Assembly (NCBI GenBank): GCA_963720675.1 | Contig: CAVRGH010000003.1 | Coordinates: forward strand, 175,503 to 239,502 | Direction: 5' to 3' | DNA from: an uncultured Acidimicrobiia bacterium | GTDB taxonomy: Bacteria; Actinomycetota; Acidimicrobiia; IMCC26256; PALSA-555 | Length of the DNA: 64,000 nucleotides | Shown here: piece by piece, positions 1 through 64,000 of the stretch | Layout: the number at the start of each line of letters is the position of its first letter | Position numbering within the stretch: position 1 is the stretch's first letter | The notes under the pieces: generated by a model | What the model was told of the DNA's origin: nothing | Seen by the model: the letters and a program-made list of their open reading frames with translations, nothing else | Database searches by the model: none | Made by a program: the position numbers and the translations under genes

Positions 1-488
1 TTGCCGCGTCCGAACAGCTCGGCGCGCCGGTCGATCATCTCGACGTCTTCCTTGTCCTTCTCCTCCTTCAAGGCGCGCATCTTGTTCTCGATGAGGTGCC
101 GGAAGGGATAGAGGAAGAAGGGCATGCGCAGCTCGACCGTGAGGTCGCTGATCGTCCGCTCTCCGGTCTCGTCGGGGTAGTAGCGGAGATCGGTGCGCGT
201 CTTCACGAGGTGGTGGACGCTCGGCTTCCACCACGGATCGGATTTGATGTCGTAGTTGAGGAACCGCGCGGGAGCGACGTACTCGCAGGTGCAGATCTGT
301 GCGACGCGACGACCGCGGAACAGCCAGGTCTGGCGGATCACGATCTTGTCGTCGACGTGGCTGATGACCTCGTACTCCGGTGAGTACTTGTTGTGCAGGA
401 AGATGTAGTGCTCCGCGTCGAGATAGGCCGCGACCGCGCAGGCGACGTTGGTGTCGAGCTCGTAGGCGTGCGTGAAGACGTGCTTCAT
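1..488 (-). CDS. hypothetical protein (partial; C-terminus lies beyond the window edge), possibly an SRPBCC-like partner of the adjacent Rieske protein
   Basis: Absent from the ORF track because it runs off the window. The reverse-strand ATG at 486-488 gives MKHVFTHAYELDTNVACAVAAYLDAEHYIFLHNKYSPEYEV... with GC3-rich codons. The ATG overlaps the Rieske gene stop (ATGA at 485-488), which suggests translational coupling. The function is a guess. Confidence 0.5.
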   Translation of the reverse strand, partial: MKHVFTHAYELDTNVACAVAAYLDAEHYIFLHNKYSPEYEVISHVDDKIVIRQTWLFRGRRVAQICTCEYVAPARFLNYDIKSDPWWKPSVHHLVKTRTDLRYYPDETGERTISDLTVELRMPFFLYPFRHLIENKMRALKEEKDKEDVEMIDRRAELFGRG

Positions 489-856
489 TCGGCGCCGAAA
501 TGGATCGTGCCGGCCTCGACCCGGAAGGCCAGCTGCTTGAGGTGGTACGGGGGCACGCGATCGGGATCGAAGTGCCGGCTGGGCTCTCGGAGCTTGGCCA
601 TGATCTCCACGTTCGGGTTCTCGACGAACTGTCCGTCGGAGGCATCGAAGGCATACCCGTGCCAATGGCACCGGAGCGTGCCCGCATCAGCGCAGTAGGT
701 CGCCTCACTCATATCGGCACCCATGTGGGGGCAGACCTCGCCGAAGACGGTGATGTCGTCGCCCCGCCTGATGACGAGCGCCTTCCGACCCGATGTCAGC
801 ACCTTGACGTTGAGCACGCCCTCGCGCACGTCGTCGAGCGACATCGAATCCGACAC
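485..856 (-). CDS. Rieske (2Fe-2S) domain protein
   Basis: 123-aa ORF with both Rieske ligand boxes, CPHMG (C-x-H) and CHWHGYAF (C-x-x-H). Confidence 0.85.
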   Translation of the reverse strand: MSDSMSLDDVREGVLNVKVLTSGRKALVIRRGDDITVFGEVCPHMGADMSEATYCADAGTLRCHWHGYAFDASDGQFVENPNVEIMAKLREPSRHFDPDRVPPYHLKQLAFRVEAGTIHFGAE

Positions 857-886
857 GCGAAGAGGGTAGCGCCCGGCTCCGGACGC

Positions 887-1552
887 TCAGGATTGGAGCA
901 GCGCTGCGGCGATGTTCACGGTCAGCGCCAGGATCACGGCGCCGAAGAGGTAGGCGAGCAGCGCGTGGCGGATCACGGACCGTCGAATGGTTCGCGCCTG
1001 CACGTCGGTGTCCGAGACCTGGAACGTCATCCCGACGGTGAAGGCCACGTAGATGAAGTCCTGGTAGTCGGGGGGCGCGGGGTTCTTGAAGTCGATCCCC
1101 CCGACCGGCTCCGTGTAGTACTCGTGCGCGTACCGGAGTGCGAAGACGCTGTGTACGACGGCCCATGAGAGCACCACCGTCAGTGCTGCGACCGACGTGA
1201 GCAGCGCCTTCTTGACGTCGGAGCTGCCACTTGCCTTCGCGAGCTCGAACGCGACTCCGAACAGGCTCGCAATGCACGCGATGAGCAGGAGCACGTGGGC
1301 GGAGACGGTGCTGTCGTCCTCGCGCGTCGCGAACTCCCGGGTGGCGTCCGCCTCGAACGCGCCGATGGTGCCCCACACCCACACGAGGAACGCACCCGCG
1401 GTGACGATCCAGGCGACGAGGACCGCGGACTCCCACGGGACGAACCAGGCGCTGATCCCGCCGGCACCGGCACCGATCACCGCGACGATGAGGAGCCGAC
1501 GGCGGGCCGAGACGCTGAGGAGGAGCGTCTCGACCTTCGCACCCAACCGCAC
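887..1552 (-). CDS. DUF1345 family integral membrane protein
   Basis: This is the C-terminal ~220 codons of ORF 887..2398. It has several TM helices and the family-typical DFIYVAFTVGMTFQVSD segment. The rest of that ORF is an antisense shadow of the methyltransferase gene. The start is placed at in-frame GTG 1552; TTG 1546 is also possible. Confidence 0.7.
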   Translation of the reverse strand: MRLGAKVETLLLSVSARRRLLIVAVIGAGAGGISAWFVPWESAVLVAWIVTAGAFLVWVWGTIGAFEADATREFATREDDSTVSAHVLLLIACIASLFGVAFELAKASGSSDVKKALLTSVAALTVVLSWAVVHSVFALRYAHEYYTEPVGGIDFKNPAPPDYQDFIYVAFTVGMTFQVSDTDVQARTIRRSVIRHALLAYLFGAVILALTVNIAAALLQS

Positions 1553-1612
1553 ACCCGCGAGGCTAGGCCCGACCGGATGCCTGTCAGGATGCCCGGGAGG
1601 ATGCCTGAGAGG

Positions 1613-2446
1613 ATGAGTCGTGTGAACGACACCTACACGCACGGGCACCACGAGTCGGTGCTCCGCAGCCACACCTGGCGCACCGCGGAGAACTCCGCCG
1701 GGTACCTCCTGCCGGCCCTCACGCCGGGTCTCGACCTGCTGGATCTCGGGTGCGGTCCCGGCACCATCACGCTCGACCTCGCGACCCGGGTCGCTCCGGG
1801 GAAGGTGGTCGGGATCGACGCTGCGGTGGACGTGATCGAGCAGGCCGAGGCCCGTCGTCGGGAGACCCACGTCGAGAACGTCACGTTCGCGACCGGGGAC
1901 GCGTACGCCCTCGACCTCCCCGACGCGTCGTTCGACGTCGTCCACGCGCACCAGGTGCTCCAACACCTCACGGCGCCGGTTGCGGCCCTGCACGAGATGC
2001 ACCGGGTCCTCCGCGCGGGTGGGCTGCTCGCCGTGCGCGACAGCGACTACGGCGCGTTCGTGTGGGCACCGGCGGATCGGCTGCTCGACCGGTGGCTCGA
2101 GCTGTACCACCAGATCACGGCCCGCAACGACGCCGACGCCGACGCCGGTCGCCACCTCCTGGGTTGGGTGCAGGCTGCGGGCTTTGTCGACGTGCGCCCG
2201 TCGAGCTCGACCTGGACGTTCGCGAACCCGGAGGACCGCGCGTGGTGGGGCGGTCTCTGGGCCGACCGCGTCGAGCAGTCGGCGTTCGCGCAACAGGCCG
2301 TCGCCTACGGGCTCTCCGACGCAGCCGAGCTCGCGGCAATCGCTGCGGCGTGGCGCACCTGGGCCGTGCAGCCCGACGGCTTCTTCGCCGTGCTGCACTG
2401 CGAGATCCTCGCCCGCGCTTCACAGAACGATCACACCGGTCCCTGA
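1613..2446 (+). CDS. class I SAM-dependent methyltransferase
   Basis: MSRVNDTYTHGHHESVLRSH... with SAM motif I LLDLGCGPG followed by VVGID. The start is ATG 1613, inside ORF 1295..2446. Confidence 0.85.
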   Translation: MSRVNDTYTHGHHESVLRSHTWRTAENSAGYLLPALTPGLDLLDLGCGPGTITLDLATRVAPGKVVGIDAAVDVIEQAEARRRETHVENVTFATGDAYALDLPDASFDVVHAHQVLQHLTAPVAALHEMHRVLRAGGLLAVRDSDYGAFVWAPADRLLDRWLELYHQITARNDADADAGRHLLGWVQAAGFVDVRPSSSTWTFANPEDRAWWGGLWADRVEQSAFAQQAVAYGLSDAAELAAIAAAWRTWAVQPDGFFAVLHCEILARASQNDHTGP

Positions 2447-2470
2447 GATCGTTGACATCCGAGTGGTCGG

Positions 2471-3393
2471 ATGGACGCCATGACCGCCCTGCCGCTCCCC
2501 GAGATCGACGAGCGGCCCAGTCGCTTCGGGCTCGTCACCGGGCTCACGTTCGTCGCCGCGATCGTGTTCGCCCTGCTCACCCGCGGGGCGCGGCGCTCGG
2601 GATCGCCCTGCTCTTCCTGCTCTTCGTGCCGCTCGAGAAGCTGTTCGCGCTCCGCAAGCAGCGGGTCTTCCGCACGGGTCTGGTCACCGACCTCACCCAC
2701 ATCCTGGTGAACAACTTCTTCTCGACCGTCGGTGCGATCGCGCTCGTGGTGCTGTTCGCGTTGCCCTTCATCTGGGTGCGCGGCTTCGACCTGGTCGGGT
2801 ACGTGCCGACCGAGGCGGCGATCGTGCTCGGCTTCGCGATCGTGTTCGTCGGGCAGTACTGGGGCCACCGTCTCACGCACTCGGTCCCGTTCCTGTGGCG
2901 CTTCCACGCGGTGCACCACAGCATCGAGCAGATGGACTGGGTCGCCTCCGGGCGGCTGCACCCGCTCGACCAGGCGTTCACGCAGGCGTTCGCGATCCTG
3001 CCGCTCTTCCTGCTGGGCTACGGCAACGGGGTGTTCGCCGGGGTCGCGGTGTTCGTCACGCTGCTCGCCCTCTTCCAGCACGCGAACGTGCGCCTGCGCT
3101 TCCCCGTCCTGCGCTGGGTGATCAACACCCCCGAGTGGCACCACTGGCACCACGCGATCGACGACGAGGCGCGCGACAAGAACTTCGGGCTGCCCCTGCT
3201 CGACAAGGTGTTCGGCACCGCATACCTGCCGAAGGGCAAGCGCCCGATCGGCTTCGGCACCCTCGACCCGGTGCCACAGGACTCGTACCTGCGGCACCTC
3301 GCGTACCCGTTCACGAAGGCGGCGCGCCGTGGTGTCGCTGCGTCACCGGTCCCGGCGGGCGATCAGGATCGTAAGCGGGCTGCCGGGGGATGA
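2471..3393 (+). pseudogene. fatty acid hydroxylase / sterol desaturase superfamily membrane protein, apparent 1-nt frame disruption near 2585
   Basis: The His boxes HRLTH, HAVHH and HHWHH lie in the frame of ORF 1750..3393. That frame has no ATG, GTG or TTG before GTG 2626. ORF 2471..2710, in another frame, supplies an ATG and a TM helix (GLVTGLTFVAAIVFALL). It reads on into AALGIALLFLLFVPLEKLF if one G is added to the G4 run at 2585-2588. The alternative is an intact shorter CDS at 2626..3393. Confidence 0.7.
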
Positions 3394-3461
3394 TTCCTCA
3401 GGAACGGTCCGGGGTATGCCGATGCAATGGAGCACGCCGACCTCGAACGAGATGGATCCCC

Positions 3462-3968
3462 ATGCGCCTGATCTGGACCGTGGTCGCCACGGCGATCGTG
3501 CTCGCGGTGCTCCTCTGGCCGGTCCAGGCGATCGTCGTGCTCATGCTGCTGGCCACCTCGGTGCTGACGATCGACCTCTACGGGCGCTGGGAGCACCGAC
3601 ACGTCGTCGGCGGTCGGCAGCGCCGGTCGCTGCACCGGGCCATGAGCGGGTTCACGTTTGCGTTCCTCGCCGCGGGCCTGACAGCCGCGGTCCTCTGGCC
3701 CACGCCCATGGTGTTCATCACCGTCGCGATCGTGGTGGTCGCCTGCGTGCTCTGGTGCGTGGTGAGCAGCGTCGTGTGGCTCATCGCGATGGAGCACGAT
3801 CTCACCGGCACGCAGGCGCACGCGTCCCGACCGGACGAGCAGGCCGCGGTCGCGCACCTCGCCCGCCGGCCCCGCCCCGCGAAGCCGATCGCACCGCTGC
3901 CTCGACCGCATGAGTTCCGCGTCGACCCCTCGCGCCGACGCAGGCCTGGTCGACCCACGACGGTCTGA
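3462..3968 (+). CDS. hypothetical integral membrane protein
   Basis: ATG 3462 within ORF 3390..3968 gives MRLIWTVVATAIVLAVLLWPVQAIVVLMLL..., with about 4 predicted TM helices and GC3-rich codons. No family was recognised. Confidence 0.6.
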   Translation: MRLIWTVVATAIVLAVLLWPVQAIVVLMLLATSVLTIDLYGRWEHRHVVGGRQRRSLHRAMSGFTFAFLAAGLTAAVLWPTPMVFITVAIVVVACVLWCVVSSVVWLIAMEHDLTGTQAHASRPDEQAAVAHLARRPRPAKPIAPLPRPHEFRVDPSRRRRPGRPTTV

Positions 3969-3972
3969 TGCC

Positions 3973-4734
3973 TCAAGCGCTCCGGCGCTCGTCGATCTGC
4001 TGCAGCTGGGCGCCGTGCAGCGGATCGGCCGGGAGGCAGACATCCTGCACCGTCGCGGCTCGTGACCGACCGGCGCGCTTCGCCGCGTAGAGCCCGGCGT
4101 CGGCCGCGGCGAGGAGTGCCTCCCCGTCGGCCATGTCGACCGTCAGGGCCGCGTGACCAGCACTGATCGTCACGGGATGGCCGTGCACCTCTGCGACCGT
4201 CCGCAGCAGCAGCCGCTCGGCGACCTGCGCCGCGTCCGCGGCACTGCACCCCGGGAGCAGGACGGCGAACTCGTCGCCACCCAGGCGGACCACCACGTCG
4301 TACCCCTTGGTGTTCTGCTCGAGTGCGTCGCCGACCGTGCGGAGCACCCTGTCGCCGGCCTGGTGGCCGTGGCGGTCGTTCACGCCCTTGAAGTGGTCGA
4401 CGTCGACGACGATCGCGCTCAGTGGCGCGTCGGTGCGACGGGCCCGGGCGATCTCTCGCGGCAGCGTCTCGTCGAGGACCCGGCGGTTCGCCAGTCCGGT
4501 GAGCGGATCTCGGGTGGCGAGGCGCTCGATCTCGTCGACCCGGGCCTCGTAGCGGACCCGGGCGAGGAGCCCGGCCACGACGATCGCCGCCAGGAAGGTC
4601 CCGGCCCCGATGGCCGCCTCCCGGTTGCTCGACGTGCCGGCGACGGCGCTCAGGGCCACCACGACGGTGCACCCGAGCACCGCGCCGCCGAAGCCCGAGG
4701 GGCGTTTCGAGTTCCTCGACCACGTGCGCTGCAT
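3973..4734 (-). CDS. membrane-anchored GGDEF-domain diguanylate cyclase
   Basis: This is the last 253 codons of ORF 3973..6135. It has two N-terminal TM helices, then RDPLTGLANRR, DHFKGVNDRHGH and RLGGDEFAVLL (GGDEF). The start is ATG at 4734. Confidence 0.9.
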   Translation of the reverse strand: MQRTWSRNSKRPSGFGGAVLGCTVVVALSAVAGTSSNREAAIGAGTFLAAIVVAGLLARVRYEARVDEIERLATRDPLTGLANRRVLDETLPREIARARRTDAPLSAIVVDVDHFKGVNDRHGHQAGDRVLRTVGDALEQNTKGYDVVVRLGGDEFAVLLPGCSAADAAQVAERLLLRTVAEVHGHPVTISAGHAALTVDMADGEALLAAADAGLYAAKRAGRSRAATVQDVCLPADPLHGAQLQQIDERRSA

Positions 4735-4823
4735 CACGCTGACTCCACTGATGGTCCGGCCCAAGCCCAGGCAATCAGTGCTTCGGCCGCGTTGGAGCGC
4801 GGTCTTGAGCGCGTGGCGGAGTC

Positions 4824-5114
4824 TTAACCGAACGCTACCCATCCGTAGGTGTTGCACAGGCCGTAGGCGTCGATCGCGAGGAACGCGAGGATCACGAGCA
4901 CCACCACGTGTCGCCGCCAGCCGTGCACCATTCGGGTGCCACCGGCTGGAGTCGCCATGTACCAGTCGCCGAGGACTCCCTTCGGCGCCGACCCGGTCAG
5001 CTCCCAGAAGTCCACCGCGTCGGCGTCGACCTCGGTCTCGGGATCCGCGGCGAGAGCCTCGGCGGCGAGCTGGGCGTCCGTGACGCTGTCGGGTCCGACG
5101 TCGACCGTGGTCAT
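4824..5114 (-). CDS. hypothetical protein with acidic N-terminus and C-terminal TM helix
   Basis: 96-aa ORF with GC3-rich codons and a C-terminal hydrophobic helix (VVVLVILAFLAIDAYGL). No family was recognised. Confidence 0.5.
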   Translation of the reverse strand: MTTVDVGPDSVTDAQLAAEALAADPETEVDADAVDFWELTGSAPKGVLGDWYMATPAGGTRMVHGWRRHVVVLVILAFLAIDAYGLCNTYGWVAFG

Positions 5115-5241
5115 GAGCTGCTCCTCCTGGCTCCTGCCGCCCGCCGCGCCGTCCAGGTGTCCGGCTGGTGTTCGGAGCCGAGGCGGCTCGGGATGGGTCC
5201 TGGTGGGGAGGGCATCCGGGACGCCCCGGTAGGGTCAGAAC

Positions 5242-5775
5242 GTGATGATCGCACGAACGGTCCGGTCGATGGTGATGGGGGTGCTGGTGCTGGGCATGGC
5301 GGTCGCGGTCGCGGGACCGACCGGGATCGCCGCGGCCGCCCCGAAGGTCGACGCGTGCAGCGCGCTGACGACCGACGAGCTGGGAGCCGCGCTCGACAGC
5401 GTGTTCCAGCCCGGCTCCGCCTACGACGCCGGCACCGGCACCAGCTGTGGGTTCGACGGCGTCGGTCCGGTGCGGGGCGCCACGGTGCGCGTGGCGGCGG
5501 GCAAGCAGGCGAAGGTGGCGATGACCCGGACGCTCAAGGCTCTTCGTCAGACCCTGCACGACGTCGAGAGTGCGCCGCCGAGCAAGGTCCGAGGTCTCGG
5601 CGACAAGGCGTACTCCTCCCTCGACGAGTTCCTCGGCGAGGGAAGCATCGAGGTGCTCGACGGCAAGACCTTCGTGCAGGTCACCGCGATCGTCGCCGCG
5701 AACGGTGACACCACCGCGGTCTCGGAGTCGGTCCTGCGCGGCCTCGCCGAGCAGGCGCTCGCCCGGGTCGGCTAG
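5242..5775 (+). CDS. secreted protein, DUF3558-like
   Basis: It has a signal peptide (MGVLVLGMAVAVAGPTGIAAAAP) and a mature part beginning KVDACSALTTDEL. The architecture is similar to the protein at 15073..15621. Confidence 0.65.
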   Translation: MMIARTVRSMVMGVLVLGMAVAVAGPTGIAAAAPKVDACSALTTDELGAALDSVFQPGSAYDAGTGTSCGFDGVGPVRGATVRVAAGKQAKVAMTRTLKALRQTLHDVESAPPSKVRGLGDKAYSSLDEFLGEGSIEVLDGKTFVQVTAIVAANGDTTAVSESVLRGLAEQALARVG

Positions 5776-7112
5776 CGCGTCGGTACCTCCTCGCGCAGCA
5801 GGTCGAGCACGAGCGCGGCGGTCCACGAGAAGCGCTGGGCGCCCAATGCCTCGCCGGTCAGGGGAGAGAAGTACTCGGCGAACCCGAAACGATCGGTGAG
5901 GTCGAGCGTGCGGGAGCGGAGCTCGTCGGCGACGTCGGCCGCACCGCTCGTGCGCAGACCCTGGATGATCGCCCAGTTCATGTTCACCCAGGTCGGACCC
6001 TTCCAGTAGCGCTGGGCGTCGAAGTGGCGCCCGTCGGTGGGGACGCTCGGCACGGGGTAGCGCGGCCAGTACCCGGAGTCGTCCGCGAGGTGGCCGACGA
6101 GCCGAATGGCTCGGTCGGACGCGACGCCGGCCCACAGAGGGAGGAACGTCGCGACCGTCGGGAGGGTGAGCAACCGGCCGGTCACCGCGTCGCGGGAGTA
6201 GTACTGGCCGGTCGCGTCGTCCCAGAGGTGCTCGTCGATCGCTGCGATCGTCGTCGGGAAGTGGCGCTCGAGGTCCGGGTCGATGCCGACCCCGAGGTCG
6301 TCGGCGATCTCGCGCAGCGCGCGGTTGGCGACGACGAGGAACGAGTTGAACGCGAGGTCCTCGATGAGCACGGAGTCGGCGGGGGGCATCCGGCGGAGCT
6401 CGAAGCGCGATCGCTTGGCGCGATGGGCGAGTACGAGCATGCGAAGGCCGTCGTCGTCACTGAGGCGCTCGGCTGCCGGCGCGTAACGCGTGTCGCGACG
6501 GAAGAAGCGCGCTACCCGGGTCAGGCGGAGTCGCAACACCACGCGCATCCACCAGGGCTCGGACATGCGTCGCAGGGCACGCATCCAGGGCGGCGTCGTG
6601 TCGAGCCCACACTCCCAGGGATGGATCAGGGTGATCAGCCCGTGGCCCTCCGGGTCCCGCTCCCGGTACATCCACGCGTGGTAGGCGACGAGCTTGGGGA
6701 GCAGCTCGGCGAGGAAGGAGCGCCGCTCGTCGTCCGGGAGCGCCTGGGCGACGTGCCACGCCGCGATGCTCGCGAGCGGGGGCTGGGTGATGCAGGAGGT
6801 CGCGACGGCGCGCGGCGCCTCCGCGAACTTGCGGGACTGCCAGATCCGCTCGCTCCCGACATCGCTCACGTCGTCGGCGAAGATCATGTGCGGAAGCATG
6901 CCGTTGGCCCACTGGCCGCGGAACACCGCGCGCAGCTCGCCTGCCGCGCGCTGCGGGTCGTAGCTCGCGAGCCCGATGGCGATGAAGCAGGAGTCCCACA
7001 GCCACTGGTGGGGATAGAAGTCAGGTTCCGGACAGGTCCACCCGCCGCGACGGTTGTCGTCGAGGACGCGTCGCGCCCGCTCCGTCAGGGTCGCCGGTGC
7101 GCGCGATGGCAT
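5772..7112 (-). CDS. GH63-like (MGH1-like / glucosyl- or mannosylglycerate hydrolase-type) glycoside hydrolase
   Basis: 446-aa ORF with YPHQWLWDSCFIAIG, LITLIHPWECGLDTTPPW and YWKGPTWVNMNWAI, which are typical of the (alpha/alpha)6 GH63/trehalase-like fold. Confidence 0.8.
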   Translation of the reverse strand: MPSRAPATLTERARRVLDDNRRGGWTCPEPDFYPHQWLWDSCFIAIGLASYDPQRAAGELRAVFRGQWANGMLPHMIFADDVSDVGSERIWQSRKFAEAPRAVATSCITQPPLASIAAWHVAQALPDDERRSFLAELLPKLVAYHAWMYRERDPEGHGLITLIHPWECGLDTTPPWMRALRRMSEPWWMRVVLRLRLTRVARFFRRDTRYAPAAERLSDDDGLRMLVLAHRAKRSRFELRRMPPADSVLIEDLAFNSFLVVANRALREIADDLGVGIDPDLERHFPTTIAAIDEHLWDDATGQYYSRDAVTGRLLTLPTVATFLPLWAGVASDRAIRLVGHLADDSGYWPRYPVPSVPTDGRHFDAQRYWKGPTWVNMNWAIIQGLRTSGAADVADELRSRTLDLTDRFGFAEYFSPLTGEALGAQRFSWTAALVLDLLREEVPTR

Positions 7113-7171
7113 CGGACGCGAGGCTACCGGCGCGGCTCGGAGCGTCGACGCGCTGTCGTACGCTGCTGTTC

Positions 7172-7831
7172 GTGAGCCAATCGGCGCCCGTGCCCCGACA
7201 ACCGGATCCGACGAGCGAGCGGCTCGAGATGTTCAGCGACGGGGTCCTCGCGATCGCCATCACGCTGCTCGTCCTGAACATCAAGATTCCGACGACCGCA
7301 CAAGGGCAGCTCTGGGACACACTGACCAACCGCTGGCCGTCGTACGTCGCGTACGTCCTCTCGTTCACCGTGATCGGGATCATGTGGGTCAGCCACCACT
7401 CGATGTTCGAGCGGATCCGCCACGTCGACCGCGGCCTGCTGTTCGCGAACCTGCTCCTCCTCCTCGGCATCGGCTTCCTGCCGTTCCCGACCTCGCTCCT
7501 CGCCGACTACACCCAGCAGGGCGGGAGCAACGCCCAGATCGCCGCGGCGATCTACAGCGCGACGATGGCGGGAATCGGGCTCGCGTTCACCGGCATCTGG
7601 GTGTACCTCGAGCGTCATCCGCGGCTGCTCGTGTCGGGCGTCGACCCGAGCAGCGTGCGGCGGTCCGTGCACCGCTCGCTGGTCGGACCGATCGTGTACG
7701 GGCTCGCGATCCCGCTGGCGTTCCTGAGCGTCGAGGCGTGCTACGTCGTGTACGTCATGATCGCGGTGTACTTCATGCGAGGGCCGTCGAGCCGGGCCCT
7801 GCGGGCCGCCAAGCCCGAGGAGGGCGGCTGA
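7172..7831 (+). CDS. TMEM175-family (DUF1211) potassium channel-like membrane protein
   Basis: It carries the signature RLEMFSDGVLAIAITLLVLNIK and 6 TM helices. The ORF starts at 7097, but that would overlap the divergent GH63 start. In-frame GTG 7172 is preferred. Confidence 0.75.
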   Translation: MSQSAPVPRQPDPTSERLEMFSDGVLAIAITLLVLNIKIPTTAQGQLWDTLTNRWPSYVAYVLSFTVIGIMWVSHHSMFERIRHVDRGLLFANLLLLLGIGFLPFPTSLLADYTQQGGSNAQIAAAIYSATMAGIGLAFTGIWVYLERHPRLLVSGVDPSSVRRSVHRSLVGPIVYGLAIPLAFLSVEACYVVYVMIAVYFMRGPSSRALRAAKPEEGG

Positions 7832-7907
7832 GCGCGACACTGGTGCCCATGCGTCGGTTCGGACCGGGTCGGGCCGGGTCAGGGAGTGCACGGTCAGGTC
7901 GTGGCAG

Positions 7908-9038
7908 ATGGATCTGACGGTCGTGGCCACGCCTGGCTACTTCGGGACGATGGCCCTCGAGGCCGCGTACCTGCGTCGACGGGCCGAGGCGCGGGGTCCG
8001 TCGCCGGCCGACTACGAGCGGCGCGACACGATTGCGAGCCTGTCGATGGGGGTGGCCAGCCTGGTCGCCCCGTTCGTGCTCCAGAAGCTGTTGAAGCCGG
8101 TCACCCCGGGGAAGGGGCGGTTCGGGAAGGCGCTGGTCGCGACCGCGGTCGGTGCGATCGCGGTGACGACCATCGCCGACGCGGTCGCTCGCCGTGACGC
8201 AGGTGATCACGACACCCGTCCGAATCGCGAGACGCGCCGGGGGAAGGTGGCGCGCAAGATCGCGAAGGTCGCGGGCGTCGCGTCGGTCGTGGCCGGCGGG
8301 GTCGCGATCACTTCGACGTTCGCATCGCGCACGACGCCCGATCGGATGTGGAAGCGGCGTGTCGTGCGCGACCTCGGGACCGGACCGGTCGCGCTCATGG
8401 GTGCGGTGCTCGCGTGGGACTTCATCTACTACTGGAACCACCGGTTCATGCACGAGAGCCGGTACATGTGGGCGATCCACGTCGTGCACCACTCGAGCGA
8501 GCGATACAACCTGTCGACCGCGCTGCGGCAGCCCGTCGCCGACGCGTTCGGGACCTTCCTGCCATACAGCGCGCTCGCGCTGTTCGGGTTCCAGCCGGCG
8601 ATGATCGCATCCGCCCGCGGCATCAACCTCCTGTACCAGTACTGGATCCACACCGACACGATCCGATCGCTGGGACCCTTCGAGGAGGTGCTGAACACGC
8701 CGTCGCACCACCGGGTGCACCACGGGAGCAACCACCAGTACCTCGACCGCAACCACGGGAGCATCCTCATCGTCTGGGACCGGCTGTTCGGCACCTACGA
8801 GCGAGAGGCAGAGCCCGTCATCTACGGGTTGACGAAGAACATCGAGACGTACGACCCGGTGCGCATCATGACGCACGAGCACACCGACATGTTGCGCGAC
8901 GTCGCGGAGTCGACGACCTGGCGCGAGCGCCTGTCGTTCGTCCTGCGCGGCCCCGGCTGGGCCTACGACCAGCACCGCGCCCGCTCCAGCACCGAGCGCC
9001 GAGCTCTCGACGCGTTGCCGGTCGTGGACGTCGCGTGA
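7908..9038 (+). CDS. fatty acid hydroxylase / sterol desaturase superfamily membrane protein
   Basis: 376-aa ORF with His boxes HRFMH, HVVHH and HHRVHH, plus LIVWDRLFGTY. It is a second member of this family in the window. Confidence 0.85.
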   Translation: MDLTVVATPGYFGTMALEAAYLRRRAEARGPSPADYERRDTIASLSMGVASLVAPFVLQKLLKPVTPGKGRFGKALVATAVGAIAVTTIADAVARRDAGDHDTRPNRETRRGKVARKIAKVAGVASVVAGGVAITSTFASRTTPDRMWKRRVVRDLGTGPVALMGAVLAWDFIYYWNHRFMHESRYMWAIHVVHHSSERYNLSTALRQPVADAFGTFLPYSALALFGFQPAMIASARGINLLYQYWIHTDTIRSLGPFEEVLNTPSHHRVHHGSNHQYLDRNHGSILIVWDRLFGTYEREAEPVIYGLTKNIETYDPVRIMTHEHTDMLRDVAESTTWRERLSFVLRGPGWAYDQHRARSSTERRALDALPVVDVA

Positions 9039-9745
9039 CCGATCCGTCGCTGGGGCGAGCCGCCCGACTCGCGGGCGTGGCGACGCGTCGGTTCCAGCAG
9101 CGGGCGCAACAGCTGTACGAGGGTTCCTCGATCGCCGGGTTCCGAGCTGCTGAGTCCGTCAATCGGGTGCTCGACGGGATCTTCGACGAGCCGTTCGACG
9201 TGCCCGACGCCGTGACGGCGCAGCGCATGATCCTGTCGGACGCCGCGCCGCAGGCCGGCGCCACGGCGCGTTTCCTCGAGCAGCAGGCGATGACGCGGCT
9301 CACGCCATGGATCACCCGCACGATCCAGGCCGCCAAGGCCGCAGGCTCGACGTCCGCGGCCGGGGGCACGTCGCGGTGGGCGGCGACGGCCGCGAACGCG
9401 GTGGTGAGCTCGGCGACGCGCGGCCGGAAGGCGTCGGCCGACGGCTGGAACCAGCTCCGGGTGTTGGCGTCGTATCTCGTCGCGCGCGCTCGAGCAGACG
9501 GCCTCGAGCTCGAGCAGGAGCTGGTGCGGGCCGTGACCGTCTCGATCTACCTGGACCCCCGCAAGAAGATCGATCTCGCGTACCGCGGGTCACGCGCGGG
9601 CGCCGCGATCGCGTCCCGCTGGGCGCGGGACGCGGCGTTGCCGCCGAACGAGGCGACCCGTCGCGAGGTCGCCCACGCTCGAGTCGGTGCGATCGAACGT
9701 CTCGACCTCGCCGCAGTGTGCGCGGACTGGTCCGCCCTCCCCTGA
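9035..9745 (+). CDS. hypothetical protein
   Basis: This is the C-terminal 236 codons of ORF 8348..9745. GTG 9035 overlaps the upstream stop (GTGA), suggesting coupling. Codons are GC3-rich. No family was recognised. Confidence 0.55.
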   Translation: MTDPSLGRAARLAGVATRRFQQRAQQLYEGSSIAGFRAAESVNRVLDGIFDEPFDVPDAVTAQRMILSDAAPQAGATARFLEQQAMTRLTPWITRTIQAAKAAGSTSAAGGTSRWAATAANAVVSSATRGRKASADGWNQLRVLASYLVARARADGLELEQELVRAVTVSIYLDPRKKIDLAYRGSRAGAAIASRWARDAALPPNEATRREVAHARVGAIERLDLAAVCADWSALP

Positions 9746-9756
9746 CCCCGCGCTCT

Positions 9757-9802
9757 TGGGATGCGTCCCTCACCCGGACCTGCCCGGGTGAGAGACGCAG
9801 GT
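9757..9802 (+). repeat. 46-nt REP-like hairpin element, copy 1
   Basis: Sequence: ggatgcgtccctcaccc-ggacctgcc-cgggtgagagacgcaggtcc. It lies between convergent genes. See the copies at 10627, 49766 and 54215. Confidence 0.8.
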
Positions 9803-9813
9803 CCGTCGTGCCG

Positions 9814-10590
9814 TCAGTGTGGGAACTCGCCGGCGTTCACCAGCAGTGACTGCGACGTGACCATGCGGGCCCGATCCGACGCGAAGAACACGACGACCTC
9901 GGCGATGTCGCCGTCGGTCGGGATCTCACCGAGCGGCATGTTCGCGGTGATCCCACCGACGATCTCCTCGGGCGCCACCCCCTGCGCCTTCGACATCATC
10001 TCGACGTAGCCCTCGACGGGCGGTCCCCACATCCACGTCGGGACGACGGTGTTCACCCGGATCTTGTCGGGTCCGAGCTCCTTGGCGAGGTAGTGCATCG
10101 CGGTGGTGAGCGCGCCCTTCGACGACGCGTACGCCATCTGCATCATCTGGGGCCAGTAGCTCGCCTGCGCGCCGATGAAGACGATCGCCCCGCCGCGCAC
10201 CTTGAGGTGGGGGATCGCCGCCTCGCAGACGCGCAGCGACCCGAACACGTTGGTCTCGAAGGTGGCCCGCCAGTCGTCGAAGTCGGTGCCGACGAGCCCG
10301 CCGAACGTCGTGTCCAGGGCCGCGCAGTTGACGACGGCATCGAGCCGCCCGAAACGCTTCGCCGTCGTGTCGGCGAGCCGGGTGCACTGCTCGGGCACCG
10401 TGATGTCGGTCACCTGGAACGCGACCCGCTCGCCCGACGGGTCGATCCCGTCGGCAACCGCGCGCAGCTGTTCCTCGCGCCGGGCGCCCAGCATCACCGA
10501 CGCGCCCTCGCGCACCGCCGCGGTCGCGATCTCGCGCCCGAGCCCCGGACCGACGCCCGAGACCACCATCACCTTGCCGTCCAGCAACAC
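9814..10590 (-). CDS. SDR family oxidoreductase
   Basis: 258 aa with the Rossmann motif VSGVGPGLGREIA and the catalytic pair in YASSKGAL (Y-x-x-x-K). Confidence 0.9.
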   Translation of the reverse strand: MLLDGKVMVVSGVGPGLGREIATAAVREGASVMLGARREEQLRAVADGIDPSGERVAFQVTDITVPEQCTRLADTTAKRFGRLDAVVNCAALDTTFGGLVGTDFDDWRATFETNVFGSLRVCEAAIPHLKVRGGAIVFIGAQASYWPQMMQMAYASSKGALTTAMHYLAKELGPDKIRVNTVVPTWMWGPPVEGYVEMMSKAQGVAPEEIVGGITANMPLGEIPTDGDIAEVVVFFASDRARMVTSQSLLVNAGEFPH

Positions 10591-10626
10591 GCCGTACCCC
10601 CTCCGCTTCCTCGGAAGCCTGCGTTC

Positions 10627-10672
10627 GGACCTGCGTCTCTCACCCCGGCATAGCAGGGTGAGAGACGCATCC
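10627..10672 (-). repeat. 46-nt REP-like hairpin element, copy 2 (inverted relative to copy 1)
   Basis: The reverse complement reads ggatgcgtctctcaccc-tgctatgcc-ggggtgagagacgcaggtcc, with a perfect 13-bp core stem. Confidence 0.8.
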
Positions 10673-10675
10673 GGG

Positions 10676-12311
10676 TCAGGCGGCGTCGCGCCGGCCGTCC
10701 GCGATGCGGCGGGCGACGGACGCGGTCGGTTCGTGGCCGGTCAGCGCGATCAGGAAGTCCTCGCGCTCGAGCGCGTACAGGGTGACGTCGGTGCGGGCCT
10801 TCACGGTCGCCGTGCGCGGCACGTCGTGCAGCAGCGCGATCTCGCCGAACCCTTCACCCCGACCGAGCACCGCGACGCGCTCGTCGTCCCTCAGCACCTC
10901 GACCTCCCCCGTCGGCGATCGCGAAGTACTGGTCGCCCCGGTCGCCTGCCCGCACGACGACGGTTCCGGCCGCGACCTCCCGGGACGTGAGCGCCCCCGC
11001 CAACGCCTCGAGCGACGAGGTCGGCAGCGGCTCGAAGATCGGCAACCGCCGCAGGAGCGCGAGCTCGACGATCGGCACCTGGGCGGCCTCGTCGACGGCC
11101 AGCACCGCACCGAACCGAACCGCCGCGAGCGCCGCCACCAACACGCCGACGCCGATCAGCGCGGCTTCGGGGCCGCCGAGCGCCACGAGCACGGGGACGA
11201 CGACCGCACCCAGCGCGAGCCCCAACATCGCGAGACCCTCGGCGATGCCGAACACTCGCGACACGACGTGTGGTGGTGACGAGCGCAGCAAGAGGGTGCG
11301 CGCACCGAGGTCGAGCACCGCTCGTCCGCCGCCGGCGATCACGAGGAGGGCAAACGCTGCCGCGGTGCTCGGCGCCGCGCCGAGCACGATCAGGGCCGCG
11401 CCCCAGGTGAGCGCGCCACCCACGACCGCGGGAGCGAGGCGGCGACCGCCGACGAGCAGGACGGCGGCGGAGATCCCGATGAGGCCGCCTGCCCCGAAGG
11501 CGGCTTCGAGGTAGCCCGCGCCACTCGGACCGAGGTCCAGCAGGTCGAGCGCGAGCACCACCGCGAGGAGGTCGATCGCACCCCACGCGACGTGCTCCAA
11601 CCCGAGGAACCCCACCATGAGGCGCGCCGGCTGGTGGTCGAGGAGCGTTCGGAATCCCTCGGTCACCTCACGTGCGCCGCGCGCGGCCAGGTCGTCGGCC
11701 GCGGTCCGGCGCGGGTCGGGGTCGCTCGCCCGCAACGGTGCGATCGCGGCGGCCCCCAGCGCGAGCAGCACTGCCATGGTGGCGAACACCGTCCCGACGT
11801 CGGCGACCGCGAGGAGCAGCCCGGCGATCGCCGGCGCGATCAACACCGACGAGTTCTCGATCCACCCCGAGCTCACCATCGCGGCCATGAGCTCGCGTGG
11901 TGATCGCGACATCGCGGGAGTCAGCACGGCCTGGGTCGGGCGGCTCACGGTGAACGCCATGGTCGCGATCGCGGCCGAGCCGTACGCAACGAGGTCCGGA
12001 CCCCCGAGGAGCAGCACCGCGGCCGTCGTCGCGAGCGCGAGCGCCTGCGCGGTGTAGCCCGCCGTCTGCACCTTCGTCGGCGCGGCCCGGTCGGCGAGCG
12101 TGCCGAGGAAGGGCGCGACGAGCGCCGCCGGGAGGAGCTGGACGACGGAGACGATCCCCGCCTCCGTCGCGCCGCCGCGCTCGAACGCGAACACGAGCAT
12201 CGCGATCCAGACGGCGTGCTCGGCGAGGTTGAACGCCGCGAACCCGCCCTGGGCGCGCCGCAGGTCGGGATTGCGCAGCACGGCGCGCAGGGTCTCCCGC
12301 GAGCGGCTCAT
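10676..12311 (-). pseudogene. MFS transporter fused to a C-terminal cyclic-nucleotide-binding domain, 1-nt frame disruption in the C5 run at 10906-10910
   Basis: ORF 10854..12311 encodes an MFS with about 12 TM helices and ends ...[52 protein letters not shown] 10676..11110 continues in another frame with [37 protein letters not shown]..., which carries the cNMP-binding FGE and RTA signatures. Removing one C joins the two frames. Confidence 0.8.
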
Positions 12312-12323
12312 CCCGATCGGTGC

Positions 12324-12668
12324 CTACGACCGATGCTTGCGGCGATATCGCACTGCAGCGATCGCTCCTGCGATCACCGCGCCCGACGCGAGGACGATCG
12401 CTCCGTTCCGCAGGAGGATCTTGGTGCGGTCGCTGCCGTCGTCCGCGCCTTCCGTGGCTTCGACGTCGTCGAGCGAGATCTCGCGGTGGCCGCCGGTCTC
12501 GTCAGGAAACGAGAGGACGGCCTCTCCGAACGCGGGCTCGCGCTTCAGGTCCTCGAGGTGCTTCGGGTACAGGTCGGCGCCGAGACCCTCGGGGACCTCG
12601 CCGAGCACGGGGTCGTCGTCCTGCTCGTCGTCTCGCTCGTGGTCGCGCTCGTCCGGTGCGTCACCCAT
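12324..12668 (-). CDS. hypothetical acidic protein with C-terminal TM anchor
   Basis: 114-aa ORF with a very acidic N-terminal half and the C-terminal helix GAIVLASGAVIAGAIAAV. No family was recognised. Confidence 0.5.
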   Translation of the reverse strand: MGDAPDERDHERDDEQDDDPVLGEVPEGLGADLYPKHLEDLKREPAFGEAVLSFPDETGGHREISLDDVEATEGADDGSDRTKILLRNGAIVLASGAVIAGAIAAVRYRRKHRS

Positions 12669-12692
12669 GACGCCAGCATGACGTACCAGCGC

Positions 12693-13244
12693 TCACAGCG
12701 CCTCCCAGTGCCAGGCTTCCTCGTTCGCCCCGCCCGGTCGCACCGAGTCGGGTTGGAAGAACCCGAACCGCGCCGCGTTCGCGACGAGCCACTGGTAGCC
12801 CGGCGACGTGAAGGTGAGCTCACCGAGCCGGTCCTCGAAGTCGACCGCATGGCCCCACCCGTGCTTGCTCGTCCCCGGTTGCGCGGCATTCCCGCACTTG
12901 TCGATGGAGCAGTAGTAGGTCCGCCACCAGACCTGCATGTCGTAGGTGCGGTAGCAGGACTCGATGCGCGGGGGAGGTGCGACGCCCGGTGGGAGGTAGC
13001 TGCTCGTCTCCGGCGCCAGCCCGACGCCTGCGGCCTTCGCGGCGACGAGCAGCGCGCCGAGCTGGTCCGCGAGCTCCGCTGCGACCTGGCACTGCGGGGT
13101 GACCGCGACGGTGGAGTCGGCGGGGAAGCGTCCGTTGGCTCCGGGCGCGGGCGGCGACGGTGCGACGTGCGCACATCCGGCCGCGATCGCGCCCAGGACG
13201 AGTGCGCCTGCCGCGGTCCGGATCAGCCCGATTCCCAGTGCCAC
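12693..13244 (-). CDS. peptidase M15 (VanY-like D-Ala-D-Ala carboxypeptidase family) lipoprotein
   Basis: This is the C-terminal part of ORF 12693..13979. It has a lipobox (LVLGAIAAGC), SKHGWGHAVDF (S-x-H-x-x-G-x-A-x-D) and EAWHWE. The GTG start at 13244 is tentative. Confidence 0.75.
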   Translation of the reverse strand: MALGIGLIRTAAGALVLGAIAAGCAHVAPSPPAPGANGRFPADSTVAVTPQCQVAAELADQLGALLVAAKAAGVGLAPETSSYLPPGVAPPPRIESCYRTYDMQVWWRTYYCSIDKCGNAAQPGTSKHGWGHAVDFEDRLGELTFTSPGYQWLVANAARFGFFQPDSVRPGGANEEAWHWEAL

Positions 13245-13738
13245 GGCTCGGGGTTGGGTCCGAAGAACTGGACCGACGGTGGTTGGAAGAACCCGAAGCG
13301 CGCCGCGTTCGCGTAGAGCCACCGGTAGCCGGGCGACGACCACGTGAGCTCGCCGCCACCGTCCTCGAAGTCGACGGCGCGCCCGAGCCCGTGCTTGCTG
13401 GTGCCGGGGACGGCGGCGAGTCCGCACTTGCCGATCGAGCAGTAGTAGTTCCGCCACCACACCTGCATGTCGTAGCTGCGGTAGCAGGACTCGATGCGCG
13501 GTGGCGGGGCCACGCCGGCGGGGAGGTAGCTGCTGCGCTCCGGTGCGAGCCCGATCCCGGCCGCCTGAGCCTCGGCGAGCATGACCGCGAGGCGTATCGC
13601 GATGTCGTTCGCGACGACGCACTCGGGGCTGATCGGGGTGAGCGCGCTCGGTGGGAAGCGACCGTTCGGTCCGGGAAGGCAGCCCGCGGCCAGCGCGGCG
13701 ACGCCGAGCGCGGCGAGCACGAGCCGCACGCGTCTCAT
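13223..13738 (-). CDS. peptidase M15 (VanY-like) lipoprotein, tandem paralog
   Basis: 171 aa with a lipobox (LAALGVAALAAGC), SKHGLGRAVDF and EPWHWE. It is collinear with the downstream copy, sharing PPPRIESCYR.YDMQVWWR.YYCSI.KCG. Confidence 0.85.
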   Translation of the reverse strand: MRRVRLVLAALGVAALAAGCLPGPNGRFPPSALTPISPECVVANDIAIRLAVMLAEAQAAGIGLAPERSSYLPAGVAPPPRIESCYRSYDMQVWWRNYYCSIGKCGLAAVPGTSKHGLGRAVDFEDGGGELTWSSPGYRWLYANAARFGFFQPPSVQFFGPNPEPWHWESG

Positions 13739-14736
13739 GCGATGGGTTGCGCGGCCGGCGGGTCACCCGACGGTGGTTGCGCGACGGTCGGCGCCTCGCC
13801 GGCGAGCACGCGCAGCCGTTCGATGCGCTCGTCGAGCAGCAGCTCCTTCGCAAGACGCTGCACAGTGCGCGACTTCGACCCGGCGACGACGTTGGCCGGG
13901 AACTCGATCCACAGCGGTGCCGTGGCGCGGGTGACGCGGAGCACGTTCGACGGGTCCGCGTCGAGCTTCTCGAGCGCACGAACGAGCGAGAGCGGGTTGC
14001 GGGTGAAGCGCACGGCTTCCTTGTCGCGCTCCTCGCCCTGGTCGCGCAGCGCCCACACTTGCAACCACTCGCCGAAGCGGCGAGCCGGGTAGCCGAGGAT
14101 CGCCTTCAGGATCTGGTCCTCGTCGCTGTCGACCGCACTGATCGCGCCGCTGGTCAGCGCCACCGTCCAGCTCGACAGCGCGACGTCCCAGCTGCGGATC
14201 CGGCTCACCTCGTAGGCGAGCACGGCTTCGAGCTCGTCGCGCGACAGCACGTCGCTCAGCCCGGTGGTCACGCCGACGATCGCGGTACCGGGTCGCGTCC
14301 CGACGCCGAACGAGTTCGGAGCGGGGTCGTCGATGACCGCGAAGCGTGGCGGCGGGATGTCGGCTGCGATCGCCAGGCCGTCGAGCAGGTTGCGGACCTC
14401 CCGGTGCGCCGTGCCGTCGGCGATCTGTGCGCCCGTCTCGCGTAGCACCTGGTGCTCGAGCCGGCGGCGGGCGAACGGGATCTTCACCAGCGAGATGAAC
14501 AACCCGACCACGAACGACACCGCGACGATGCCGCCGAGCCCGATGCCCATCCACCTCAGCTCGTCGACCGACCCGGGGATGATCTCGAGCTTGAAGATCG
14601 CGAGCAGGGCGATCCCGAGCATGACCGCGACGGTCGCGAGCGCGATCGCGAGCATGTAGTTGAGCGTCGCGAGCAGGATCAGCGCGACGATCCGCACGCG
14701 ATTGCGCCGCGCGAAGAGGCTGGTCGTGTCGGCCAC
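13735..14736 (-). CDS. M48/HtpX-like membrane protein with degenerate zinc-binding motif
   Basis: 333 aa with N-terminal TM helices. It has the HtpX-like NSFGVG...VTTGL...ELEAVLAYEVSRIRSWD, but YEVSR sits where HExxH is expected. The stop overlaps the M15 start (ATGA). Confidence 0.75.
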   Translation of the reverse strand: MADTTSLFARRNRVRIVALILLATLNYMLAIALATVAVMLGIALLAIFKLEIIPGSVDELRWMGIGLGGIVAVSFVVGLFISLVKIPFARRRLEHQVLRETGAQIADGTAHREVRNLLDGLAIAADIPPPRFAVIDDPAPNSFGVGTRPGTAIVGVTTGLSDVLSRDELEAVLAYEVSRIRSWDVALSSWTVALTSGAISAVDSDEDQILKAILGYPARRFGEWLQVWALRDQGEERDKEAVRFTRNPLSLVRALEKLDADPSNVLRVTRATAPLWIEFPANVVAGSKSRTVQRLAKELLLDERIERLRVLAGEAPTVAQPPSGDPPAAQPIA

Positions 14737-15072
14737 GCCCGCAGGCTAACCATTCGCCTCTGCTCGCGCCGCGCCGCCGGCACCGGGCGCGACGAGCGGC
14801 TGAGCAACGTCGCCCGGGGGGATGGGACGATGCGCTCAGCCGCTCGTACAGGTGTGTCGGTCGGTGGCCCCTGCCGGCGGGGCCCGGGCTTCCCGGCGTC
14901 GCTCTCGGGTGCGCCGCCTGCCTCGGTCCCGCCGTCCCGTCCGGTGCCGTCCTCCCGTCCACGGTGTCTGCACGAGCTCAGTAGAGACCCGTCGTGGGAC
15001 AGGCGGATTGCCCGATGGGGTCGACCTGGGAACGAGCGTCTGTCGGGAACGTGACGCCGCCGCCGGCGCGGC

Positions 15073-15621
15073 TCAGGAGCCCTTGAGCTTGGCGACCATC
15101 TTCTTGACGATCGCCACGACCCGGTCGAACTCCGGCGACGGATTCTCGATCTTCTCGGCCGGCTGGTAGCCGATCGACATGACCTGCTTGCCGACGCGCA
15201 CGGTGATCCCGTCGGACGCGCCGGGACCGGTGAACCCCGAGTAGGTGCTGTACGCCTCGCTCCCGACGCCTGGCAGGTCGTCGATGCCGACGGTCGTGGA
15301 CTCGTCGAGGAAGGTGCGAACGTCGGGGTAGTCGCGCAGGTACTTCGCGAGGGGCAGCACCGTCACGGTCACGTAGGAGAACCCGTTGCTCCGGTCCGAC
15401 GGATCGGTCTGCCACGAGCAACCGTCGTTGTCGGGCGCACCGGCATCGAACGGCTTCACCTGCATGAACACCGCGGCCTGCTTCCTCGTCAGGAGCTTGC
15501 ACTCGTCGACGGTCTTCGCGCCGAGCACAGCGGCGCCGGCGGGGAGGGTCCCGGCCAGCACGGGCGCGGTCAGCAGCAGGGCAACGAGCGGGGCGGTGAG
15601 CACGAATCCAGTGCGGCGCAT
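15073..15621 (-). CDS. secreted protein, DUF3558-like
   Basis: This is the last 182 codons of ORF 15073..16062. It starts at ATG 15621 with the signal peptide MRRTGFVLTAPLVALLLTAPVLAG, followed by TVDECKLL...DGCSW. Confidence 0.7.
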   Translation of the reverse strand: MRRTGFVLTAPLVALLLTAPVLAGTLPAGAAVLGAKTVDECKLLTRKQAAVFMQVKPFDAGAPDNDGCSWQTDPSDRSNGFSYVTVTVLPLAKYLRDYPDVRTFLDESTTVGIDDLPGVGSEAYSTYSGFTGPGASDGITVRVGKQVMSIGYQPAEKIENPSPEFDRVVAIVKKMVAKLKGS

Positions 15622-15664
15622 GGCGGGAGCGTACGCGACCGGTTCCGGCCTAGCCTGCGGCCTC

Positions 15665-16858
15665 GTGACCTCCACCACGGACTTCGATCGCGACGACCTG
15701 CTGGCGCGGGGCCAGGAACGGGCCGGCGGGCTCACCGAGCTCGGCCCCGGCCAGTTCCTCGAGGGCCTCGACCGCTTCGTCGACTCGCTCAACCGCGATG
15801 CCCGGCTGAACGACATCGGCCGGTTCATCGCAGAGGAACGCATCCTCCTGCACATCAACAACCGGCTGCAGTACGTCCGCGACCGCGAGCGGTACCCGGA
15901 GATCGCCCGGGTCGACGTCGTGAAGCCCGTCTTCATCGTCGGCCTCCCGCGGACGGGCACGACGATCCTGCACGACATCCTCAACCAGGATCCGGCCAAC
16001 CGCGCGCCGCTCACCTGGGAGCTGATGTTCCCGTCGCCGCCCCCGGAGGCATCGGTCGGCAACGACGACCCCCGCGTCGAGGCGTGTCAGGCGACGATCC
16101 CGAGCGGCGACCTCCAGTCGACGATGTTCGCCGCGATGCATCCGATGGGGGCGACGCTCTCGCAGGAGTGCGTCGTGATGATGGGTGAGGCGATGTGCAC
16201 CGCCCTCTTCCACAACCAGTTCCGCGTCCCGACGTACCAGGACTGGGTCGACGACGAGGCCGACTACTCGGCCGTCTACGACTTCCACCGCAAGCAGCTC
16301 CAGCACCTCTGGTGGCACAAGCCCGGCGACCGCTGGATGCTCAAGACCGGCGCGCACATGTGGGGGATCGCGGAGCTGCTCGAGACCTACCCCGACGCCC
16401 GCATCGTGTTCACGCACCGCGACCCGGTGAAGTCGATGACGTCGTACGCGAGCCTGACCGCGCTGGTGCGCTCGAAGGGGAGCGACGAGGTCGACCGGTT
16501 CGAGATCGCGGCGGACTGGACCGCCCGCCTGAAGATGGTGCTCGAGCGAACGATGGCGGTGCGTGCGGCGAAGGAGTACCCCGACGCCGTCTTCTATGAC
16601 ATGTACTTCACCGACTTCGTGGCCGACCAGTTCCTCGAGATCGAGAAGATCTACGACGCGCTCGATCTGCCGATGTCAGCCGTAGGCGCATCCGGGATGC
16701 GCGAGTACATCGCCGATCACCCGAAGGGCAAGGACGGCATCCACCGCTACAAGGCGGCCGACTACGGCGTCGACCCCGTGACCGTGCGCAAGGAGTTCGC
16801 CCCGTACATCGAGCGGTTCGGGCTCGAACCGGAAGCGGGCGACGAGGACGCGGCGTAG
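15665..16858 (+). CDS. sulfotransferase family protein
   Basis: It has the PAPS 5'-phosphosulfate-binding loop VGLPRTGTTILHDIL, then RIVFTHRDPVKSMTS. GTG 15665 is preferred over ATG 15620, which would overlap the divergent start. Confidence 0.8.
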   Translation: MTSTTDFDRDDLLARGQERAGGLTELGPGQFLEGLDRFVDSLNRDARLNDIGRFIAEERILLHINNRLQYVRDRERYPEIARVDVVKPVFIVGLPRTGTTILHDILNQDPANRAPLTWELMFPSPPPEASVGNDDPRVEACQATIPSGDLQSTMFAAMHPMGATLSQECVVMMGEAMCTALFHNQFRVPTYQDWVDDEADYSAVYDFHRKQLQHLWWHKPGDRWMLKTGAHMWGIAELLETYPDARIVFTHRDPVKSMTSYASLTALVRSKGSDEVDRFEIAADWTARLKMVLERTMAVRAAKEYPDAVFYDMYFTDFVADQFLEIEKIYDALDLPMSAVGASGMREYIADHPKGKDGIHRYKAADYGVDPVTVRKEFAPYIERFGLEPEAGDEDAA

Positions 16859-18189
16859 CGCGTCAGGTCGGCGATCTCGACCCTGACCCGGTAGCCCTCG
16901 GCGCCGAGGGCCACCACGATCTCGTCGACGTGCTCCCGGTCGCGCGTCTCGATGACGAGCACGAGGCGCGCGCCCTTCAGGCCGATCGCGAGCACGTCGC
17001 GCCGGTGTTCCACCTCGACGACGTTGGCGCCCGAGCGCCCGACGATCGTGGTGATGCTCCCGAGCGCACCCGGCGTGTCGTTGATGTCGAGCACGAGCCG
17101 GGTGATGCGCCCGGTGCGAGCGAGCGAGCGCAGGATCACCGACGTCAGCAGGCGCGGGTCGATGTTGCCGCCGCTCAGCACCAGCCCGACTCGTCGGCCC
17201 CGGAAGCGCTCGGGGTGCTCGAGCAACGCAGCCAGTGATGCCGCGCCGGCGCCCTCGGCGATCACCTTCTCGATCTCCAGGTAGAGGCTGATCGCCTCCT
17301 CGAGGTGCGCCTCGCTGACCGTGACGACGTCGTCGACCAGCGCGCTGATGATCTCGGTCGTGACGATCCCGGCCTCGCTCACTGCGATGCCCTCGGCGAT
17401 GGTGCTGCACGCCACGATCCGCGGCCCTTCGGCGAGCGCGGTCACCATCGACGGGCACTCGGCAGCCTGGACCCCGATCAGCTCGACGTGCGGTGCCCGA
17501 GCCCGGGCCGCGACCGCCATGCCGGAGAGCAGGCCGCCGCCGCCGACCGGCACGACCAGCGCGTCGAGGTCTGGCTCGGCGTCCAGCATGTCGAGCGCGA
17601 GCGTGCCCTGTCCTGCGATCACCGCGGGGTCGTCGTAGGGCGAGATGAAGGTGCTGCCTCGGCGATCAGCGAGCTCGATCGCCGCCAGCCGAGCGGCCTG
17701 GAAGTCGGCTCCGGCCTCCACGATGGTGGCGCCCAGGGCTTTGGTGCGGGTGACCTTCACGAAGGGTGTGCCCTCCGGCATCACGATCGTCGCGTCGATG
17801 CCGAGCAGCGCCGCGTGATGCGCGACGCCTTGGCCGTGGTTGCCGGCCGACGCCGCGACAACCCCGCGAGCGCGTGTCGCGTCGTCCATCAAGCGCAACC
17901 GGTTGCAGGCGCCGCGCTCCTTGAACGACGCGGTGAACTGCAGGTTCTCGAACTTCACCATCACGTCGGCGCCGGTGATCGCGGACAGGGTGCGCGACGG
18001 CGAGGGTGTTGTCACGATCGCGCCCGCGATGCGGTCGGCGGCGGCGTCGACGTCCGCGGCAGTTACCGGGAGCGTCGATGCCGCGGGACGGGGGCGCGAG
18101 GCACACCCCAGGTTGGCCGGAACCGCGGCAGAGCGAAAGTCGTGGGCACCGGCCGGGACTTGTCCCGCAACGCAGGCGTGGACGACCAT
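16762..18189 (-). CDS. ilvA: threonine ammonia-lyase (PLP-dependent) with C-terminal ACT-like domain
   Basis: The PLP lysine motif is FENLQFTASFKERGA, with AASAGNHGQGVA and VPVGGGGLLSG. The C-terminal regulatory domain reads RLVLDINDTPGALGSI. The exact start is uncertain. The last ~30 codons overlap the convergent sulfotransferase gene and look non-coding. Confidence 0.85.
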   Translation of the reverse strand: MVVHACVAGQVPAGAHDFRSAAVPANLGCASRPRPAASTLPVTAADVDAAADRIAGAIVTTPSPSRTLSAITGADVMVKFENLQFTASFKERGACNRLRLMDDATRARGVVAASAGNHGQGVAHHAALLGIDATIVMPEGTPFVKVTRTKALGATIVEAGADFQAARLAAIELADRRGSTFISPYDDPAVIAGQGTLALDMLDAEPDLDALVVPVGGGGLLSGMAVAARARAPHVELIGVQAAECPSMVTALAEGPRIVACSTIAEGIAVSEAGIVTTEIISALVDDVVTVSEAHLEEAISLYLEIEKVIAEGAGAASLAALLEHPERFRGRRVGLVLSGGNIDPRLLTSVILRSLARTGRITRLVLDINDTPGALGSITTIVGRSGANVVEVEHRRDVLAIGLKGARLVLVIETRDREHVDEIVVALGAEGYRVRVEIADLTRYAASSSPASGSSPNRSMYGANSLRTVTGSTP

Positions 18190-18550
18190 GACGCCTCACT
18201 CGGCGAAGGGCGGCTCGGTGCGACGGCTCGGAAGCATGATGCTCGCGGTGGTCACGGCGGGGATGCTCACCGTCGGAACTGGAACGACGGTCGGTGCGTC
18301 CACTGGCGCCAAGTCGTCGAGCTGCCCGAAAGGTACCCAGCGGAACGAGGGGGCGTGCATCGAGGCCAAGCTCCGCCCGGCGCCGCTCTCGTGGCGGGAG
18401 GCGAATCGCTTCTGTCTCGACAAGCACCGGCGTCTCCCCACGCTCGCGGAGCTCCAGACCCTCTTCGAGACGACGAGCACGGAGACGTCGACGTCCGAGT
18501 GGTACAACCTGCGCTACCGCGCCGCGGGGAACAGCTGGCAGGCGTGGTGA
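18188..18550 (+). CDS. small secreted protein, DUF1566/Lcl-C-terminal-like
   Basis: It has a signal peptide (MMLAVVTAGMLTVGTGTTVGA) and a Cys-containing mature part with WREANRFCLDKHRRLPTLAELQTLF, resembling the DUF1566 W-RLPT-x-x-EL motif. The start may be 18188 or an internal Met. Confidence 0.5.
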   Translation: MTPHSAKGGSVRRLGSMMLAVVTAGMLTVGTGTTVGASTGAKSSSCPKGTQRNEGACIEAKLRPAPLSWREANRFCLDKHRRLPTLAELQTLFETTSTETSTSEWYNLRYRAAGNSWQAW

Positions 18551-18655
18551 CGGGCGATGGTGAGGTCGACGTGGCGACCGCGAGCGAGCCGCAGGTCTAC
18601 CGCTGCGTCGCCGCGACGTAGTGCCGCTGGTGATGTGCCACAGGGGGGACGACGC

Positions 18656-19721
18656 ATGACGCCGACGACGATGCGGGCCTGGCGGGTGCACGAGTACGGC
18701 GAGCCGACCGAGGTCTTGCAGCTCGAGGAGATCCCGATCCCCGAGCCGGGCCCGGGCGAGGTGCGGGTCCGCGTCCTCGGCTTCGCGTTCAACATCAACG
18801 ACCTCGAGCGGATCAACGGCGGCAACATGATGGTGGCGCCCGAGCTGCCGTACGCGCCGGGCATGGAGTCGATGGGCATCGTCGATGCCTGTGGCCCCGG
18901 CGCCGAGGGGTGGGAAGGCAAGCGCGTCGTCGCCATCACGCTCCAGGCCTACGGCGGTTTCGCCGAGTACGCGATCTGTTCGGCGGTCTCGACGTTCGAG
19001 ATGCCCGAAGCGATCCCGCTGCCCGACGCGGCGGCGCTGTTCTTCCCGTTCCACCTCGCGTGGCTCGGGCTCTTCGACCGGGCCGACCTGCAGGCCGGGG
19101 AGACCGTGCTCATCCACGCCGCCGCCGGCGGCGCCGGGTCTGCGGCGATCCAGCTCGCGGTCGAGCAGGGTGCGCACGTCATCGCCACGGTGGGGTCCGA
19201 CGAGAAGATGCAGCTCTGCCGGGACCTCGGCGCGGCAGACGGTCGTCAACTATCGGGACACGCCCGAGTTCGCTCCGATCTGCCTCGAGGTGACCGGCGG
19301 CAAGGGCGTCGACGTCGTGTACGACAACGTCGGCGATGCGGTGATGGAGGAGTCGTTCAAGGCCCTCGGGTACAACGGGCGGTACCTCATGATGGGCTTC
19401 GCCTCCGACAAGACGGTCGCCGACGCGAAGTCGATCGTGCCGCGTCGGATCGCGTTGGGGAACTTCAAGCTCTGCGGTGTGATGCTCTCGTACGCCGACG
19501 CCGAGCGGCAGGCGATGATGAAGAACCTGCTCGGGTGGAACCTGCCGTCGCACGACCTCGGTGCGGAGATCACGCGCCGCGTCGTCGAGATGGTGCAGGC
19601 CGGACGGGTGAAGGCAGTCGTCGGGCGCGTCGTGGAGTTCGAGGACGTCCCCGAGGCGATCACCGCGATGGCCAACCGGGAGACGGTGGGCCGGGTCGTG
19701 GTGAAGCTCTGGGACGACTGA
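18656..19721 (+). pseudogene. NADPH:quinone oxidoreductase-type MDR dehydrogenase, 1-nt frame disruption near 19241
   Basis: ATG 18656 follows a GGGGGA Shine-Dalgarno and gives MTPTTMRAWRVHEYGEP...IHAAAGGAGSAAIQLA...LCRDLGAAD. The read continues in the frame of ORF 18885..19721 as VVNYRDTPEF...GRVVVKLWDD once one G is removed from gacGgtc. Confidence 0.8.
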
Positions 19722-19850
19722 TCGTCGACATCTTCGAGCGCTTCGTCGACCGGGCCCACGCGCGACGAGCGCCGCCGGTTGAGCACTTCGGGAGATCGAG
19801 CGCGTGGTGCTAGCGTCCTGCGAACTCGAGACGAGAGAACGGACACCGTG

Positions 19851-20773
19851 ATGCGCATCAGCCGGCGTTCCACCGGCCTCGGAGTGGCCGCGCTCGGCGG
19901 TCTCGCCGCCGCGGCGCTCGTCGCCGGCGGCGTCGCTCCGGTCGGCGCCGCGACCGCGACCTTCTCGGTCGGGGTCGGGCAGGGCTACACCGTGCCGGCC
20001 GGCGTGACTGCGATCGACATCGATGCCGTCCGGTGCGTCGGGCGGGTTCACCGGGCCGGCGGACCGGGGTCTCGGTGCCCGCGTGGTCGCGACCGTCTGC
20101 GTCACCCCGGGCGAGGTGCTCGACGATCGACGTCGGCGGCGAAGGCGGCGGCGTCACCAACGTCGACACGGAGCCCGGCCAGGGCGGGGTGAACGGTGGC
20201 GGCGACGGCGGTGACGGTGGCACCGGATCCACAGGTGCCGGCGGCGGTGGCGCGACCGTGGTGGCGCGGGGCACGACCCCGATCATCGTGGCCGGCGGCG
20301 GTGGTGGCGGCGCGGGCGGCAACGACCCGGGAGCCGGCAACGGCGGGAACGGGGGTCAGACCGGCACCAACGGCGCAGGACGGCGTGAACAACGCCGACG
20401 CCCCGCCGGCCGGCGGTGGCGTCGCGGGCGGCAACGGGGGTGCCGGCGGCGCCGGCGCCGACTCGGCGGACGACGGCGAGGCGGGCACTGCCCTCCACGG
20501 CGGCGCCGGCGGGCTCGGTGGACTCTTCGCGGGCGGTGGTGGTGGCGGCGCGGGCGTCGTCGGTGGTGGTGGCGGCGGCGGCCAGGCGGTGGACGACTCC
20601 GGGGACCCCGGCGATGGCGCCGGTGGTGGTGGCGGAGGTTCGAGCCTCGGCCCGGCCGATGGCGCGTGTTCACGACCGGGTTCCAGGCAGGCGACGGTGC
20701 GGTCGTGATGACCCCGTCCTTGACCGGCAACGCGGCGTGCCCGGTCCTGGCGACCGTGCGATTCACCGGGTAG
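19851..20773 (+). pseudogene. secreted glycine-rich domain protein, at least 4 frame disruptions
   Basis: It has a signal peptide (MRISRRSTGLGVAALGGLAAAALVAGG) followed by TFSVGVGQGYTVPAGVTAIDIDA. The conserved read continues only by switching frame near 20030, 20124, 20376 and 20665: GASGGFTGP...VTPGEVLD, then IDVGGEGGG...IIVAGGGGGGAG, then ...GGAGGAGADSADDGEAG..., then VFTTGFQAGDGAVVMTP...VRFTG. Confidence 0.65.
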
Positions 20774-20794
20774 CGCGGCCCATCCGTTCCGGCG

Positions 20795-21245
20795 TCAGCC
20801 GCCGAACGCGGCGCTGATCCGGTCGAGCACCGCCTGCTCCTCGGGCTTCACGGTCTTCGCCGCCGCGGCAACCGCACGGCCGATGTTCTCGAGCCACGGC
20901 GCGGATCTCGGCGGCTTCCTCCGGCGTCACCTTCGCGAGCGCCGCGGCCGCGGCGTCGACGCCACGGATCGCGGCCTCGACGATCTCGTCGGGGGTCTTG
21001 CCGGCGTGGTCCTTCACGTCGTGGCGTGCCTCTTTGCTCTCGGCGTCCTTGCCGAGCTGCGCGATCAGCTGGTCCGCCGGGCCCTGCTCCGGCGGCTGCG
21101 CGATGGCCCGGGCGCTCGCGGCCGCCTCCTTCACCATCGAGATCGGCCCGTGCTCACCGACGGTCACCACGGCGAGCGTCACCCACAGCGGCGCTTCGCT
21201 CAACGCGCTCCACTCGTCGTCGGTGAAGGCAGATCGATCGGTCAT
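20795..21245 (-). pseudogene. hypothetical protein, 1-nt frame disruption near 20895
   Basis: In ORF 20763..21245 the N-terminal 115 aa look coding, but the tail turns Arg-rich. Deleting one base restores ...EIRAWLENIGRAVAAAAKTVKPEEQAVLDRISAAFGG with a stop at 20795-20797. Confidence 0.6.
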
Positions 21246-21283
21246 GCAAGGACTCCGTTTCGAGGCAGCGCCGAATCGTACGG

Positions 21284-22345
21284 TCAGCCGAGCACGCGGG
21301 CCGCGCCCATGGGGTGGCCCCAGATGGGCCCGATGTGCACGTCGTGACCCGAGCCACCCGACTCCAGGATGCGCGCGTTGCCGTAGTAGAGCGCGACGTG
21401 GACGCTCGCGTTGGTGCCCCAGAAGATGAGGTCACCGGGCATCACGTGGTCGAGCGGCACGTGCGGCAGCGCGGCGTACTGCGCGCCGGAGTAGTGGGGG
21501 AGCGAGACGCCGGCCGACCGGTACGCGGCCATCGTGAGGCCCGAGCAGTCGAAGTGGTCGGGACCGGCCGCGGCGTACACGTAGGTCTTGCCCATCTGGG
21601 CCTCGGCGAACGCGAGGGCCTTGGCCGCGGCGGGCCCGGGCGGAGGCAGGTTCGGGTCCCCGTCGCCGCCGTTGAGCTTGGCGTTCGCCATCGCCGCGGC
21701 CTCGGCCTGGCGGCGCGCGAGCTCGTCGGCGACGAGCTGCGCGAGCTCGCCCTGGACCTGGTTCAGCAGCTGCGTCTGCTGCGCGCTCGCCGTCTCGAGC
21801 GCGGTCTTCGTGTCCTGGATCTTCTGGCGCTCGGCGTCCGCGTCGGCCCGCGCCTTCTCGGCCGCGACGCGCTGGTCGCCGAGGGTGGCCTTGGCCTGAT
21901 CGAGGTCGTCGAGCATCCGGTTGTCGCGGTCGGCCTGGGCGCTCGCGTAGTGCTGCCGGGCTGCGAGGCGCGCCGCGTCCGAGTAGTCGAGGTCGTCGAG
22001 GGACCGACCGCTGAGCGAGCGGCGGTAGACCGACGCGCCACGGTCGTTCACCAGCGCGCGGATGCGGTCGACCTCGGCTTGGGCCGCAGCCAGCTGCGCC
22101 TGGACCCCGGCGAGGGCGGCCTCGGCCGCCTCGAGCCGGAGCTTGGCGCCGTTGTACTTCTCGCCGAGTGCGCTGACCTGCTCGTTCGTCGCCTCGATCT
22201 GGTCCTGCAGCGCCTTGGCCTGGGCTTCCTTGTCGGCGATCGGGTCGGCCCCCGCCGGCGCGACGGCGCTCAGCGAGGAACCCACGACGAGGAGGCTCGC
22301 GAGCGCGACGAAGCCGATGTGACGCATGTTGCGGAACAAGGCCAC
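21284..22345 (-). CDS. NlpC/P60 peptidoglycan endopeptidase with N-terminal coiled-coil (RipA-like)
   Basis: It has a signal peptide and a long Ala/Gln/Glu coiled-coil. The C-terminal NlpC/P60 core reads GKTYVYAAAGPDHFDCSGLTMAAY...GDLIFW...HVALYYG, carrying the Cys/His catalytic residues. Confidence 0.9.
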   Translation of the reverse strand: MALFRNMRHIGFVALASLLVVGSSLSAVAPAGADPIADKEAQAKALQDQIEATNEQVSALGEKYNGAKLRLEAAEAALAGVQAQLAAAQAEVDRIRALVNDRGASVYRRSLSGRSLDDLDYSDAARLAARQHYASAQADRDNRMLDDLDQAKATLGDQRVAAEKARADADAERQKIQDTKTALETASAQQTQLLNQVQGELAQLVADELARRQAEAAAMANAKLNGGDGDPNLPPPGPAAAKALAFAEAQMGKTYVYAAAGPDHFDCSGLTMAAYRSAGVSLPHYSGAQYAALPHVPLDHVMPGDLIFWGTNASVHVALYYGNARILESGGSGHDVHIGPIWGHPMGAARVLG

Positions 22346-22401
22346 TGAGGTTACCGGGACCCGCCGCGACCACTTCCAGCGGGCATGGGCCCGAAGCGCC
22401 C

Positions 22402-22578
22402 TCAGGAGCTCTGCTTCGCCGGTAAGGACTCGGCGAAGGCGAGGCCTGTCGGCCAGGATCTCGCCATGTTGCCGGCGATCAGGAACGCGAGGCCGCCGAA
22501 CATCTTCTGCTCCCGGAGGCGCGGGTGGTCACCGAGGACCCCGCGCACACGGTCCGCGAGGGCCTCGTCGTAGGCCAC
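22402..22578 (-). pseudogene. TfoX N-terminal-domain gene remnant (in-frame internal deletion)
   Basis: This 58-codon ORF is below the track cutoff. It starts at GTG 22578 and reads VAYDEALADRVRGVLGDHPRLREQKMFGGLAFLIAGNMA-RSWP-TGLAFAESLPAKQSS. Both ends resemble the TfoX_N family, but the central ~50 residues are missing. Confidence 0.5.
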
Positions 22579-22590
22579 GGCGTCAGCCGG

Positions 22591-23016
22591 TCATCGGTTC
22601 ATCGGGTCTGCCCGACCGCAGACGTCGGGGTGAGGCGGGCGAGCAGGCGGCTGCTGGTCGATCATCGCCCGGCGGTACTCGTCCCAGTCGGCGTGCTCAC
22701 CCGAGAGCGCCTGGTAGTAGGCGACGAGCCGGTCGTTGGTCGCGTCACCGGGTTCGGTGGTGACGGGCGACAGCTCGACCGTCCCGTCGAATGCCACGTA
22801 GGACCACGCCGCCACGTCGGTGACGTGCAGGACCGCGCGCGGGTCGCGGCGCAGGTTGCGGGTCTTGGCCCGGTCGTCGGTGATCGAGATCACGAACGAT
22901 CCATCGTCGACGAGGTACACGATGTCGGACGACTGCGGCCGGCCGTCGGCGCGGATCGTGATGAGCACGCCGTTCCGGCGTTCGCCGGCCCACGTGAGGG
23001 CTGCGGTGAGGTCCAT
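22591..23016 (-). CDS. PPOX-class (pyridoxamine 5'-phosphate oxidase-like) probable F420-dependent enzyme; frame disruption in the last ~20 codons
   Basis: ATG 23016 follows an AAGGAG Shine-Dalgarno and gives MDLTAALTWAGERRNGVLITIRADGRPQSSDIVY.... Near 22648, removing one C changes the tail to ...MIDQQRLLARLTPTSAVGQTR with a stop at 22599, which matches the family's usual C-terminus better. Confidence 0.8.
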   Translation of the reverse strand: MDLTAALTWAGERRNGVLITIRADGRPQSSDIVYLVDDGSFVISITDDRAKTRNLRRDPRAVLHVTDVAAWSYVAFDGTVELSPVTTEPGDATNDRLVAYYQALSGEHADWDEYRRAMIDQQPPARPPHPDVCGRADPMNR

Positions 23017-23038
23017 GGCTCTCCTTCGATCAGTTCGG

Positions 23039-23245
23039 TCAGTTCGGGCGGCGCGCCGGTGGCGCGGCGGGACGGGCGGCACGGCGCGCGCGGTGCCACG
23101 AGAACACGCCGACCAGGATGACGTTCGTGATCGCGAACGCGGTGAGCAGCGCACCGAAGATCGCCTCACCGCTGGTGAACGCGACGACGGCCAGGATCCC
23201 GAGCACGACCGCGAACGCGCCCCGGATGAGCAGCAGGCGTTGCAT
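23039..23245 (-). CDS. small two-TM membrane protein
   Basis: 68 aa with GC3-rich codons and two hydrophobic helices. No family was recognised. Confidence 0.5.
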   Translation of the reverse strand: MQRLLLIRGAFAVVLGILAVVAFTSGEAIFGALLTAFAITNVILVGVFSWHRARRAARPAAPPARRPN

Positions 23246-23298
23246 GCCGCCGATGCTACGGGAGCCCCGAGCGACCCCGTCCCGACCGGCGACGGGCC

Positions 23299-24273
23299 GT
23301 GGGCGGGGACACCGTTAGGCTCGATGACGTGGCAGTGGTCGAAGCCCGAGCCCTGACGAAGCGGTACGGCGAGGCTCGAGGCGTCGAGGATCTCGACTTC
23401 GACGTCGAGGCCGGCGAGATCTTCGGGTTCCTCGGCCCCAACGGCGCCGGGAAGTCCACCACCATCCGCACCTTCCTGGACTTCCAGCGGCCGTCGTCGG
23501 GCACCGCTCGGCTCCTCGGACTCGACAGCCGCCGCGACAGCGTGGAGATCCACCGGCGCACGGGCTACCTGCCCGGCGACCTCCAGCTGCTCCCGAAGCT
23601 GACCGGGCGCCACCACGTGGACGCGTTCGCGCGCGCCCGCGGTGGGGTGCGCGACGCGGCCGTCGCGGGACTCGTGGAACGATTCGACATCGAGCTGGAC
23701 CGCCCGGTGCGCGACCTGTCGAAGGGGAACCGCCAGAAGGTGGGGCTCCTGCTGGCGTTCATGCACGAGCCCGAGCTGGTGATCCTCGATGAGCCGACGT
23801 CCGGGCTCGACCCACTGATGCAGGAGCAGTTCCAGCAGCTCGTGCGCGAGGTCGTGGAGGACGGTCGGACGGTGTTCCTCTCGTCCCATTCCCTGGATGA
23901 GGTGCAGCGGGTCGCGACCTCGGTCGCGGTGATCCGCGAGGGTCGCCTCGTCGTGACCGACACGATCACGAACTTGCAGCTGCGGGCGCCGGTGCAGGTC
24001 TCCTTCCGGTTCGCCACGCCGGTGGATCCGGCCGTGTTCGCGCGCATCCCGGGCGTGCAGAGCGCCCGGGCCGACGGGTCGACCGTGGACCTCTCGGTCA
24101 TGGGACCGGTCGACGAGGTCGTGAAGGAGGCCGCGCGCCACGAGACCGTCGAGGTCCGGGCCCGCCCGGCCGATCTCGAGGACCTCTTCCTCGGCTACTA
24201 CGCGTCGTTGGGCACGGAGCCGTCGGAGTCCACGGCATCCGAGCACGCGGCGTCCGAGGACCATGGCCGCTGA
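23299..24273 (+). CDS. ABC transporter ATP-binding protein
   Basis: Walker A is GPNGAGKST. The ABC signature region is LSKGNRQKV, and Walker B is LVILDEPTSGLD. The start could instead be GTG 23329. Confidence 0.9.
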   Translation: MGGDTVRLDDVAVVEARALTKRYGEARGVEDLDFDVEAGEIFGFLGPNGAGKSTTIRTFLDFQRPSSGTARLLGLDSRRDSVEIHRRTGYLPGDLQLLPKLTGRHHVDAFARARGGVRDAAVAGLVERFDIELDRPVRDLSKGNRQKVGLLLAFMHEPELVILDEPTSGLDPLMQEQFQQLVREVVEDGRTVFLSSHSLDEVQRVATSVAVIREGRLVVTDTITNLQLRAPVQVSFRFATPVDPAVFARIPGVQSARADGSTVDLSVMGPVDEVVKEAARHETVEVRARPADLEDLFLGYYASLGTEPSESTASEHAASEDHGR

Positions 24274-25054
24274 GGTCGCCCGCCTCGACCTGCGCTCGCG
24301 GCGGACGAGTCTCCTCGCGTACGCGATCGGGCTCGCGCTGTACACGATCGTCGTCGTCGTGCTCTACCCGGCGTTCAAGGACGCGACGAGCCTCGACCAG
24401 ACGTTGGCCGACTCGCCCGGGCTCGCCGCAGTGTTCGGCGTCAACGGATCCCTGACGAGTCCCTCGGGTTGGACGAACGCGAACCTCTACTCGAACTTCT
24501 TCCCGCTGGTGGTGCTGTTGCTGACGATCGGGTACGGCGCGTCGACCGTCGCCGGCGAGGAGGAGGCCGGGCGCCTGGACCTGGTCGTGGCCCTCCCGCT
24601 GTCGCGTCGCCGCATCCTGCTCGAGAAGGCGGCGACGATGACCGCGCAGACCGCCGTCGTGTGTGCCGCCACCTTCCTGGCGATGCTGGTCGGCCGTGCG
24701 TTCGACCTCGATCTCGACGTCTGGAACCTCGCGACCACCACGTTCGGGGTGTTCCTGCTCGGGCTGGCGTTCGGGTTCGTGGCTCTGGCCGTCGGTGGCG
24801 CGCGCGGAGAGCGGGGTGCCGCCATCGGCATCACGACGGTGCTCGCCGCGGGCGCGTATCTCCTCAGCTCCCTGGCACCCGTCGTCTCCTGGCTCGAGCC
24901 CTGGCGAGTCGTCTCACCCTTCTACTGGGCGGTCGGTGACGATCAGCTGCGCAGCGGTCTGGGGTGGGACGGCGCGCTCGTCCTCGCCGGCGTGGCGATC
25001 GTCGCGCTCGGCGCCGCCGTCGTCGGGTTCGATCGGTCGGACCTGCGCGGCTGA
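24263..25054 (+). CDS. ABC-2 type transporter permease
   Basis: 263 aa with about 6 TM helices. It overlaps the ATPase gene end by 11 nt, an operon layout typical of ABC-2 exporters. Confidence 0.8.
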   Translation: MAAEVARLDLRSRRTSLLAYAIGLALYTIVVVVLYPAFKDATSLDQTLADSPGLAAVFGVNGSLTSPSGWTNANLYSNFFPLVVLLLTIGYGASTVAGEEEAGRLDLVVALPLSRRRILLEKAATMTAQTAVVCAATFLAMLVGRAFDLDLDVWNLATTTFGVFLLGLAFGFVALAVGGARGERGAAIGITTVLAAGAYLLSSLAPVVSWLEPWRVVSPFYWAVGDDQLRSGLGWDGALVLAGVAIVALGAAVVGFDRSDLRG

Positions 25055-25063
25055 ACAGCCCGT

Positions 25064-26122
25064 TCAGACGATCCGCACCACCGGCCGACCGATCGTGCGG
25101 CGGGCCGCCATGTCGGTGAGCACCCGCGGGACGTCGTCGAACCCGATGACCTGCGTCGCCGTCGTGCGGAACGTCCCGGCGTCGAGCATCGCGGCGAGGG
25201 CGCGGTTCGTCTCGGCGAACATCTCGCCCATCACGTCGGGCGGATAGCCACCCAGGGTCGCGCCCACGAGCGTCACGTTCGCCACATAGAAGTGCGGGTC
25301 GATCGGCTCGAGTCCGCCTGCGTGGCCGCAGAGCACGTGTCGACCGTCGGGCCGCAGGAGCGTGCGCAGGCGCGGCGCGTCCGGTCCTTGCACCGGGTCG
25401 ACGATCACGTCGAGACCCCGATCGCCGACGAGCGCACGCACGCCCTCGACGACGTCGACCGCGGAGTGGTCGACCGTCTCGTCGGCACCGAGCTCGCGGC
25501 AGTGCTGCGCCTTCTCGGGGCTGCCGACCGCCGCGATCACCCGGGCGCCCCGCGCCTTCGCGAGCTGCACGCACGCGGACCCGAGCCCACCCGCGGCGCC
25601 GGTCACCAGCACGGTCTCGCCGGGTTGGACCTTCCCGCGTCGGACGACGACGTGGTAGCCGGTGTGCGCGGGGATGAGGAACGCCGCAGCCTCGACATCG
25701 CTCAACACCTCCGGCGCCGGCGCGATGCTCGGCGAGATCGCGACGCCGACATCGGCGAAGCTCCCCCACGGCTGGATGCACACGCCGACGACGCGCGTGC
25801 CCAGGAGGTGCGTCAGCCCGGGCGAGGTCTCCCGCACGATCCCGACACCTTCCTGCCCCGAGATGTAGGGGTGGGGGACCGGCACGGGGTAGGTGCCGCG
25901 CGCCATCGTCACGTCGGGGAGCGCGAGCGCGGCCGCACGCATCTCCAGGATCGCGAACTCGGGCGTGACCTTGTACGGCGCCTCGTCGATCGGTACCCAG
26001 CCGCCCATGCTCATGCCCATCTCGGCGAGCCCGGCGGCGGTCGGCTCCGCCACGTCCTCGAGCACGAACACCTCGGCCGGCTCGCCGACGTCGTGGACCC
26101 GCCAGGCGCGCATCAGCCCCAC
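25064..26122 (-). CDS. MDR-family zinc-binding/quinone-type oxidoreductase
   Basis: 352 aa reading MRAWRVHDVGEP..., with the NAD(P) motif VTGAAGGLGSACVQLA. Confidence 0.85.
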   Translation of the reverse strand: MGLMRAWRVHDVGEPAEVFVLEDVAEPTAAGLAEMGMSMGGWVPIDEAPYKVTPEFAILEMRAAALALPDVTMARGTYPVPVPHPYISGQEGVGIVRETSPGLTHLLGTRVVGVCIQPWGSFADVGVAISPSIAPAPEVLSDVEAAAFLIPAHTGYHVVVRRGKVQPGETVLVTGAAGGLGSACVQLAKARGARVIAAVGSPEKAQHCRELGADETVDHSAVDVVEGVRALVGDRGLDVIVDPVQGPDAPRLRTLLRPDGRHVLCGHAGGLEPIDPHFYVANVTLVGATLGGYPPDVMGEMFAETNRALAAMLDAGTFRTTATQVIGFDDVPRVLTDMAARRTIGRPVVRIV

Positions 26123-26129
26123 CCGTCCG

Positions 26130-26321
26130 TCATGCCGAATCGTCGTCCGCCCGCTGTTTCGGGCTCAACACGGCGATGCCGAAGCCGATGACGATCCCGC
26201 CGATGGCGGCCCAGACGATCTCCCCCGACATGAACGAGCCGCCGATCACACCGACGCCCTGGAGTCCCCACACCAGGCCGACGAGGCAGAGGACGACTCC
26301 CACGATCCGTCGCACCAACAT
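26130..26321 (-). CDS. small two-TM membrane protein
   Basis: 63 aa (MLVRRIVGVVLCLVGLVWGLQGVGVIGG...), lying directly upstream of the MDR gene on the same strand. Confidence 0.5.
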   Translation of the reverse strand: MLVRRIVGVVLCLVGLVWGLQGVGVIGGSFMSGEIVWAAIGGIVIGFGIAVLSPKQRADDDSA

Positions 26322-26478
26322 GGGGCCGCACCGTAGACGCCCCGGGTGCGCCGTCCGCGTGGATCACGTCTTGATCGGCTCTTGGACCTCGCTTGGGCGG
26401 CGTTTGGGAGCCGCCTTCGTACGGTGCAGTCGACCGAGTGCCCCGACCCCGCCAAACCCCGAAACGGGAGGTCGAACG

Positions 26479-26703
26479 ATGAAGGTCTGGATCGATCAGC
26501 GTGCGTGCATCGGCAACGGCATCTGTGCCGAGCTCGCGGAGCGGGTGTTCGCGTTCGACGGCAACCTCGCCTACGTGCGCGATGGCGACCGAGTGCTCAT
26601 GGAACGCGATGCGATCGTCGCGGTCTCGCCGGCCGACGAGGCGAGCGTGCTCGAGGCGATCGACGAGTGCCCGGCAGCCTGCATCTACGCCGAGGACAAC
26701 TAG
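26479..26703 (+). CDS. ferredoxin (single-cluster, actinobacterial Fdx type)
   Basis: ATG 26479 follows a GGGAGG Shine-Dalgarno and gives MKVWIDQRACIGNGICAEL...IDECPAACIY, the C-x-x-x-x-x-C...CP cluster pattern. Confidence 0.85.
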   Translation: MKVWIDQRACIGNGICAELAERVFAFDGNLAYVRDGDRVLMERDAIVAVSPADEASVLEAIDECPAACIYAEDN

Positions 26704-26707
26704 CGCC

Positions 26708-27512
26708 GTGGACGCGCAGCTTCGTCATCGCGGCGGCAGCTTCGGATCCTGCTCGTGGAGCGAGCCGCAGAGCGTCGGCGCGCTCGCGGCCGCGATGCCG
26801 ATCAGCCGCCCCGCCGTGTCGCGGCACCTCCGGCTGCTGAAGGAGGCGCGACCTCGTGACCGAGGAAGCCGTCGGGACCCGCCGCATCTACCGGCTCCAC
26901 GATGAAGGGTTCGCTGCGGTCGAGCACTACCTGCGCGAAGGTCTGGGGCGATGCCATGGCGCGCTTTCGCGATCACCGCGGAGAACACGAAGCCGGCGAC
27001 AGTGGCGTGGCACGTGATGATCGAGCCGCTCCGCCTCAGCTTACGAGATCGATTGCCCGGCCGACCACGCGTTCACGACCTGGACCGAGCAGCTTCGGGA
27101 GCGTGGTGGCCTCGCGGCCACACCACGTCCGGCGATCCCGACTCCACGGTCGTGTTCGAGCCGCGCCTCGGCGGCAGGATCTTCGAGCGCACGACCGACG
27201 GCATCGAGATCGACTGGGGTGAGATCACCCGATGGGACGCACCGAAGCGTCTCGGCTACCTCTGGCACATCGCCCGCGATCGGTCCGACGCGACGGACGT
27301 CGAGATCACCTTCGTCGCCCTCGACGGCGACCGGACACCGCATCGACATCGTGCACACCGGGTGGGAGCGACTCGGTGCTGGTGCGCAGCAGTGGCGCGA
27401 TGCGAACACTGCGGGTTGGGGAGCGCTGCTCCCAGCCTTCGGCGCCGCGTGTGTGGGTGCTGCTCCCCCTGAGCCGCCGACCTCAGGGTTGCGACCGCCG
27501 GTTCCTGGGTAG
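26708..27512 (+). pseudogene. ArsR-family HTH regulator plus SRPBCC/AHSA1-like module, heavily frame-disrupted (about 7-8 shifts)
   Basis: Recognisable pieces lie in alternating frames. They read RRQLRILLVE, then EPQSVGALAAAMPISRPAVSRHLRLLKEA, then DLVTEEAVGTRRIYRLHDEGFAAVEHYLRE, then VWGDAMARFRDH, then AENTKPATVAWHVMIEPLRLS. The series continues with YEIDCPADHAFTTWTEQLRE, then WWPRGHTTSGDPDSTVVFEPRLGGRIFERTTDGIEIDWGEITRWDAPKRLGYLWHI...ALDGDRT, and finally RIDIVHTGWERLGAGAQQWRDANTAGWGALLPAF. The locus may originally have been two coupled genes, with the junction at ATGA 27017-27020. Confidence 0.65.
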
Positions 27513-27576
27513 CATCTCCGAACCAGGTGCCCGAGCCGCGCTGTGGCGCGGTGGGCTCTTCCACTCGGAGGTGCGG

Positions 27577-28833
27577 ATGACCGTCGCCGACCTGCTCTCG
27601 GGGCTCCTCGGCCCCGATGTCCCGATCGCGTTCCGCGCGTACGACGGATCCAGCTTCGGCCCACCCGACGCGAAGACGACGGTCGTCTTCCGGTCGCCCG
27701 ACGCGCTGCGCCGCATCGTGACGGCACCCGGCGAGCTGGGGTTCGCACGGGCGTACGTCGCCGGCGACTTCGACGTCGAGGGCGACATCTTCGGGATCCT
27801 GGCCCTCCGCAGCAACCTCGACGAGCTGAAGTTCCGGCCTCGTGACGCGGCGCGGGCCTTGCGGCTGCTCGGCGTCCGGAACCTCCGTCCGCTCCCGCCG
27901 CCTCCCGAGGAGGCGCGGCTGCGAGGCCGCGCACACTCGAAGGAGCGCGACGCCGCCGCAGTCGCGTATCACTACGACGTCTCGAACGAGTTCTACGAGA
28001 TGATCCTCGGACCATCGATGACGTACTCGTGCGCGGTCTGGACCGACGACGCTCGCACCCTCGAGGAGGCGCAGGCCAACAAGCACGAGCTGGTGAGCAA
28101 GAAGCTCGGGCTCCAGCCGGGCATGCGGCTCCTCGACATCGGCTGCGGGTGGGGCGGCATGGTCATGCACGCGGCGCGCGAGCACGGCGTGGAGGCGGTC
28201 GGCGTCACGCTCTCGAAGCCCCAGGCCGAGCTCGCGGCCGAGCGCGTCGCCGCGGCGGGCCTCGAGGGGCTGGTCGAGATCCGCTTCGCCGACTACCGCG
28301 ACGTCGACGACGGTCCGTACGACGCGATCAGCTCGATCGGGATGTTCGAGCACGTCGGCCTCACGCAGCGCACCGAGTACTTCAGTCGCTGCTACGAGCT
28401 GCTTCGTCCCGAAGGCCGGCTCCTCAACCACGCGATCTCACGACCCGCGCACGTCACGCTGCCGAAGCCGAGCAGGCTGCGCCCGCGGCGGCTCCCTCCG
28501 GGCTTCGCCGAGCGATACATCTTCCCCGACGGCGAATCGCACGAGATCGGGAGCGTCATCTCCGCCATCCAGGACGTCGGCTTCGAGGCGCGCCACATGG
28601 AGAGCCTGCGCGAGCACTACGCGCTCACGCTGCGTCGCTGGGTCGCGAACCTCGAGGCCGGTTGGGCGGACGCCGTCGCCGACGTGGGGGAGACCCGGGC
28701 CCGGATCTGGCGCCTCTACCTGGCGATTGCCGCGAGTCTCTTCGAGGACCACAGCGACGAGGTGCACCAGGTGCTGGCAACCAAGACGACCGACGGGGCG
28801 AGCGGGATGGAGCTGCGACCCGACTTCGCGTGA
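27577..28833 (+). CDS. cyclopropane-fatty-acyl-phospholipid synthase family methyltransferase
   Basis: ATG 27577 follows a GGAG Shine-Dalgarno. The sequence contains AHYDVSNEFYEMILGPSMTYSCAVW, the SAM motif LLDIGCGWGG and ISSIGMFEHVG. Confidence 0.9.
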   Translation: MTVADLLSGLLGPDVPIAFRAYDGSSFGPPDAKTTVVFRSPDALRRIVTAPGELGFARAYVAGDFDVEGDIFGILALRSNLDELKFRPRDAARALRLLGVRNLRPLPPPPEEARLRGRAHSKERDAAAVAYHYDVSNEFYEMILGPSMTYSCAVWTDDARTLEEAQANKHELVSKKLGLQPGMRLLDIGCGWGGMVMHAAREHGVEAVGVTLSKPQAELAAERVAAAGLEGLVEIRFADYRDVDDGPYDAISSIGMFEHVGLTQRTEYFSRCYELLRPEGRLLNHAISRPAHVTLPKPSRLRPRRLPPGFAERYIFPDGESHEIGSVISAIQDVGFEARHMESLREHYALTLRRWVANLEAGWADAVADVGETRARIWRLYLAIAASLFEDHSDEVHQVLATKTTDGASGMELRPDFA

Positions 28834-28843
28834 TGGTGGCCGG

Positions 28844-29110
28844 TCAGGATCCCGGCACGGTCACGACGACCCGTTGGACGGCGTTGTTGGTATAGCCGCC
28901 GACGTTCCATCCCGGATCGAGGGGTTGGACGGTGCCGGTCGCGTCCGTCGCGTCGACACGCGAGCTCGTGTTCACCCGCTCGCGCGTCCCATGCGAACGA
29001 CCAGGCCTGCCAGGCGGCGGACCCGAGCGCGGGAGGATCCACCGTCGCCGGAAGCCACGACGCGCCGCCGTCGTCGCTCACCTCGACGGGCGAGCTGGAG
29101 CTCTTCACGC
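28844..29110 (-). pseudogene. remnant of a sulfite-oxidase-type molybdopterin oxidoreductase (C-terminal dimerisation domain only, one frame disruption)
   Basis: The reverse strand reads ...PVEVSDDGGASWLPATVDPPALGSAAWQAWSFAWDARAGEHELACR. After removing one base near 28955 it continues ATDATGTVQPLDPGWNVGGYTNNAVQRVVVTVPGS with a stop at 28844-28846. No Moco-binding N-terminal part is present; the PLC-like gene occupies that position on the other strand. Confidence 0.6.
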
Positions 29111-29136
29111 GAGATGCCGTCGGCGACCACGCCGCG

Positions 29137-30303
29137 ATGTTCGGGGCACGCCGCAACGGGCTCGCGGCGCTCGCCTTCGGGCGCGCGGGGCGCCGTCGGG
29201 CCCGCGTGCGTACCCTGGAGCCGTGGCAGCCCGCATGGGCAAGGGCCCTGGCGTGGAGCACCGTCGTCGTGCTCATGATCGTCGGCACCGGTCTCGGTGC
29301 CTCGGCGTCCCTCGGGCGCAAGGACCCCTACCCGCACGACCGCGAGCTCACGCTGTCCGACGTGCAGATGCTCGGGACGCACAACAGCTACCACGTGCGA
29401 CCGGATCGCGACCTGATCCCGAACGAACCTGCTGACTACGAGCACCCACCACTCGACGTGCAGCTCGGCAAGGAAGGCATCCGCAGCCTCGAGCTCGACG
29501 CGTTCGACGGTCCGACCTTCCCGGTGATGCACTCGCTCCTCGTCGACGAGGGCTCGACGTGCCCGACGCTCGCGGAGTGCCTGGCGACGGTGCAACGGTG
29601 GTCGCGGATGAACCCGGGGCACCTGCCGCTCATCCTGTTCGTGGAGCCCAAGGCGCTGCCCGTCAACGCGGACCCGGGCATCCAGGCGGCGCTCGACCAG
29701 GTCGTCGCCGATCGCGGCCTCGCGACCTGGGACGCGGCCGCCCTCGACCGGCTCGACGCCCTGCTGCACAAGACGTTCGGGCGGTCGCTGATCACGCCCG
29801 ACGAGGTGCGCGGCAAGCGACCCACGTTGCGCACTGCGATCACGAAGGACGGCTGGCCGACGCTCGCCGCGACGCGAGGCCGGGTGCTCGTCGTGCTCGG
29901 ATCCACCGCCGCCGAGCGCGACCTCTACCTGACCGGAGCGCCGTCGCTGCAGGGCCGCGCGATGTTCGTCCCCTCCAACGTCGCGGACCCGTATGCGGCG
30001 ATCATCAAGCGTGACGTGCCGCTCCCCAACGCGTTCCCCCGGATCGTGCAACGGAACTTCTTGGTGAAGACCCGCGCGGACGCCGACGGCGTGGAGGCCC
30101 GAGCCGGCGACCTCACGCGTGCGACGACCGCGCTCGCGAGCGGCGCAACCGTCGTCGCGACCGACTACCCGGTGGCGGACCCGAAGATCGGTGCGTACCT
30201 GGTCGATCTGCCGGGGACGGCAGTTGCGCGCTGCAACCCGGTGACCGCGCCGAAGTGGTGCCGGGACCGCGACCTCGAGAACGCCAGCGGCATGCACGGC
30301 TGA
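29137..30303 (+). CDS. PI-PLC X-domain-like (Ca-dependent phosphoinositide phospholipase C-like) phosphodiesterase, membrane-anchored/secreted
   Basis: It has an N-terminal TM/signal segment (ALAWSTVVVLMIVGTGLGA). This is followed by LSDVQMLGTHNSYHV, LELDAF, FLVKTRADADG and ASGATVVATDYP. Confidence 0.75.
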   Translation: MFGARRNGLAALAFGRAGRRRARVRTLEPWQPAWARALAWSTVVVLMIVGTGLGASASLGRKDPYPHDRELTLSDVQMLGTHNSYHVRPDRDLIPNEPADYEHPPLDVQLGKEGIRSLELDAFDGPTFPVMHSLLVDEGSTCPTLAECLATVQRWSRMNPGHLPLILFVEPKALPVNADPGIQAALDQVVADRGLATWDAAALDRLDALLHKTFGRSLITPDEVRGKRPTLRTAITKDGWPTLAATRGRVLVVLGSTAAERDLYLTGAPSLQGRAMFVPSNVADPYAAIIKRDVPLPNAFPRIVQRNFLVKTRADADGVEARAGDLTRATTALASGATVVATDYPVADPKIGAYLVDLPGTAVARCNPVTAPKWCRDRDLENASGMHG

Positions 30304-30355
30304 ACACGCTTCGCAATCTGTCCCGAATCGCGGATCCGGGACCGGGCGTCGAGGC

Positions 30356-30927
30356 TCAGGATGCGCCCGCGACGTGCTTGAGCTGGCGTTCGATCAGCAC
30401 CGGCCACTCGCCGGCCGCGTTGAGCTGGGTGATCGGGCCGGGCACGTCGCCGTCGAAGTCGTCGCGGGCCTTGACCACCCAGATCTGCTCGTCGAGCGTC
30501 CGCGGGTCGGCGGCGTACTCGACCGGCGGCGGTGTGTACACGATCACCGTCACCTGGTGCGGCCCGCGGTTCACGTAGACCTGGAACACGTCCTCGCTCG
30601 CGCAGACCCAGAGCGCTTCGATCGGGAGCAGACCGTGGTCCTCGTTCGGCATCGCAGTGTCGAGCGCCTTCACGATCCCGGCCCGCAGCACGAGGTCGAC
30701 GTGCTTGTCCGTCCACCAGCTGCCGAGCCAGTGCTTCTTGAAGTGCGCGACGTCGGCCTTCGCGAGGCCGCCCTCCCTCCGCGCTGCTCGGCGAGCTCCG
30801 CCAGGCTCGCCGAGCCCGACAGCCGCTCACGAGCGGTCTCGTACGCCTGCTGGTCGGAGCCGTCGAACTGGTCGAGGACGCCGAACTGGGTCCCCTTTCC
30901 GACGTAGTACACGGGCATCGGTGGCAT
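30356..30927 (-). pseudogene. hypothetical protein, 1-nt frame disruption near 30775
   Basis: ORF 30670..30927 (MPPMPVYYVGKGTQFGVLDQF...LAELAEQRGG) joins ORF 30356..30691 through EGGLAKADVAHFKKHWLGSWWTDKHVDLVLRAGIVKALD... if one base is added in the G-rich run. No family was recognised. Confidence 0.55.
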
Positions 30928-30990
30928 GGTTTCCTCCTACCTGGATGGACGGGTCGTGGTGACGATCGTTCCGATCGTCACCGGGTTCGG

Positions 30991-33900
30991 TCATGACGGG
31001 CACACCGCGAACAGCCGTTGCGGCTCGGAGATCCCCTTGAGCTGGAACAGCCCGCGGTCCTCGAAGCGGGACCCGGTCGATCCCGTTCCCAACACCTGGA
31101 CGACTTCGGACACCAGGGTCTCGCCGGGCGGGGCCGCCGCACAGGTCCTCGCTGCGAGGTTGACGGCGCTGCCGTGCACGCCCGTGCCCGCGCGGATCAC
31201 CTCTCCCGCGTGGATCCCGACGTGGAGCTGGAGTCCGACCGAGGAGGCGTGCGCGTGCGCGGCGTCCGCGGCATCGATCGACGCGCGCACCGACGAGAAC
31301 ACGGCGAGCAGCCCGTCACCGGGGCGGATGCCCTCGATCGTGGAGCCGCCGAGGTCCTCGATCGCCGTGCGCACGCGGGCGTCGAGGGCCTGCTGGGTCT
31401 GGAGGTACGCGAGATCACCGAGCTGCTCCGTGAGCCGGGTGGAGTCGACGACGTCGGTGAAGAGGAGGATGGCGGTGCTGCGCTCCGGGAGGCCCGGGGG
31501 CGCAGCCGGGGGCGTCGGCGCCGGCGGGAGCTCGTACCCGCACGTCGTGGCGACGTCGAGCGCTTCGTGCGCCAGGGAGGGCATCGACAGCTCGTCGAAG
31601 GTGCGCGCCGCGGCGCGGCGAGCTCGAGTGCCCGCGCCTCGTCGTGTTCGACGACCAGGCGGGCGGCCCCCAGCTGGGCGCGAGCCAGCTCCGGACGCGC
31701 GCCGATCGCGCGTGCGGTCGCGATCGCTTCGTCGTAGAGGGTCGCCGCAGTCTGGAGGTGTCCACTGCGGGCAGCGAGCTCGGCGCGCAACCGGGTGACG
31801 AGCGTCACCAGGCCCTCGGTGAGCACCATCCCGCCGTCGGCCGCATCCTCGAGCCCGCGTCCGAGCGCGTCGGCGTCGACGGGCAGCCCGCTGGCGTGCG
31901 CGAGGTCGAGGAGGGCGGCGACCCGCTGGACGGTGCCGAGCGCGACGGGCCAGTGATCGCCGGGTCGCGCCTGCCGCTCGTGCAAGGCATCCTCGACCGC
32001 GGCGACTTTTCCGTCCCCGGCGTCGATCGCCAGATCGATCAGGGTCATGGTGTCGTGGCCGAGGGCGTGGTCGAGCTCGGTCATGGTCGACGCCCAGCTC
32101 TCGAGCGCGGAGCGGGCGCCGATGGAGTCGCACTGGAGCAAGCGAGCCCACGCCAGGCCCGGGAAGAACAACGAGGCGCTCCACGAGTAGGACGAGACGC
32201 GGATCGCGGCCCATGCGGCCTCGGCGTGGTCCTCGGCCGCGGCGAGGTCACCCCGTGCGAGCGCGACGCCGACGCGGGCGGCGAGGGCCAGGCTCTGCTC
32301 GCCCCAGTCGTGGGTCTCCTCGGCCCCGTCCGCCGCGTCCCGTGCGTATCGGTCCGCCTCGTCGAGCTCACCCATCCAGAGCAGGGTCAGCGCGAGCCGG
32401 GGGAGCGGCAGGTTGGCGAGCCACGGGTCGCCGGCCGCACTCGCCGCGCGCGCGGCCTCGCGGAGACACGCGAGCGCACCGTGGAGGTCGAGGTCGAGCC
32501 ACCGGGCTTGGGCTCGGGCCATGTGGGCGCGCGCCTCGGCCTCAGGGTCCGCGTCGACGGCCACGATCGCGAGCGCCCGCTCGGCGTACGCCTCGGCGGC
32601 GCGCGTGCGACCCTGGGGCCACGACGCTTCCGCGAGCTGGGACAGCGCGCGCGCAGCGAGCACCGGGTCGATCGCCTCGAGCTCCGGGACCAGTGCGTCC
32701 AGGGGCTCGAGCTCGACCGGTTGCCCGAACGTGCCCCAGGAGACCTCGGCATGGAGGAGCCCTGCCAACGCGGCGCGCTTCGCCTCGGACGTCGCCGGCG
32801 CGGCGGAACCCGTCGGCGGCCCGGGCGAAGCGCTCCCGGCCCGGGCCAGGGTCCATGTTGCGGCAGTGCGCGTCTCCGGCTCGGCGGTGCAGGTCGGCGA
32901 TCACCTCGGGCGCAGCACCCGCGCGCGCTTCGGCGGTCGCAGCGGCGTCGAAGTCGCGCGCCGCCTCACCCCACGCCGCGAGCTGCCACGCGCGCTCGCC
33001 ACCGAGCACGCACGCCCGGGCCACCTCCGCGGGCGGCGCCTCGGCGCCGGACTGCGCATAGTGGAAGGCGACGGCCAGCGACTGCTCCCCGCGCTCCGCC
33101 GCGGACTCGGCCAGCACGCGGGCAGCCGCGAGGTGGATGCCCTCGCGTTCGGCGTCCGACAGCACGCCGAGGAGCACTCGGGCGAACACCGGATGCGCGA
33201 ACACGTACCCGTCGCCTTCCCGGGTCACGACGTGCGCGGTCACCGCGGCCCGCAGGGCTCGATCGGCCGCTTCGGGATCGCAGTTGCACAGGCGCGCGAG
33301 CACGGTGGTTCGGAACGGCTCACCGATCACCGCGGCCGTCGCGAGGACGCGGCGATCCGCGTCGTCGAGCCGGTCGATGCGGGCTCGAGCTGCGTCGCTC
33401 AGATCGTGGGGGAGCGGGAGGTCGAGGAGCAGATCGGTCGCGACCAGCTGGCCACCCTCGTCCCGCAGGGCGCCGCGCGAGAGGTACTCGACCGCCGCCT
33501 CGACCAGCAGTGGGTTCCCGTGCGTCGTCCGCACCACGAGATCGACGAGCTGCCGGGACGGGTGCTCGAGGCCGAGTGAGCGCAGGAGCTCCGCGGTCTC
33601 CCGTTCGCCCAGGCCACGAACCGCGAGGGCGTGCACGATCTCCTCCCGCTCGAGCCGGGCGAGGTGTCGGCCGAGCGGCGTGTCGGGCTCGGTCCGATGG
33701 GTCGCCGCGAGGAGGATGGGCACCTCGGCCCGCACCGCGGCATCCGCCATCTCCTGGCCGACGTGCACGAACAGATCGGCCGAGGGCCCGTCGGCCCATT
33801 GGAGATCGTCGACGGTCACCAGGAGCGGCCGGCGGCGGGCCAACGCGGAGGCCGCGCGGGCGACCGAGCGGAACAACCAGAGCTGCTCCCGGGCCGCGGC

Positions 33901-34290
33901 CGCGCCGCCGGCCGCGGGGTCGGGCACGCTGCGGTCGAGCGAGCTCGCGATCACCGCCGCGGCCTCGGCGAGCGTGGGCTCCGCGCGTGCCGCGTCGAGG
34001 AGCCGGGGGAACAGGGTGCCCTCGAACGGGTGATAGGGCAGGTCGACGTGCTCCAGGCATCGTCCCGTGAGCACCTCGAAGCCCCGGTCGCTCGCGAGTT
34101 GCTGGAGGCGGCGGAGCAGTCGCGTCTTGCCGATTCCGGCGTCGCCCGAGATGAGCACGACGCGCGGCAAGCCGCGCCGGGCCGCGCCGAGGGCACGCTC
34201 GAGGGTCGCGAGCTCGGGCGCCCGCGCAACGAACGGCCGTGCGTCGAGAGGTCGGGCTCGGCGGATCGGCTCGGTGTTCAGGCTCTCCAT
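30991..34290 (-). pseudogene. STAND (AAA_16-type) NTPase - TPR-like helical repeats - C-terminal class III nucleotidyl cyclase, 2 frame disruptions (~32770, ~31615)
   Basis: ORF 32542..34290 has Walker A VLISGDAGIGKTRLL and Walker B LLVTVDDLQWAD. ORF 31197..32768 is a long Ala/Leu-rich helical repeat region. ORF 30991..32214 ends in the cyclase domain, LLFTDVVDSTRL...PGDGLLAVF...HGSAVNLAAR...FQLKGI. The three frames abut with no other coding candidate. Confidence 0.8.
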
Positions 34291-34425
34291 CTCCCCGCGA
34301 CCCCCCCGCCCAGTGGAATCGTGGGCACCACGGTACGGGGGTCGGCCCCGACGGTCCAGACCGTCGTCCGAGCTCGGGGGCGTCGTGGCCCGCCGGGGGC
34401 GCGGAAGGTCAGTCGGCCGGTGATG

Positions 34426-35271
34426 TCAGGAGTCCGCCGCGACGGTCTCGCGCATCCAGTCCTCGACCTCGTCTTCGTCGGTGTCATCGCCCAACGGGCC
34501 GGGCGAGAACCAACCGAGCAGGAACAGGCCCACGGTCGGGACCAGGAGGAGCGGGATCCACACCGAGCCGCTCGGGCTGACGAGCAGGAGCAGCGAGAGG
34601 AAGAGGGTGAGCGTCACGCCGACGCCGACCCCGACGAGCGCGAACCGCAGGCCTCGCCGCCAGCGGTTGCGCGGCAGCTTGCGGCGCCCGACCGCGATCC
34701 AGATCACCGTGATGCTCGCCACGGTCACGACGGCGACGATGAGCGCGAAGAGGCTCACCAGCGACGTGGCCGATCCGCGCACGTCGACCGTGAAGTTCCG
34801 CGACGCCAGCTCGGCGCGGTCGGGATCGATGAGGCGAATGGCGGCGGGGAGGAGCCCGTTCGCCTGTTGACCCAGGTCGACGAACTCGACCGGCACGTCG
34901 ACCTTGGTGCGCTCGCCCGGAGCGATCTGGGCGTTGATGGTCACGTCGTAGGCGAGCAGGGTGATCCCGAACGCCTTGCCCCGGATCTGCACCTGACGGA
35001 CGGTGAGCGGGGCGAGGGTCGTGTTCAGCATCGACAGCGACAGCATCGACACCTTGTCGGGGTCGAGCACGATCGGATCGCCGGACGACGAGAGGCCGAG
35101 TCGCTGCCCGTCGAGCGCGGCACTGAACGCGACCGAGGGTCGGGCTGCGGCGCGCGTCGAGGCGGCACCGACCGGCGCGGCCAGGACGAACGCGAGCCCC
35201 GCGAGCGCACCGAGCACGACGCAGCACGTGGCCGCGACGAGACGCGAGCGACGCGGGTGTCGGTTGGCCAT
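34426..35271 (-). CDS. membrane protein: signal peptide + ~150-aa extracytoplasmic domain + 3-4 TM helices + acidic tail (paralog of the kinase-linked sensor module)
   Basis: 281 aa. The segment IRLIDPDRAELASRNFTVDVRGSA followed by TM helices aligns with LRFLDRNKDELRTAEFRLDADRAA followed by TM helices in the upstream gene. Confidence 0.75.
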   Translation of the reverse strand: MANRHPRRSRLVAATCCVVLGALAGLAFVLAAPVGAASTRAAARPSVAFSAALDGQRLGLSSSGDPIVLDPDKVSMLSLSMLNTTLAPLTVRQVQIRGKAFGITLLAYDVTINAQIAPGERTKVDVPVEFVDLGQQANGLLPAAIRLIDPDRAELASRNFTVDVRGSATSLVSLFALIVAVVTVASITVIWIAVGRRKLPRNRWRRGLRFALVGVGVGVTLTLFLSLLLLVSPSGSVWIPLLLVPTVGLFLLGWFSPGPLGDDTDEDEVEDWMRETVAADS

Positions 35272-35274
35272 GGT

Positions 35275-37715
35275 TCAGTCCTCCGAGTCCGAGTCGGAGG
35301 TTTCGTCGTCCGGCTCGTCGTCGGGTGCCGGTGCTTTGCCGCCGGAGATGCGGGTTTCGCGGGCTTCGGGGGACTCGGGTGCTTTGCCGCCGGAGATGCG
35401 GGTTTCGCGGGCTTCGGGGGACTCGGGTGCTTTGCCGCCGGAGATGCGGGTTTCGCGGGCTTCGGGGGACTCGGGTGCTTTGCCGCCGGAGATGCGGGTT
35501 TCGCGGGCTTCGGGGGACTCGGGTGCTTTGCCGCCGGAGATGCGGGTTCGTGGGCGGCGGCGGTGGCGTCGGGGTCTTGCCGCCGGAGATGCGGGTTTCG
35601 TGGGCGGCGGCGGTGGCGTCGGGTGTCTTGCCGCCGGAGATGCGGGTTTCGTGGGCGGCGGCGGTGGCGTCGGGTGTCTTGCCGCCGGAGATGCGGGTTT
35701 CGTGGGCGGCGGCGGTGGCGTCGGGTGTCTTGCCGCCGGAGATGCGGGTCTCGTGCGCGGCAGGCGACCCGGCATCGGCGGCGTGGACGCGCGCCGGTGC
35801 AGCGGGGACGCCGGCGACGACAGGCTCGAGATCTTCGGGCGCGGCGCGACGCGCTTGCGCGAGCGCGAGACGGCGCCGACGGCCGGAGATGAGCACGGCG
35901 CGCGCGATCGCGAGGAACGCGCCGACACCGAGCAGGACCCCGGCGAGCATCGTCGGCCAGGTCGGCTGGGGGCCTCCGAGCGCCCAGACGACGTCGACGA
36001 TCGCGGCACCCGCGACGCCGCCGAGGATGCCCATGCCGATGAACGCCGAGGTGCGCTGACGGCCGCGGCGCAGCGGCAAGGTGAGCGACCAGCCGTAGGT
36101 GATGATGAACGCGAGCACGAGGAGACCGATGAGCCCGTTCGCCGCGAGCACCGCCGCCCGGTCCGCGTCGAGGCGGAACTCCGCGGTCCGCAGCTCGTCC
36201 TTGTTGCGGTCGAGGAATCGGAGCTCACCCGTGGCCTTGCCGGCCAGGAGGATCCGGACTCGCTGCGCATCGATGTGCGCCCGGAACCCGCCGCTGCCGT
36301 CGGGCGTCAGCACGGCCGACCGCGACGGCGGCAGCTGCAGACCGAGGGCCGAGAAGCCGAGTCGCACGTACCGGGCGTCCTGGGTGCCTGCGGGGAGGTT
36401 CTGCAGTCGTACCGGGACGTCCTCCGAGAGGTTGACGTCGACCGTCCGGTCGGTGCTGATGTCGACGCCGGCGACACGCACGGTTCCCGAGCGGAGCCCG
36501 TTCGCCGCCGGCTCGGCGTCTCCGATCCCGAGGACGCTCACCAGGGCGAGCAGCACGACCAGGAGGCTCGCGAGCGCGAACGCGAGGCGCGGCGGCTTCG
36601 GCGGCTTGATGAGGTCGTCGACGCGGACGAGGTCTTCGGGCCGTAGCTCGTCGATGCGCACCCCGCCCCGGGGCACCGCCGTCGCGCGCATCCGCAGCGG
36701 CGGGTCCAGCGGGACCGGTGCGCCCTGGCCGGCGATCATCGTCTCGCGGCCCGTCGCGCTCGGCGCGCCGGCGCCGGCCGACGCCGGCCTGCGTGGCCGG
36801 TCCGGCGGCGATGGTGATCGGTCCCGGTGCCACGAGGGTGATGTCGGCCTGGCCCAGCCAGCCGGTACCGAACGACTCGGTGGCGGCCTCGGCGAGCGCG
36901 ATGCCGAACGCTTCGGCGCTCGCGTACCGATCGTCGGGGTCGCGCACGACGGCGCGCATCGTCACCTCGGCGAGCGGGATCGGCACGTTCGGGGCGACGT
37001 CGAACAGCTGCTGGGGCTCCTCGTGGACGCGACGTTCCAGCACCTCGAACGATCCGCCGTCGAGCGAGAAGGGGAGCGACCCGGACAGGAGCTCGTAGAG
37101 CACCGTGCCGGTCGCGTACACGTCGGCGGGCGGACCGCACGAGCGACCTTCGGCCTGCTCGGGCGCCATGTATGCGGGAGTGCCGATGACCGCGCCATCG
37201 ACCGTGGTGACGGTCTCCTCGCCGCCGAAGACCTGGGCGATGCCGAAGTCGGTGATCTTGAGCGTGTGGTCGGCCGCGAACATGAGGTTCTCGGGCTTCA
37301 CGTCACGGTGGAGCACGCCCCGCTCGTGCGCGAACTGGAGACCGGCGCAGGTGGCGAGCACCGCGGTGCACGCGGTCGCCATGGTGATCCCCTCACCGGT
37401 GAAGCGGTCCCAGAGCGTGCCGCCCGGGAGCGCTTCCATCACGAGCAGACAGAGGCCCTCGCGCTCGACGTAGTCGTACACCGGCACGATGTGCGGGTGC
37501 GCGAGGGCAGCGAGCGTGCGCGCCTCCTGGCCGAAGCGGTGGCGCACGTCTTCGTCGGCGGCGAACGCGGCCGGCAGCTGCTTGATGGCGACGTCACGCT
37601 CGAGCTGGCGGTGATGCCCGGCCAGCACCACGCCCATCGCGCCGCGCCCGAGCTCGCCGCCGACCTCGTAGCTCGGAAGCGCGTTCTGAACTGGCGTCAG
37701 GGTGACCTGGACCAT
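35275..37715 (-). pseudogene. Hanks-type Ser/Thr protein kinase apparently continuous with a 4-TM sensor and a repeat-rich C-terminal tail (frame disruptions ~36775, ~35574, ~35547)
   Basis: The kinase starts at ATG 37715. It has GELGRGAMGVV, VAIKQL, HRDVKPENL, ITDFGIA and YMAPEQ. After ...ITIAAGPATQAG its frame degenerates into 170 Arg-rich codons that overlap ORF 34484..36739. That ORF encodes linker, TM (LAFALASLLVVLLALVSVLGI), an extracytoplasmic domain, 3 TM helices and the repeats. The repeats finish in the frame of ORF 35275..36270 (...ISGGKAPAPDDEPDDETSDSDSED), whose stop lies 4 nt before the next gene's start. Confidence 0.75.
35331..35760 (-). repeat. coding tandem repeats: ~4.5 x 48 nt followed by ~4 x 51 nt, encoding 9 copies of ETRISGGK(T/A)P
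   Basis: The 48-nt unit is gtgctttgccgccggagatgcgggtttcgcgggcttcgggggactcgg (starts at 35331, 35379, 35427, 35475, 35523). The 51-nt unit is gtcttgccgccggagatgcgggtttcgtgggcggcggcggtggcgtcgggt. The hybrid junction unit lacks one T (35547-48) and one base at ~35574. Confidence 0.9.
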
Positions 37716-37913
37716 CGGGTGCCCCAACCCTCGTCGTCGCCGTGTGTGCGGTCGCCGCCCGTCCGCGGCCCCACCGCGGGAACCGCGGCAACCTAGCGCA
37801 GCGAGTGCCCGATCGCCGAGCGACTCCGGCGCCCGCCCGCCCGGTACGATCGCCCCATCGATACTCCGAGCACGTCCTCTTCTTCTGCCGCCGCGGGCAT
37901 CCCCCTCGTCGAG

Positions 37914-39272
37914 GTGCGCCAGCCGAAGTGCAAGCCGCTGGTCATCGCCGTGCGGGACGTGGTCGACATCGGACGCGACTGCGACGGGCTGCTCCTGTCG
38001 GACCCCGAGGTATCGCGTCGCCACGTCTCCCTGACCCTCGACGGCGATGCCGTGGTGCTCGAGGATCTCGGGAGCACCAACGGAACCATGCTCAACGGAA
38101 CGACGATCACCGGCCCCGTGCACCTCGACGAGGGAGACGTCGCGCTCCTCGGCCGAACCGAGCTGCAGCTCTTGGCGGTCACCGGCCGCGGCCGCCCGGT
38201 GCGCAAGCCGATGCCCATCAGCGGGGCGGTCACGGGCGTCGTGACCGACCCCCGCAGCTCGCCGGCGGCCGGGGCCGTCGTGCGGGGGAAGGCCGACACC
38301 TCCGGCGCCCGCATGACCTCGATCGACGCCATGGCCGACGCGGTCGACGAGGAGCAGGCCAAGGTCGCCAAGCTCGCCGCCGGCGGCGGCACGATCACGA
38401 TCGTGTTCTCCGACATCGAGGCGTCCACCACGATGGCGATGTCGTTGGGTGACACCAAGTGGTTCGAGGTGCTCGGCGAGCACAACGAGATCATCCGCCG
38501 GAACCTCAAGGCCCACGGGGGGACCGAGATCAAGTCCCAGGGCGACGGCTTCATGCTCACGTTCCCCGGCGCCCGGGCCGCCATGCTCGCCATGATCGAC
38601 ATCCAGCGCGACCTGGCCGAGCGGGCCGCAGGTGGCACCGACGCCCCGATCCGTATCCGCATCGGGATGCACACCGGTGAGGCCATCGTCGACGCCGAGG
38701 GTGACCTCTTCGGCAAGCACATCATCATGGCGGCGCGGATCGGGGCGCTGGCCGAAGGCGGCCAGATCCTGGCGTCGTCGATCACCAAGGAGATCACGTC
38801 CAGCCGCGGCGACCTGGCGTTCGGTCCGGCGCAGGAGGTGACCCTCAAGGGCATCGAGGGCACCTACCAGGTGTACGAGGTCCTCTGGACCGATCCCGCC
38901 ACGACCGACGATCGGGACGAGCACGCCGGCCGAGTGATCCCGGGCCCGGTCGGGGCCGGATCCGGAGGTCGAGCGGACCGCATGGAACCGAGGCTCCGTA
39001 TGGAGTACCTTCTGACCACGGAGCGTGGTCGAGCCGTCGTGCACTTGGGCGCACGGCGGCAGGGACGCTCCCGAAACAGCAAGGGGTGCTGGGAGCTTGC
39101 GGTTGTCAGGGCGGCGCGCGACGCGCATGGGTGCAGCGGCATTTGCCGCCATGCTTGCTTGCCTCTCGTCGGCCGCGCTCGCGGTCGCCGCGCCCCTCAC
39201 CGACCCGTCGACGCCCGTCGGCGCGCAGGTCGGCACGCTCGACGTCACCCTCTCCGTCTCCGGGACGCCTGA
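37914..39272 (+). CDS. FHA domain - class III adenylate/guanylate cyclase fusion protein (true 3' end probably near 38.9 kb)
   Basis: The start is GTG 37914. The FHA domain reads IGRDCDGLLLSDPEVSRRHVSLTL...LEDLGSTNGTMLNG. The cyclase domain reads IVFSDIEASTT...EIKSQGDGFMLTF...RIGMHTGEAIV...LFGKHIIMAARI...LKGIEGTYQVYEVLW. Downstream of about 38900 the ORF is Arg-rich and overlaps the next gene's signal peptide. Confidence 0.85.
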   Translation: MRQPKCKPLVIAVRDVVDIGRDCDGLLLSDPEVSRRHVSLTLDGDAVVLEDLGSTNGTMLNGTTITGPVHLDEGDVALLGRTELQLLAVTGRGRPVRKPMPISGAVTGVVTDPRSSPAAGAVVRGKADTSGARMTSIDAMADAVDEEQAKVAKLAAGGGTITIVFSDIEASTTMAMSLGDTKWFEVLGEHNEIIRRNLKAHGGTEIKSQGDGFMLTFPGARAAMLAMIDIQRDLAERAAGGTDAPIRIRIGMHTGEAIVDAEGDLFGKHIIMAARIGALAEGGQILASSITKEITSSRGDLAFGPAQEVTLKGIEGTYQVYEVLWTDPATTDDRDEHAGRVIPGPVGAGSGGRADRMEPRLRMEYLLTTERGRAVVHLGARRQGRSRNSKGCWELAVVRAARDAHGCSGICRHACLPLVGRARGRRAPHRPVDARRRAGRHARRHPLRLRDA

Positions 39273-42200
39273 CCCGAACCTCGGCGAGGGTGCGCCGTAC
39301 GTCGTCGCGGTCACCTGTCGCGCGCCGGCGGGCACGGTCGCCCAAGGTTCACTGACGTTCGACGGCCCGTCGACGAAGACCGATCAGTGATCTCCCGGTC
39401 GGCGCCACGTGCACCGCGGTCGAGACCACTGACGGTGGCGCGGACTCGGTCAGCATCGACCCATCCGCCGGCGTGACGATCGACGCAGGCGCGCCGGCGA
39501 AGATCAACGTGGCGAACGCGTTCGCCCCGGCGGCCGATCCGACGACGACGACGACCTCGACGCCGCGTGCGACGAATATCGACGGCACTCCGGCGCCGAC
39601 CGCGCTCCCGGGTCCTGCTCCTCTGCCCGACGACGATGGCGTTCCCGCCTCGATCGAGAACGGGGTCCCGAACGGCGGTGACGGCAACGGAGACGGCATC
39701 GCCGACGCCGAGCAGGCGAACGTGGCGTCGCTGCCGAGCAAGTACGACGTGAACGGCGACGGCGCGTTGAACGACTACGTCACGATCGAGTCGCCGGCAG
39801 GCACGTCGATCGCGAACGCGCGCACCATGATCGTGCCCGCCGACAACCCGCCGCCGGATGGCGTCGCACTTCCCGCGGGCCTGATCGACTACGACGTCCA
39901 CGTCATCGCCCCTGGCGACCGGGCGGACGTGAAGCTCTTCCTGCCCGACGGCACGCAGAGCGCCGTCTACATGCTCCAGAACGGCCAGTGGACGAACTTC
40001 GGCAACCACTCCACCATCGACGACACCGCGAACCGGGTCACGCTGCAGCTCGCTGACGGTGGCGCGGGCGACCGGAGCGGTACCGACGGCGTGATCCACG
40101 ACCCGGTCGGTGTCGCGCAACCCGGTGCGGCGAGCACGGTCACCATCCGCAACGAAGTGTTCCCGGACGGCTCCGCGCAGTCGTTCGGCTTCACGATCCT
40201 GGATTGCGGGAGCAACTCGAACCCCGGGACCTGCACCGCGACCGGGAATGTCCCTGCCTCACCGAACAACACGGTCGCGCTCGCCGACAACAGTGAGCAC
40301 ACCTTCACGGTCGCGAACCCGAGCAACCGCTGGTTCCGGATCGGGGAAGCCGCCGTCGCGGGCTGGAGCAGGGTTGCCGTCACCTGCACCGGATCTGCCG
40401 GCGGCACGAACCAGCAGGTCGATGTCGCGAACGGCTTCGGCTTCGTCCGGCTCAACTCGTCCATCGGGGGCGCGTGCACGTTCTCGAACGCGGAGAACCA
40501 GTCGATCTCGGTCGTGAACTCGACGACGCCGAGCGGGGAGCGGTCCGTTCTCCTTCACGCTCGAGCGCTGCGGGTCGACCAATGGCGTGTGCACCATCGT
40601 CAACGGGAACGAGCCGTGGAGCCAGCTCGCGGGGACGCCGAACCTGTTGGACACGCAGGTCAACACGTGGACGGACGCGAACACCAGCAACCAGATCAAC
40701 TTCGACGAGTGGTACCGACTGCGCGAGCCGTCGCTCCCGCCGAACTGGACCCTGAGCAGCATCAGCTGTAGCGGTGGCGCGAGCGTCCAGACGAACTCGC
40801 AGAACTCGAGCGTTCCCACGAACGGTGTCGTCTTCAAGATCCAGAACACGACTGGCCAGACGGGCATCGTGTGCACGTTCAACAACGCGTTGATCGCTCC
40901 TGGGGCCGACGGCACGATCTCGATCACGAAGCAGACGACGCCTGACGGAGCACCGGAGACGTTCACGATGCGGCTGCAGCGTTGCGGCGGCAGCACCACG
41001 TCGAGCAACGCCTGTGACAGCGGCGACCCGTACGTGCCGACGGACCACCAGGCGATCTCGGATGGTCAGAGCGCCATCTGGGGCCCGGGTGCAGCGAACA
41101 TGAGCGTCCCGGGCCGCTTCGAGATCCGTGAGACCATGCCGCCGGGTTGGACGCTCGCCGACGTCGAATGCACCGGTGGCACCGGACTCACCCACGTCAC
41201 GCAGATCAACAACACGGCGAATGGCGTGACGCCTGCTCACGGTGTCCGATTCGGCGCCTCCGGTCTCACCCCAGGTGTCCAGTGCACGTTCACGAACCAG
41301 GAACCACAGCCCGGCACGATCACGGTCCACAAGGGCGGCACCCGCAACGGCGGCGGCCAGAACGGCACCAACTACGCGAACGGTCTGGGTGGCGCGTCGT
41401 TCGAGTACCAGACGTCGGCGGGGCCGACGACGACTGGCACCCCCTGTGCACGACCGACGGGTCGGGCGACTGCACCGGACCGCCCTCGCCGGTGCCCGCG
41501 GGCACCTACAACGTCCGCGAGCAGCCCGGTGGATCGCCCTCCGGGTGGACCGACGTCCCGTCACTGACCTATGGCGGGAACGGGAGCGGTGCGGGGAACT
41601 CGGCGCACCCGTACGTCGGTACCGCGACCGTGCCGCCGAACGGTGGTTCGGCCGAGGTCACGATGGCCTCGAACCCGCTCGTGAGCGGGCGCGGGCACCA
41701 GTTCATCAACATCGGAACAACCCGCCGCTGCCCACCGAGTGCGGGAGCAAGATCGCCTTGATCCTCGACCGCTCGGGATCGATCTCGGGCAGACTGCAGA
41801 GGTACCGGGATGCCGCGAACGGTTTCATCGACACGCTCGCGAACACCCCGACGCAGGTCCAGATCTACAGCTTCGGCAGCAACGCCATTGCGAACACCGG
41901 TGTGCTCGACCTCTCCCAACCCGGTGACGTCACTGCGGCCCACACCGCGATCACCAACGTCTACAACCTCTTCGGGGGCAGCGGTAACTTCGACGCCGCG
42001 TTCCAGGCGATCAGCGGCGGCTTCGACACCGCGTTCATCCTGACCGACGGGAACCCGACGAGTGGAACGGGAACGTCAACAACGCGGGGCTCCCGACGCT
42101 GAACAACATCGAGGCCAGCATCGCCTCGGCCAACACGGTGCGGACCTCGGCGCACATCATCGCCGTCGCCGCCGGAACCGGCGTCACTGCCCACCACCCT

Positions 42201-42856
42201 CCAGGTGATGTCGGGCCCCGGCGACTACGTGACGAACGGGCTCGTCGGACTCCAGCCGACGCTCGACTCGATCGCGAACGGCTGCTGCGGCGCGGATCCA
42301 CGTGAAGAAGGTCGTCGGCGACACGCCCGCGGCGGGCTGGGAGTTCACCGGCACGACGCCGAACCCCGGCGTCGAGGTGTCCTACCCGGGGGGTCAGGTC
42401 ACCGACGCCAACGGTGTGATGCGGGTGAACCTCGACTCGGTACCGCGGGCGGAGTCGACGGCGTCGAGGTCGCCGAGGATCTGGCGAGTCAACCGGGCTA
42501 CGTGTTCTCGAGCGCGAGCTGCTGGAGCGACGAGTTCAACGGATCGCGAACCGGTCGGCCGGCGTCGGTGACCGGTGGGAGCGACCCTCCGTGACGTTGC
42601 CGACCGTTCATCGGAACGAGGACGTCTACTGCACGTTCAAGAACCTCCAGTCCGGGCACATCGTCCTGCAGAAGCACACGATCGGCGGTGACGGCACCTT
42701 CCACTTCACCTCGGCCGCGCCGGTCGGGGACGCACGACATCACCACGTCGGGCGGCAACGGTCAGGCCGGACCGATCGAGGTGCCGCCGAACACGACGAC
42801 CGGGTACTCGGTGACCGAGACGGACCCGTCGCCCGGCTTCGACGTTCACCGGTCCG
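39097..42856 (+). pseudogene. N-terminal half of a giant secreted surface protein (signal peptide, prealbumin/Cna-B-like domains, Asp-rich Ca-binding-like segment, VWA domain), about 11 frame disruptions
   Basis: The signal peptide is (L)RLSGRRATRMGAAAFAAMLACLSSAALAVAAP, with the start at TTG 39097 or ATG 39127. The conserved read is continuous only with frame switches near 39378, 40541, 41412, 41713, 42060, 42183, 42293, 42441, 42585, 42727 and 42845. The VWA core reads KIALILDRSGSISG...FIDTL...VQIYSFGSNA...ILTDGNPT...IIAVAAGTGV. Repeated modules end in C-x-F-x-N (CTFSN, CTFNN, CTFTN, CTFKN). Confidence 0.7.
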
Positions 42857-45800
42857 GTGCAGTGCACCGACCCGATCGAAGGCAACGCGTCCGACGTCAG
42901 CGGCGGTCGCACCGCGGTGATCAAGGTCGACCCCGGCGAGACGGTGACGTGCACCTGGACCAATGCGAAGCGTCCGACGGTCACGGTCGAGAAGTCGAGC
43001 TCGGGTGGGGATGGGACGTTCGCGTTCGCGTTGGCGGGGTCCGGTGGTTCGACGAAGGATGTGACGACGGAGGATGGTTCGGGTTCGGCGACGTGGGGTC
43101 CGGCGGATCTGACGCCGGGTGGCACCTACACGTTGAGCGAGACGGTGTTGTCGGGTTGGGCGTCGCAGTTCACGGGGTGTGTGAACACGGCGGTGGAGGG
43201 TGATCCGGCGATCGGGACGGAGCTGGTCGAGGGTGTGGGGGTCACGTTGGACCCGCTGCCGGCCGGCGCGACGGTCGAGTGTTCGTTCACGAATGCGAAG
43301 CGTCCGACGGTCACGGTCGAGAAGTCGAGCTCGGGTGGGGATGGGACGTTCGCGTTCGCGTTGGATGGTCCGGGTGCTCCGGGGTCCCAGGATGTGACGA
43401 CGGAGGATGGTTCGGGTTCGGCGACGTGGGGTCCGGCGGATCTGACGCCGGGTGGCACCTACACGTTGAGCGAGACGGTGTTGTCGGGTTGGGCGTCGCA
43501 GTTCACGGGGTGTGTGAACACGGCGGTGGAGGGTGATCCGGCGATCGGGACGGAGCTGGTCGAGGGTGTGGGGGTCACGTTGGACCCGCTGCCGGCCGGC
43601 GCGACGGTCGAGTGTTCGTTCACGAATGCGAAGCGTCCGACGGTCACGGTCGAGAAGTCGAGCTCGGGTGGGGATGGGACGTTCGCGTTCGCGTTGGCGG
43701 GGTCCGGTGGTTCGACGAAGGATGTGACGACGGAGGATGGTTCGGGTTCGGCGTCGTGGGGTCCGGCGGATCTGACGCCGGGTGGCACCTACACGTTGAG
43801 CGAGACGGTGTTGTCGGGTTGGGCGTCGCAGTTCACGGGGTGTGTGAACACGGCGGTGGAGGGTGATCCGGCGATCGGGACGGAGCTGGTCGAGGGTGTG
43901 GGGGTCACGTTGGACCCGCTGCCGGCCGGCGCGACGGTCGAGTGTTCGTTCACGAATGCGAAGCGTCCGACGGTCACGGTCGAGAAGTCGAGCTCGGGTG
44001 GGGATGGGACGTTCGCGTTCACGTTGGATGGTCCGGGTGCTCCGGGGTCCCAGGATGTGACGACGGAGGATGGTTCGGGTTCGGCGTCGTGGGGTCCGGC
44101 GGATCTGACGCCGGGTGGCACCTACACGCTGACCGAGACGGAGGATCCGGCGTACGTGTCGACATCCACCGGGTGCACCTACTCGGTGAACGGCGAGGAG
44201 CTGGGTCCCATCGGCTCGCCTGGCGAAGGAGCGAGCGTCGACCTCGACAGCATCCCGGCGGGTGCGGACGTGACGTGCTCGTTCACCAACGTGCACAAGG
44301 CTCGGATCCAGGTGCGGAAGGTCACCGATCCCGCCGGCCAGCCCGACGAGTTCACGTTCTCCCTGAACAGCACGCCGCCGCAGCAGGTGACCGCCGCAGG
44401 CGACGACCCGAGCGCGACGGCGTTCTCGAACCTCGTGCCCGCCAACGTCGAGTACGCGGTGACGGAGACTGGCATCCCCGCGGGACCGCCCGCATGGGAC
44501 CCCAACGGTGGCGTCTGCCAGCAGGAAGTCGCGGGCGTGCTCACGGGCACCCCCGTCAACGCGGCCAGCGTGACCCCCGGGCCGGGCGAGACCTGGACGT
44601 GCACGTTCACGAACACCAAGCGCGCCACGATCACCGTGAAGAAGCAGACGACACCGTCGAGTCCCGAACAGGGCTTCGACTTCAACCTCTCCGGCGGTCC
44701 GACCGCAGCGGACCCGATCACCGGTCTCACGTCCGGCAACGCCAACGGTCAGCAGTTCGCTCCGGCTACCGGAGTGAAGCCCGGCACGTACACCGTCGCC
44801 GAGGTGAACATCGACCCCGGCTGGTACCTCGACTCGTCGTCGTGTGACCGCGCCGATGTCGCGGGTGACGATGCGGCGTCGCCCACGACCCTGCAGGTGA
44901 AGGCGGGCGAGAACTGGATCTGCACCTTCCAGGACACGAAGTACGGGCAGATCACCGTGCAGAAGGTGACGAACCCGGCGCAGGATCCGACGAACTTCGA
45001 CTTCGCGTTCACGGGGCGACCGGGCTTCCAGCTGGCCGATGGTGGGTCGCAGGCCGAGACGCTCTTGAAGCCCGGTGCGTACGACATCACCGAGACGGTG
45101 CCGAGCGGGTGGTCCTTGACCGGCGTGACCTGCGATGAGATCGCGCAGACGCCGGTGAACGGCAAGATCACGGTGAACCTGACCGCCGGGCAGAACGTCA
45201 CTTGTACCTACACGAACACGAAGCTCGGCCAGATCACCGTGCAGAAGGTGACGAACCCGGCGCAGGATCCGACGAACTTCGCGTTCGCGTTCACGGGCCG
45301 TCCGGGCTTCCAGCTCGCCGGTGGTGGGTCGCACGCCGAGCCGAACCTGCTGCCGGGTGCGTACGACATCACCGAGACGGTGCCGAGCGGGTGGTCCTTG
45401 ACCGGCGTGACGTGCGGTGAGGTCGCGCAGTCGCCAGTGAACGGCAAGATCACGGTGAACCTGTCTGCGGGGCAGGACGTGACGTGCACCTACACCAACC
45501 TGAAGCTCGCGCAGATCACGGTGCGGAAGGTGACGACGCCGGCGCAGAACCCGACGAACTTCGCGTTCGCGTTCACGGGCCGTCCCGGCTTCCAGCTCGC
45601 CGGTGGTGGGTCGCACGCCGAACCGAACCTGCTGCCGGGTGCGTACGACATCACCGAGTCCGTGCCAACCGGTTGGGTGTTGACGAGCGTGGCGTGCGAC
45701 GGCGTGCCGCAGAGCCCCGTGAACGGCAAGATCACGGTAAACGTGGCCGCGGGGCAGAGCTCGACCTGCACGTACACGAACGTGCTCAATACCGCACCGT

Positions 45801-46741
45801 TCACGGTGCTGAAGGACTTCTCCGACGGGAACCCGGCAGCGGTCTCGGTGAGCGTGCAGTGCACCGCGGGATCCGTGTTCGCCAACGACTCGAGCGCCTC
45901 GGAGGCGGACCCGGCGCGCTTCACGGTGAGCGGTTTCGTGTCGGCGGCCGCGACCACGTGCACCGCAACCGAGTCGAACGTCCCGGTCGGCTACTCGAGC
46001 TTCGGTTCCTGCAGCGCGTCCCTCGCTGCGGGCACGTGCACGATCACCAATGTCCTGAACACCGCGTCGTTCATCGTGGGGAAGGACTTCACCGACGACA
46101 ACCCGGCCGACGTGACGGTGGCCCTGGAGTGCAGCGCCGGGAACGTCACGACCGTCGATCCCACCGCGTCCGAGTCCGATCCCGCGAACTTCACGGTGAG
46201 CGGGTTCACCAACCGAGCGGCGACGACGTGCACCGCGACAGAGTCGAACGTCCCGGCCAGCTACACGGATTCGGGGCCGTGCACGGCATCCCTCGCCGAC
46301 GGCGCCTGCACGATCACCAACACGCCCGTGGTCGTGGTTGCCGGGATCGTCACCAAGGTGTCGACGGACTCGGCGTTCCTGCGTCGTGCGCTGGTCGCGG
46401 GTGAGTCGGTGCAACTGTCCGGTCGCGTTCCGGCGGACTGCAGCCCGATCCTCCGCATCGACGGCCAGACCCTGGGGCCCGTCGACACGGCCCGCAACGG
46501 CGACTTCGACCTCGCGGTGCCGACCCGAGACCTGTCGACGGGCAAGCACGTCGCGGAGGTCGCGTGTAAGAACCGCAATGCGGTGCTCGTGCGCAAGACC
46601 TTCTGGATCGCCGCGCCGATCAGCAGCTCGAACATCCTCTTCATCGCGCTGGCGTCGCTGCTGGTGCTGTTCGGGATCGGCTGGGTCGCCCTCCGGACCC
46701 TCGCCGGCAACTCCACCGAACCCCGACCCGTCGCTCCGTAG
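42857..46741 (+). CDS. C-terminal half of the giant surface protein: about 11 prealbumin/Cna-B-like repeat domains and a C-terminal TM anchor (intact 1294-codon frame)
   Basis: ORF 42857..46741 contains 4 near-identical 110/111-aa repeats, 3 repeats of ~93 aa (QITVQKVTNPAQDPTNF...TCTYTN) and 2 repeats of ~85 aa (FTVLKDFSDGNPA...CTITN). It ends in the TM helix ILFIALASLLVLFGIGWVAL. No LPXTG motif is present. The frame reads on from the upstream disrupted part (TGPVQCTDP...). Confidence 0.85.
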   Translation: MQCTDPIEGNASDVSGGRTAVIKVDPGETVTCTWTNAKRPTVTVEKSSSGGDGTFAFALAGSGGSTKDVTTEDGSGSATWGPADLTPGGTYTLSETVLSGWASQFTGCVNTAVEGDPAIGTELVEGVGVTLDPLPAGATVECSFTNAKRPTVTVEKSSSGGDGTFAFALDGPGAPGSQDVTTEDGSGSATWGPADLTPGGTYTLSETVLSGWASQFTGCVNTAVEGDPAIGTELVEGVGVTLDPLPAGATVECSFTNAKRPTVTVEKSSSGGDGTFAFALAGSGGSTKDVTTEDGSGSASWGPADLTPGGTYTLSETVLSGWASQFTGCVNTAVEGDPAIGTELVEGVGVTLDPLPAGATVECSFTNAKRPTVTVEKSSSGGDGTFAFTLDGPGAPGSQDVTTEDGSGSASWGPADLTPGGTYTLTETEDPAYVSTSTGCTYSVNGEELGPIGSPGEGASVDLDSIPAGADVTCSFTNVHKARIQVRKVTDPAGQPDEFTFSLNSTPPQQVTAAGDDPSATAFSNLVPANVEYAVTETGIPAGPPAWDPNGGVCQQEVAGVLTGTPVNAASVTPGPGETWTCTFTNTKRATITVKKQTTPSSPEQGFDFNLSGGPTAADPITGLTSGNANGQQFAPATGVKPGTYTVAEVNIDPGWYLDSSSCDRADVAGDDAASPTTLQVKAGENWICTFQDTKYGQITVQKVTNPAQDPTNFDFAFTGRPGFQLADGGSQAETLLKPGAYDITETVPSGWSLTGVTCDEIAQTPVNGKITVNLTAGQNVTCTYTNTKLGQITVQKVTNPAQDPTNFAFAFTGRPGFQLAGGGSHAEPNLLPGAYDITETVPSGWSLTGVTCGEVAQSPVNGKITVNLSAGQDVTCTYTNLKLAQITVRKVTTPAQNPTNFAFAFTGRPGFQLAGGGSHAEPNLLPGAYDITESVPTGWVLTSVACDGVPQSPVNGKITVNVAAGQSSTCTYTNVLNTAPFTVLKDFSDGNPAAVSVSVQCTAGSVFANDSSASEADPARFTVSGFVSAAATTCTATESNVPVGYSSFGSCSASLAAGTCTITNVLNTASFIVGKDFTDDNPADVTVALECSAGNVTTVDPTASESDPANFTVSGFTNRAATTCTATESNVPASYTDSGPCTASLADGACTITNTPVVVVAGIVTKVSTDSAFLRRALVAGESVQLSGRVPADCSPILRIDGQTLGPVDTARNGDFDLAVPTRDLSTGKHVAEVACKNRNAVLVRKTFWIAAPISSSNILFIALASLLVLFGIGWVALRTLAGNSTEPRPVAP
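42965..44129 (+). repeat. coding tandem repeat, units of 330/333/330/(172) nt (a-b-a-b pattern), about 99% identical between like units
   Basis: Unit starts (gcgaagcgtccgacggtcacggtcgag) are at 42965, 43295, 43628 and 43958. By eye I see about 1 substitution between the two a units and about 2 between the two b units. Confidence 0.9.
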
Positions 46742-46820
46742 CAGCCCACCGAACCGACCGGTCGCACCCGCTCGTGGCGGTCTATTCTCCGCGGGATCGG
46801 TCGATGGTTGGGAGGTGGCA

Positions 46821-47963
46821 GTGGGGGACGTGAGCGACGGCGGCGCGAGCATCCCGCCGAACTGCAGCACCGAGGACGCCGCTGACTCGCCCGTCGAGGA
46901 GCACGACGTCGCCGAGGTGACGCTCGTGGCCCGTGGCATCGCCACCGCGGTCGCGCCCGACGACGGGCTCACGACGCTCCAGGCCGAGCTCCTCGCCGCG
47001 ATCGCCACCGCGCTCACCGGGGTCTCGGTCGACTACCTCACGCTGGCACCGCTCGGCCCCGACGAGCTGGCCGACGTCCTCGCCGACCGCGATCTCGTCT
47101 ACCGCCAGCGCATCGTCCACCACATGGTGCTCGGCGAGCTGGTGCTCCGCCCGATCCCCACGGTCGTGGCGCACCGCGTCGCGAAGTACGCACAGGCACT
47201 CGGCGTGCAGGACGACTTCGTGCGGGTCGCGCGCCGGTACGCGCAGGGCGCGTTCGGTCTCGCCTGGATGGATCTCCAGCGCAGTGGGTTCGTCGAGCAC
47301 GTCCAGGAGGCAGGCGGCGAAGCGGTGCACCCGCAGACGGCGGCCGCACCGTTCGAACCCGCACGCGTCGACCCCGAGCTCGCGGCGCGGTGGGCCGCGT
47401 TCGAGGAGCTGCCCGCGGGCACGCTCGGGCGTTCCGTCTGGGAGCTCTACGACAGCCGAGGCTTCGCGCTGCCGGGCACTCCCGGTGGTGCCCCCGAGTA
47501 CCTCACTCAGCACGACTTCGTGCACATCCTTGCCGACTACGGCACCAACCTGAAGGGTGAGCTCGAGGTGTTCACCTTCATCGGGCGCGCCGATCCCGAC
47601 CCGAAGGGCTTCGCCTGGCTCGCGACCCTCATCGGGCTCTTCGAGACGGGTTACATCGAGGACACCGGCTTCTTCGAACGCGACGTGCACGAGCGCAACA
47701 TCCAGGCGCCCGGGATGCACCAGCGGATCGCCGACGCGATCCGACGCGGCAAGGTCGTGAGTCAGACGTGTGGCATCGACCTGTTCGAAGTCGACTACCA
47801 CGCGGTCGCCCACCAGCACGTCGACGAGGTGTGTGTGACGCTCGGAATCCCGAGCAAGTCGGCCGATGCACTCGAGGGTGGGTCAGCCGGCGCGTTCGAC
47901 CTCGCGGGCATGTCGGAGATCCAGCGCCGCTACGTGGAGCAACGCCAGGGAGAGAGCACGTGA
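46821..47963 (+). CDS. hypothetical protein with C-terminal Coq4-like domain
   Basis: GTG 46821 follows a GGAGGTGG Shine-Dalgarno. The C-terminal half carries HDFVHILADYGTNLKGE, which fits the Coq4-family H-D-x-x-H-x11-E metal motif. The N-terminal half was not recognised. Confidence 0.6.
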   Translation: MGDVSDGGASIPPNCSTEDAADSPVEEHDVAEVTLVARGIATAVAPDDGLTTLQAELLAAIATALTGVSVDYLTLAPLGPDELADVLADRDLVYRQRIVHHMVLGELVLRPIPTVVAHRVAKYAQALGVQDDFVRVARRYAQGAFGLAWMDLQRSGFVEHVQEAGGEAVHPQTAAAPFEPARVDPELAARWAAFEELPAGTLGRSVWELYDSRGFALPGTPGGAPEYLTQHDFVHILADYGTNLKGELEVFTFIGRADPDPKGFAWLATLIGLFETGYIEDTGFFERDVHERNIQAPGMHQRIADAIRRGKVVSQTCGIDLFEVDYHAVAHQHVDEVCVTLGIPSKSADALEGGSAGAFDLAGMSEIQRRYVEQRQGEST

Positions 47964-48292
47964 AGCGCAACGTGAACTTCTGCCAGACGATCACCGTGCA
48001 GTGCGACGATCCCGCGGTCCTGCTCGAGCTGATCGAGGGGTGGGATCGCCAGCAGGCGAACGCCGACATCATGGGGTACATGGGGAGCCGGCTCCTCGAG
48101 GACCGTGAGATCCCCGGTCGGTACGTGATCGTCGCCGACTTCGGCGTCGTCGACCCCGACGTCTCCGCGGCCGAAGAGGCGCAGCGCAACAACGATCGGC
48201 CCGAGACCCACGCCTGGGGCGAAAGGCTGCGCGCGGCGATCCAGGGTGAACCCGAGTTCCACGACTACGACGAGCTGTACCGCACGGGCTGA
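47960..48292 (+). CDS. hypothetical small protein (110 aa)
   Basis: GTG 47960 overlaps the upstream stop (GTGA). The protein begins VKRNVNFCQTITVQCDDPAVLLELIEGWDRQQ.... Codons are GC3-rich. No family was recognised. Confidence 0.6.
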   Translation: MKRNVNFCQTITVQCDDPAVLLELIEGWDRQQANADIMGYMGSRLLEDREIPGRYVIVADFGVVDPDVSAAEEAQRNNDRPETHAWGERLRAAIQGEPEFHDYDELYRTG

Positions 48293-48306
48293 CGAGAGGG
48301 GCTCGC

Positions 48307-48883
48307 ATGGCCGAGCTCACAGCATTGTTCCGCACGGCGGTCGAGGGCTTCGGTCGCCTCGTGCACGCCGTCGGCGCGGGGCAGTGGCACGACCCGACGC
48401 CCGACACCGAGTGGGACGTGCGGACCCTCGTGAACCACGTCACCGTCGAGCAGCTCTGGGTGCCGCTCCTCCTGCAGGGCTCGTCGGTCGCCGAGGTGGG
48501 TGACCGCCTCGCCGGCGATCAGCTCGGTGACGACCCCGCGGTGACGTGGCAGCGGGCCGTGCAGGCGTCGCTCACCGCGTTCACGGCCGACGGTGCCCTC
48601 GACGCCACCGTCGCGCTCGCGGGCGGCGAGCAGCCCGCCGCCGCGTACTGCTGGGAGATGACGACCGACGCGCTCATCCACTCGTGGGACCTCGCTCGCG
48701 GGATCGGTGCCGACGACACCCTGGACCCGCAGCTCGCGAGCCTCGTGTACGAGCGGACCCTCCCCGTCGCGCGAGCACCTTCAGGAGACCGGGTTGTTCG
48801 CACCCCCGGTTCCGGTGCCCGACGACGCTCCGCTGCAGATCAGGGTGCTCGCCATCTTCGGGCGCGACGCGAGGACCGCGTAG
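48307..48883 (+). pseudogene. DinB/mycothiol-dependent maleylpyruvate isomerase N-terminal-domain family protein (TIGR03086-like), 1-nt frame disruption near 48770
   Basis: The protein begins MAELTALFRTAVEGFGRLVHAVGAGQWHDPTPDTEWDVRTLVNHV.... After LVYERTLPVA, removing one C gives EHLQETGLFAPPVPVPDDAPLQIRVLAIFGRDARTA with a TAG stop at 48881. Confidence 0.75.
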
Positions 48884-48911
48884 AGTTCGCGGCCGCTGAG
48901 CAGGAGACGAG

Positions 48912-49753
48912 ATGCCGCCCGAGATCGCGAACCCGGACATGGTCGCCGCCTGGAACGGTGACGAGGGTTGCGAGTGGGCACGCGACTGGGAGCACTACGA
49001 CCGCGGCTTCCGTGGGTACCACCTGCTGCTGCTCGATGCCGCGGCGGTGGTCGACGGCGAGCGTGTGCTCGACATCGGTTGCGGCAACGGGGAGTCGACC
49101 CGCGCCGCCGCCCGCGCCACCCCGGCGGTGCCGCGCTCGGGGCTGACATCTCGTCGCCGATGATCGAGCGGGCGCGGGCGATCGCCGAGGCAGAGGGGAT
49201 CACGAACGCCCGGTTCGAGGTCGCCGACGCCCAGGTACACCCGTTCGAAGAGCATCACGACCTCGTGCTGAGCCGTTTCGGGGCGATGTTCTTCGCGGAC
49301 CCCGAGGCGGCGTTCGCCAACATCGGTCGGTCCCTGCGCCCGAGCGGGCGCGTCGCGCTCGTCGCCTGGCAGGGCCTGGCGGAGAACGAGTGGCTCCAGA
49401 CGATCCGCGGCACCCTCGCGCGTGGACGAGATCTGCCGTCGCCGCCCCATGGGATCCCCGGCCCCTTCGGCCTCGCCGACCCCGACCGCGTCGTCGAGCT
49501 CCTGACCGGCGCCGGGTTCGCGGACATCGAGATCACGGACGCACGCGAACGGTTCTGGGCCGGCGCGAACGCGGAGGATGCCTTCACGTTCGTCAGTGGC
49601 ACCGGTCCGGCCCGCGGGCTGCTCCAGGGGCTCGAGCCCGATGACCAGGCGAGTGGGCTCGAAGCCCTGCGCGCTGCGCTCGCCACCCATGACACCGGCG
49701 ACGGCGTGTACCTCGACTCCGCCGCCTGGCTCATCACCGCCCACCAGCCCTGA
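48912..49753 (+). pseudogene. class I SAM-dependent methyltransferase, 1-nt frame disruption near 49127
   Basis: ORF 48912..49163 (...VLDIGCGNGESTRAAARATPA) joins ORF 48968..49753 (GAALGADISSPMIERARAIAE...LVLSRFGAMFF...GRVALVAW) once one base is removed. Confidence 0.8.
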
Positions 49754-49765
49754 CCCCCCACTTCT

Positions 49766-49811
49766 GGAAGCGTTGCTCACCCGCCTCTGCGGGGGTGAGC
49801 AACGCAGGTCC
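49766..49811 (+). repeat. 46-nt REP-like hairpin element, copy 3
   Basis: Sequence: ggaagcgttgctcaccc-gcctctgcg-ggggtgagcaacgcaggtcc. It lies between convergent genes. Confidence 0.8.
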
Positions 49812-49844
49812 GACGGCATTGGTGTTTCGACGCCTGCACGCCGG

Positions 49845-50738
49845 TCAGTGGCGCGGCGTCAGGGACGTCAGCGCGAAGTCCGTCGTCTCCTGGTAGTCGA
49901 TCGATCCGATCGGCGACGACGTGGCGACCGAGATCGTGTGGCGCTCCCGCAGCGGCAGGCCGTCGGGTGCGAACCACACGTCTGCGAGCAAGGTCCCGTC
50001 CTGCCCACCCGAGATCTCGCGTCGCTGCACGAGGTGGTACGCGGACACCCGCTCCTTGCCGACGCGCACCTTCTCGATCCCGATGAAGCGCATCGGCCCG
50101 GTCGAGATGGTCGTGCCCGCGATCGAGTCGTTCTTCCCGGTGCAGGTCTGGAGCCATTCGTCGCCCGGCTGCATGCCGGCGATGAGCGTCCTGGACGACT
50201 TGCACCTGAACGTGGAGTGGTTGTCGATGGTCGACACGCCGAGGTCCCATCGCTGGAACGTGCGCCCGCCGCGCTCCTGGAGTCCGCCGTCCCGCGCGCA
50301 GTACTCCCAGTCCTCCCAGTGGTTGGAGCTGTAGTCGATGCGGAACGTCCAGCAGCCGTCGGAGGTGTGCGTCACCGTGCCGGGCATGCCGGGCCCGTGG
50401 TCCTGCGTGAGCGGCGGGGTGGAGAGGTGGTCGGAGCCGTGGCCCTGGTACCGGTAGACCCCTTCGGCCGGCGTGAGTGGCGCGCCCCCCTGCGCGGGGC
50501 CGCGGTGGTTGCGTTCGAACCGCTTGCTCGCATCCGCGAGCGACACCGGCGTCGCGTCCTCGCGCAGCCAACCCCAGGCGAAGTAACCCAGCGCCACCAC
50601 CACCACGCCGGCGAGGGCGACGGCGATCAGCCTGCGTCGGCGCTTCGGGTGTCGCCCCGGGGGAGCGGCGGCCTCCTCGGTCGGCGAGTCGGCAGTACTC
50701 GTGGCCCGGCCCATGGCTGCTCCCCCCTCGGTGCGCAA
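49845..50738 (-). CDS. hypothetical membrane-anchored protein
   Basis: 297 aa with one TM helix (LIAVALAGVVVVALGYFAWGW) and a ~220-aa Cys-containing extracytoplasmic domain. No family was recognised. The start could be the internal ATG at 50714. Confidence 0.6.
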   Translation of the reverse strand: MRTEGGAAMGRATSTADSPTEEAAAPPGRHPKRRRRLIAVALAGVVVVALGYFAWGWLREDATPVSLADASKRFERNHRGPAQGGAPLTPAEGVYRYQGHGSDHLSTPPLTQDHGPGMPGTVTHTSDGCWTFRIDYSSNHWEDWEYCARDGGLQERGGRTFQRWDLGVSTIDNHSTFRCKSSRTLIAGMQPGDEWLQTCTGKNDSIAGTTISTGPMRFIGIEKVRVGKERVSAYHLVQRREISGGQDGTLLADVWFAPDGLPLRERHTISVATSSPIGSIDYQETTDFALTSLTPRH

Positions 50739-50783
50739 GATACGGCCGAGCGCGGCCAGCGGCCAGGGTCCTTGGTCCCCCCG

Positions 50784-51176
50784 TCAGCGGCGGGGGAACG
50801 ACGCGTCGAGCGACGTGATCACCTGCTCGAGCTTCGCGGCCGCCTCACCGGCGAGGCCGGTGAACGACGGGTCGTTCATGAGCTCGCGGGGATCGACGAT
50901 CGCGACGTGCGTGCCGCCCTCGGCCGCCTCGATCACGACGTTGCAGGGGAGCACGAGGCTGACCGTCGGGTCGATCTCCAGCGCACGGTGGGCGAACTGC
51001 GGATTGCATGCGCCGAGGATCTTGAGCGGCTCGCGTTCGACGCCGATCTTGGCGCGAAGGGTCGCGGCGACGTCGATCTCGGTGAGCACCCCGAAGCCCT
51101 GTGCCTGGAGGGCATCGCGCGTGACCGCCTCGACCTCCTCGACGGGTGCCGCGACCGTCGTCTCGAACGCCTGCAT
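50784..51176 (-). CDS. DUF302 domain protein
   Basis: ATG 51176 gives MQAFETTVAAPVEEVEAVTRDALQAQGFGVLTEIDVAATLRAKIG...KILGACNP...LPCNVVI, which is typical of DUF302. Confidence 0.8.
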   Translation of the reverse strand: MQAFETTVAAPVEEVEAVTRDALQAQGFGVLTEIDVAATLRAKIGVEREPLKILGACNPQFAHRALEIDPTVSLVLPCNVVIEAAEGGTHVAIVDPRELMNDPSFTGLAGEAAAKLEQVITSLDASFPRR

Positions 51177-51186
51177 GATCTGCTCC

Positions 51187-51516
51187 TCAGCCTTCGACCG
51201 GCGCGAGCCCGAGGTCGGCCTCGATGAGGTGACGGGGCTTGGCGCCGACCGACGCCGCGACGGGCTTCCCGTCACGGAACAAGGCGATCGTCGGGATGCC
51301 GGAGATCCCGAAGCGCCGGGCGACGCCCGGGGCGGCGTCGACGTCGACCTTCACGACCTTCACCGCGTCACCGTGCGCGGCGGCGAGCGCCTCGAGCTCG
51401 GGCGCGACCTGGCGGCAGGGGCCGCACCACTCGGCCCAGAAGTCGACGACCACCGGGACGGAGGCGTCGAGCACCTCGTGATCGAAGGTTGCGTCGTCAG
51501 CGTGGAGCACGGTCAT
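51187..51516 (-). CDS. trxA: thioredoxin
   Basis: 109 aa with the active site VDFWAEWCGPCR and the cis-Pro region GIPT. Confidence 0.9.
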   Translation of the reverse strand: MTVLHADDATFDHEVLDASVPVVVDFWAEWCGPCRQVAPELEALAAAHGDAVKVVKVDVDAAPGVARRFGISGIPTIALFRDGKPVAASVGAKPRHLIEADLGLAPVEG

Positions 51517-51564
51517 CGGGGGCCTCCTCGGCCTGGGAGTCTGGATCCGCTCTCCGAGACAACG

Positions 51565-51580
51565 ATACCCCTAGGGGTAT
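51565..51580. promoter_or_regulatory. perfect 16-bp palindrome ATACCCCTAGGGGTAT, candidate CsoR/RcnR(DUF156)-family operator
   Basis: It sits in the 116-bp divergent intergenic region between trxA (start 51516) and the WS/DGAT gene (start 51633). A G/C tract interrupted by TA and flanked by an ATA/TAT inverted repeat matches the general architecture of CsoR-family sites. Confidence 0.45.
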
Positions 51581-51632
51581 TATTCCCGGACGGCGCCGGG
51601 CCGGTCGCCGGCTGCCCCGTAGCATCCGAGGA

Positions 51633-53060
51633 GTGACACGAGCCGAGGACGACGCCCGGCCGCACGCGGTCCATGGGGTCGACGCCGCGTTCCTGCACAC
51701 CGGGACCCGCAGCACGCCGTGGCAGATCGTGGGCGTGCTCGTGTTCGACCCGTCGACCGCTCCGGCCGGCTTCGACCGGAGCGTGGTCGCACGGGTGGTC
51801 GGCGACCGGATCGAGCACCTCGAGGCCTTTCGCCGTCGAGTCGTCGACGTGCGCGGCCCGTGGTCGCTCCCGCACTGGGTGCTCGAGCACACCGTCGACC
51901 TCGCCGAGCACGTGCGTGGCGCCGAGCTCCCGACACTCGACGGCCTCGAAGGGCTCAGCGCGTTCGCCGCCGAGACCGCAGGGCTGCCACTCGCGACGGA
52001 TCGCCCCCTCTGGGAGATGGACGTGATCCCGGACATCGGTGACGGTCGGTCCGCCGTCGTCGCCAAGGTGCACCACAGCATCATGGACGGGACGGCCGCA
52101 GTCGAGGTCCTCGGCGCGCTGTTCGACCTCGAGCCGCGCGAGCCGCCACCGCGGCTCGATCCCGAACCGCAAACCGAGTCAGCCGGTCTGAACCTCGGCG
52201 CACTGCTGCGGACCCTCGAGCGGCTCCCGGTCGTGACCGCGCGCACGGTCGCGCAGCTTCCGCGGGCCACGTTCGGCTTCGTGCGCGCGTTGCGCGTCGC
52301 CGGCAGATCCGTGACCCTCCCGCTGACCGGACCCCGGACGTCGCTGAGCCGTTCGATCACGGCGAGCCGCAGCGTGGTGCTCACGACCCTCCCCCTCGCC
52401 GACGTTCGAGAGGTCGCGGAGTCCTTCCGGCTCACGGTCAACGACGTGATCGTGAGCACCTGCGCCGGCGCGCTGCGGTCGTGGCTGCACGAAGCCGGTG
52501 AGCTCCCGACGCGTCCCCTGGTCGCGGCGATCCCCGTCGCGGTGCGCGACAGGGGAGACCACCGCTCCGGCAATCGGGTGTCGGTCATCTTCTCGGCGCT
52601 TCCCACGCATCTCGTCGATCCCGCCGAGCGAATCGACGCCGTCCGGCGCGCGATGCGCGACGCGAAGGCGACCCATGCCGACGTCCGTCCCCAGACGCTC
52701 GGAGCACTCGCCGAAGCCGCGCCCTGGAACCTTCTCGGGCTCATGTTCCGCGCGTACTCGGACTTCGGACTCGCGAACGTGCTGCCGCCCGCCGTGAACC
52801 TCGTGCTCTCGAACGTCCCCGGGCCTCCGGTCCCCGTCTACCTCGGCGGCGCGCGCCTCGAAGGGCTGTACGCACTCGGGCCGATCTTCGACGGTGCTGC
52901 GCTCAACATCACCGTCACGACGTGCAACGACGACGTCGACGTCGGCATCGTGTCCTGCCCCGACGTCGCACCCCCAGTCGATGGGCTGGTTCCGGCACTC
53001 GAGGCGTCGCTCGCCGAGCTCGTCGCACTCGCGCGCGTCCCGGCGCATCCCGACGCCTGA
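51633..53060 (+). CDS. wax ester synthase / diacylglycerol O-acyltransferase (WS/DGAT)
   Basis: GTG 51633 follows a GAGGAG Shine-Dalgarno. It has the catalytic motif HHSIMDG (HHxxxDG) and, further on, NVPGP and GPIFDGAALNITV. Confidence 0.9.
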   Translation: MTRAEDDARPHAVHGVDAAFLHTGTRSTPWQIVGVLVFDPSTAPAGFDRSVVARVVGDRIEHLEAFRRRVVDVRGPWSLPHWVLEHTVDLAEHVRGAELPTLDGLEGLSAFAAETAGLPLATDRPLWEMDVIPDIGDGRSAVVAKVHHSIMDGTAAVEVLGALFDLEPREPPPRLDPEPQTESAGLNLGALLRTLERLPVVTARTVAQLPRATFGFVRALRVAGRSVTLPLTGPRTSLSRSITASRSVVLTTLPLADVREVAESFRLTVNDVIVSTCAGALRSWLHEAGELPTRPLVAAIPVAVRDRGDHRSGNRVSVIFSALPTHLVDPAERIDAVRRAMRDAKATHADVRPQTLGALAEAAPWNLLGLMFRAYSDFGLANVLPPAVNLVLSNVPGPPVPVYLGGARLEGLYALGPIFDGAALNITVTTCNDDVDVGIVSCPDVAPPVDGLVPALEASLAELVALARVPAHPDA

Positions 53061-53152
53061 ATCCCCGAAGACGGGACTTCCGACCCTGGTCCGTGGCACA
53101 CCGAGTCCGTACGGTCGAGGGACCACGTCGCGTCCGAGGTGAGGAGATCGCG

Positions 53153-54196
53153 ATGAAGGCACTCGTGTACCACGGTCCTGGTGAGAAGGCCTGGGAGGAG
53201 GTGCCCGAGCCGGCCATCGTCGACGACACCGACGCGATCGTCCGGGTCGACGCCACGACCATCTGCGGTACCGACCTGCACATCCTCAAGGGCGACCTTC
53301 CCACGGTCACCGACGGGCGGATCCTCGGCCACGAGGCCGTCGGGACCGTCGAGTCGGTCGGCGCCGGCGTGAAGAACGTCGCCGTCGGGGATCGGGTCCT
53401 CGTCTCGTGCATCACCGCGTGTGGGGCCTGCCGGTTCTGCCGCGAGGGCCGGTACGGCCAGTGCCTCGGCGGCGGCGGCTGGATCCTGGGCAACCTGATC
53501 GACGGCACCCAGGCCGAACACGTTCGAGTGCCGTTCGCCGACACGTCCACCTACCCGGTCCCCGAAGGTGTGTCCGACGAGCAGATCCTGATGCTCGCCG
53601 ACATCCTGCCGACCGGGTACGAGGTCGGGGTCCTCAACGGGGGCGTCGAGCCCGGTGACGTGGTCGCGGTCGTCGGCGCAGGCCCGATCGGCCTGTCCGC
53701 GATCATGGGGGCGCGGCTCTTCAGCCCCAGCCACGTCGTCGCGATCGACCTCGCCGACAGTCGCCTCGAGGCGGCCAAGCAGTTCGGCGCCGACATCACC
53801 ATCAACAACGGCCGCGAGGATGCACTCGCGATCGTTCGGGAGCTGACCGACGGGTTGGGTGCGGACGTTGCGATCGAAGCCGTGGGCGTCCCGGCGACGT
53901 TCGAGCTGGCGGCCACGCTGGCCCGCCCGGGCGGTCACATCGCGAACATCGGCGTGCACGGTGAGCCGGTGACGCTCCATCTCGAAGAGCTGTGGACCCG
54001 CGACGTGACGATCACGACCGGCCTCGTCGACACCTTCTCCACGCCGACGCTGCTGCGACTCGTCACCGGACACCAGGTCGAAGCCGACCGCTTCGTCACC
54101 CACCACTTCAGCCTCGACCAGTTCGAGGAGGCCTACGACGTGTTCGGGCGAGCGGCCGACACCGGCGCGCTCAAGGTGGTGCTGACCCGAGCCTGA
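53153..54196 (+). CDS. zinc-dependent alcohol dehydrogenase (MDR family)
   Basis: ATG 53153 follows a GAGGAG Shine-Dalgarno and gives MKALVYHGPGE...CGTDLHILKG...GHEAVG...CGACRFCREGRYGQC...VVGAGPIGL. Confidence 0.9.
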   Translation: MKALVYHGPGEKAWEEVPEPAIVDDTDAIVRVDATTICGTDLHILKGDLPTVTDGRILGHEAVGTVESVGAGVKNVAVGDRVLVSCITACGACRFCREGRYGQCLGGGGWILGNLIDGTQAEHVRVPFADTSTYPVPEGVSDEQILMLADILPTGYEVGVLNGGVEPGDVVAVVGAGPIGLSAIMGARLFSPSHVVAIDLADSRLEAAKQFGADITINNGREDALAIVRELTDGLGADVAIEAVGVPATFELAATLARPGGHIANIGVHGEPVTLHLEELWTRDVTITTGLVDTFSTPTLLRLVTGHQVEADRFVTHHFSLDQFEEAYDVFGRAADTGALKVVLTRA

Positions 54197-54214
54197 TCAC
54201 CGCGCCCCAGATCT

Positions 54215-54260
54215 GGATGCGCTGCTCACCCGGCTCTGCCGGGGTGAGCAACGCAGGTCC
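54215..54260 (+). repeat. 46-nt REP-like hairpin element, copy 4
   Basis: Sequence: ggatgcgctgctcaccc-ggctctgcc-ggggtgagcaacgcaggtcc. It lies between convergent genes. Confidence 0.8.
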
Positions 54261-54280
54261 ACGGGTGCTGACGTTGGGCG

Positions 54281-55672
54281 TCAGGCGACCAGCCGTTCGA
54301 GGTTCTCGACGCCCGGGCCCGAGAACCGCAGGTACCGCCCCAGTGCGTCCCGCATCGCGGGCTCCCCGAGGTGCTCGTTCAGGGCGCGCGCGGCGTTGAG
54401 CCGGGCGCGGTCCAGCCAGTCGGAGATGTCGGGCTCGGCCAGCCACCGGACCAGGGCTCGCTGGTCGATGCAGACGTTCGGGATCCAGTCCATCGCCGTG
54501 CTCGGGTACGGGTTCGGTGGGCAGAGGCGGTTCTTCGCCGCGTCGTCGTCCCGCACTGCCTCGACGAATCCGATGAACGCGGCGTTGAAGGTCGGTTGGC
54601 TGGCGCGCACCTGCTGGATCGTGATCCGACCGGGCTCGAAGATGGGACGTGCCGCCATGACGCGAAGACCGGCTGCCGAGCAGTCGACGTAGACCTGACC
54701 GGGGTCACTCGGGATCGATCCGTCCTCCATCGTCACCTGGTCGGTGCCGATCGCTCGCACCCGTCCTTGGCGCACGACGTGCTCGATGCCCGACAGCTGC
54801 TCCACCTCGCTGCTGCTCATCGTCGCGGAGCGGTACATGGTCGGCTCGACGGTGCGGTCGAGGCGGACGAGCTGCTCGGCGTCCTCGAGGCGGTGGAAGA
54901 GGTCGTCGACGGACTCGGCCGCCGCCGCGGCCTCGAACATGCGCGCCCGACCCTCGATGAGGTCGTTCACGAGGTCCAGCGGCTGCGTGAACCGGCGGTC
55001 GAGGAACCAACCGTCGCGTGGGCGGATCCACCGGATCGCGTCGGGCGTCACGCCGCGGTCGAGGAGCCATGTGCACGCGTCCATCGCGGTCTTGCCGCTT
55101 CCGATGATGGTGAATCCCGTCGCGGGCTCCGCCAGGGTCACGAGAGCGTTGACCGACACGAAGCGGACCGCAGGATCCACCGTGAACGACGGCGTGTGCG
55201 TCGACGGCACCGGCGTCTCGAGGTACGTCGCATCGACGAGCTTGTGTCGCACCCGGACCGTGGTCTCCTCTCCGGTGAGGCGCGACACGAACCGGTGCTC
55301 GCCCGAGGAGTCGTCGGCCCGAGAGTGGGACATCCCGAAGAATCGCACCCGTCCCGACGGCAGGAAGTCCTCGGCGAGCACGTCCTGGAAGTAGGCGCAG
55401 ATCTCGGGAGCGGTCGCCCGCTCGTACATGCCGGCGTTCGGCCCCTCCTCGTCGATCGAATCGGTGCCGAGCACGCGTGAGTTGACGCCGTAGTAGGCGG
55501 ACGGCTGGTGCAGGCGCACGAACGGATACGCGTCGTTCCAGTGTCCGCCCGGACTGTGTCGACGATCGACCAGCACGACGTCGGCGTCGGAGTCGGTGAG
55601 CAGTGCGTCGGTGAACGCCATGCCCGCGGCGCCCGCGCCGACGACCAGGTAGTCCGTCTCGAGTGTGGTCAT
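54281..55672 (-). CDS. FAD/NAD(P)-binding oxidoreductase (flavin monooxygenase-like)
   Basis: ATG 55672 gives MTTLETDYLVVGAGAAGMAFTDALL...VVLVDRRHSPGGHWNDAYPF. A second dinucleotide motif, FTIIGSGKTAMDA, follows. Confidence 0.8.
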   Translation of the reverse strand: MTTLETDYLVVGAGAAGMAFTDALLTDSDADVVLVDRRHSPGGHWNDAYPFVRLHQPSAYYGVNSRVLGTDSIDEEGPNAGMYERATAPEICAYFQDVLAEDFLPSGRVRFFGMSHSRADDSSGEHRFVSRLTGEETTVRVRHKLVDATYLETPVPSTHTPSFTVDPAVRFVSVNALVTLAEPATGFTIIGSGKTAMDACTWLLDRGVTPDAIRWIRPRDGWFLDRRFTQPLDLVNDLIEGRARMFEAAAAAESVDDLFHRLEDAEQLVRLDRTVEPTMYRSATMSSSEVEQLSGIEHVVRQGRVRAIGTDQVTMEDGSIPSDPGQVYVDCSAAGLRVMAARPIFEPGRITIQQVRASQPTFNAAFIGFVEAVRDDDAAKNRLCPPNPYPSTAMDWIPNVCIDQRALVRWLAEPDISDWLDRARLNAARALNEHLGEPAMRDALGRYLRFSGPGVENLERLVA

Positions 55673-55694
55673 CGGCGCGACCCTCAGGGCTCGA

Positions 55695-56177
55695 TCAGTC
55701 GGCTGCCTGCATGTCGAGCCAATCTGCCTCGTAGACGAGCTCGGCACCGCGATGACGGTGCAGCAGCAGTCGACGGATGAGGTCGACGCCGGCCTCGCGT
55801 GCAGCTTCGACCCCGGCCTCGTCGTGGATCGAGTCCGCGCTCGCTGCGAGCGCAGCGGTCGCGGCACGGAGCGGATCGTGGTCGGCCTGCATCCGATCGG
55901 CCGCGTGGATGAGGCGGGGTGCCTCGACGCGGATCTCGGCGAAGAGCCCATCGGGCCCCTCGGTGCCGGCGATGTGCGCTTCGAGGACGGCCTGCAGCTC
56001 CGTCAGCGGGGTGCGGAGCGACGCGCCCCACTCGGCCGGCCGGGTGCCGCCCGGGGCGGCGAGGGCGGACTCGAGGGTGAGCGTCGCCTCGTAGAACGCG
56101 TCCCGGCGGATCTTGATCGCGTCGACGGTCTCCCGGTTGCGCTGCCGGACGTCGTCCATGCCACCAGTCCACTCCAT
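55695..56177 (-). CDS. hypothetical helical protein
   Basis: 160-aa ORF directly upstream of the flavoprotein gene on the same strand, with GC3-rich codons. No family was recognised. Confidence 0.5.
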   Translation of the reverse strand: MEWTGGMDDVRQRNRETVDAIKIRRDAFYEATLTLESALAAPGGTRPAEWGASLRTPLTELQAVLEAHIAGTEGPDGLFAEIRVEAPRLIHAADRMQADHDPLRAATAALAASADSIHDEAGVEAAREAGVDLIRRLLLHRHRGAELVYEADWLDMQAAD

Positions 56178-56294
56178 CGGAGGCTCGAGGGAAAGGGCCG
56201 ATCGAGGCCGGCGACGACCGACCGCGATCGCCTGCCCCAGCGCCCGCCTGCCCCAGGCGCCCCCAGGGCCCCGGGCCGTCTACCGTCTCCCGCC

Positions 56295-56954
56295 ATGGAC
56301 GTCTACGAAGCCCTGTACACGACGCGTGCGATGCGCCGCTGCAAGCCCGATCCGATCCCGAGGGACGTACAGGAGCGGATCCTCGACGCCGCGATCCGGG
56401 CACCGAGCGGTGGCAACAACCAGAACTGGCGGTTCCTGCTGGTCGAGAGCGCCGAGGTCAAGGCCCAGCTCGGCCCGGTGTATCGCGTGTGCATGGGCCG
56501 GCTGTGGGAGACCATCTACGCGGCACGGATCGAGGCGGCGCACGCGAACCCCGACGATCCCGAGTCGCAGTCGTTTCTCGGCATGCAGCGCTCGGCCCAA
56601 CACCTCGCCGATCACTTCGAGGAGTACCCGCTGCTCCTGATCAGCTTCGTGCAGGCCGATCCCAGCGGGGGCTCGATCTTCCCGGCGACGTGGTCGGCGA
56701 TGCTCGCCGCCCGCGCCGAGGGAGTGGGCGCCTCGCTCACGAGCGTCTTCTTCTTCGAGGCCGACCAGGTGCTCTCGATCCTCGGTGTGCCCAAGGAAGA
56801 GGGCTGGCTCTTCTCGTCGTGCGTGACGTTCGGGTACCCGACGGGGAAGTGGGGTGTCGCGCCGCGTCGTCCCGTGCACGAGGTGAGCTACCGCGACCGG
56901 TGGGGCACCCCGGTCGGCTTCGAGATCCCCGAACCTCTGTGGCCTCCTGCTTGA
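56295..56954 (+). CDS. nitroreductase family protein
   Basis: ATG 56295 gives MDVYEALYTTRAMRRCKPDPIPRDVQERILDAAIRAPSGGNNQNWRFLLV.... Confidence 0.85.
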   Translation: MDVYEALYTTRAMRRCKPDPIPRDVQERILDAAIRAPSGGNNQNWRFLLVESAEVKAQLGPVYRVCMGRLWETIYAARIEAAHANPDDPESQSFLGMQRSAQHLADHFEEYPLLLISFVQADPSGGSIFPATWSAMLAARAEGVGASLTSVFFFEADQVLSILGVPKEEGWLFSSCVTFGYPTGKWGVAPRRPVHEVSYRDRWGTPVGFEIPEPLWPPA

Positions 56955-57086
56955 GGCCTCAACTTCCCACGACGTTGCTGAGCCTCACCTGAACGGCTCG
57001 CTCCCGATGCGCGCAGCGCTCCGGGCGTCGGTAGGCTGGAAGGACTGCGCGGAACCCCCACCCGCGCGCCGAAACTGGGTGCGACA

Positions 57087-58169
57087 CTGATCACCTCTCC
57101 CGAACGTGCACACGAAGACCTCTCGCGCGAAGCCACGGTCACCGCTCGATCCGGTGCCAGAGCGGCGCCGTCCTGGCGTGCCAGCGTCGATCCGTACGCG
57201 CAGGCCTCCCTGCCGCGCAGCCTCTGGTCGCTCGCCACGTCGGTCGTTCCGTTCGTCGTGCTCTGGGCGGCGATGTACTTCTCGCTCGACGTGTCGTACC
57301 TGTTGACCCTCGCGCTCGCGATCCCCGCAGCCGGGTTCCTCCTCCGCACCTACATCCTGTTCCACGACTGCACCCACGGTTCGCTCTTCGCGGGACGGCG
57401 CACGAACGCGTGGGTCGGCACCGGGCTCGGGCTCCTCGTGTTCACGCCGTTCGCGCGCTGGCGCTACGAGCACATCGCGCACCACGCGACCTCCGGCAAC
57501 CTCGACCGACGCTTCATCGGTGACGTCCCCACGTACACCGTCGCCGAGTACGAGGCATGGAAGTGGCCGACGCGCATCGCGTACCGCTTGTTCCGCAACC
57601 CGCTCGTCATGTTCGGGCTCGGCCCGATCTACGCGATGCTCCTCGAGCCGCGCTGGGCCGTCCCCAAGGCCGCGCCGCGCCTGCGTCGCAGCGTCTGGCT
57701 CACCAACCTCGCGCTCGTGCTGCTGGTCGGCGGGTTGTGCCTGCTGGTCGGGTGGCGGGCGTTCCTGCTCGTCGAGGTGCCGTTCGTGTTCCTCGCCGGT
57801 GGGGCGGGCATCTGGCTCTTCTACGTACAGCACCAGTTCGAGCAGACGTACTGGGAGCGCTCGGACGACTGGTCCTACGAGGACGCGGCCCTCCAGGGCA
57901 GCTCGTACCTGAAGCTGCCGAAGGTCCTGCAGTTCTTCACCGGCAACATCGGCCTGCACCACGTGCACCATCTCGGGGCGAAGATCCCCAACTACAACCT
58001 CCAGCGGGCCCATGACCGCAGCGAGCTCTTCCGGAGCATCCCGGAGGTCACGTTCACCGACGGGCTTCGGGCCACCCGCCTGAAGCTGTGGGACGAGCAG
58101 GCCGCGGAGATGGTGACCTGGCGAGGACTCCGCAAGACTCGCCGGAAGGTGTCGGCTCCGGCCGTCTGA
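57087..58169 (+). CDS. membrane fatty acid desaturase (start codon unresolved)
   Basis: The His boxes are HDCTHG, HIAHH and HHVHH. The ORF track starts at GTG 57258, but the same frame upstream encodes a family-like N-terminus (...APSWRASVDPYAQASLPRSLWSLATSVVPFV) with no ATG, GTG or TTG. Candidates are CTG 57087 or ATC 57090, or an indel after GTG 57079. Confidence 0.8.
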   Translation: MITSPERAHEDLSREATVTARSGARAAPSWRASVDPYAQASLPRSLWSLATSVVPFVVLWAAMYFSLDVSYLLTLALAIPAAGFLLRTYILFHDCTHGSLFAGRRTNAWVGTGLGLLVFTPFARWRYEHIAHHATSGNLDRRFIGDVPTYTVAEYEAWKWPTRIAYRLFRNPLVMFGLGPIYAMLLEPRWAVPKAAPRLRRSVWLTNLALVLLVGGLCLLVGWRAFLLVEVPFVFLAGGAGIWLFYVQHQFEQTYWERSDDWSYEDAALQGSSYLKLPKVLQFFTGNIGLHHVHHLGAKIPNYNLQRAHDRSELFRSIPEVTFTDGLRATRLKLWDEQAAEMVTWRGLRKTRRKVSAPAV

Positions 58170-58230
58170 GTCAGCCGGCCGGCGCCGGCGGGACCGCGCA
58201 CTCCGCTCGCGCGGTCTGGGAGGATGGCCC

Positions 58231-58875
58231 ATCGACGTCTTCCCATCCGGCTTCTTCGACCGGTCCGATCCCACGCCCGACCACGACTTCTACTCGTGGC
58301 CGCGCCTGGTCACGCACATCGACGCGGTTGCCGTCGCCGCGGTCGGTGGCCTCTACGACGAGCTCGGGATCACCGACGACGTGCTCGACCTCATGGCGTC
58401 GTGGGTCTCGCACTTCCGGTCCCGACCTGCCCGCCTGACCGTGCTGGGCATGAACGCCGACGAGCTCGCGCGCAACCAGCAGGCCCACGCAGTGGTCGTC
58501 CACGACCTCAACGCGTCGCCGACCCTGCCCTTCCCGGACGGGACGTTCGACGCCGCGGTGTGCTGCGTATCGGTCGACTACCTCGTCCGGCCGGTGGAGG
58601 TGTTCGCCGAGGTGGGGCGCGTCGTGCGTCCGGGCGGGACCTTCGCGTGCACGTTCTCGAACCGATGTTTCCCGACCAAGGCGATCCGCGGGTGGCTGGA
58701 GTCCGACGACGACGAGCACGGCCGCATCGTCGCCGAGTACTTCCGCCTCGCCGACACCTGGGAGCCCGCGCGGATCGAGCGCAGGACCCCCGCAGCGCAC
58801 GCCGGCGATCCGTTGTGGGCGGTCTGGAGCCACCGGATCGGGACGCTCGCGAGCCGGGCGCCTGCGACGCCGTGA
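58231..58875 (+). CDS. class I SAM-dependent methyltransferase (type 11 domain; start codon unresolved)
   Basis: The sequence contains ...VLDLMASWVSHF...VCCVSVDYLVRPVEVFAEVGRVVRPGGTF.... The conserved in-frame N-terminal part (IDVFPSGFFDRSDPTPDHDFYSWPRLVTHID) precedes the track start at 58381. GGGAGG at 58218-23 lies 7 nt upstream of ATC 58231. ATG 58224 is in the +1 frame. Confidence 0.7.
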   Translation: MDVFPSGFFDRSDPTPDHDFYSWPRLVTHIDAVAVAAVGGLYDELGITDDVLDLMASWVSHFRSRPARLTVLGMNADELARNQQAHAVVVHDLNASPTLPFPDGTFDAAVCCVSVDYLVRPVEVFAEVGRVVRPGGTFACTFSNRCFPTKAIRGWLESDDDEHGRIVAEYFRLADTWEPARIERRTPAAHAGDPLWAVWSHRIGTLASRAPATP

Positions 58876-60707
58876 CCTCGTCCACCGCCCTCGGGGGTGC
58901 CGGGCTGGGAGTCGACACCGGCGGCACGTTCACCGACCTGGTCGCCGACGACGGCACCACCGCGAAAGTCTCGTCGACCCCGGGCGACCCCGGTGCCGCG
59001 GTCCGCGCGGCCATCGAGCAGCGGGGTGACGCCTCGCCCGCGTCCCGCCCTGCGCTGCTCGCCTACGGGACGACGGTTGCCACCAACGCCCTCCTCGAGC
59101 GCCGAGGCGGCCGCATCGCGCTGGTCACGACGCAGGGCTTCGCGGACGTCATCGAGATCGCCCGGCAGGTGCGCCCGTCGCTGTACGACGCCCACGCCGA
59201 CCGTCCGGTGCCGCTCGTACCGCGCGACCTGCGCATCGAGGTCGGCGGACGACTCGACGCAGCGGGTCACGAGCTGGCCCCGGTCGTCATCGGTGACCTC
59301 GACCAGGTGCCCGACGACGTCGACGCGGTGGCAGTGTGCCTGCTGCACGCGGACCTGAACCCGGCCCACGAGCGGGCCGTCGCCGCAGCCCTCATCGCCC
59401 GGGGCATCGACGTGTCGTGCTCGTCCGAGGTGTCGCCGGAGATGCGCGAGTACGAGCGCACGGTGACGACAGCGATGAACGCGATGTTGCGCCCGGTGTG
59501 CCGCCGCCACCTGCGGGACGTCGCGACCATCGCCGACGAGGTGCTGGTGATGACCTCCGCGGGGGGCCTGGTGCCGGCGGCCGACGCCGCCGAGCAGCCG
59601 GTGACGATCCTGCTCTCCGGACCCGCCGGCGGGGCCCGGGCCGCGGCCGCCGTCGCGGCCGCGTGCGGGTACCCGGACGCGGTCGGGTTCGACATGGGCG
59701 GGACGAGCACCGACGTGGTGCTCGTGCGCGGCGGGGTGCCCGAGCCGGCCGCCGAGCGCGTCGTCGCCGGCTTGCCCGTGCGCACCCCGTCGCTCGACGT
59801 GCACACCATCGGCGCCGGCGGCGGTTCGCTCGCGCGGCTCGATGCCGGCGGCGCACTCGTGGTCGGGCCGCGGAGCGCCGGCGCGGTGCCGGGACCGGCG
59901 TGCTATGGGCGGGGCGGCGTCGAGCCGACCGTCACCGACGCTGATCTCGTCCTCGGGCGCATCGATCCCGCGGCGACGTTCCCGGACCTCGGTCGCCTCG
60001 ACCCGACCGCGGCGCGCGGCGCCCTCGATCGCGCCGGGGTGGACGCAGCGGGCGTGGTCGCGGTGGTCGACGCGGCGATGGAGCAGGCAGTCCGCCGCGT
60101 TTCGGTGGAGCGGGGGGTCGACCCCCGCACGCTCGCACTGGTCGCGTTCGGGGGCGCCGGTCCGCTGCACGCGTGCGCGATCGCCGATGCGTTGGGCATG
60201 CCCACCGTGCTGGTGCCGCCCCGGGCCGGGGTCCTCTCGGCCGTCGGCATCCTGGCCGCACCCCGGGCCCGGGAGCTGGTGCGCACCTGGGCCACCCCGG
60301 ACGATCACCACGGCGTCACCCCGGCCCTCGAGGTGCTCGGCGACGAGGCCCGGGCCCTGGTCGGGCCCGAAGCCCGAGTCAGCACCTACCTCGACTGCCG
60401 CTACCCGGGACAGAGCCACGATCTGCGCGTCGCCCGGGTCGAGGACTTCCACGCGGCGCACGAGCGCCGCAACGGCTTCGCGCGCCGGGACGAGCCCGTC
60501 GAGGTCGTGGCGTTGCGGGCCCGGGCCGTGCGCGACGGTCCGCTCGAGGTCGTCGACCTCCCCGTGCCCCGGACCGCGCACAAGAGAGTGGATGGGCCGG
60601 CGGTGCTTGCGGAGCCCGACTGCACGATCTTCGTCGGCGCGGGCTGGCAGGCCGAGGTCGGCGCCCTGGGTGCGTGGGTCCTGCGTCGGACCGGGGTGGG
60701 TCGATGA
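58872..60707 (+). CDS. hyuA: hydantoinase/oxoprolinase family protein, A subunit type
   Basis: GTG 58872 overlaps the upstream stop (GTGA). The sequence reads GLGVDTGGTFTDLV...GTTVATNALLERRG...LVTTQGFADVIEI.... Confidence 0.85.
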   Translation: MTSSTALGGAGLGVDTGGTFTDLVADDGTTAKVSSTPGDPGAAVRAAIEQRGDASPASRPALLAYGTTVATNALLERRGGRIALVTTQGFADVIEIARQVRPSLYDAHADRPVPLVPRDLRIEVGGRLDAAGHELAPVVIGDLDQVPDDVDAVAVCLLHADLNPAHERAVAAALIARGIDVSCSSEVSPEMREYERTVTTAMNAMLRPVCRRHLRDVATIADEVLVMTSAGGLVPAADAAEQPVTILLSGPAGGARAAAAVAAACGYPDAVGFDMGGTSTDVVLVRGGVPEPAAERVVAGLPVRTPSLDVHTIGAGGGSLARLDAGGALVVGPRSAGAVPGPACYGRGGVEPTVTDADLVLGRIDPAATFPDLGRLDPTAARGALDRAGVDAAGVVAVVDAAMEQAVRRVSVERGVDPRTLALVAFGGAGPLHACAIADALGMPTVLVPPRAGVLSAVGILAAPRARELVRTWATPDDHHGVTPALEVLGDEARALVGPEARVSTYLDCRYPGQSHDLRVARVEDFHAAHERRNGFARRDEPVEVVALRARAVRDGPLEVVDLPVPRTAHKRVDGPAVLAEPDCTIFVGAGWQAEVGALGAWVLRRTGVGR

Positions 60708-62302
60708 CCCTCGACGCCGCCGGACTCCAGGTGCTCGTCGCCCGGTGCACCGGCATCGCCGAGGAGATGGGCGCAGTACTGCGCCGAGCCGCATCGAGCC
60801 CCAACATCAAGGAGCGCGCCGACTGCTCGGCCGCGTGCTTCACCGCGACCGGTGCGTTGCTCGCGCAGGCCGAGCACATCCCGGTGCACCTCGGGTCGAT
60901 GGAGACCGCGGTGCGCGCCGCGATCACCGCCGCCGGTGCCGGCATCGAGCCCGGTGAGCAGATCATCGGGAACGACCCCTTCGCCGGCGGCACGCACCTC
61001 AACGACGTCACGCTGGTCGCGCCCGTGTTCGTGCGCGGCGCGCTCGTGGGCTGGGTCGCGAACCGGGCGCACCACGCCGACCTGGGCGGCACCGCCCCCG
61101 GGTCGATGCCACCCGACGCGCTCGAGATCGACGAGGAGGGTCTGCGCCTCGCGCCGACGCGCCTCACCCGGGACGTCGAGGAGCAGCTGGTCGGCTCGTC
61201 GCGCACGCCCGAGGAGCGGCGCGGCGACCTCGATGCCCAGTGCGGCGCCAACGCGCTCGGCGTCGACCGGCTGGCCACGGTCGTCGCCGGGCTCGGCTCG
61301 ACCGAACCCTTCGACGAGCTCCTCGACTACGGGGAGCGCCGGATGACCGCTGCGCTCGCCGACCTGCCCGACGGCACCTTCGCGTTCGAGGACGTCCTCG
61401 ACTCGGCCGGGCCCCGCCCCGACCAGCAGACGCCAACCCGCGTGGTAGTCGCGGTCACGGTGGACGGAGAGACGGTCACGTTCGACTTCACCGGGACCGA
61501 TGCGCAGCGACCCGGCAACGTGAACGCGGTCGAGGCGGTGACCGTCAGCGCGGTCGCCTTCGCGCTGCGGTACGCGACCGATCCCTCCATCCCCGCGAAC
61601 GGGGGCGCGATGCGCCCCGTGCGGATCATCGTGCCTCCCGGCTCCGTGCTCGGCGCCCTGCCTCCGGTCGCGGTCGGCGCGGGGAACGTCGAGGTGAGCC
61701 AACGAGTCGCCGACGTGTGCCTCGGCGCGCTCGCGGCCGCGGTGCCCGAGCGAGTCGGCGCCGCGGGCCAGGGCACCATGAACAACGTCCTCCTGGGCGG
61801 CCCGGGGCTCGCGATGGGCCGCGCTTGGGTGTACTACGAGACGCTGGGCGGTGGGCAGGGTGGGCGCCCGTGGGCCGGTGGTGCGAGCGGGATGCACACC
61901 GCGATGACCAACACCGCCGACACCCCCGCCGAGGCGCTCGAGCGCGCGTTGCCGGTGCGGGTCCGTCGCTCGACGCTGCGGCGAGGCAGCGGGGGCGCGG
62001 GGCTGCACGCCGGCGGCGAGGGGATCGCGCGCGAGCTCGAGGTGCTCGAGGACACGGTCGTGTCGCTCGTCACCGAGCGGCGCATGTCGAGACCGTGGGG
62101 GCTCGCGGGGGGCGAGCCGGGGGCTTCGGGTGAGAACTGGCTCTTACCCGGCGGCGACGAGTCACGTGCGGTGCGCCTCGGCGACAAGTGCACGGTGCAC
62201 CTCCGGGCCGGCGACGTCCTCCGCGTGCTCACACCGGGCGGAGGCGGCTGGGGCCGGGCCGCGCCCGACCGCACTGGCCGACGGGCCGCGCTCGCTGATT
62301 GA
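60704..62302 (+). CDS. hyuB: hydantoinase B/oxoprolinase family protein
   Basis: ATG 60704 overlaps the hyuA stop (ATGA). The sequence reads SPNIKERADCSAACFT...NDPFAGGTHLNDVTLVAPVF...MTNTADTPAEALE...VLTPGGGGWG. Confidence 0.85.
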   Translation: MTLDAAGLQVLVARCTGIAEEMGAVLRRAASSPNIKERADCSAACFTATGALLAQAEHIPVHLGSMETAVRAAITAAGAGIEPGEQIIGNDPFAGGTHLNDVTLVAPVFVRGALVGWVANRAHHADLGGTAPGSMPPDALEIDEEGLRLAPTRLTRDVEEQLVGSSRTPEERRGDLDAQCGANALGVDRLATVVAGLGSTEPFDELLDYGERRMTAALADLPDGTFAFEDVLDSAGPRPDQQTPTRVVVAVTVDGETVTFDFTGTDAQRPGNVNAVEAVTVSAVAFALRYATDPSIPANGGAMRPVRIIVPPGSVLGALPPVAVGAGNVEVSQRVADVCLGALAAAVPERVGAAGQGTMNNVLLGGPGLAMGRAWVYYETLGGGQGGRPWAGGASGMHTAMTNTADTPAEALERALPVRVRRSTLRRGSGGAGLHAGGEGIARELEVLEDTVVSLVTERRMSRPWGLAGGEPGASGENWLLPGGDESRAVRLGDKCTVHLRAGDVLRVLTPGGGGWGRAAPDRTGRRAALAD

Positions 62303-62354
62303 CTGGGTCGCAGGAGCCCACTGCCGACGGCGTGGGGCGCGCGAGGGAGAAACC

Positions 62355-62717
62355 ATGATCGAGCTCTTGACCGACCTGCCCGACAACGTCGTCGGGCTGT
62401 CCGCCGGCGGTGAGGTGACGGGCGACGACTACGAGAAGGTCCTCATCCCCGCGGTGGAGGCTGCACTCGCGAAGCACGACAAGATCCGGTTGCTCTACGT
62501 GCTCGGCCCCGAGTTCACCGGCTACTCGGGGCGGGCGATGTGGGAGGACGGCAAGGTCGGGATGAGCCACGTCACGCGCTGGGAGCGGGTCGCGGTGGTG
62601 ACCGATCATTCGTGGATGGCGCACGCGGTGAACATCTTCGGCTACCTGATCCCGGGCCAGGTCAAGTCCTTCCCGGTCGCCGAGCGCGACGCCGCGCAGA
62701 CGTGGATCACCGGCTGA
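62355..62717 (+). CDS. STAS/SpoIIAA-like (DUF3478) protein
   Basis: ATG 62355 follows a GAGGGAGA Shine-Dalgarno and gives MIELLTDLPDNVVGLSAGGEVTGDDYEKVLIPAVEAALAKHDKIRLLYVLGPEF.... Confidence 0.7.
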   Translation: MIELLTDLPDNVVGLSAGGEVTGDDYEKVLIPAVEAALAKHDKIRLLYVLGPEFTGYSGRAMWEDGKVGMSHVTRWERVAVVTDHSWMAHAVNIFGYLIPGQVKSFPVAERDAAQTWITG

Positions 62718-62760
62718 GGGCCGCTGTCGTGCGCCGCGTCCCGGCCCGTAGGCTGACGCC

Positions 62761-63153
62761 GTGAGCGAGCGCAACGTCCTCGGTGGTGAGCTCGAACCGT
62801 GCAGCCTCGACCCCTTGACCGGGTTCTTCCGTGACGGGTGTTGCAGCACCGGGCCCGAGGACCTGGGCAGCCACACGATCTGCGCGGTCGTCACTGCCGA
62901 GTTCCTCGAGCACCAGCGGAACATCGGCAACGACCTCAGCACGCCGATGCCGATGCATCGGTTCCCGGGCTTGCATCCGGGCGACCGCTGGTGCGTCACC
63001 GCGGTCAACTGGCTGCGCGCGCACATGGACGGTGCCGCCGCGCACGTCGTGCTCGCGTCCACGAACGAGCGCGTCCTCGACATCGTGCCCCTCGAGGTGC
63101 TCCGCGAGCACGCCGTCGATGTCCCGGGCGACCTCAGCGCGCTCGACGACTGA
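62761..63153 (+). CDS. DUF2237 family protein
   Basis: 130 aa reading NVLGGELEPCSLDPLTGFFRDGCCSTGPEDLGSHTICAVVTAEFLE...GDRWCVTAVNWL. Confidence 0.8.
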   Translation: MSERNVLGGELEPCSLDPLTGFFRDGCCSTGPEDLGSHTICAVVTAEFLEHQRNIGNDLSTPMPMHRFPGLHPGDRWCVTAVNWLRAHMDGAAAHVVLASTNERVLDIVPLEVLREHAVDVPGDLSALDD

Positions 63154-64000
63154 AGGCCCCACGCCGGGCCGTGCCCATGGCCTCGACGATCTGGTCGAGC
63201 AGGGCGCGCGAAGTCCCGAAGTTGAGGCGCACGTGCTGGTCGAATCCGGCGCCGAACGGCGGTCCGTCGTTCACGGCGACCTTCCCGTGCTCGAGGAAGA
63301 ACCCGGCCGGGTCGTCGACGCCGAGTGCCGAGCAGTCGAGCCACGCGAGATAGGTGGCCTCCGGGAGCCGCATGTGGAGCTCCGGGATCTCTTCGGCGAG
63401 TCGGTCGACGAGGTGCTGCCGGTTGGCATCGAGGTACGCCACGAGCTCGCGTCGCCACGGCTCACCCGTCGCGTACGCGGCGGTCGACGCCGCGATCCCC
63501 AGCGGAATAGGCCCGGCGACCGCGCGTACCAGCAGCCGACGCCACTGCTCGAGGTCGTCGCGGTTGGAGAAGATGATCTGCGCGCACTGCACGCCCGGGA
63601 TGTTCCAGCCCTTCGACGCTGAGGTCACGGTGATCGTGTGCTCTGCGGTCGCGGGGGACAGGTTCGCGTACGGCAGGTGCCGGTGACCGGGGTACACGAG
63701 CGGAGCGTGTACCTCGTCGGCGATCACCCGCGCGCCGTGGCGCTCGACCACGTCGGCGAGCGCCGTGAGCTCGTCGGTCTCGAGCACGCGCCCCGTCGGG
63801 TTGTGCGGGTTGCAGAGCAGCACCGCGCCCGCGCCGTTCCGCAGAGCGTCATCGATCGCGTCGAGGTCGAGCGTCGGCCGGCCGCCCTGTTCCACGAGCG
63901 GCGTCTCGACGACGGGTCGACCGGTGAGCCCGATGATCTCGAAGAACGGCGGGTACGCGGGTGTCGCCACGACCACTCCGCTCCCCGGGGGTACGAAGAG
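63134..64000 (-). CDS. PLP-dependent aminotransferase class I/II, MalY/PatB-type C-S lyase (partial; N-terminus beyond window)
   Basis: The sequence reads ...LLCNPHNPTGRV...IADEVHAPLVY...TVTSASKGWNIPG (PLP Lys)...VRLNFGTS. The frame stays open to the window end. Confidence 0.85.
   Translation of the reverse strand, partial: LFVPPGSGVVVATPAYPPFFEIIGLTGRPVVETPLVEQGGRPTLDLDAIDDALRNGAGAVLLCNPHNPTGRVLETDELTALADVVERHGARVIADEVHAPLVYPGHRHLPYANLSPATAEHTITVTSASKGWNIPGVQCAQIIFSNRDDLEQWRRLLVRAVAGPIPLGIAASTAAYATGEPWRRELVAYLDANRQHLVDRLAEEIPELHMRLPEATYLAWLDCSALGVDDPAGFFLEHGKVAVNDGPPFGAGFDQHVRLNFGTSRALLDQIVEAMGTARRGAFSRRAR

Follow-up and report, generated by a model that had tools for sequence, protein, structure and literature searches.

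Genes and predicted products of the locus

The stretch of DNA that we analyzed, hereafter the window, spans 64,000 nucleotides from an uncultured soil actinobacterium of the class Acidimicrobiia and carries a cluster of signalling genes beside a giant surface protein gene (Table 1). Pfam was run on the raw ORFs and then on corrected proteins, for which the corrections were taken from an assembly of the same species (L088) and a short-read contig (L089). On the raw ORFs, this search recovered in the same places and on the same strands all of the domains named in a first-pass annotation of the sequence. The gene coordinates also matched the layout it had described, in which an FHA-cyclase gene is divergent from a Hanks kinase gene that is followed, on its own strand, by a sensor paralog and then a STAND-cyclase.

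Table 1. Positions of genes and other features in the 64-kb window
Feature	Position	Strand	Remarks
156-aa ORF	30359..30826	-	strong GC3 signal; co-inserted with STAND-cyclase
STAND(AAA_16)-TPR-class III cyclase	30991..34290	-	1099 aa corrected
Cyclase domain of STAND-cyclase	31030-31467	-	Guanylate_cyc 7.9e-08 raw, 9.7e-07 corrected
AAA_16 of STAND-cyclase	33751-34236	-	Pfam 3e-26 raw, 7.2e-26 corrected
Stand-alone paralog of sensor module	34426..35271	-	281 aa, intact; TM1, beta-sandwich, 3 TM helices
Receptor-type Hanks Ser/Thr kinase	35275..37715	-	816 aa corrected; Pkinase 6.5e-48 raw, 1.6e-47 corrected
Tandem repeat array, kinase C-terminal tail	35330..35766	-	TRF 8.8 copies, 95% matches
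Kinase sensor module: TM1, ~110-aa Ig-like beta-sandwich ectodomain, 3 TM helices	35890..36586	-	AF2
GRETMIAG in kinase linker	~36728-36751	-	single juxtamembrane copy
Kinase domain	36924-37670	-	VAIK, HRDVKPEN, DFG, APE present
Divergent intergenic region, kinase / FHA-cyclase	37716..37913		~200 nt, from gene starts
FHA plus class III adenylyl-cyclase gene	37914..38937	+	340 aa once extra C at 38918 removed
FHA domain	~37965-38150	+	Pfam FHA 1.8e-14
Cyclase domain	~38391-38876	+	Pfam Guanylate_cyc 4.1e-16
Giant surface protein, ~2540 aa	39127..46741	+	signal peptide, DUF5979, many SpaA-type Ig-like domains
VWA-like segment of giant protein	~41715-42186	+	Pfam, under cut-off
Conserved membrane-proximal domain and C-terminal TM anchor of giant protein	~46370-46720	+	

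As read in the window, the kinase gene is missing 8 nt at 36764-36781 and a single nucleotide at both 35573 and 35546. Its fusion to a 4-TM sensor, as the annotation had proposed, is shown to be real by intact orthologs of 759, 712, and 642 aa that share the kinase-sensor layout. The AF2 model of the sensor module (pLDDT 90.3, pTM 0.83) matched only generic Ig-like sandwiches in Foldseek (RhoGDI, NPC2). The sensor family comprises 190 clusters among 1.84e9 representatives, and 38 of its 43 long members are kinases. TRF, direct reading, and the corrected translation bore out the Thr-repeat tail: the array consists of five copies of HETRISGGKTPDATAAA (51 nt) and four of RETRISGGKAPESPEA (48 nt), with an acidic end after them; once two 1-nt corrections are made, these copies encode nine ETRISGGK units (motif positions 658-797). 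According to the predicted 4-TM topology, this tail is cytoplasmic.

The reading frame of the 281-aa protein starts 4 nt past the kinase stop, and its acidic tail ends in EDWMRETV. It had no match in the Pfam search, and all 99 of its homologs are labelled "hypothetical." Aligned with the kinase sensor module by hhalign, it scored 98.2% (E = 4e-13) over its whole length and 94.6% (E = 7e-8) when the alignment was restricted to the ectodomain, compared to only E = 0.25 by BLASTP. Its AF2 model (pLDDT 84.9) has the same layout of TM1, beta-sandwich, and three TM helices, and its Foldseek matches are sandwiches of the RhoGDI/UNC119/NPC2/CARDB type. Together, the profile alignment and the matching models indicate that the protein is truly, if distantly, paralogous to the sensor module, as the annotation had it.

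The FHA-cyclase is 100% identical to P0001 across 95% of the query. Although its uncorrected ORF continues to 39272, its counterpart in the short-read contig (P0001/L089) ends in ...DDRESAPAE*, about 190 nt before the Met of the giant gene. The apparent run-through into the giant gene that was noted at first thus reflects a stop codon lost to a 1-nt insertion relative to P0001/L089, an additional C at 38918; the Met and signal peptide of the giant gene itself lie at 39127. The FHA domain retains the invariant residues GR, SRRH, and STNG, and the cyclase retains D167, K207, D211, D264, and R275; catalytic and pThr-binding residues are intact in the kinase and FHA-cyclase sequences. The solved structure closest to the FHA-cyclase is Ma1120 (E = 8e-36). 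Because the Ma1120-type active-site Asn is replaced by His in the window's family, its catalytic competence is assumed. Homology searches found more than 1000 two-domain proteins of the FHA plus Guanylate_cyc type.

All 11 frame changes of the giant gene lie before 42856. Its product contains tandem domain repeats, mainly Ig-like repeats of the DUF5979/SpaA_4 type, and no LPxTG was found in it. The annotation had called it a VWA-domain protein. A DRSGS MIDAS-like motif is indeed present, but the frameshift-split VWA segment scores 24.1 bits against a Pfam cut-off of 27, and the protein is mainly DUF5979/SpaA_4.

A conserved gene trio and a possible phosphorylation relay

The kinase, paralog, and FHA-cyclase genes keep together, in three gene orders, in about 20 loci of Acidimicrobiia. 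A neighbor-joining tree was built from 56 full-length FHA-cyclase loci. Linkage to both kinase and paralog sets apart three FHA-cyclase clades in this tree and is found in every member of them that has enough flanking sequence. Of the 33 FHA-cyclase loci flanked by 5 kb or more of sequence, 25 have a Hanks kinase within 8 kb. Divergent spacing of the kinase and FHA-cyclase genes, at 220 to 280 nt, recurs in L001, L002, L007, L008, and L086. Judging from gene neighborhoods, the three genes are a conserved signalling module of Acidimicrobiia, and their conservation appears to be more than chance.

Surface proteins tend to accompany this trio. Homologous anchor modules adjoin it in L001, L002-4, L006, L086, L087, and L009, and the C-terminal anchor module occurs beside it in four different arrangements. 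In the window's own clade (clade A), a TM-anchored SpaA-like surface protein, giant or miniature, is linked in seven of eight loci, so describing the link to the adjacent adhesin as only positional understated it.

Kinase orthologs also share a Thr motif, RETx[IV]xG, which recurs with varying spacer, position, and copy number. The core ETR[IV](S/G)G of the tail repeats is kept in L001 and L009. Tail copies number nine in the window and at least five in frame in L001; linker copies number more than 12 in L009 and four in P0278, with single copies in many others; and related motifs are found in L002 (ARETTV, four copies) and L085 (RDTTIT, two copies). The L086 kinase has no repeat tail, and in most of the 190 sensor-kinase clusters the tails are only short and basic. 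FHA domains usually select the residue at pT+3, and the hydrophobic residue of RETx[IV]xG lies at pT+2, not pT+3. Clade-B paralog tails bear HESG repeats, whose Ser an FHA domain would not bind; to our knowledge, FHA domains bind pThr only.

From MAG sequence, we propose, with a probability of roughly 0.55, that the kinase phosphorylates RETx[IV]xG motifs on which the FHA-cyclase would dock, so that cAMP synthesis at the membrane would come under its control. A surface signal, probably involving the module's companion surface protein (TM-anchored, SpaA-like or VWA), would alter how the kinase and paralog ectodomains associate and would activate the kinase, which would then phosphorylate the Thr of the motifs. 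Candidate sites in the window are the one juxtamembrane-linker copy, the nine tail copies, and a related RETV at the paralog's end. Class III cyclases function as dimers, and docking of the cyclase's FHA domain on these pThr sites would concentrate and dimerise it at the membrane, setting local cAMP synthesis. The readers of this cAMP would be cNMP-binding proteins, whose genes often lie close by in relatives. Of the phospho-dependent relay put forward in the first-pass annotation, the step from kinase to FHA-cyclase survives as the most economical reading of the conserved trio, but the STAND-cyclase branch does not. Its impression that this is not a described system also held, as a literature search found no paper on a kinase/paralog/FHA-cyclase module. 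A non-exhaustive look at the window identified no phosphatase near the locus.

Alternatively, the kinase could phosphorylate the linker of the FHA-cyclase, whose FHA domain would then bind in cis as in GarA/OdhI and switch the cyclase on or off, leaving the tail to some other use. The linker, 70 aa long and rich in Thr/Ser, has an invariant R-x-T-S-I-D (T135, S136) at its end, PDB matches of the FHA-cyclase include the GarA FHA domain, and the FHA-cyclase is retained in modules that lack tail repeats, such as L086. However, Ma1120, a protein without an FHA domain, carries R-x-(T/S)-S-I-E as well, and the shared segment may simply form the cyclase's structural N-terminal helix. Such a switch would moreover not explain why RETx[IV]xG has been conserved and multiplied in the kinases, and we consider it unlikely. 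The cis switch and the tail-docking relay are compatible rather than mutually exclusive.

The STAND-cyclase insertion and the frame breaks

Correction of the STAND-cyclase took the deletion of one base at 32772 and the insertion of a G after 31619; its TPR_12 falls under the Pfam cut-off. Compared to L001, which is 89% identical and otherwise syntenic but lacks the STAND-cyclase, this gene and the 156-aa ORF form an insertion of about 4 kb between PI-PLC and the paralog. Among the loci compared, the STAND-cyclase occurs only in the window and L088, which are one species; it is absent from L002-4, L085, L086, and all clade B and C loci, and homologs in L090 and L091 sit in unrelated neighborhoods. 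On this distribution, it is a recent, species-specific neighbor, a sensor-cyclase gene in its own right, and not a conserved member of the module. Since it is missing from the other kinase-linked loci, the dual cyclase output that had been proposed is a species-specific adjacency at best, and it is the trio, not the five-gene set, that is conserved in relatives.

That all five loci form one wired system, with an FHA-gated and a STAND-gated cyclase output, is for these reasons quite improbable, the more so as the insertion brings in an unrelated 156-aa ORF. Such wiring would fit the adjacent, co-oriented STAND-cyclase in the window and L088, and it finds Rosetta-stone-type support in Thermoleophilia, where single proteins of 1450 to 1600 aa join kinase, AAA_16, TPR, and cyclase; another FHA-cyclase clade adjoins a BTAD-kinase-STAND-WD40 protein. 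Less probable again is that the insertion is a mobile anti-phage cassette of Pycsar/Avs-like logic, unrelated to the kinase module. Its lineage-specific character, the STAND NTPase plus TPR sensor architecture, the non-canonical substrate-specifying positions of the cyclase (E/T with a 2-aa insert, and G/N/R), and a weak PycC match would suit a defence role. Yet the PADLOC match, at just 15 bits (E = 0.0026), amounts to generic class III homology, the 156-aa ORF had no match in Pfam or PADLOC searches, no effector-like partner was recognised, the nearest solved relative is the housekeeping-type cyclase Rv1900c (E = 2e-22), and the neighborhoods in L090 and L091 are unlike defence islands.

Six frame breaks lie within 8.3 kb (at 31619, 32772, 35546, 35573, 36764-36781, and 38918), and L088 contains 26 indels over 9.9 kb. 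The FHA-cyclase is broken in L088 where the window reads intact, and some sites intact in the window have indels private to L088, such as 38343, 35899, and one of the pair 31619/31697. Where L089 overlaps, its FHA-cyclase is intact and the first 428 aa of its kinase run without interruption. None of the shifted segments shows a weakened GC3 codon signal, same-strand frame changes are found throughout the 64-kb window, and the closest assemblies have Flye-style contig_N names (L001, L088) or come from an MFD MAG (L005). Because break positions differ between independent assemblies of the same species, the frameshifts are, on this comparison, indel errors of long-read-style metagenome assembly and not pseudogenes, which answers in the negative the worry about inactivated genes raised at the outset. 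Given this largely assembly-specific pattern, it is hardly credible that the locus is decaying, with real frameshifts and the kinase, STAND-cyclase, and giant genes as pseudogenes, even though these six indels, 11 more in the giant gene, and an extra C at 38918 common to the window and L088 could be read that way.

Comparison with known systems

Database-annotated stand-alone FHA-cyclases, among them cyanobacterial adenylate cyclases of the Cya1/CyaD type, have the same FHA plus Guanylate_cyc architecture, and our literature search turned up neither a described kinase partner nor a mechanism for such proteins. The window's family differs in being actinobacterial and in its Ma1120-like catalytic domain, with His for the Ma1120 Asn. 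Rv0386, Rv1358, and Rv2488c are mycobacterial cyclase-ATPase-TPR-LuxR proteins. Like them, the window's STAND-cyclase joins a class III cyclase, an AAA_16 STAND ATPase, and TPR, but in reversed order, the ATPase being N-terminal and the cyclase C-terminal, and Pfam detected no HTH in the corrected protein. Its cyclase is closest to that of Rv1900c/LipJ, and both lack the canonical Lys/Asp pair.

The kinase recalls PknB and its partners FhaA, FhaB, and GarA. Its kinase domain is PknB-like, and among solved structures PknB comes closest to it (E = 4e-47); FHA docking on juxtamembrane Thr motifs would follow the same logic; and the ETTS motif of GarA resembles the ARETTV and RETR motifs of the window family. 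In contrast to the PknB system, the window kinase has no PASTA domains, its locus is not one for cell division, a cyclase provides the output, and tandem arrays carry 9 to more than 12 copies of the motif.

In the T6SS PpkA-Fha-PppA pathway, a TM Hanks kinase with an extracytoplasmic domain likewise acts through an FHA protein on an envelope structure (10.1101/2023.12.21.572528); however, no T6SS genes or phosphatase were found near the window locus, and its FHA protein is an enzyme and not a scaffold. Adjacent kinase/FHA-effector pairs, such as PknF-Rv1747 of Mycobacterium tuberculosis, work by FHA reading of pThr (PMC3138270, PMC8339232). There, too, a TM Hanks kinase gene adjoins an FHA effector gene, the FHA domain reads kinase-made pThr in a disordered segment, and multiple pThr sites and FHA domains permit clustering. 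Whereas Rv1747 is an ABC transporter, the window's effector is a soluble class III cyclase predicted to make a second messenger, its candidate pThr sites lie on the kinase and paralog rather than on the effector, and its kinase has an Ig-like 4-TM sensor.

Reading frames and gene content

Because the window is ~71% G+C, raw ORF lists were uninformative, and we traced coding frames with a GC3 frame plot and a Viterbi frame path. By this measure the same-strand coding signal jumps frame repeatedly without a stop or start, both within the locus and throughout the 64 kb, a pattern consistent with an unpolished long-read MAG. Pfam searches, run on raw ORFs and again on frame-corrected proteins, gave four signalling genes over two strands. 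Among genome contigs the nearest is L001/L005 (89% protein identity), which is part of "uncultured Acidimicrobiia bacterium MFD05684.bin.2.108" and is named in the Flye style; all source-named homologs of the FHA-cyclase come from Acidimicrobiia MAGs.

Coordinates of features in the window and in compared loci of relatives (L-numbers)
Feature	Sequence	Position	Strand	Content
MFS_1-cNMP_binding gene	window	10679-12311	-	MFS_1 transporter, C-terminal cNMP_binding; frameshift near 10900
156-aa ORF	window	30359-30826	-	strong coding signal; no Pfam or PADLOC match
STAND-cyclase	window	34290->30991	-	1099 aa; AAA_16 7.2e-26, TPR sub-cut-off, C-terminal Guanylate_cyc 9.7e-07
Sensor paralog	window	35271->34426	-	281-aa membrane protein, intact; without Pfam family
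Tandem array, kinase tail	window	35330-35766	-	nine ETRISGGK units
Kinase	window	37715->35275	-	816 aa; N-terminal Pkinase 1.6e-47
FHA-cyclase	window	37914->38937	+	340 aa; FHA plus Guanylate_cyc
Giant surface-protein gene	window	39127-46741	+	signal peptide, DUF5979, SpaA-type domains, TM anchor
Kinase-AAA_16-TPR-class III cyclase	L069, L073, L079, L080, L084	around 6000-10600	+	single proteins of 1450-1600 aa
BTAD(SARP)-kinase-STAND NTPase-TM-WD40	L037	10848-15305	same as FHA-cyclase	~1480 aa, after FHA-cyclase
S26/SipW-like signal peptidase and small secreted proteins	L011	12601-15487		kinase/paralog interval
S26/SipW-like signal peptidase and small secreted proteins	L012	13492-14973		kinase/paralog interval
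S26/SipW-like signal peptidase and small secreted proteins	L085	14244-15701		near module
cNMP_binding gene	L002-4	13613-14029		
cNMP_binding genes	L085	12890-13975 and 20722+		
cNMP_binding gene	L087	2667-3095		
cNMP_binding genes	L009	2539-9819		four copies

Two further assemblies bear on the frame changes. A different sample within the project yielded a 15-kb contig (L088) that represents the same species and carries the same genes; it is 98.1% identical over window 30239-40116, with 26 indels in 9.9 kb. Its FHA-cyclase is broken at 38343 but unbroken there in the window, and its kinase is intact where the window breaks (36764-36781, 8 nt missing; 35573; 35546); of the two indels at 31619 and 31697, one lies in each assembly. 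A 2.8-kb short-read JGI contig (L089; 97.5% identical) differs from the window in two respects only, namely the 8 nt missing from the window's kinase linker and the window's extra C at 38918. On this contig the FHA-cyclase (P0001) is intact, and so are the first 428 aa of the kinase. Since GC3 stays at the coding level in every shifted segment and the indels differ between assemblies, we took the corrected proteins as real products. On these alignments, the frameshifts are best read as assembly errors, not pseudogenes, and the apparent fusions as artefacts. Frameshift-ridden long-read MAG sequence can thus look like gene fusions and pseudogenes.

One such fusion was the FHA-cyclase gene running straight into the giant surface-protein gene, as the first-pass annotation had it. 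The ORF seems to reach 39272 because the extra C at 38918 destroys the stop codon; P0001 and a second homolog, P0002, terminate in ...PAE. The giant gene has its own start, at 39127, with a signal peptide. Both the window and L088 (P0059) carry the extra C, but the short-read contig does not; either a systematic error or real sequence variation could account for it. For the second frameshift of the STAND-cyclase there were two candidate positions: correction at 31619 regained TPR-like sequence, and 31697 was rejected, as correction there produced an Arg/Gly-rich nonsense stretch. All 11 frame changes of the giant gene lie within its first 3.7 kb; the last 3.9 kb, which holds domain repeats of 333 nt (x3.6) and 282 nt (x3.1), has none.

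A receptor-like kinase, its paralog and an FHA-cyclase

The kinase carries VAIK at residue 42, HRDVKPEN at 136, DFG at 156 and APE at 184, and its nearest structure is PknB (E 4e-47); from fold and motifs it is predicted to be a Hanks-type (PknB-like) Ser/Thr kinase. Its Pkinase domain is followed by a linker, four TM helices around a ~110-aa ectodomain, and a 205-aa tail that topology prediction places on the cytoplasmic side. Direct reading of the array encoding this tail showed an invariant ETRISGGK core in every unit and two spacer types (51 and 48 nt); units 4 and 5 each have a 1-nt deletion, and the second half of the array is out of frame in the window. A Thr-repeat tail on a 4-TM kinase sensor, as proposed from the sequence at the outset, was therefore recovered.

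The Thr motif is kept across orthologs although its surroundings vary. The L001 kinase has at least five in-frame copies of ARETRISGGK, and related motifs occur in L002 (ARETTV, four copies) and L085 (RDTTIT, two). In L009 the repeats lie in the juxtamembrane linker (ARETRVGG, more than 12), and the homolog P0278 has four copies of RETIAPG in its linker. Single copies of RET/HET/SET-x-[IV]-x-G are found in many linkers, with GRETMIAG in the window and close relatives, and some orthologs are without motif repeats, so that copy number among relatives ranges from 0 to >12. RETx[IV]xG is, as a sequence motif, a conserved candidate site for kinase/FHA pThr binding, and constitutes a newly defined short linear motif of variable copy number.

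The paralog beside the kinase was harder to relate to it. Because BLASTP, tried as a homology test, was not significant (E 0.25), the relationship had to be established by profile-profile comparison and AF2 models. Profiles of nine kinases and thirteen paralogs aligned by hhalign with 98.2% probability (E 4e-13, 257 columns), and the ectodomains alone with 94.6% (E 7e-8). Both AF2 models are confident (pLDDT 84.9 for the paralog, 90.3 for the kinase sensor) and consist of TM1, an eight-stranded beta-sandwich and three TM helices, in agreement with the initial suggestion that the neighbour is a copy of the sensor module. Foldseek searches with both ectodomain models returned only generic Ig-like sandwiches (RhoGDI, UNC119, NPC2, CARDB), and for this reason no ligand could be inferred. 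By phmmer against 1.84 billion representatives, the module occurs in 190 clusters; of the 43 long members, 38 have kinase motifs N-terminal to it. For the stand-alone paralog, 99 family members could be detected, annotated "hypothetical" throughout. We define a new receptor module (TM, Ig-like sandwich, 3 TM) of ~190 clusters, nearly all kinase-fused, plus stand-alone paralogs.

In the FHA-cyclase (Pfam FHA 1.8e-14), the pThr-contact residues G20-R21, S34-R-R-H37 and S54-T-N56-G57 are invariant in 16/16 diverse homologs, and the domain is predicted to bind pThr. The catalytic domain is Ma1120-like, with D167, D211, K207, D264 and R275 invariant at the metal, Lys/Asp and Arg positions; the Asn of Ma1120 (GRNVAMAAR) is replaced by an invariant His (GKHIIMAAR). 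Catalytic activity is plausible from these residues. FHA-cyclase fusions are common in databases, and cyanobacteria have FHA adenylate cyclases of the Cya1/CyaD type. A literature search for systems pairing an FHA-cyclase with a kinase turned up no relevant work, and kinase partnership of FHA-cyclases was nowhere described in what was found.

Conservation of the neighbourhood

We compared 80 GTDB-representative loci, collected with an FHA-cyclase profile, and several metagenome contigs, and searched them with pieces of the kinase, sensor, paralog, giant protein and STAND-cyclase. Three clades in an NJ tree built from 56 full-length FHA-cyclases are accompanied by the paralog and an orthologous kinase (56-89% kinase-domain identity, versus ~35% for other kinases), in all members that have sufficient flank. 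In clade A (window, L001, L002, L006, L007, L008, L086, L087 and L009) the kinase and the cyclase diverge; the one exception is L009, in which the paralog converges with the cyclase. In clade B (L011, L012, L014, L015, L018, L020, L023) paralog and cyclase converge, with the kinase on the far side of the paralog, and in clade C (L019, L032) the paralog and then the kinase lie ~3 kb upstream. Overall, among the 33 loci whose flank measures 5 kb or more, 25 have a Hanks kinase within 8 kb of the FHA-cyclase. The genes are therefore linked in the manner of an adjacent kinase/FHA-effector pair of the PknF-Rv1747 type. The remaining clades are without the orthologous kinase, but in several of them another kinase of the Hanks type lies 0.65-0.8 kb downstream. 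The one in L037 is the BTAD-kinase-STAND NTPase-WD40 protein that follows the FHA-cyclase, and L027, L030 and L039 resemble it by position.

Clade-A paralogs terminate in EDWMRETV. At the C-termini of clade-B paralogs (L018, L020, L063, L015, L011), tandem HESG(D/S).. or RSGGFAQ repeats replace the RET motif; being Ser-based, these are not expected to be FHA ligands.

The STAND-cyclase shows a different distribution. Its AAA_16 domain (residues 19-180), with Walker A GDAGIGKT and Walker B LLVTVDD as in STAND NTPases, is followed by TPRs (TPR_12 21-27 bits, under the cut-off) and a cyclase domain (942-1087) nearest to that of Rv1900c. Rv0386-type regulators (N-terminal cyclase, central AAA ATPase, C-terminal LuxR HTH) were considered and set aside, given this order and the lack of any HTH in a Pfam search of the corrected protein. 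The cyclase keeps the metal-binding Asp of FTD and GDG and the Asn and Arg of VN.AAR, and is without the Lys/Asp pair (Lys position E/T with a 2-aa insert; Asp position G/N/R). The window and L001 are syntenic, with an ABC transporter, a CMAS methyltransferase, PI-PLC, the module, a 279-aa protein and DUF302 in this order; relative to L001 the window has an additional ~4 kb with the 156-aa ORF and the STAND-cyclase, an insertion shared by L088 only. Cyclase-domain homologs in L090 and L091 lie in unrelated contexts, and the catalytic-domain search returned mainly fragments from error-prone contigs. PADLOC gave no defence assignment for the insertion, its PycC scores of 15-23 bits reflecting generic cyclase homology. 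From its distribution, the STAND-cyclase appears to be a neighbour, and a possible functional link to the module in this species is not supported by conservation.

The five-gene, dual-cyclase wiring of the first-pass annotation is accordingly only partly borne out: the kinase, paralog and FHA-cyclase form a conserved module, and the STAND-cyclase insertion is confined to the window species. Fusions of a kinase with AAA_16, TPR and a cyclase that has the canonical K/D pair exist in Thermoleophilia and Solirubrobacterales; because these are fused in Thermoleophilia, the domain types evidently cooperate elsewhere.

The giant protein has DUF5979, many SpaA-type domains (SpaA_4 1.8e-68) and a conserved membrane-proximal domain with a TM anchor. 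A sortase-anchored SpaA-type pilin/adhesin was rejected, as the C-terminus (conserved domain plus TM helix) is without an LPxTG sorting signal. VWA matches stay below cut-off (VWA_2 24.1 bits against 27; VWA 21.3 against 23.8) in a segment split over three frames, with DRSGS present, and the L086 ortholog has no VWA match. The anchor module lies downstream of the cyclase in L001, in a mini-protein of 164-271 aa in the kinase/paralog interval in L002-4, convergent with the cyclase in L006, within a 2485-aa protein in the kinase/paralog interval in L086, and next to the trio in L087 and, with a different repeat type, L009. In clade B the surface-protein position is taken by a SipW-like signal peptidase together with small secreted proteins. 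With the anchor module recurring beside the trio in several positions and secreted proteins in clade B, the association with cell-surface proteins is conserved, and calling it "only positional" understated it. The signal peptidase neighbours hint at a link to surface-fibre assembly.

A possible phosphothreonine-to-cAMP relay

Crosstalk between Ser/Thr phosphorylation and cyclic nucleotides is poorly documented in bacteria. The conserved module suggests a direct wire from a kinase-written pThr motif to the FHA domain of a cyclase, in abundant, uncultured Acidimicrobiia of soil and water. The kinase would phosphorylate the Thr of the tail and linker motifs and of the paralog's RETV end, the FHA-cyclase would dock onto them, and docking would control cAMP synthesis. 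Orthologs without repeats, and the Ser-based repeats of clade-B paralogs, qualify this reading. Genes with cNMP-binding domains lie within 10 kb of the FHA-cyclase in many relatives. In the window, a possible receptor for cyclic nucleotides is the MFS_1-cNMP_binding protein, whose gene lies at a distance of 20 kb from the module.

A more speculative proposal, to which we give roughly one chance in five, is a bacterial form of receptor-kinase docking, in which the 4-TM Ig-like kinase and its kinase-less co-receptor paralog read the state of the giant TM-anchored adhesin and the kinase-written pThr array clusters the FHA-cyclase for a local cAMP burst. Multivalent pThr sites (9 in the window, >12 in L009) would gather the adenylyl cyclase into membrane-proximal assemblies, adhesion or surface stress would trigger the burst, and repeat copy number would set the gain.

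The kinase-FHA logic of the module is the same as in PknF-Rv1747 (PMC3138270, PMC8339232) and in PknB with its FHA partners. What sets the window module apart from these systems is that its output is a cyclase, its receptor module is new and its docking motif is amplified.

Follow-up and report, generated by a model that had tools for sequence, protein, structure and literature searches.

A tandem threonine-motif array in the predicted cytoplasmic tail of a receptor-type Hanks kinase encoded beside an FHA-cyclase

A single gene for a receptor-type Hanks Ser/Thr kinase, from an uncultured Acidimicrobiia bacterium, ends at its 3′ side in a tandem array of nine threonine-containing repeat units. 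The array was located in a stretch of genomic DNA of 64 000 nt, which is referred to below as the window. The encoded tail appears to be best explained as a tandem amplification of a threonine motif that the kinase family carries in its juxtamembrane (JM) linker. It is proposed, with about equal weight for and against, that the array is an amplified motif for autophosphorylation and for docking of the FHA domain of a cyclase that is encoded divergently next to the kinase.

The recruitment of FHA domains by disordered, autophosphorylated kinase segments is known from a few actinobacterial kinases, and the sites involved are few, scattered and poorly conserved, and hence hard to study. In the clade described here, one defined JM Thr motif would have been amplified two to nine times in a second cytoplasmic segment, and a control is built in, namely a lineage that lacks the JM motifs and has the tail copies.

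Kinase gene and protein layout

The kinase consists of a kinase domain, the JM linker, a first transmembrane helix (TM1), a beta ectodomain, three further TM helices and a disordered tail of ~200 aa; the coordinates of these and of all other features are collected in Table 1. Assignment to the Hanks type was based on a score above the PF00069 gathering threshold and on the presence of the VAIK Lys and of the HRD...N, DFG and APE motifs. The catalytic residues K45, H136 R137 D138 N143, D156 F157 G158 and A184 P185 E186 were invariant among 26 homologues. The protein did not qualify as a PASTA kinase by NCBIfam NF033483 (254.7 bits against a cut-off of 450), the alignment with this model being confined to residues 16-279, that is, to the kinase domain, and no PASTA match was obtained for the ectodomain in Pfam. 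The tail, the sensor module and the downstream membrane protein gave no family match in Pfam and NCBIfam. The genome encodes four Hanks kinases and four FHA domains; one kinase-FHA pair is adjacent, and this is the pair studied here.

The four TM helices past the kinase domain that had been proposed in the first-pass annotation were recovered by hydropathy analysis and in an AF2 model. TM1 is preceded by the basic stretch KPPKPPR, and further basic clusters follow TM2 and TM4. By the positive-inside pattern, both of these clusters, and therefore the tail, are placed in the cytoplasm, so that the predicted topology supports the cytoplasmic tail of the earlier annotation. In the AF2 model of the orthologue P0001 the tail (residues 631-792) is disordered, with a pLDDT of ~30 and no secondary structure.

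Table 1. Features of the kinase locus and its neighbours (window coordinates)
Feature	Position	Strand	Basis or remark
Downstream membrane protein, 281 aa	34426..35271	-	signal/TM, ectodomain, three TM helices
Receptor-type Hanks Ser/Thr kinase gene	35275..37715	-	read-through product ~813 aa; stop 35275-35277
Acidic C-terminal end DDEPDDETSDSDSED	35278..35322	-	translation
Repeat unit 9, partial (ARETRISGGKAP)	within 35329..35508	-	unit-by-unit DNA
Repeat units 6-8	35329..35508 (span including unit 9)	-	3 x 48 nt, DNA identical, encode ARETRISGGKAPESPE
Junction units 4 (50 nt) and 5 (47 nt)	35509..35605	-	one base missing in each
Repeat units 1-3	35606..35758	-	51 nt each, encode AHETRISGGKTPDATAA
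Basic cluster GRRRRL, after TM4	35867-35884	-	
Three-helix TM bundle	35882..36133	-	AF2 helices 528-552, 558-581, 589-626
TM4	35882-35950	-	hydropathy, AF2
TM3	35978-36043	-	hydropathy, AF2
Basic cluster RRGRQR, after TM2	36053-36070	-	
TM2	36077-36133	-	hydropathy, AF2
Extracytoplasmic beta-rich sensor domain, ~125 aa	36134..36520	-	AF2 strands 415-520, pLDDT 85-94
TM1 (LAFALASLLVVLLALVSVLGIG)	36521..36586	-	hydropathy 2.93; AF2 helix 379-398 in P0001
Second conserved Thr motif RMRATAV	36674-36694	-	JM linker
Juxtamembrane motif GRETMIAGQGAPVP	36710..36751	-	putative family-wide prototype of the tail unit
Additional frame-break zone	36752..36788	-	between ...AAGPATQ (kinase frame) and GRETMIAG (membrane-part frame)
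Protein kinase domain	36924..37670	-	Pfam PF00069, 163.9 bits vs cut-off 31.7, E=6.2e-48
Activation-loop segment EETVTTV	37200-37220	-	kinase domain motif
DFG	37242-37250	-	kinase domain motif
HRDVKPEN	37287-37310	-	kinase domain motif
VAIK	37581-37592	-	kinase domain motif
Divergent FHA-class III cyclase	37914..38930	+	ORF as assembled extends to 39272
FHA domain	37965-38150	+	Pfam FHA E=1.6e-14
Invariant linker motif GARMTSID	38304-38327	+	alignment with three orthologues
Cyclase domain	38391-38876	+	Pfam Guanylate_cyc E=3.4e-16

Repeat array

The nine tandem copies of the ETRISGGK type reported in the first-pass annotation are real. By searching the window DNA, nine copies of the core CGCATCTCCGGCGGCAA were located on the minus strand (plus-strand coordinates 35746, 35695, 35644, 35593, 35544, 35496, 35448, 35400 and 35352), with core-to-core distances of 51, 51, 51, 49, 48, 48, 48 and 48 nt. 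TRF, applied to 35330-35766, returned a period of 48 with 8.8 copies, 95% matches and 2% indels at a score of 578, which is far above chance. The encoded peptides are four copies of AHETRISGGKTPDATAA, then five copies of (E)ARETRISGGKAP(ESP), then the acidic end, just as had been described before from inspection of the letters; the consensus of the nine tail copies is [HR]-E-T-R-I-S-G-G-K-[AT]-P. The four AHETRISGGKTPDATAA units lie in the frame of the ORF that runs from 36739, and the five (E)ARETRISGGKAP(ESP) units lie in the frame that is closed by the kinase stop codon, past DDEPDDETSDSDSED.

Both of the 1-nt deletions that had been said to break the frame are present at the junction of the two unit types: one changes ACACCC to ACCCC (~35573/4) and the other AAA to AA (35547-35549). 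Between them the third frame reads PDATAAAHE, which gives a net shift of -2 and a broken frame in the assembly. In the additional frame-break zone, between the kinase domain and the membrane part, the intact orthologue L013 has 8 nt more than the window. At least three indels thus divide the kinase gene as assembled between three frames. The orthologues are single intact ORFs of 698-792 aa, and those from short-read metagenomes read through.

Another reading frame of the repeat, encoding PASPAAKHPSPPKPAK, was rejected, because the intact orthologue uses the ETRISGGK frame and because the unit-to-unit differences fall on third codon positions of the latter. The resemblance of ETRISGGKT to a P-loop was dismissed by eye, because a G-x4-G-K-[ST] register is lacking, as is the Thr in the KAP units. 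Phase variation by repeat slippage was also rejected, because the units are multiples of 3 nt and a change in copy number preserves the frame.

Orthologues and constraint on the units

The closest orthologue (P0001; 89% identity over 615 aligned columns) carries seven ETRISGGK units, each of 48 nt and all in frame. When repeats were sought in homologous kinases, as the first-pass annotation had advised, Thr-motif tail arrays were found in 11 full-length relatives and two fragments, all confined to one clade (support 100/100); a lack of any repeat in homologues, which would have spoken against the earlier proposal, is thus not seen inside this clade. The arrays in this clade hold 2, 2, 3, 3, 3, 4, 6, 6, 7, 7 and 9 units of 11, 15, 16 or 17 aa, and R-[ED]-T-x-[IVL] is kept in every unit. 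The invariant Thr, noted earlier as one per unit in the window, is present there and in all units of the 11 full-length proteins and the two fragments.

Constraint was visible at the codon level in the comparison with the closest orthologue (L013), in which the ETRISGGK core showed 0 amino-acid changes and four extra synonymous codons; in the spacer the residue was changed in eight of eight columns. These substitutions indicate purifying selection on the ETRISGGK core. When 5.8 billion proteins were searched with the tail by itself, the only matches were P0001 and the protein of the same-genus genome G001; the ETRISGGK form is therefore genus-restricted. Most of the wider family is tail-less, including the 190 representatives of the wider module family and kinases that keep the same FHA-cyclase neighbour; the array is thus an add-on that is dispensable for the pairing and not required for it.

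The likeness to the JM linker extends through the family. The family-wide JM motif GRETMIAGKGAP, with the pattern G-R-E-T-x-I-x-G-x-G-A-P, matches the tail-unit core R-[ED]-T-x-[IVL]. The JM residues T328 and T348 (P0001 numbering) show conservation of at least 90%, and the linker around them is predicted by AF2 to be disordered. When the unit was compared with a JM profile built from tail-less relatives only, the best window was ARETRISGGKAP (p ~0.003 against shuffles). Similarity over the full JM 12-mer is significant for the ETRISGGK type only, the other unit types sharing the five-residue core. In a relative of 37% identity the JM sequence is VARETRITG. Both JM Thr motifs have been lost from P0010 and P0011 by a deletion of 26 residues, and these proteins retain seven and two tail units, respectively.

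FHA-cyclase and downstream membrane protein

The divergently encoded FHA domain of the first-pass annotation was confirmed, and the gene that carries it encodes an FHA-class III cyclase. The residues of the pThr pocket, G20 R21 S34 R35 R36 H37 S54 T55 N56 G57 (GR, SRRH, STNG), are invariant in the FHA-cyclase and its three orthologues. The nearest solved FHA domain is that of M. tuberculosis FhaA (3po8/2lc1/3oun, E=1e-8). An AF2 model of the FHA-cyclase, based on a 4-sequence alignment (mean pLDDT 40), was too poor for use. The FHA-cyclase is the divergent neighbour of the kinase in the window and in five of five further loci (L009-L013).

The membrane protein encoded downstream of the kinase has the layout of the kinase sensor part; homology of the two was not established (BLASTP E=0.22; hhalign probability 8%, E=0.004). 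Its C-terminus is an acidic tail with the conserved EDWMRETV, in which RETV lies at 34441-34452 and W272 M273 R274 are invariant among seven orthologues. Five of 41 related genomes contain the kinase, and these five are also the ones with the full-length FHA-cyclase and the downstream membrane protein; over the 41 genomes the phylogenetic profiles of the kinase and the FHA-cyclase are identical.

Proposed function

In the proposed mechanism, the active kinase would phosphorylate the invariant Thr in each unit, as bacterial Hanks kinases do in JM regions or N-terminal extensions, and the divergently encoded cyclase would dock on the phospho-Thr units by its FHA domain. Docking would concentrate the cyclase on the activated receptor, where it might be phosphorylated (candidate site GARMTSID), paired with a second monomer, or both. 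In this way cyclic-nucleotide output would be linked to sensor input, and the copy number (2-9 in relatives) would tune avidity. The usual specificity determinant of FHA domains is the residue at pT+3. This residue differs between the unit types (S, T, P, A), and the conserved hydrophobic residue (I/V/L) is at +2, which counts against FHA docking; S at +3, as in ETRIS, is a listed FHA class (PMC5549992).

An elaboration of this mechanism, in which the array is a valency device, is improbable. The active sites of class III cyclases are formed at the dimer interface, and adjacent phospho-units would recruit at least two FHA-cyclase monomers and so drive formation of the catalytic dimer, with a gain set by copy number. 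The R-x-T-x-[IV] code is shared by four partners: on the kinase it lies in the JM linker and in the tail, on the co-inherited membrane protein at the C-terminus, and on the FHA-cyclase in the linker. It would then be a private phospho-code of the three-gene module.

If the docking proposal is true, it provides a direct link from a Hanks receptor kinase to cyclic-nucleotide synthesis. Literature searches returned no example of such a direct link, of a kinase-paired FHA-cyclase or of a bacterial kinase bearing a tandem pThr array. With a single peptide, a single FHA domain and a single kinase, the module would make a clean system for the study of valency in bacterial pThr-FHA signalling. Should the motif not be phosphorylated, the finding shrinks to a clade-specific repeat under unexplained constraint.

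Alternative explanations

Alternatively, the tail might be phosphorylated at multiple sites and work in cis, or be read by a protein other than the FHA-cyclase; this is rather unlikely. Such a tail could serve as a decoy or pseudosubstrate for setting a threshold or a timer, as a charge switch for kinase oligomerisation, or as a contact with the downstream membrane protein or another partner. As the unit is similar both to the JM motif and to EETVTTV of the kinase's own activation loop, the tail would be a plausible kinase substrate. R-E-T-V also ends the membrane protein that is encoded downstream and co-inherited, and the position of the conserved hydrophobic residue, at +2 and not +3, also fits. 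StkP, moreover, has seven phospho-Thr in its JM domain, in an organism without FHA domains (PMC12077195). The most constant neighbour of the kinase is, however, an FHA protein with an intact pocket and an identical phylogenetic profile. Action in cis or through another reader and FHA docking are compatible, and both could take place. It seems very improbable that the array is a neutral minisatellite, that is, a disordered low-complexity spacer that varies by slippage or recombination and in which conservation of the motif reflects recent common descent. The identical DNA of units 6-8 and the near-identity of the DNA copies in the window point to recent expansion or homogenisation, which a neutral minisatellite would show likewise; the range of two to nine copies between close relatives, the lack of a tail in most of the family and the lack of any Pfam or NCBIfam family covering it are also as expected. 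Copy number is thus variable, but residue-level constraint is found as well: R-[ED]-T-x-[IVL] and the invariant Thr occur everywhere in spite of four unit lengths and differing spacers, and the L013 core has changed by synonymous codons only, whereas the residue has changed in every spacer column. Furthermore, the core equals an older, family-wide JM motif, and the lineage from which the JM motifs were deleted has retained its tail units.

The frame breaks are probably errors of long-read assembly rather than biology. Were they real, the kinase would be a recent pseudogene, or would be split into kinase and sensor genes, and the array would be a relic here and unexpressed in the source organism. 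This is unlikely. One gene holding three indels, with neighbouring genes broken too, would be in keeping with it, but the ~8 candidate frame breaks per 64 kb are scattered over unrelated conserved genes, including those for an MDR oxidoreductase and a cNMP-binding transporter, and the genome is an 18-contig MAG. In the same-genus MAG G001 (7 contigs) the same gene is broken elsewhere and the array has 5% indels, whereas the orthologues from short-read metagenomes are intact, with 0% indels. One of the two junction deletions lies inside an A homopolymer. No damage is seen past the break, be it in the units, in the acidic end or at the stop codon, which is placed 3 nt before the ATG of the next gene.

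Comparison with known systems

In eukaryotes, the tandem SDT repeats of MDC1, a pThr docking motif, are bound by the FHA domain of NBS1. The Rv1747 ABC transporter has two FHA domains and the linker sites pT152/pT210 and is a substrate of PknF (PMC8339232). In both systems a disordered segment with several phosphorylated sites makes multivalent pThr-FHA contacts. Neither the proteins and kinases nor the biology are those considered here, and, as there is no sequence relationship, the analogy is one of mechanism only.

The array may be viewed, by analogy, as a variation on the PknG/PknB-FHA docking theme. In PknG, the FHA domain of GarA is anchored by autophosphorylated Thr residues (T23, T32, T63 and T64) of a disordered N-terminal extension, after which an E-T-T-S motif of the partner becomes phosphorylated (PMC8546545). 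The kinase described here resembles the PknG-GarA/OdhI systems of M. tuberculosis and C. glutamicum in having a dedicated FHA partner and, in a disordered segment, several conserved E-T motifs. PknG, however, is soluble, and its sites are N-terminal, poorly conserved and not tandem, whereas the proposed docking array repeats one motif in tandem and follows a 4-TM sensor at the C-terminal end of the kinase. Its putative FHA partner is a cyclase, that of PknG being a metabolic regulator.

FhaA (Rv0020c) binds the phosphorylated JM domain of PknB, as reported in PMC12077195, which cites Roumestand et al. 2011. PknB and StkP are likewise receptor-type Hanks kinases, with phospho-Thr in a disordered JM linker, and the tail unit described here would be a copy of the JM motif of its own family. 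The sites of PknB and StkP are single, non-repeated and situated between the kinase domain and the TM helix, in contrast to the present motif, which appears to have been transferred to another cytoplasmic segment past the last TM helix and multiplied there. The ectodomain also differs from that of PknB and StkP in not being of the PASTA type. In GarA/OdhI an E-T-T-type acceptor, SDEVTVETTSVFRADFL, is read by the FHA domain, and comparable elements are the unit cores RETTV, RDTTI and RETRI and the invariant R-M-T-S-I in the FHA-cyclase linker. The motif and the FHA domain of GarA reside in one protein and bind intramolecularly, whereas the array described here is carried by the kinase.

The repeat array

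As assembled, the minus strand of 35329-35758 holds nine copies of the core CGCATCTCCGGCGGCAA, spaced 51, 51, 51, 49, 48, 48, 48 and 48 nt apart; TRF gives a period of 48 with 8.8 copies (95% matches, 2% indels, score 578). The ORF starting at 36739 sets the frame for units 1-4, which encode AHETRISGGKTPDATAA; units 5-9 read (E)ARETRISGGKAP(ESP) in a different frame that closes with DDEPDDETSDSDSED ahead of the stop codon at 35275-35277. The frame changes because one base is missing at each of two places where the sibling units have it: ACACCC has become ACCCC at ~35573/4, and AAA has become AA at 35547-35549. The stretch between the two deletions reads PDATAAAHE in a third frame. The first-pass annotation had reported nine ETRISGGK-type copies in a 48-nt and a 51-nt family, with two frame-breaking 1-nt deletions at the junction, and was right in all details of its sequence description.

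Features of the kinase locus and frame-switch regions in the window
Feature	Position	Strand	Remark
Receptor-type Hanks kinase gene	35275-37715	minus	array forms its 3' end
Repeat array	35329-35758	minus
Further frame break	36752-36788	minus	between kinase frame and membrane-part frame; 8 nt shorter than intact orthologue
Downstream membrane protein, 281 aa	34426-35271	minus	immediately after kinase gene; layout as kinase's sensor part
FHA domain fused to class III cyclase domain	37914 onward (ORF to 39272)	plus	divergent from kinase gene
Linker motif G-A-R-M-T-S-I-D (G-x-R-x-T-S-I-D)	38304-38327	plus	invariant; between FHA and cyclase domains
Frame-switch region	2470-3319	plus	codon-position GC HMM
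Frame-switch region	10678-13232	minus	HMM; transporter with C-terminal cNMP-binding domain
Frame-switch region	18655-19718	plus	HMM; MDR-type oxidoreductase
Frame-switch region	30991-34290	minus	HMM
Frame-switch region	60685-62698	plus	HMM

Kinase architecture

The kinase domain (residues 1 to ~290; PF00069, 163.9 bits) appears to be active, with VAIK, HRDVKPEN, DFG and APE all present and invariant across 26 homologues. Read-through of the breaks gives a product of 813 aa comprising, in order, the kinase domain, a juxtamembrane (JM) linker, TM1, an ectodomain of ~125 aa, three close TM helices, GRRRRL and a tail of ~200 aa. The same plan was found in an AF2 model of P0001, the closest intact orthologue, built by using 26 family members: a helix (379-398), a confident beta domain (415-520; pLDDT 85-94) and helices at 528-552, 558-581 and 589-626. 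Its JM linker (309-361) and tail (631-792) have a pLDDT of ~30 and are without secondary structure. Basic clusters follow TM2 (RRGRQR) and TM4 (RRRR); by the positive-inside rule, and given an even number of helices, the tail is therefore predicted to be cytoplasmic, on the side of the kinase domain, as the first reading had proposed. No Pfam or NCBIfam model matches the sensor module or the tail.

Distribution of the tail

With the search confined to the sensor module, 34 kinases were matched, every one in an Acidimicrobiia metagenome or MAG. In a tree built on the sequence as far as TM4, all tail-bearing proteins fall into a single clade (11 rows, support 100/100), nested in a larger clade of 19 rows (support 100/100). 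The JM motif G-R-E-T-[MT]-[IV]-[AT]-G-x-G-x-P is present in all members of the larger clade except P0010 and P0011. Kinases outside the tail clade stop ~20 residues past TM4. Exhaustive phmmer searching with the sensor module gave 190 representatives (50% clustering), mostly kinases of ~600-670 aa or stand-alone modules, of which essentially all end at most ~25 residues after TM4; because the wider family ends there, the tail is a clade-specific addition.

Unit types in the tails
Unit	Length	Copies	Proteins
ARET[TA]V[PA]S[TA]PG	11 aa	3-4	P0003, P0006, P0007, P0008
AR[ED]TTITSTPG	11 aa	6	P0002
AR[EK]T[ST][VL]SSTPG	11 aa	6	P0009
RTSRDTTITGTDPGA	15 aa	2-7	P0005, P0010, P0011
[HR]ETRISGGK...	16/17 aa	7, about 8, 9	P0001, G001 (a MAG of the same genus), window, respectively

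The units share the core R-[ED]-T-x-[IVL], and the single invariant Thr noted at first in the window is constant in every unit of all tail-bearing relatives. The ETRISGGK version is confined to the window's genus. Tails of 11-aa units (P0002, P0003, P0006-P0009, P0038) end polybasic, for example GKRRRRWRRGK or RRRWRRRRSARS, whereas the ETRISGGK and RDTTI types end acidic. At L013, the intact orthologous locus, the acidic end is replaced by PDTGS x3, a perfect 15-nt tandem repeat (3327-3371), in the closest orthologue. The kinase P0115 (30% identity) has this sensor module too; its C-terminal tail is unrelated, contains 3-4 QRTPRP repeats and represents a second, independent repeat tail with Thr among the wider family. 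The related MAG G003 carries two differing kinase copies, of the ARETTV x4 and ARETAV x3 types (contigs C365 and C30; L002 and L006), and each copy is followed by a membrane-protein gene of its own; either paralogues or a bin that mixes two strains (contamination 6%) could account for this.

Selection on the motif

Four lines of evidence argue for selection on the motif. In L013, the eight columns of ETRISGGK show 0 amino-acid changes and four extra synonymous codons (ACC/ACG, GGC/GGT/GGA, AAG/AAA), and the remaining eight columns of the unit all change residue. The core is kept across units of 11-17 aa despite unrelated spacers. With a JM profile made from tail-less relatives only, the best-scoring stretch of the window tail was ARETRISGGKAP (29.7 versus 16.1 +/- 3.8 for shuffles; p ~0.003), and the JM segment of one relative, at 37% identity, reads VARETRITG. 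In P0010 and P0011 a 26-residue deletion has removed GRET... and R-x-R-A-T, the two conserved Thr motifs of the JM linker, and seven and two tail units, respectively, are kept, which suggests that tail copies can substitute for the JM copy. The tail unit resembles the older JM motif, from which it derives. This full likeness is limited to the ETRISGGK type: the 12-mer test with the JM profile was not significant for the other unit types, which have only the 5-residue core in common.

The FHA-cyclase and its locus

The FHA-cyclase, whose FHA domain the first-pass annotation had noted as divergently encoded, holds that position in the window and at all homologous loci examined (L009, L010, L011/L012 and L013; one tail-less). 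The pThr-pocket residues of its FHA domain are invariant (G20 R21, S34 R35 R36 H37, S54 T55 N56 G57), and its closest solved relative is FhaA (E=1e-8). Four FHA domains and four Hanks kinases are all that the genome encodes. Contig C10 carries two of the FHA domains together with one kinase, presumably a cluster of the FhaA/FhaB-PknB type; a third FHA domain lies elsewhere, and the fourth is beside this kinase. Kinase-sensor, full-length FHA-cyclase and downstream membrane protein occur in the same five of 41 related genomes; a sixth has an FHA-cyclase fragment at a contig edge. Genes for cNMP-binding proteins are found near the homologous loci.

Homology of the downstream protein to the kinase's sensor part was not demonstrable by sequence (hhalign probability 8%). 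Its C-terminus is a conserved acidic tail, EDWMR[ED]TV; the orthologue in the tail-less clade ends EDWMRRATL. The linker motif of the FHA-cyclase shares R-x-T-x-I with the JM and tail motifs of the kinase and could be a GarA-like acceptor site. The pattern R-x-T-x-[IV] thus recurs on all three partners. Class III cyclases usually carry Asn in the G-x-x-x-N-x-A-x-R motif; all four aligned FHA-cyclases read GKHIIMAAR, so the Ile is a family trait and not an error. The window ORF exceeds the stop of three orthologues (~38930) by ~110 codons.

Proposed function of the array

Disordered JM or N-terminal segments of bacterial Hanks kinases carry autophosphorylated Thr, and the resulting pThr recruit FHA partners. 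In PknG, T23, T32, T63 and T64 anchor the FHA domain of GarA (PMC8546545); the window kinase likewise combines a disordered tail of Thr units with an FHA neighbour. StkP has seven pThr in its JM domain (PMC12077195), and according to the same source the phosphorylated JM domain of PknB binds FhaA; in the window the tail unit resembles a JM motif and the FHA domain is nearest to FhaA. The best-supported reading, to which we give an even chance, takes the nine units for amplified sites of autophosphorylation: the activated receptor would phosphorylate their Thr, and the phosphorylated units would dock the FHA-cyclase on it. Anatomy and topology, disorder, constraint on the motif, its JM origin, synteny and co-occurrence are shown here; that the Thr are phosphorylated, that the FHA domain binds them and that the cyclase responds is inferred. 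Two observations count against this reading. Since tail-less relatives keep the same partner, any effect of the array on the cyclase could only be to modulate coupling, not to create it. The +3 residue is Ser in ETRIS, and PMC5549992 reports such a class for some FHA domains, but it varies among unit types, and the conserved hydrophobic residue lies at +2. A cis-acting multi-site regulatory tail, or a reader other than the FHA-cyclase, is a rather less likely account; a neutral minisatellite is quite improbable beside the evidence for selection. The principle of kinase pThr segments recruiting FHA partners is known already; for tandem arrays of pThr motifs on bacterial kinases, and for a module of kinase and FHA-cyclase, literature searches turned up no earlier account.

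Origin of the frame breaks

The frame breaks are probably assembly errors. A crude codon-position GC HMM flagged ~8 places in the 64-kb window at which the frame switches directly, with no stop codon; on inspection by eye, the oxidoreductase and transporter genes are clearly single genes split mid-domain, and the STAND-TPR-cyclase gene just downstream of the kinase gene is split twice. This pattern fits an indel-prone long-read MAG (18 contigs, completeness 90%). In G001 (7 contigs, 58% "complete") the orthologous kinase gene is in three pieces, and its array (8.8 copies, 5% indels) is broken at another unit; kinase orthologues from short-read metagenomes are single ORFs, and the P0001 array has 0% indels. 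That the breaks are real and the kinase is a pseudogene in this organism is unlikely, and would be compatible with the other readings; 3' of the break there is no damage to the units, to the acidic end or to the stop, which lies 3 nt before the ATG of the next gene.
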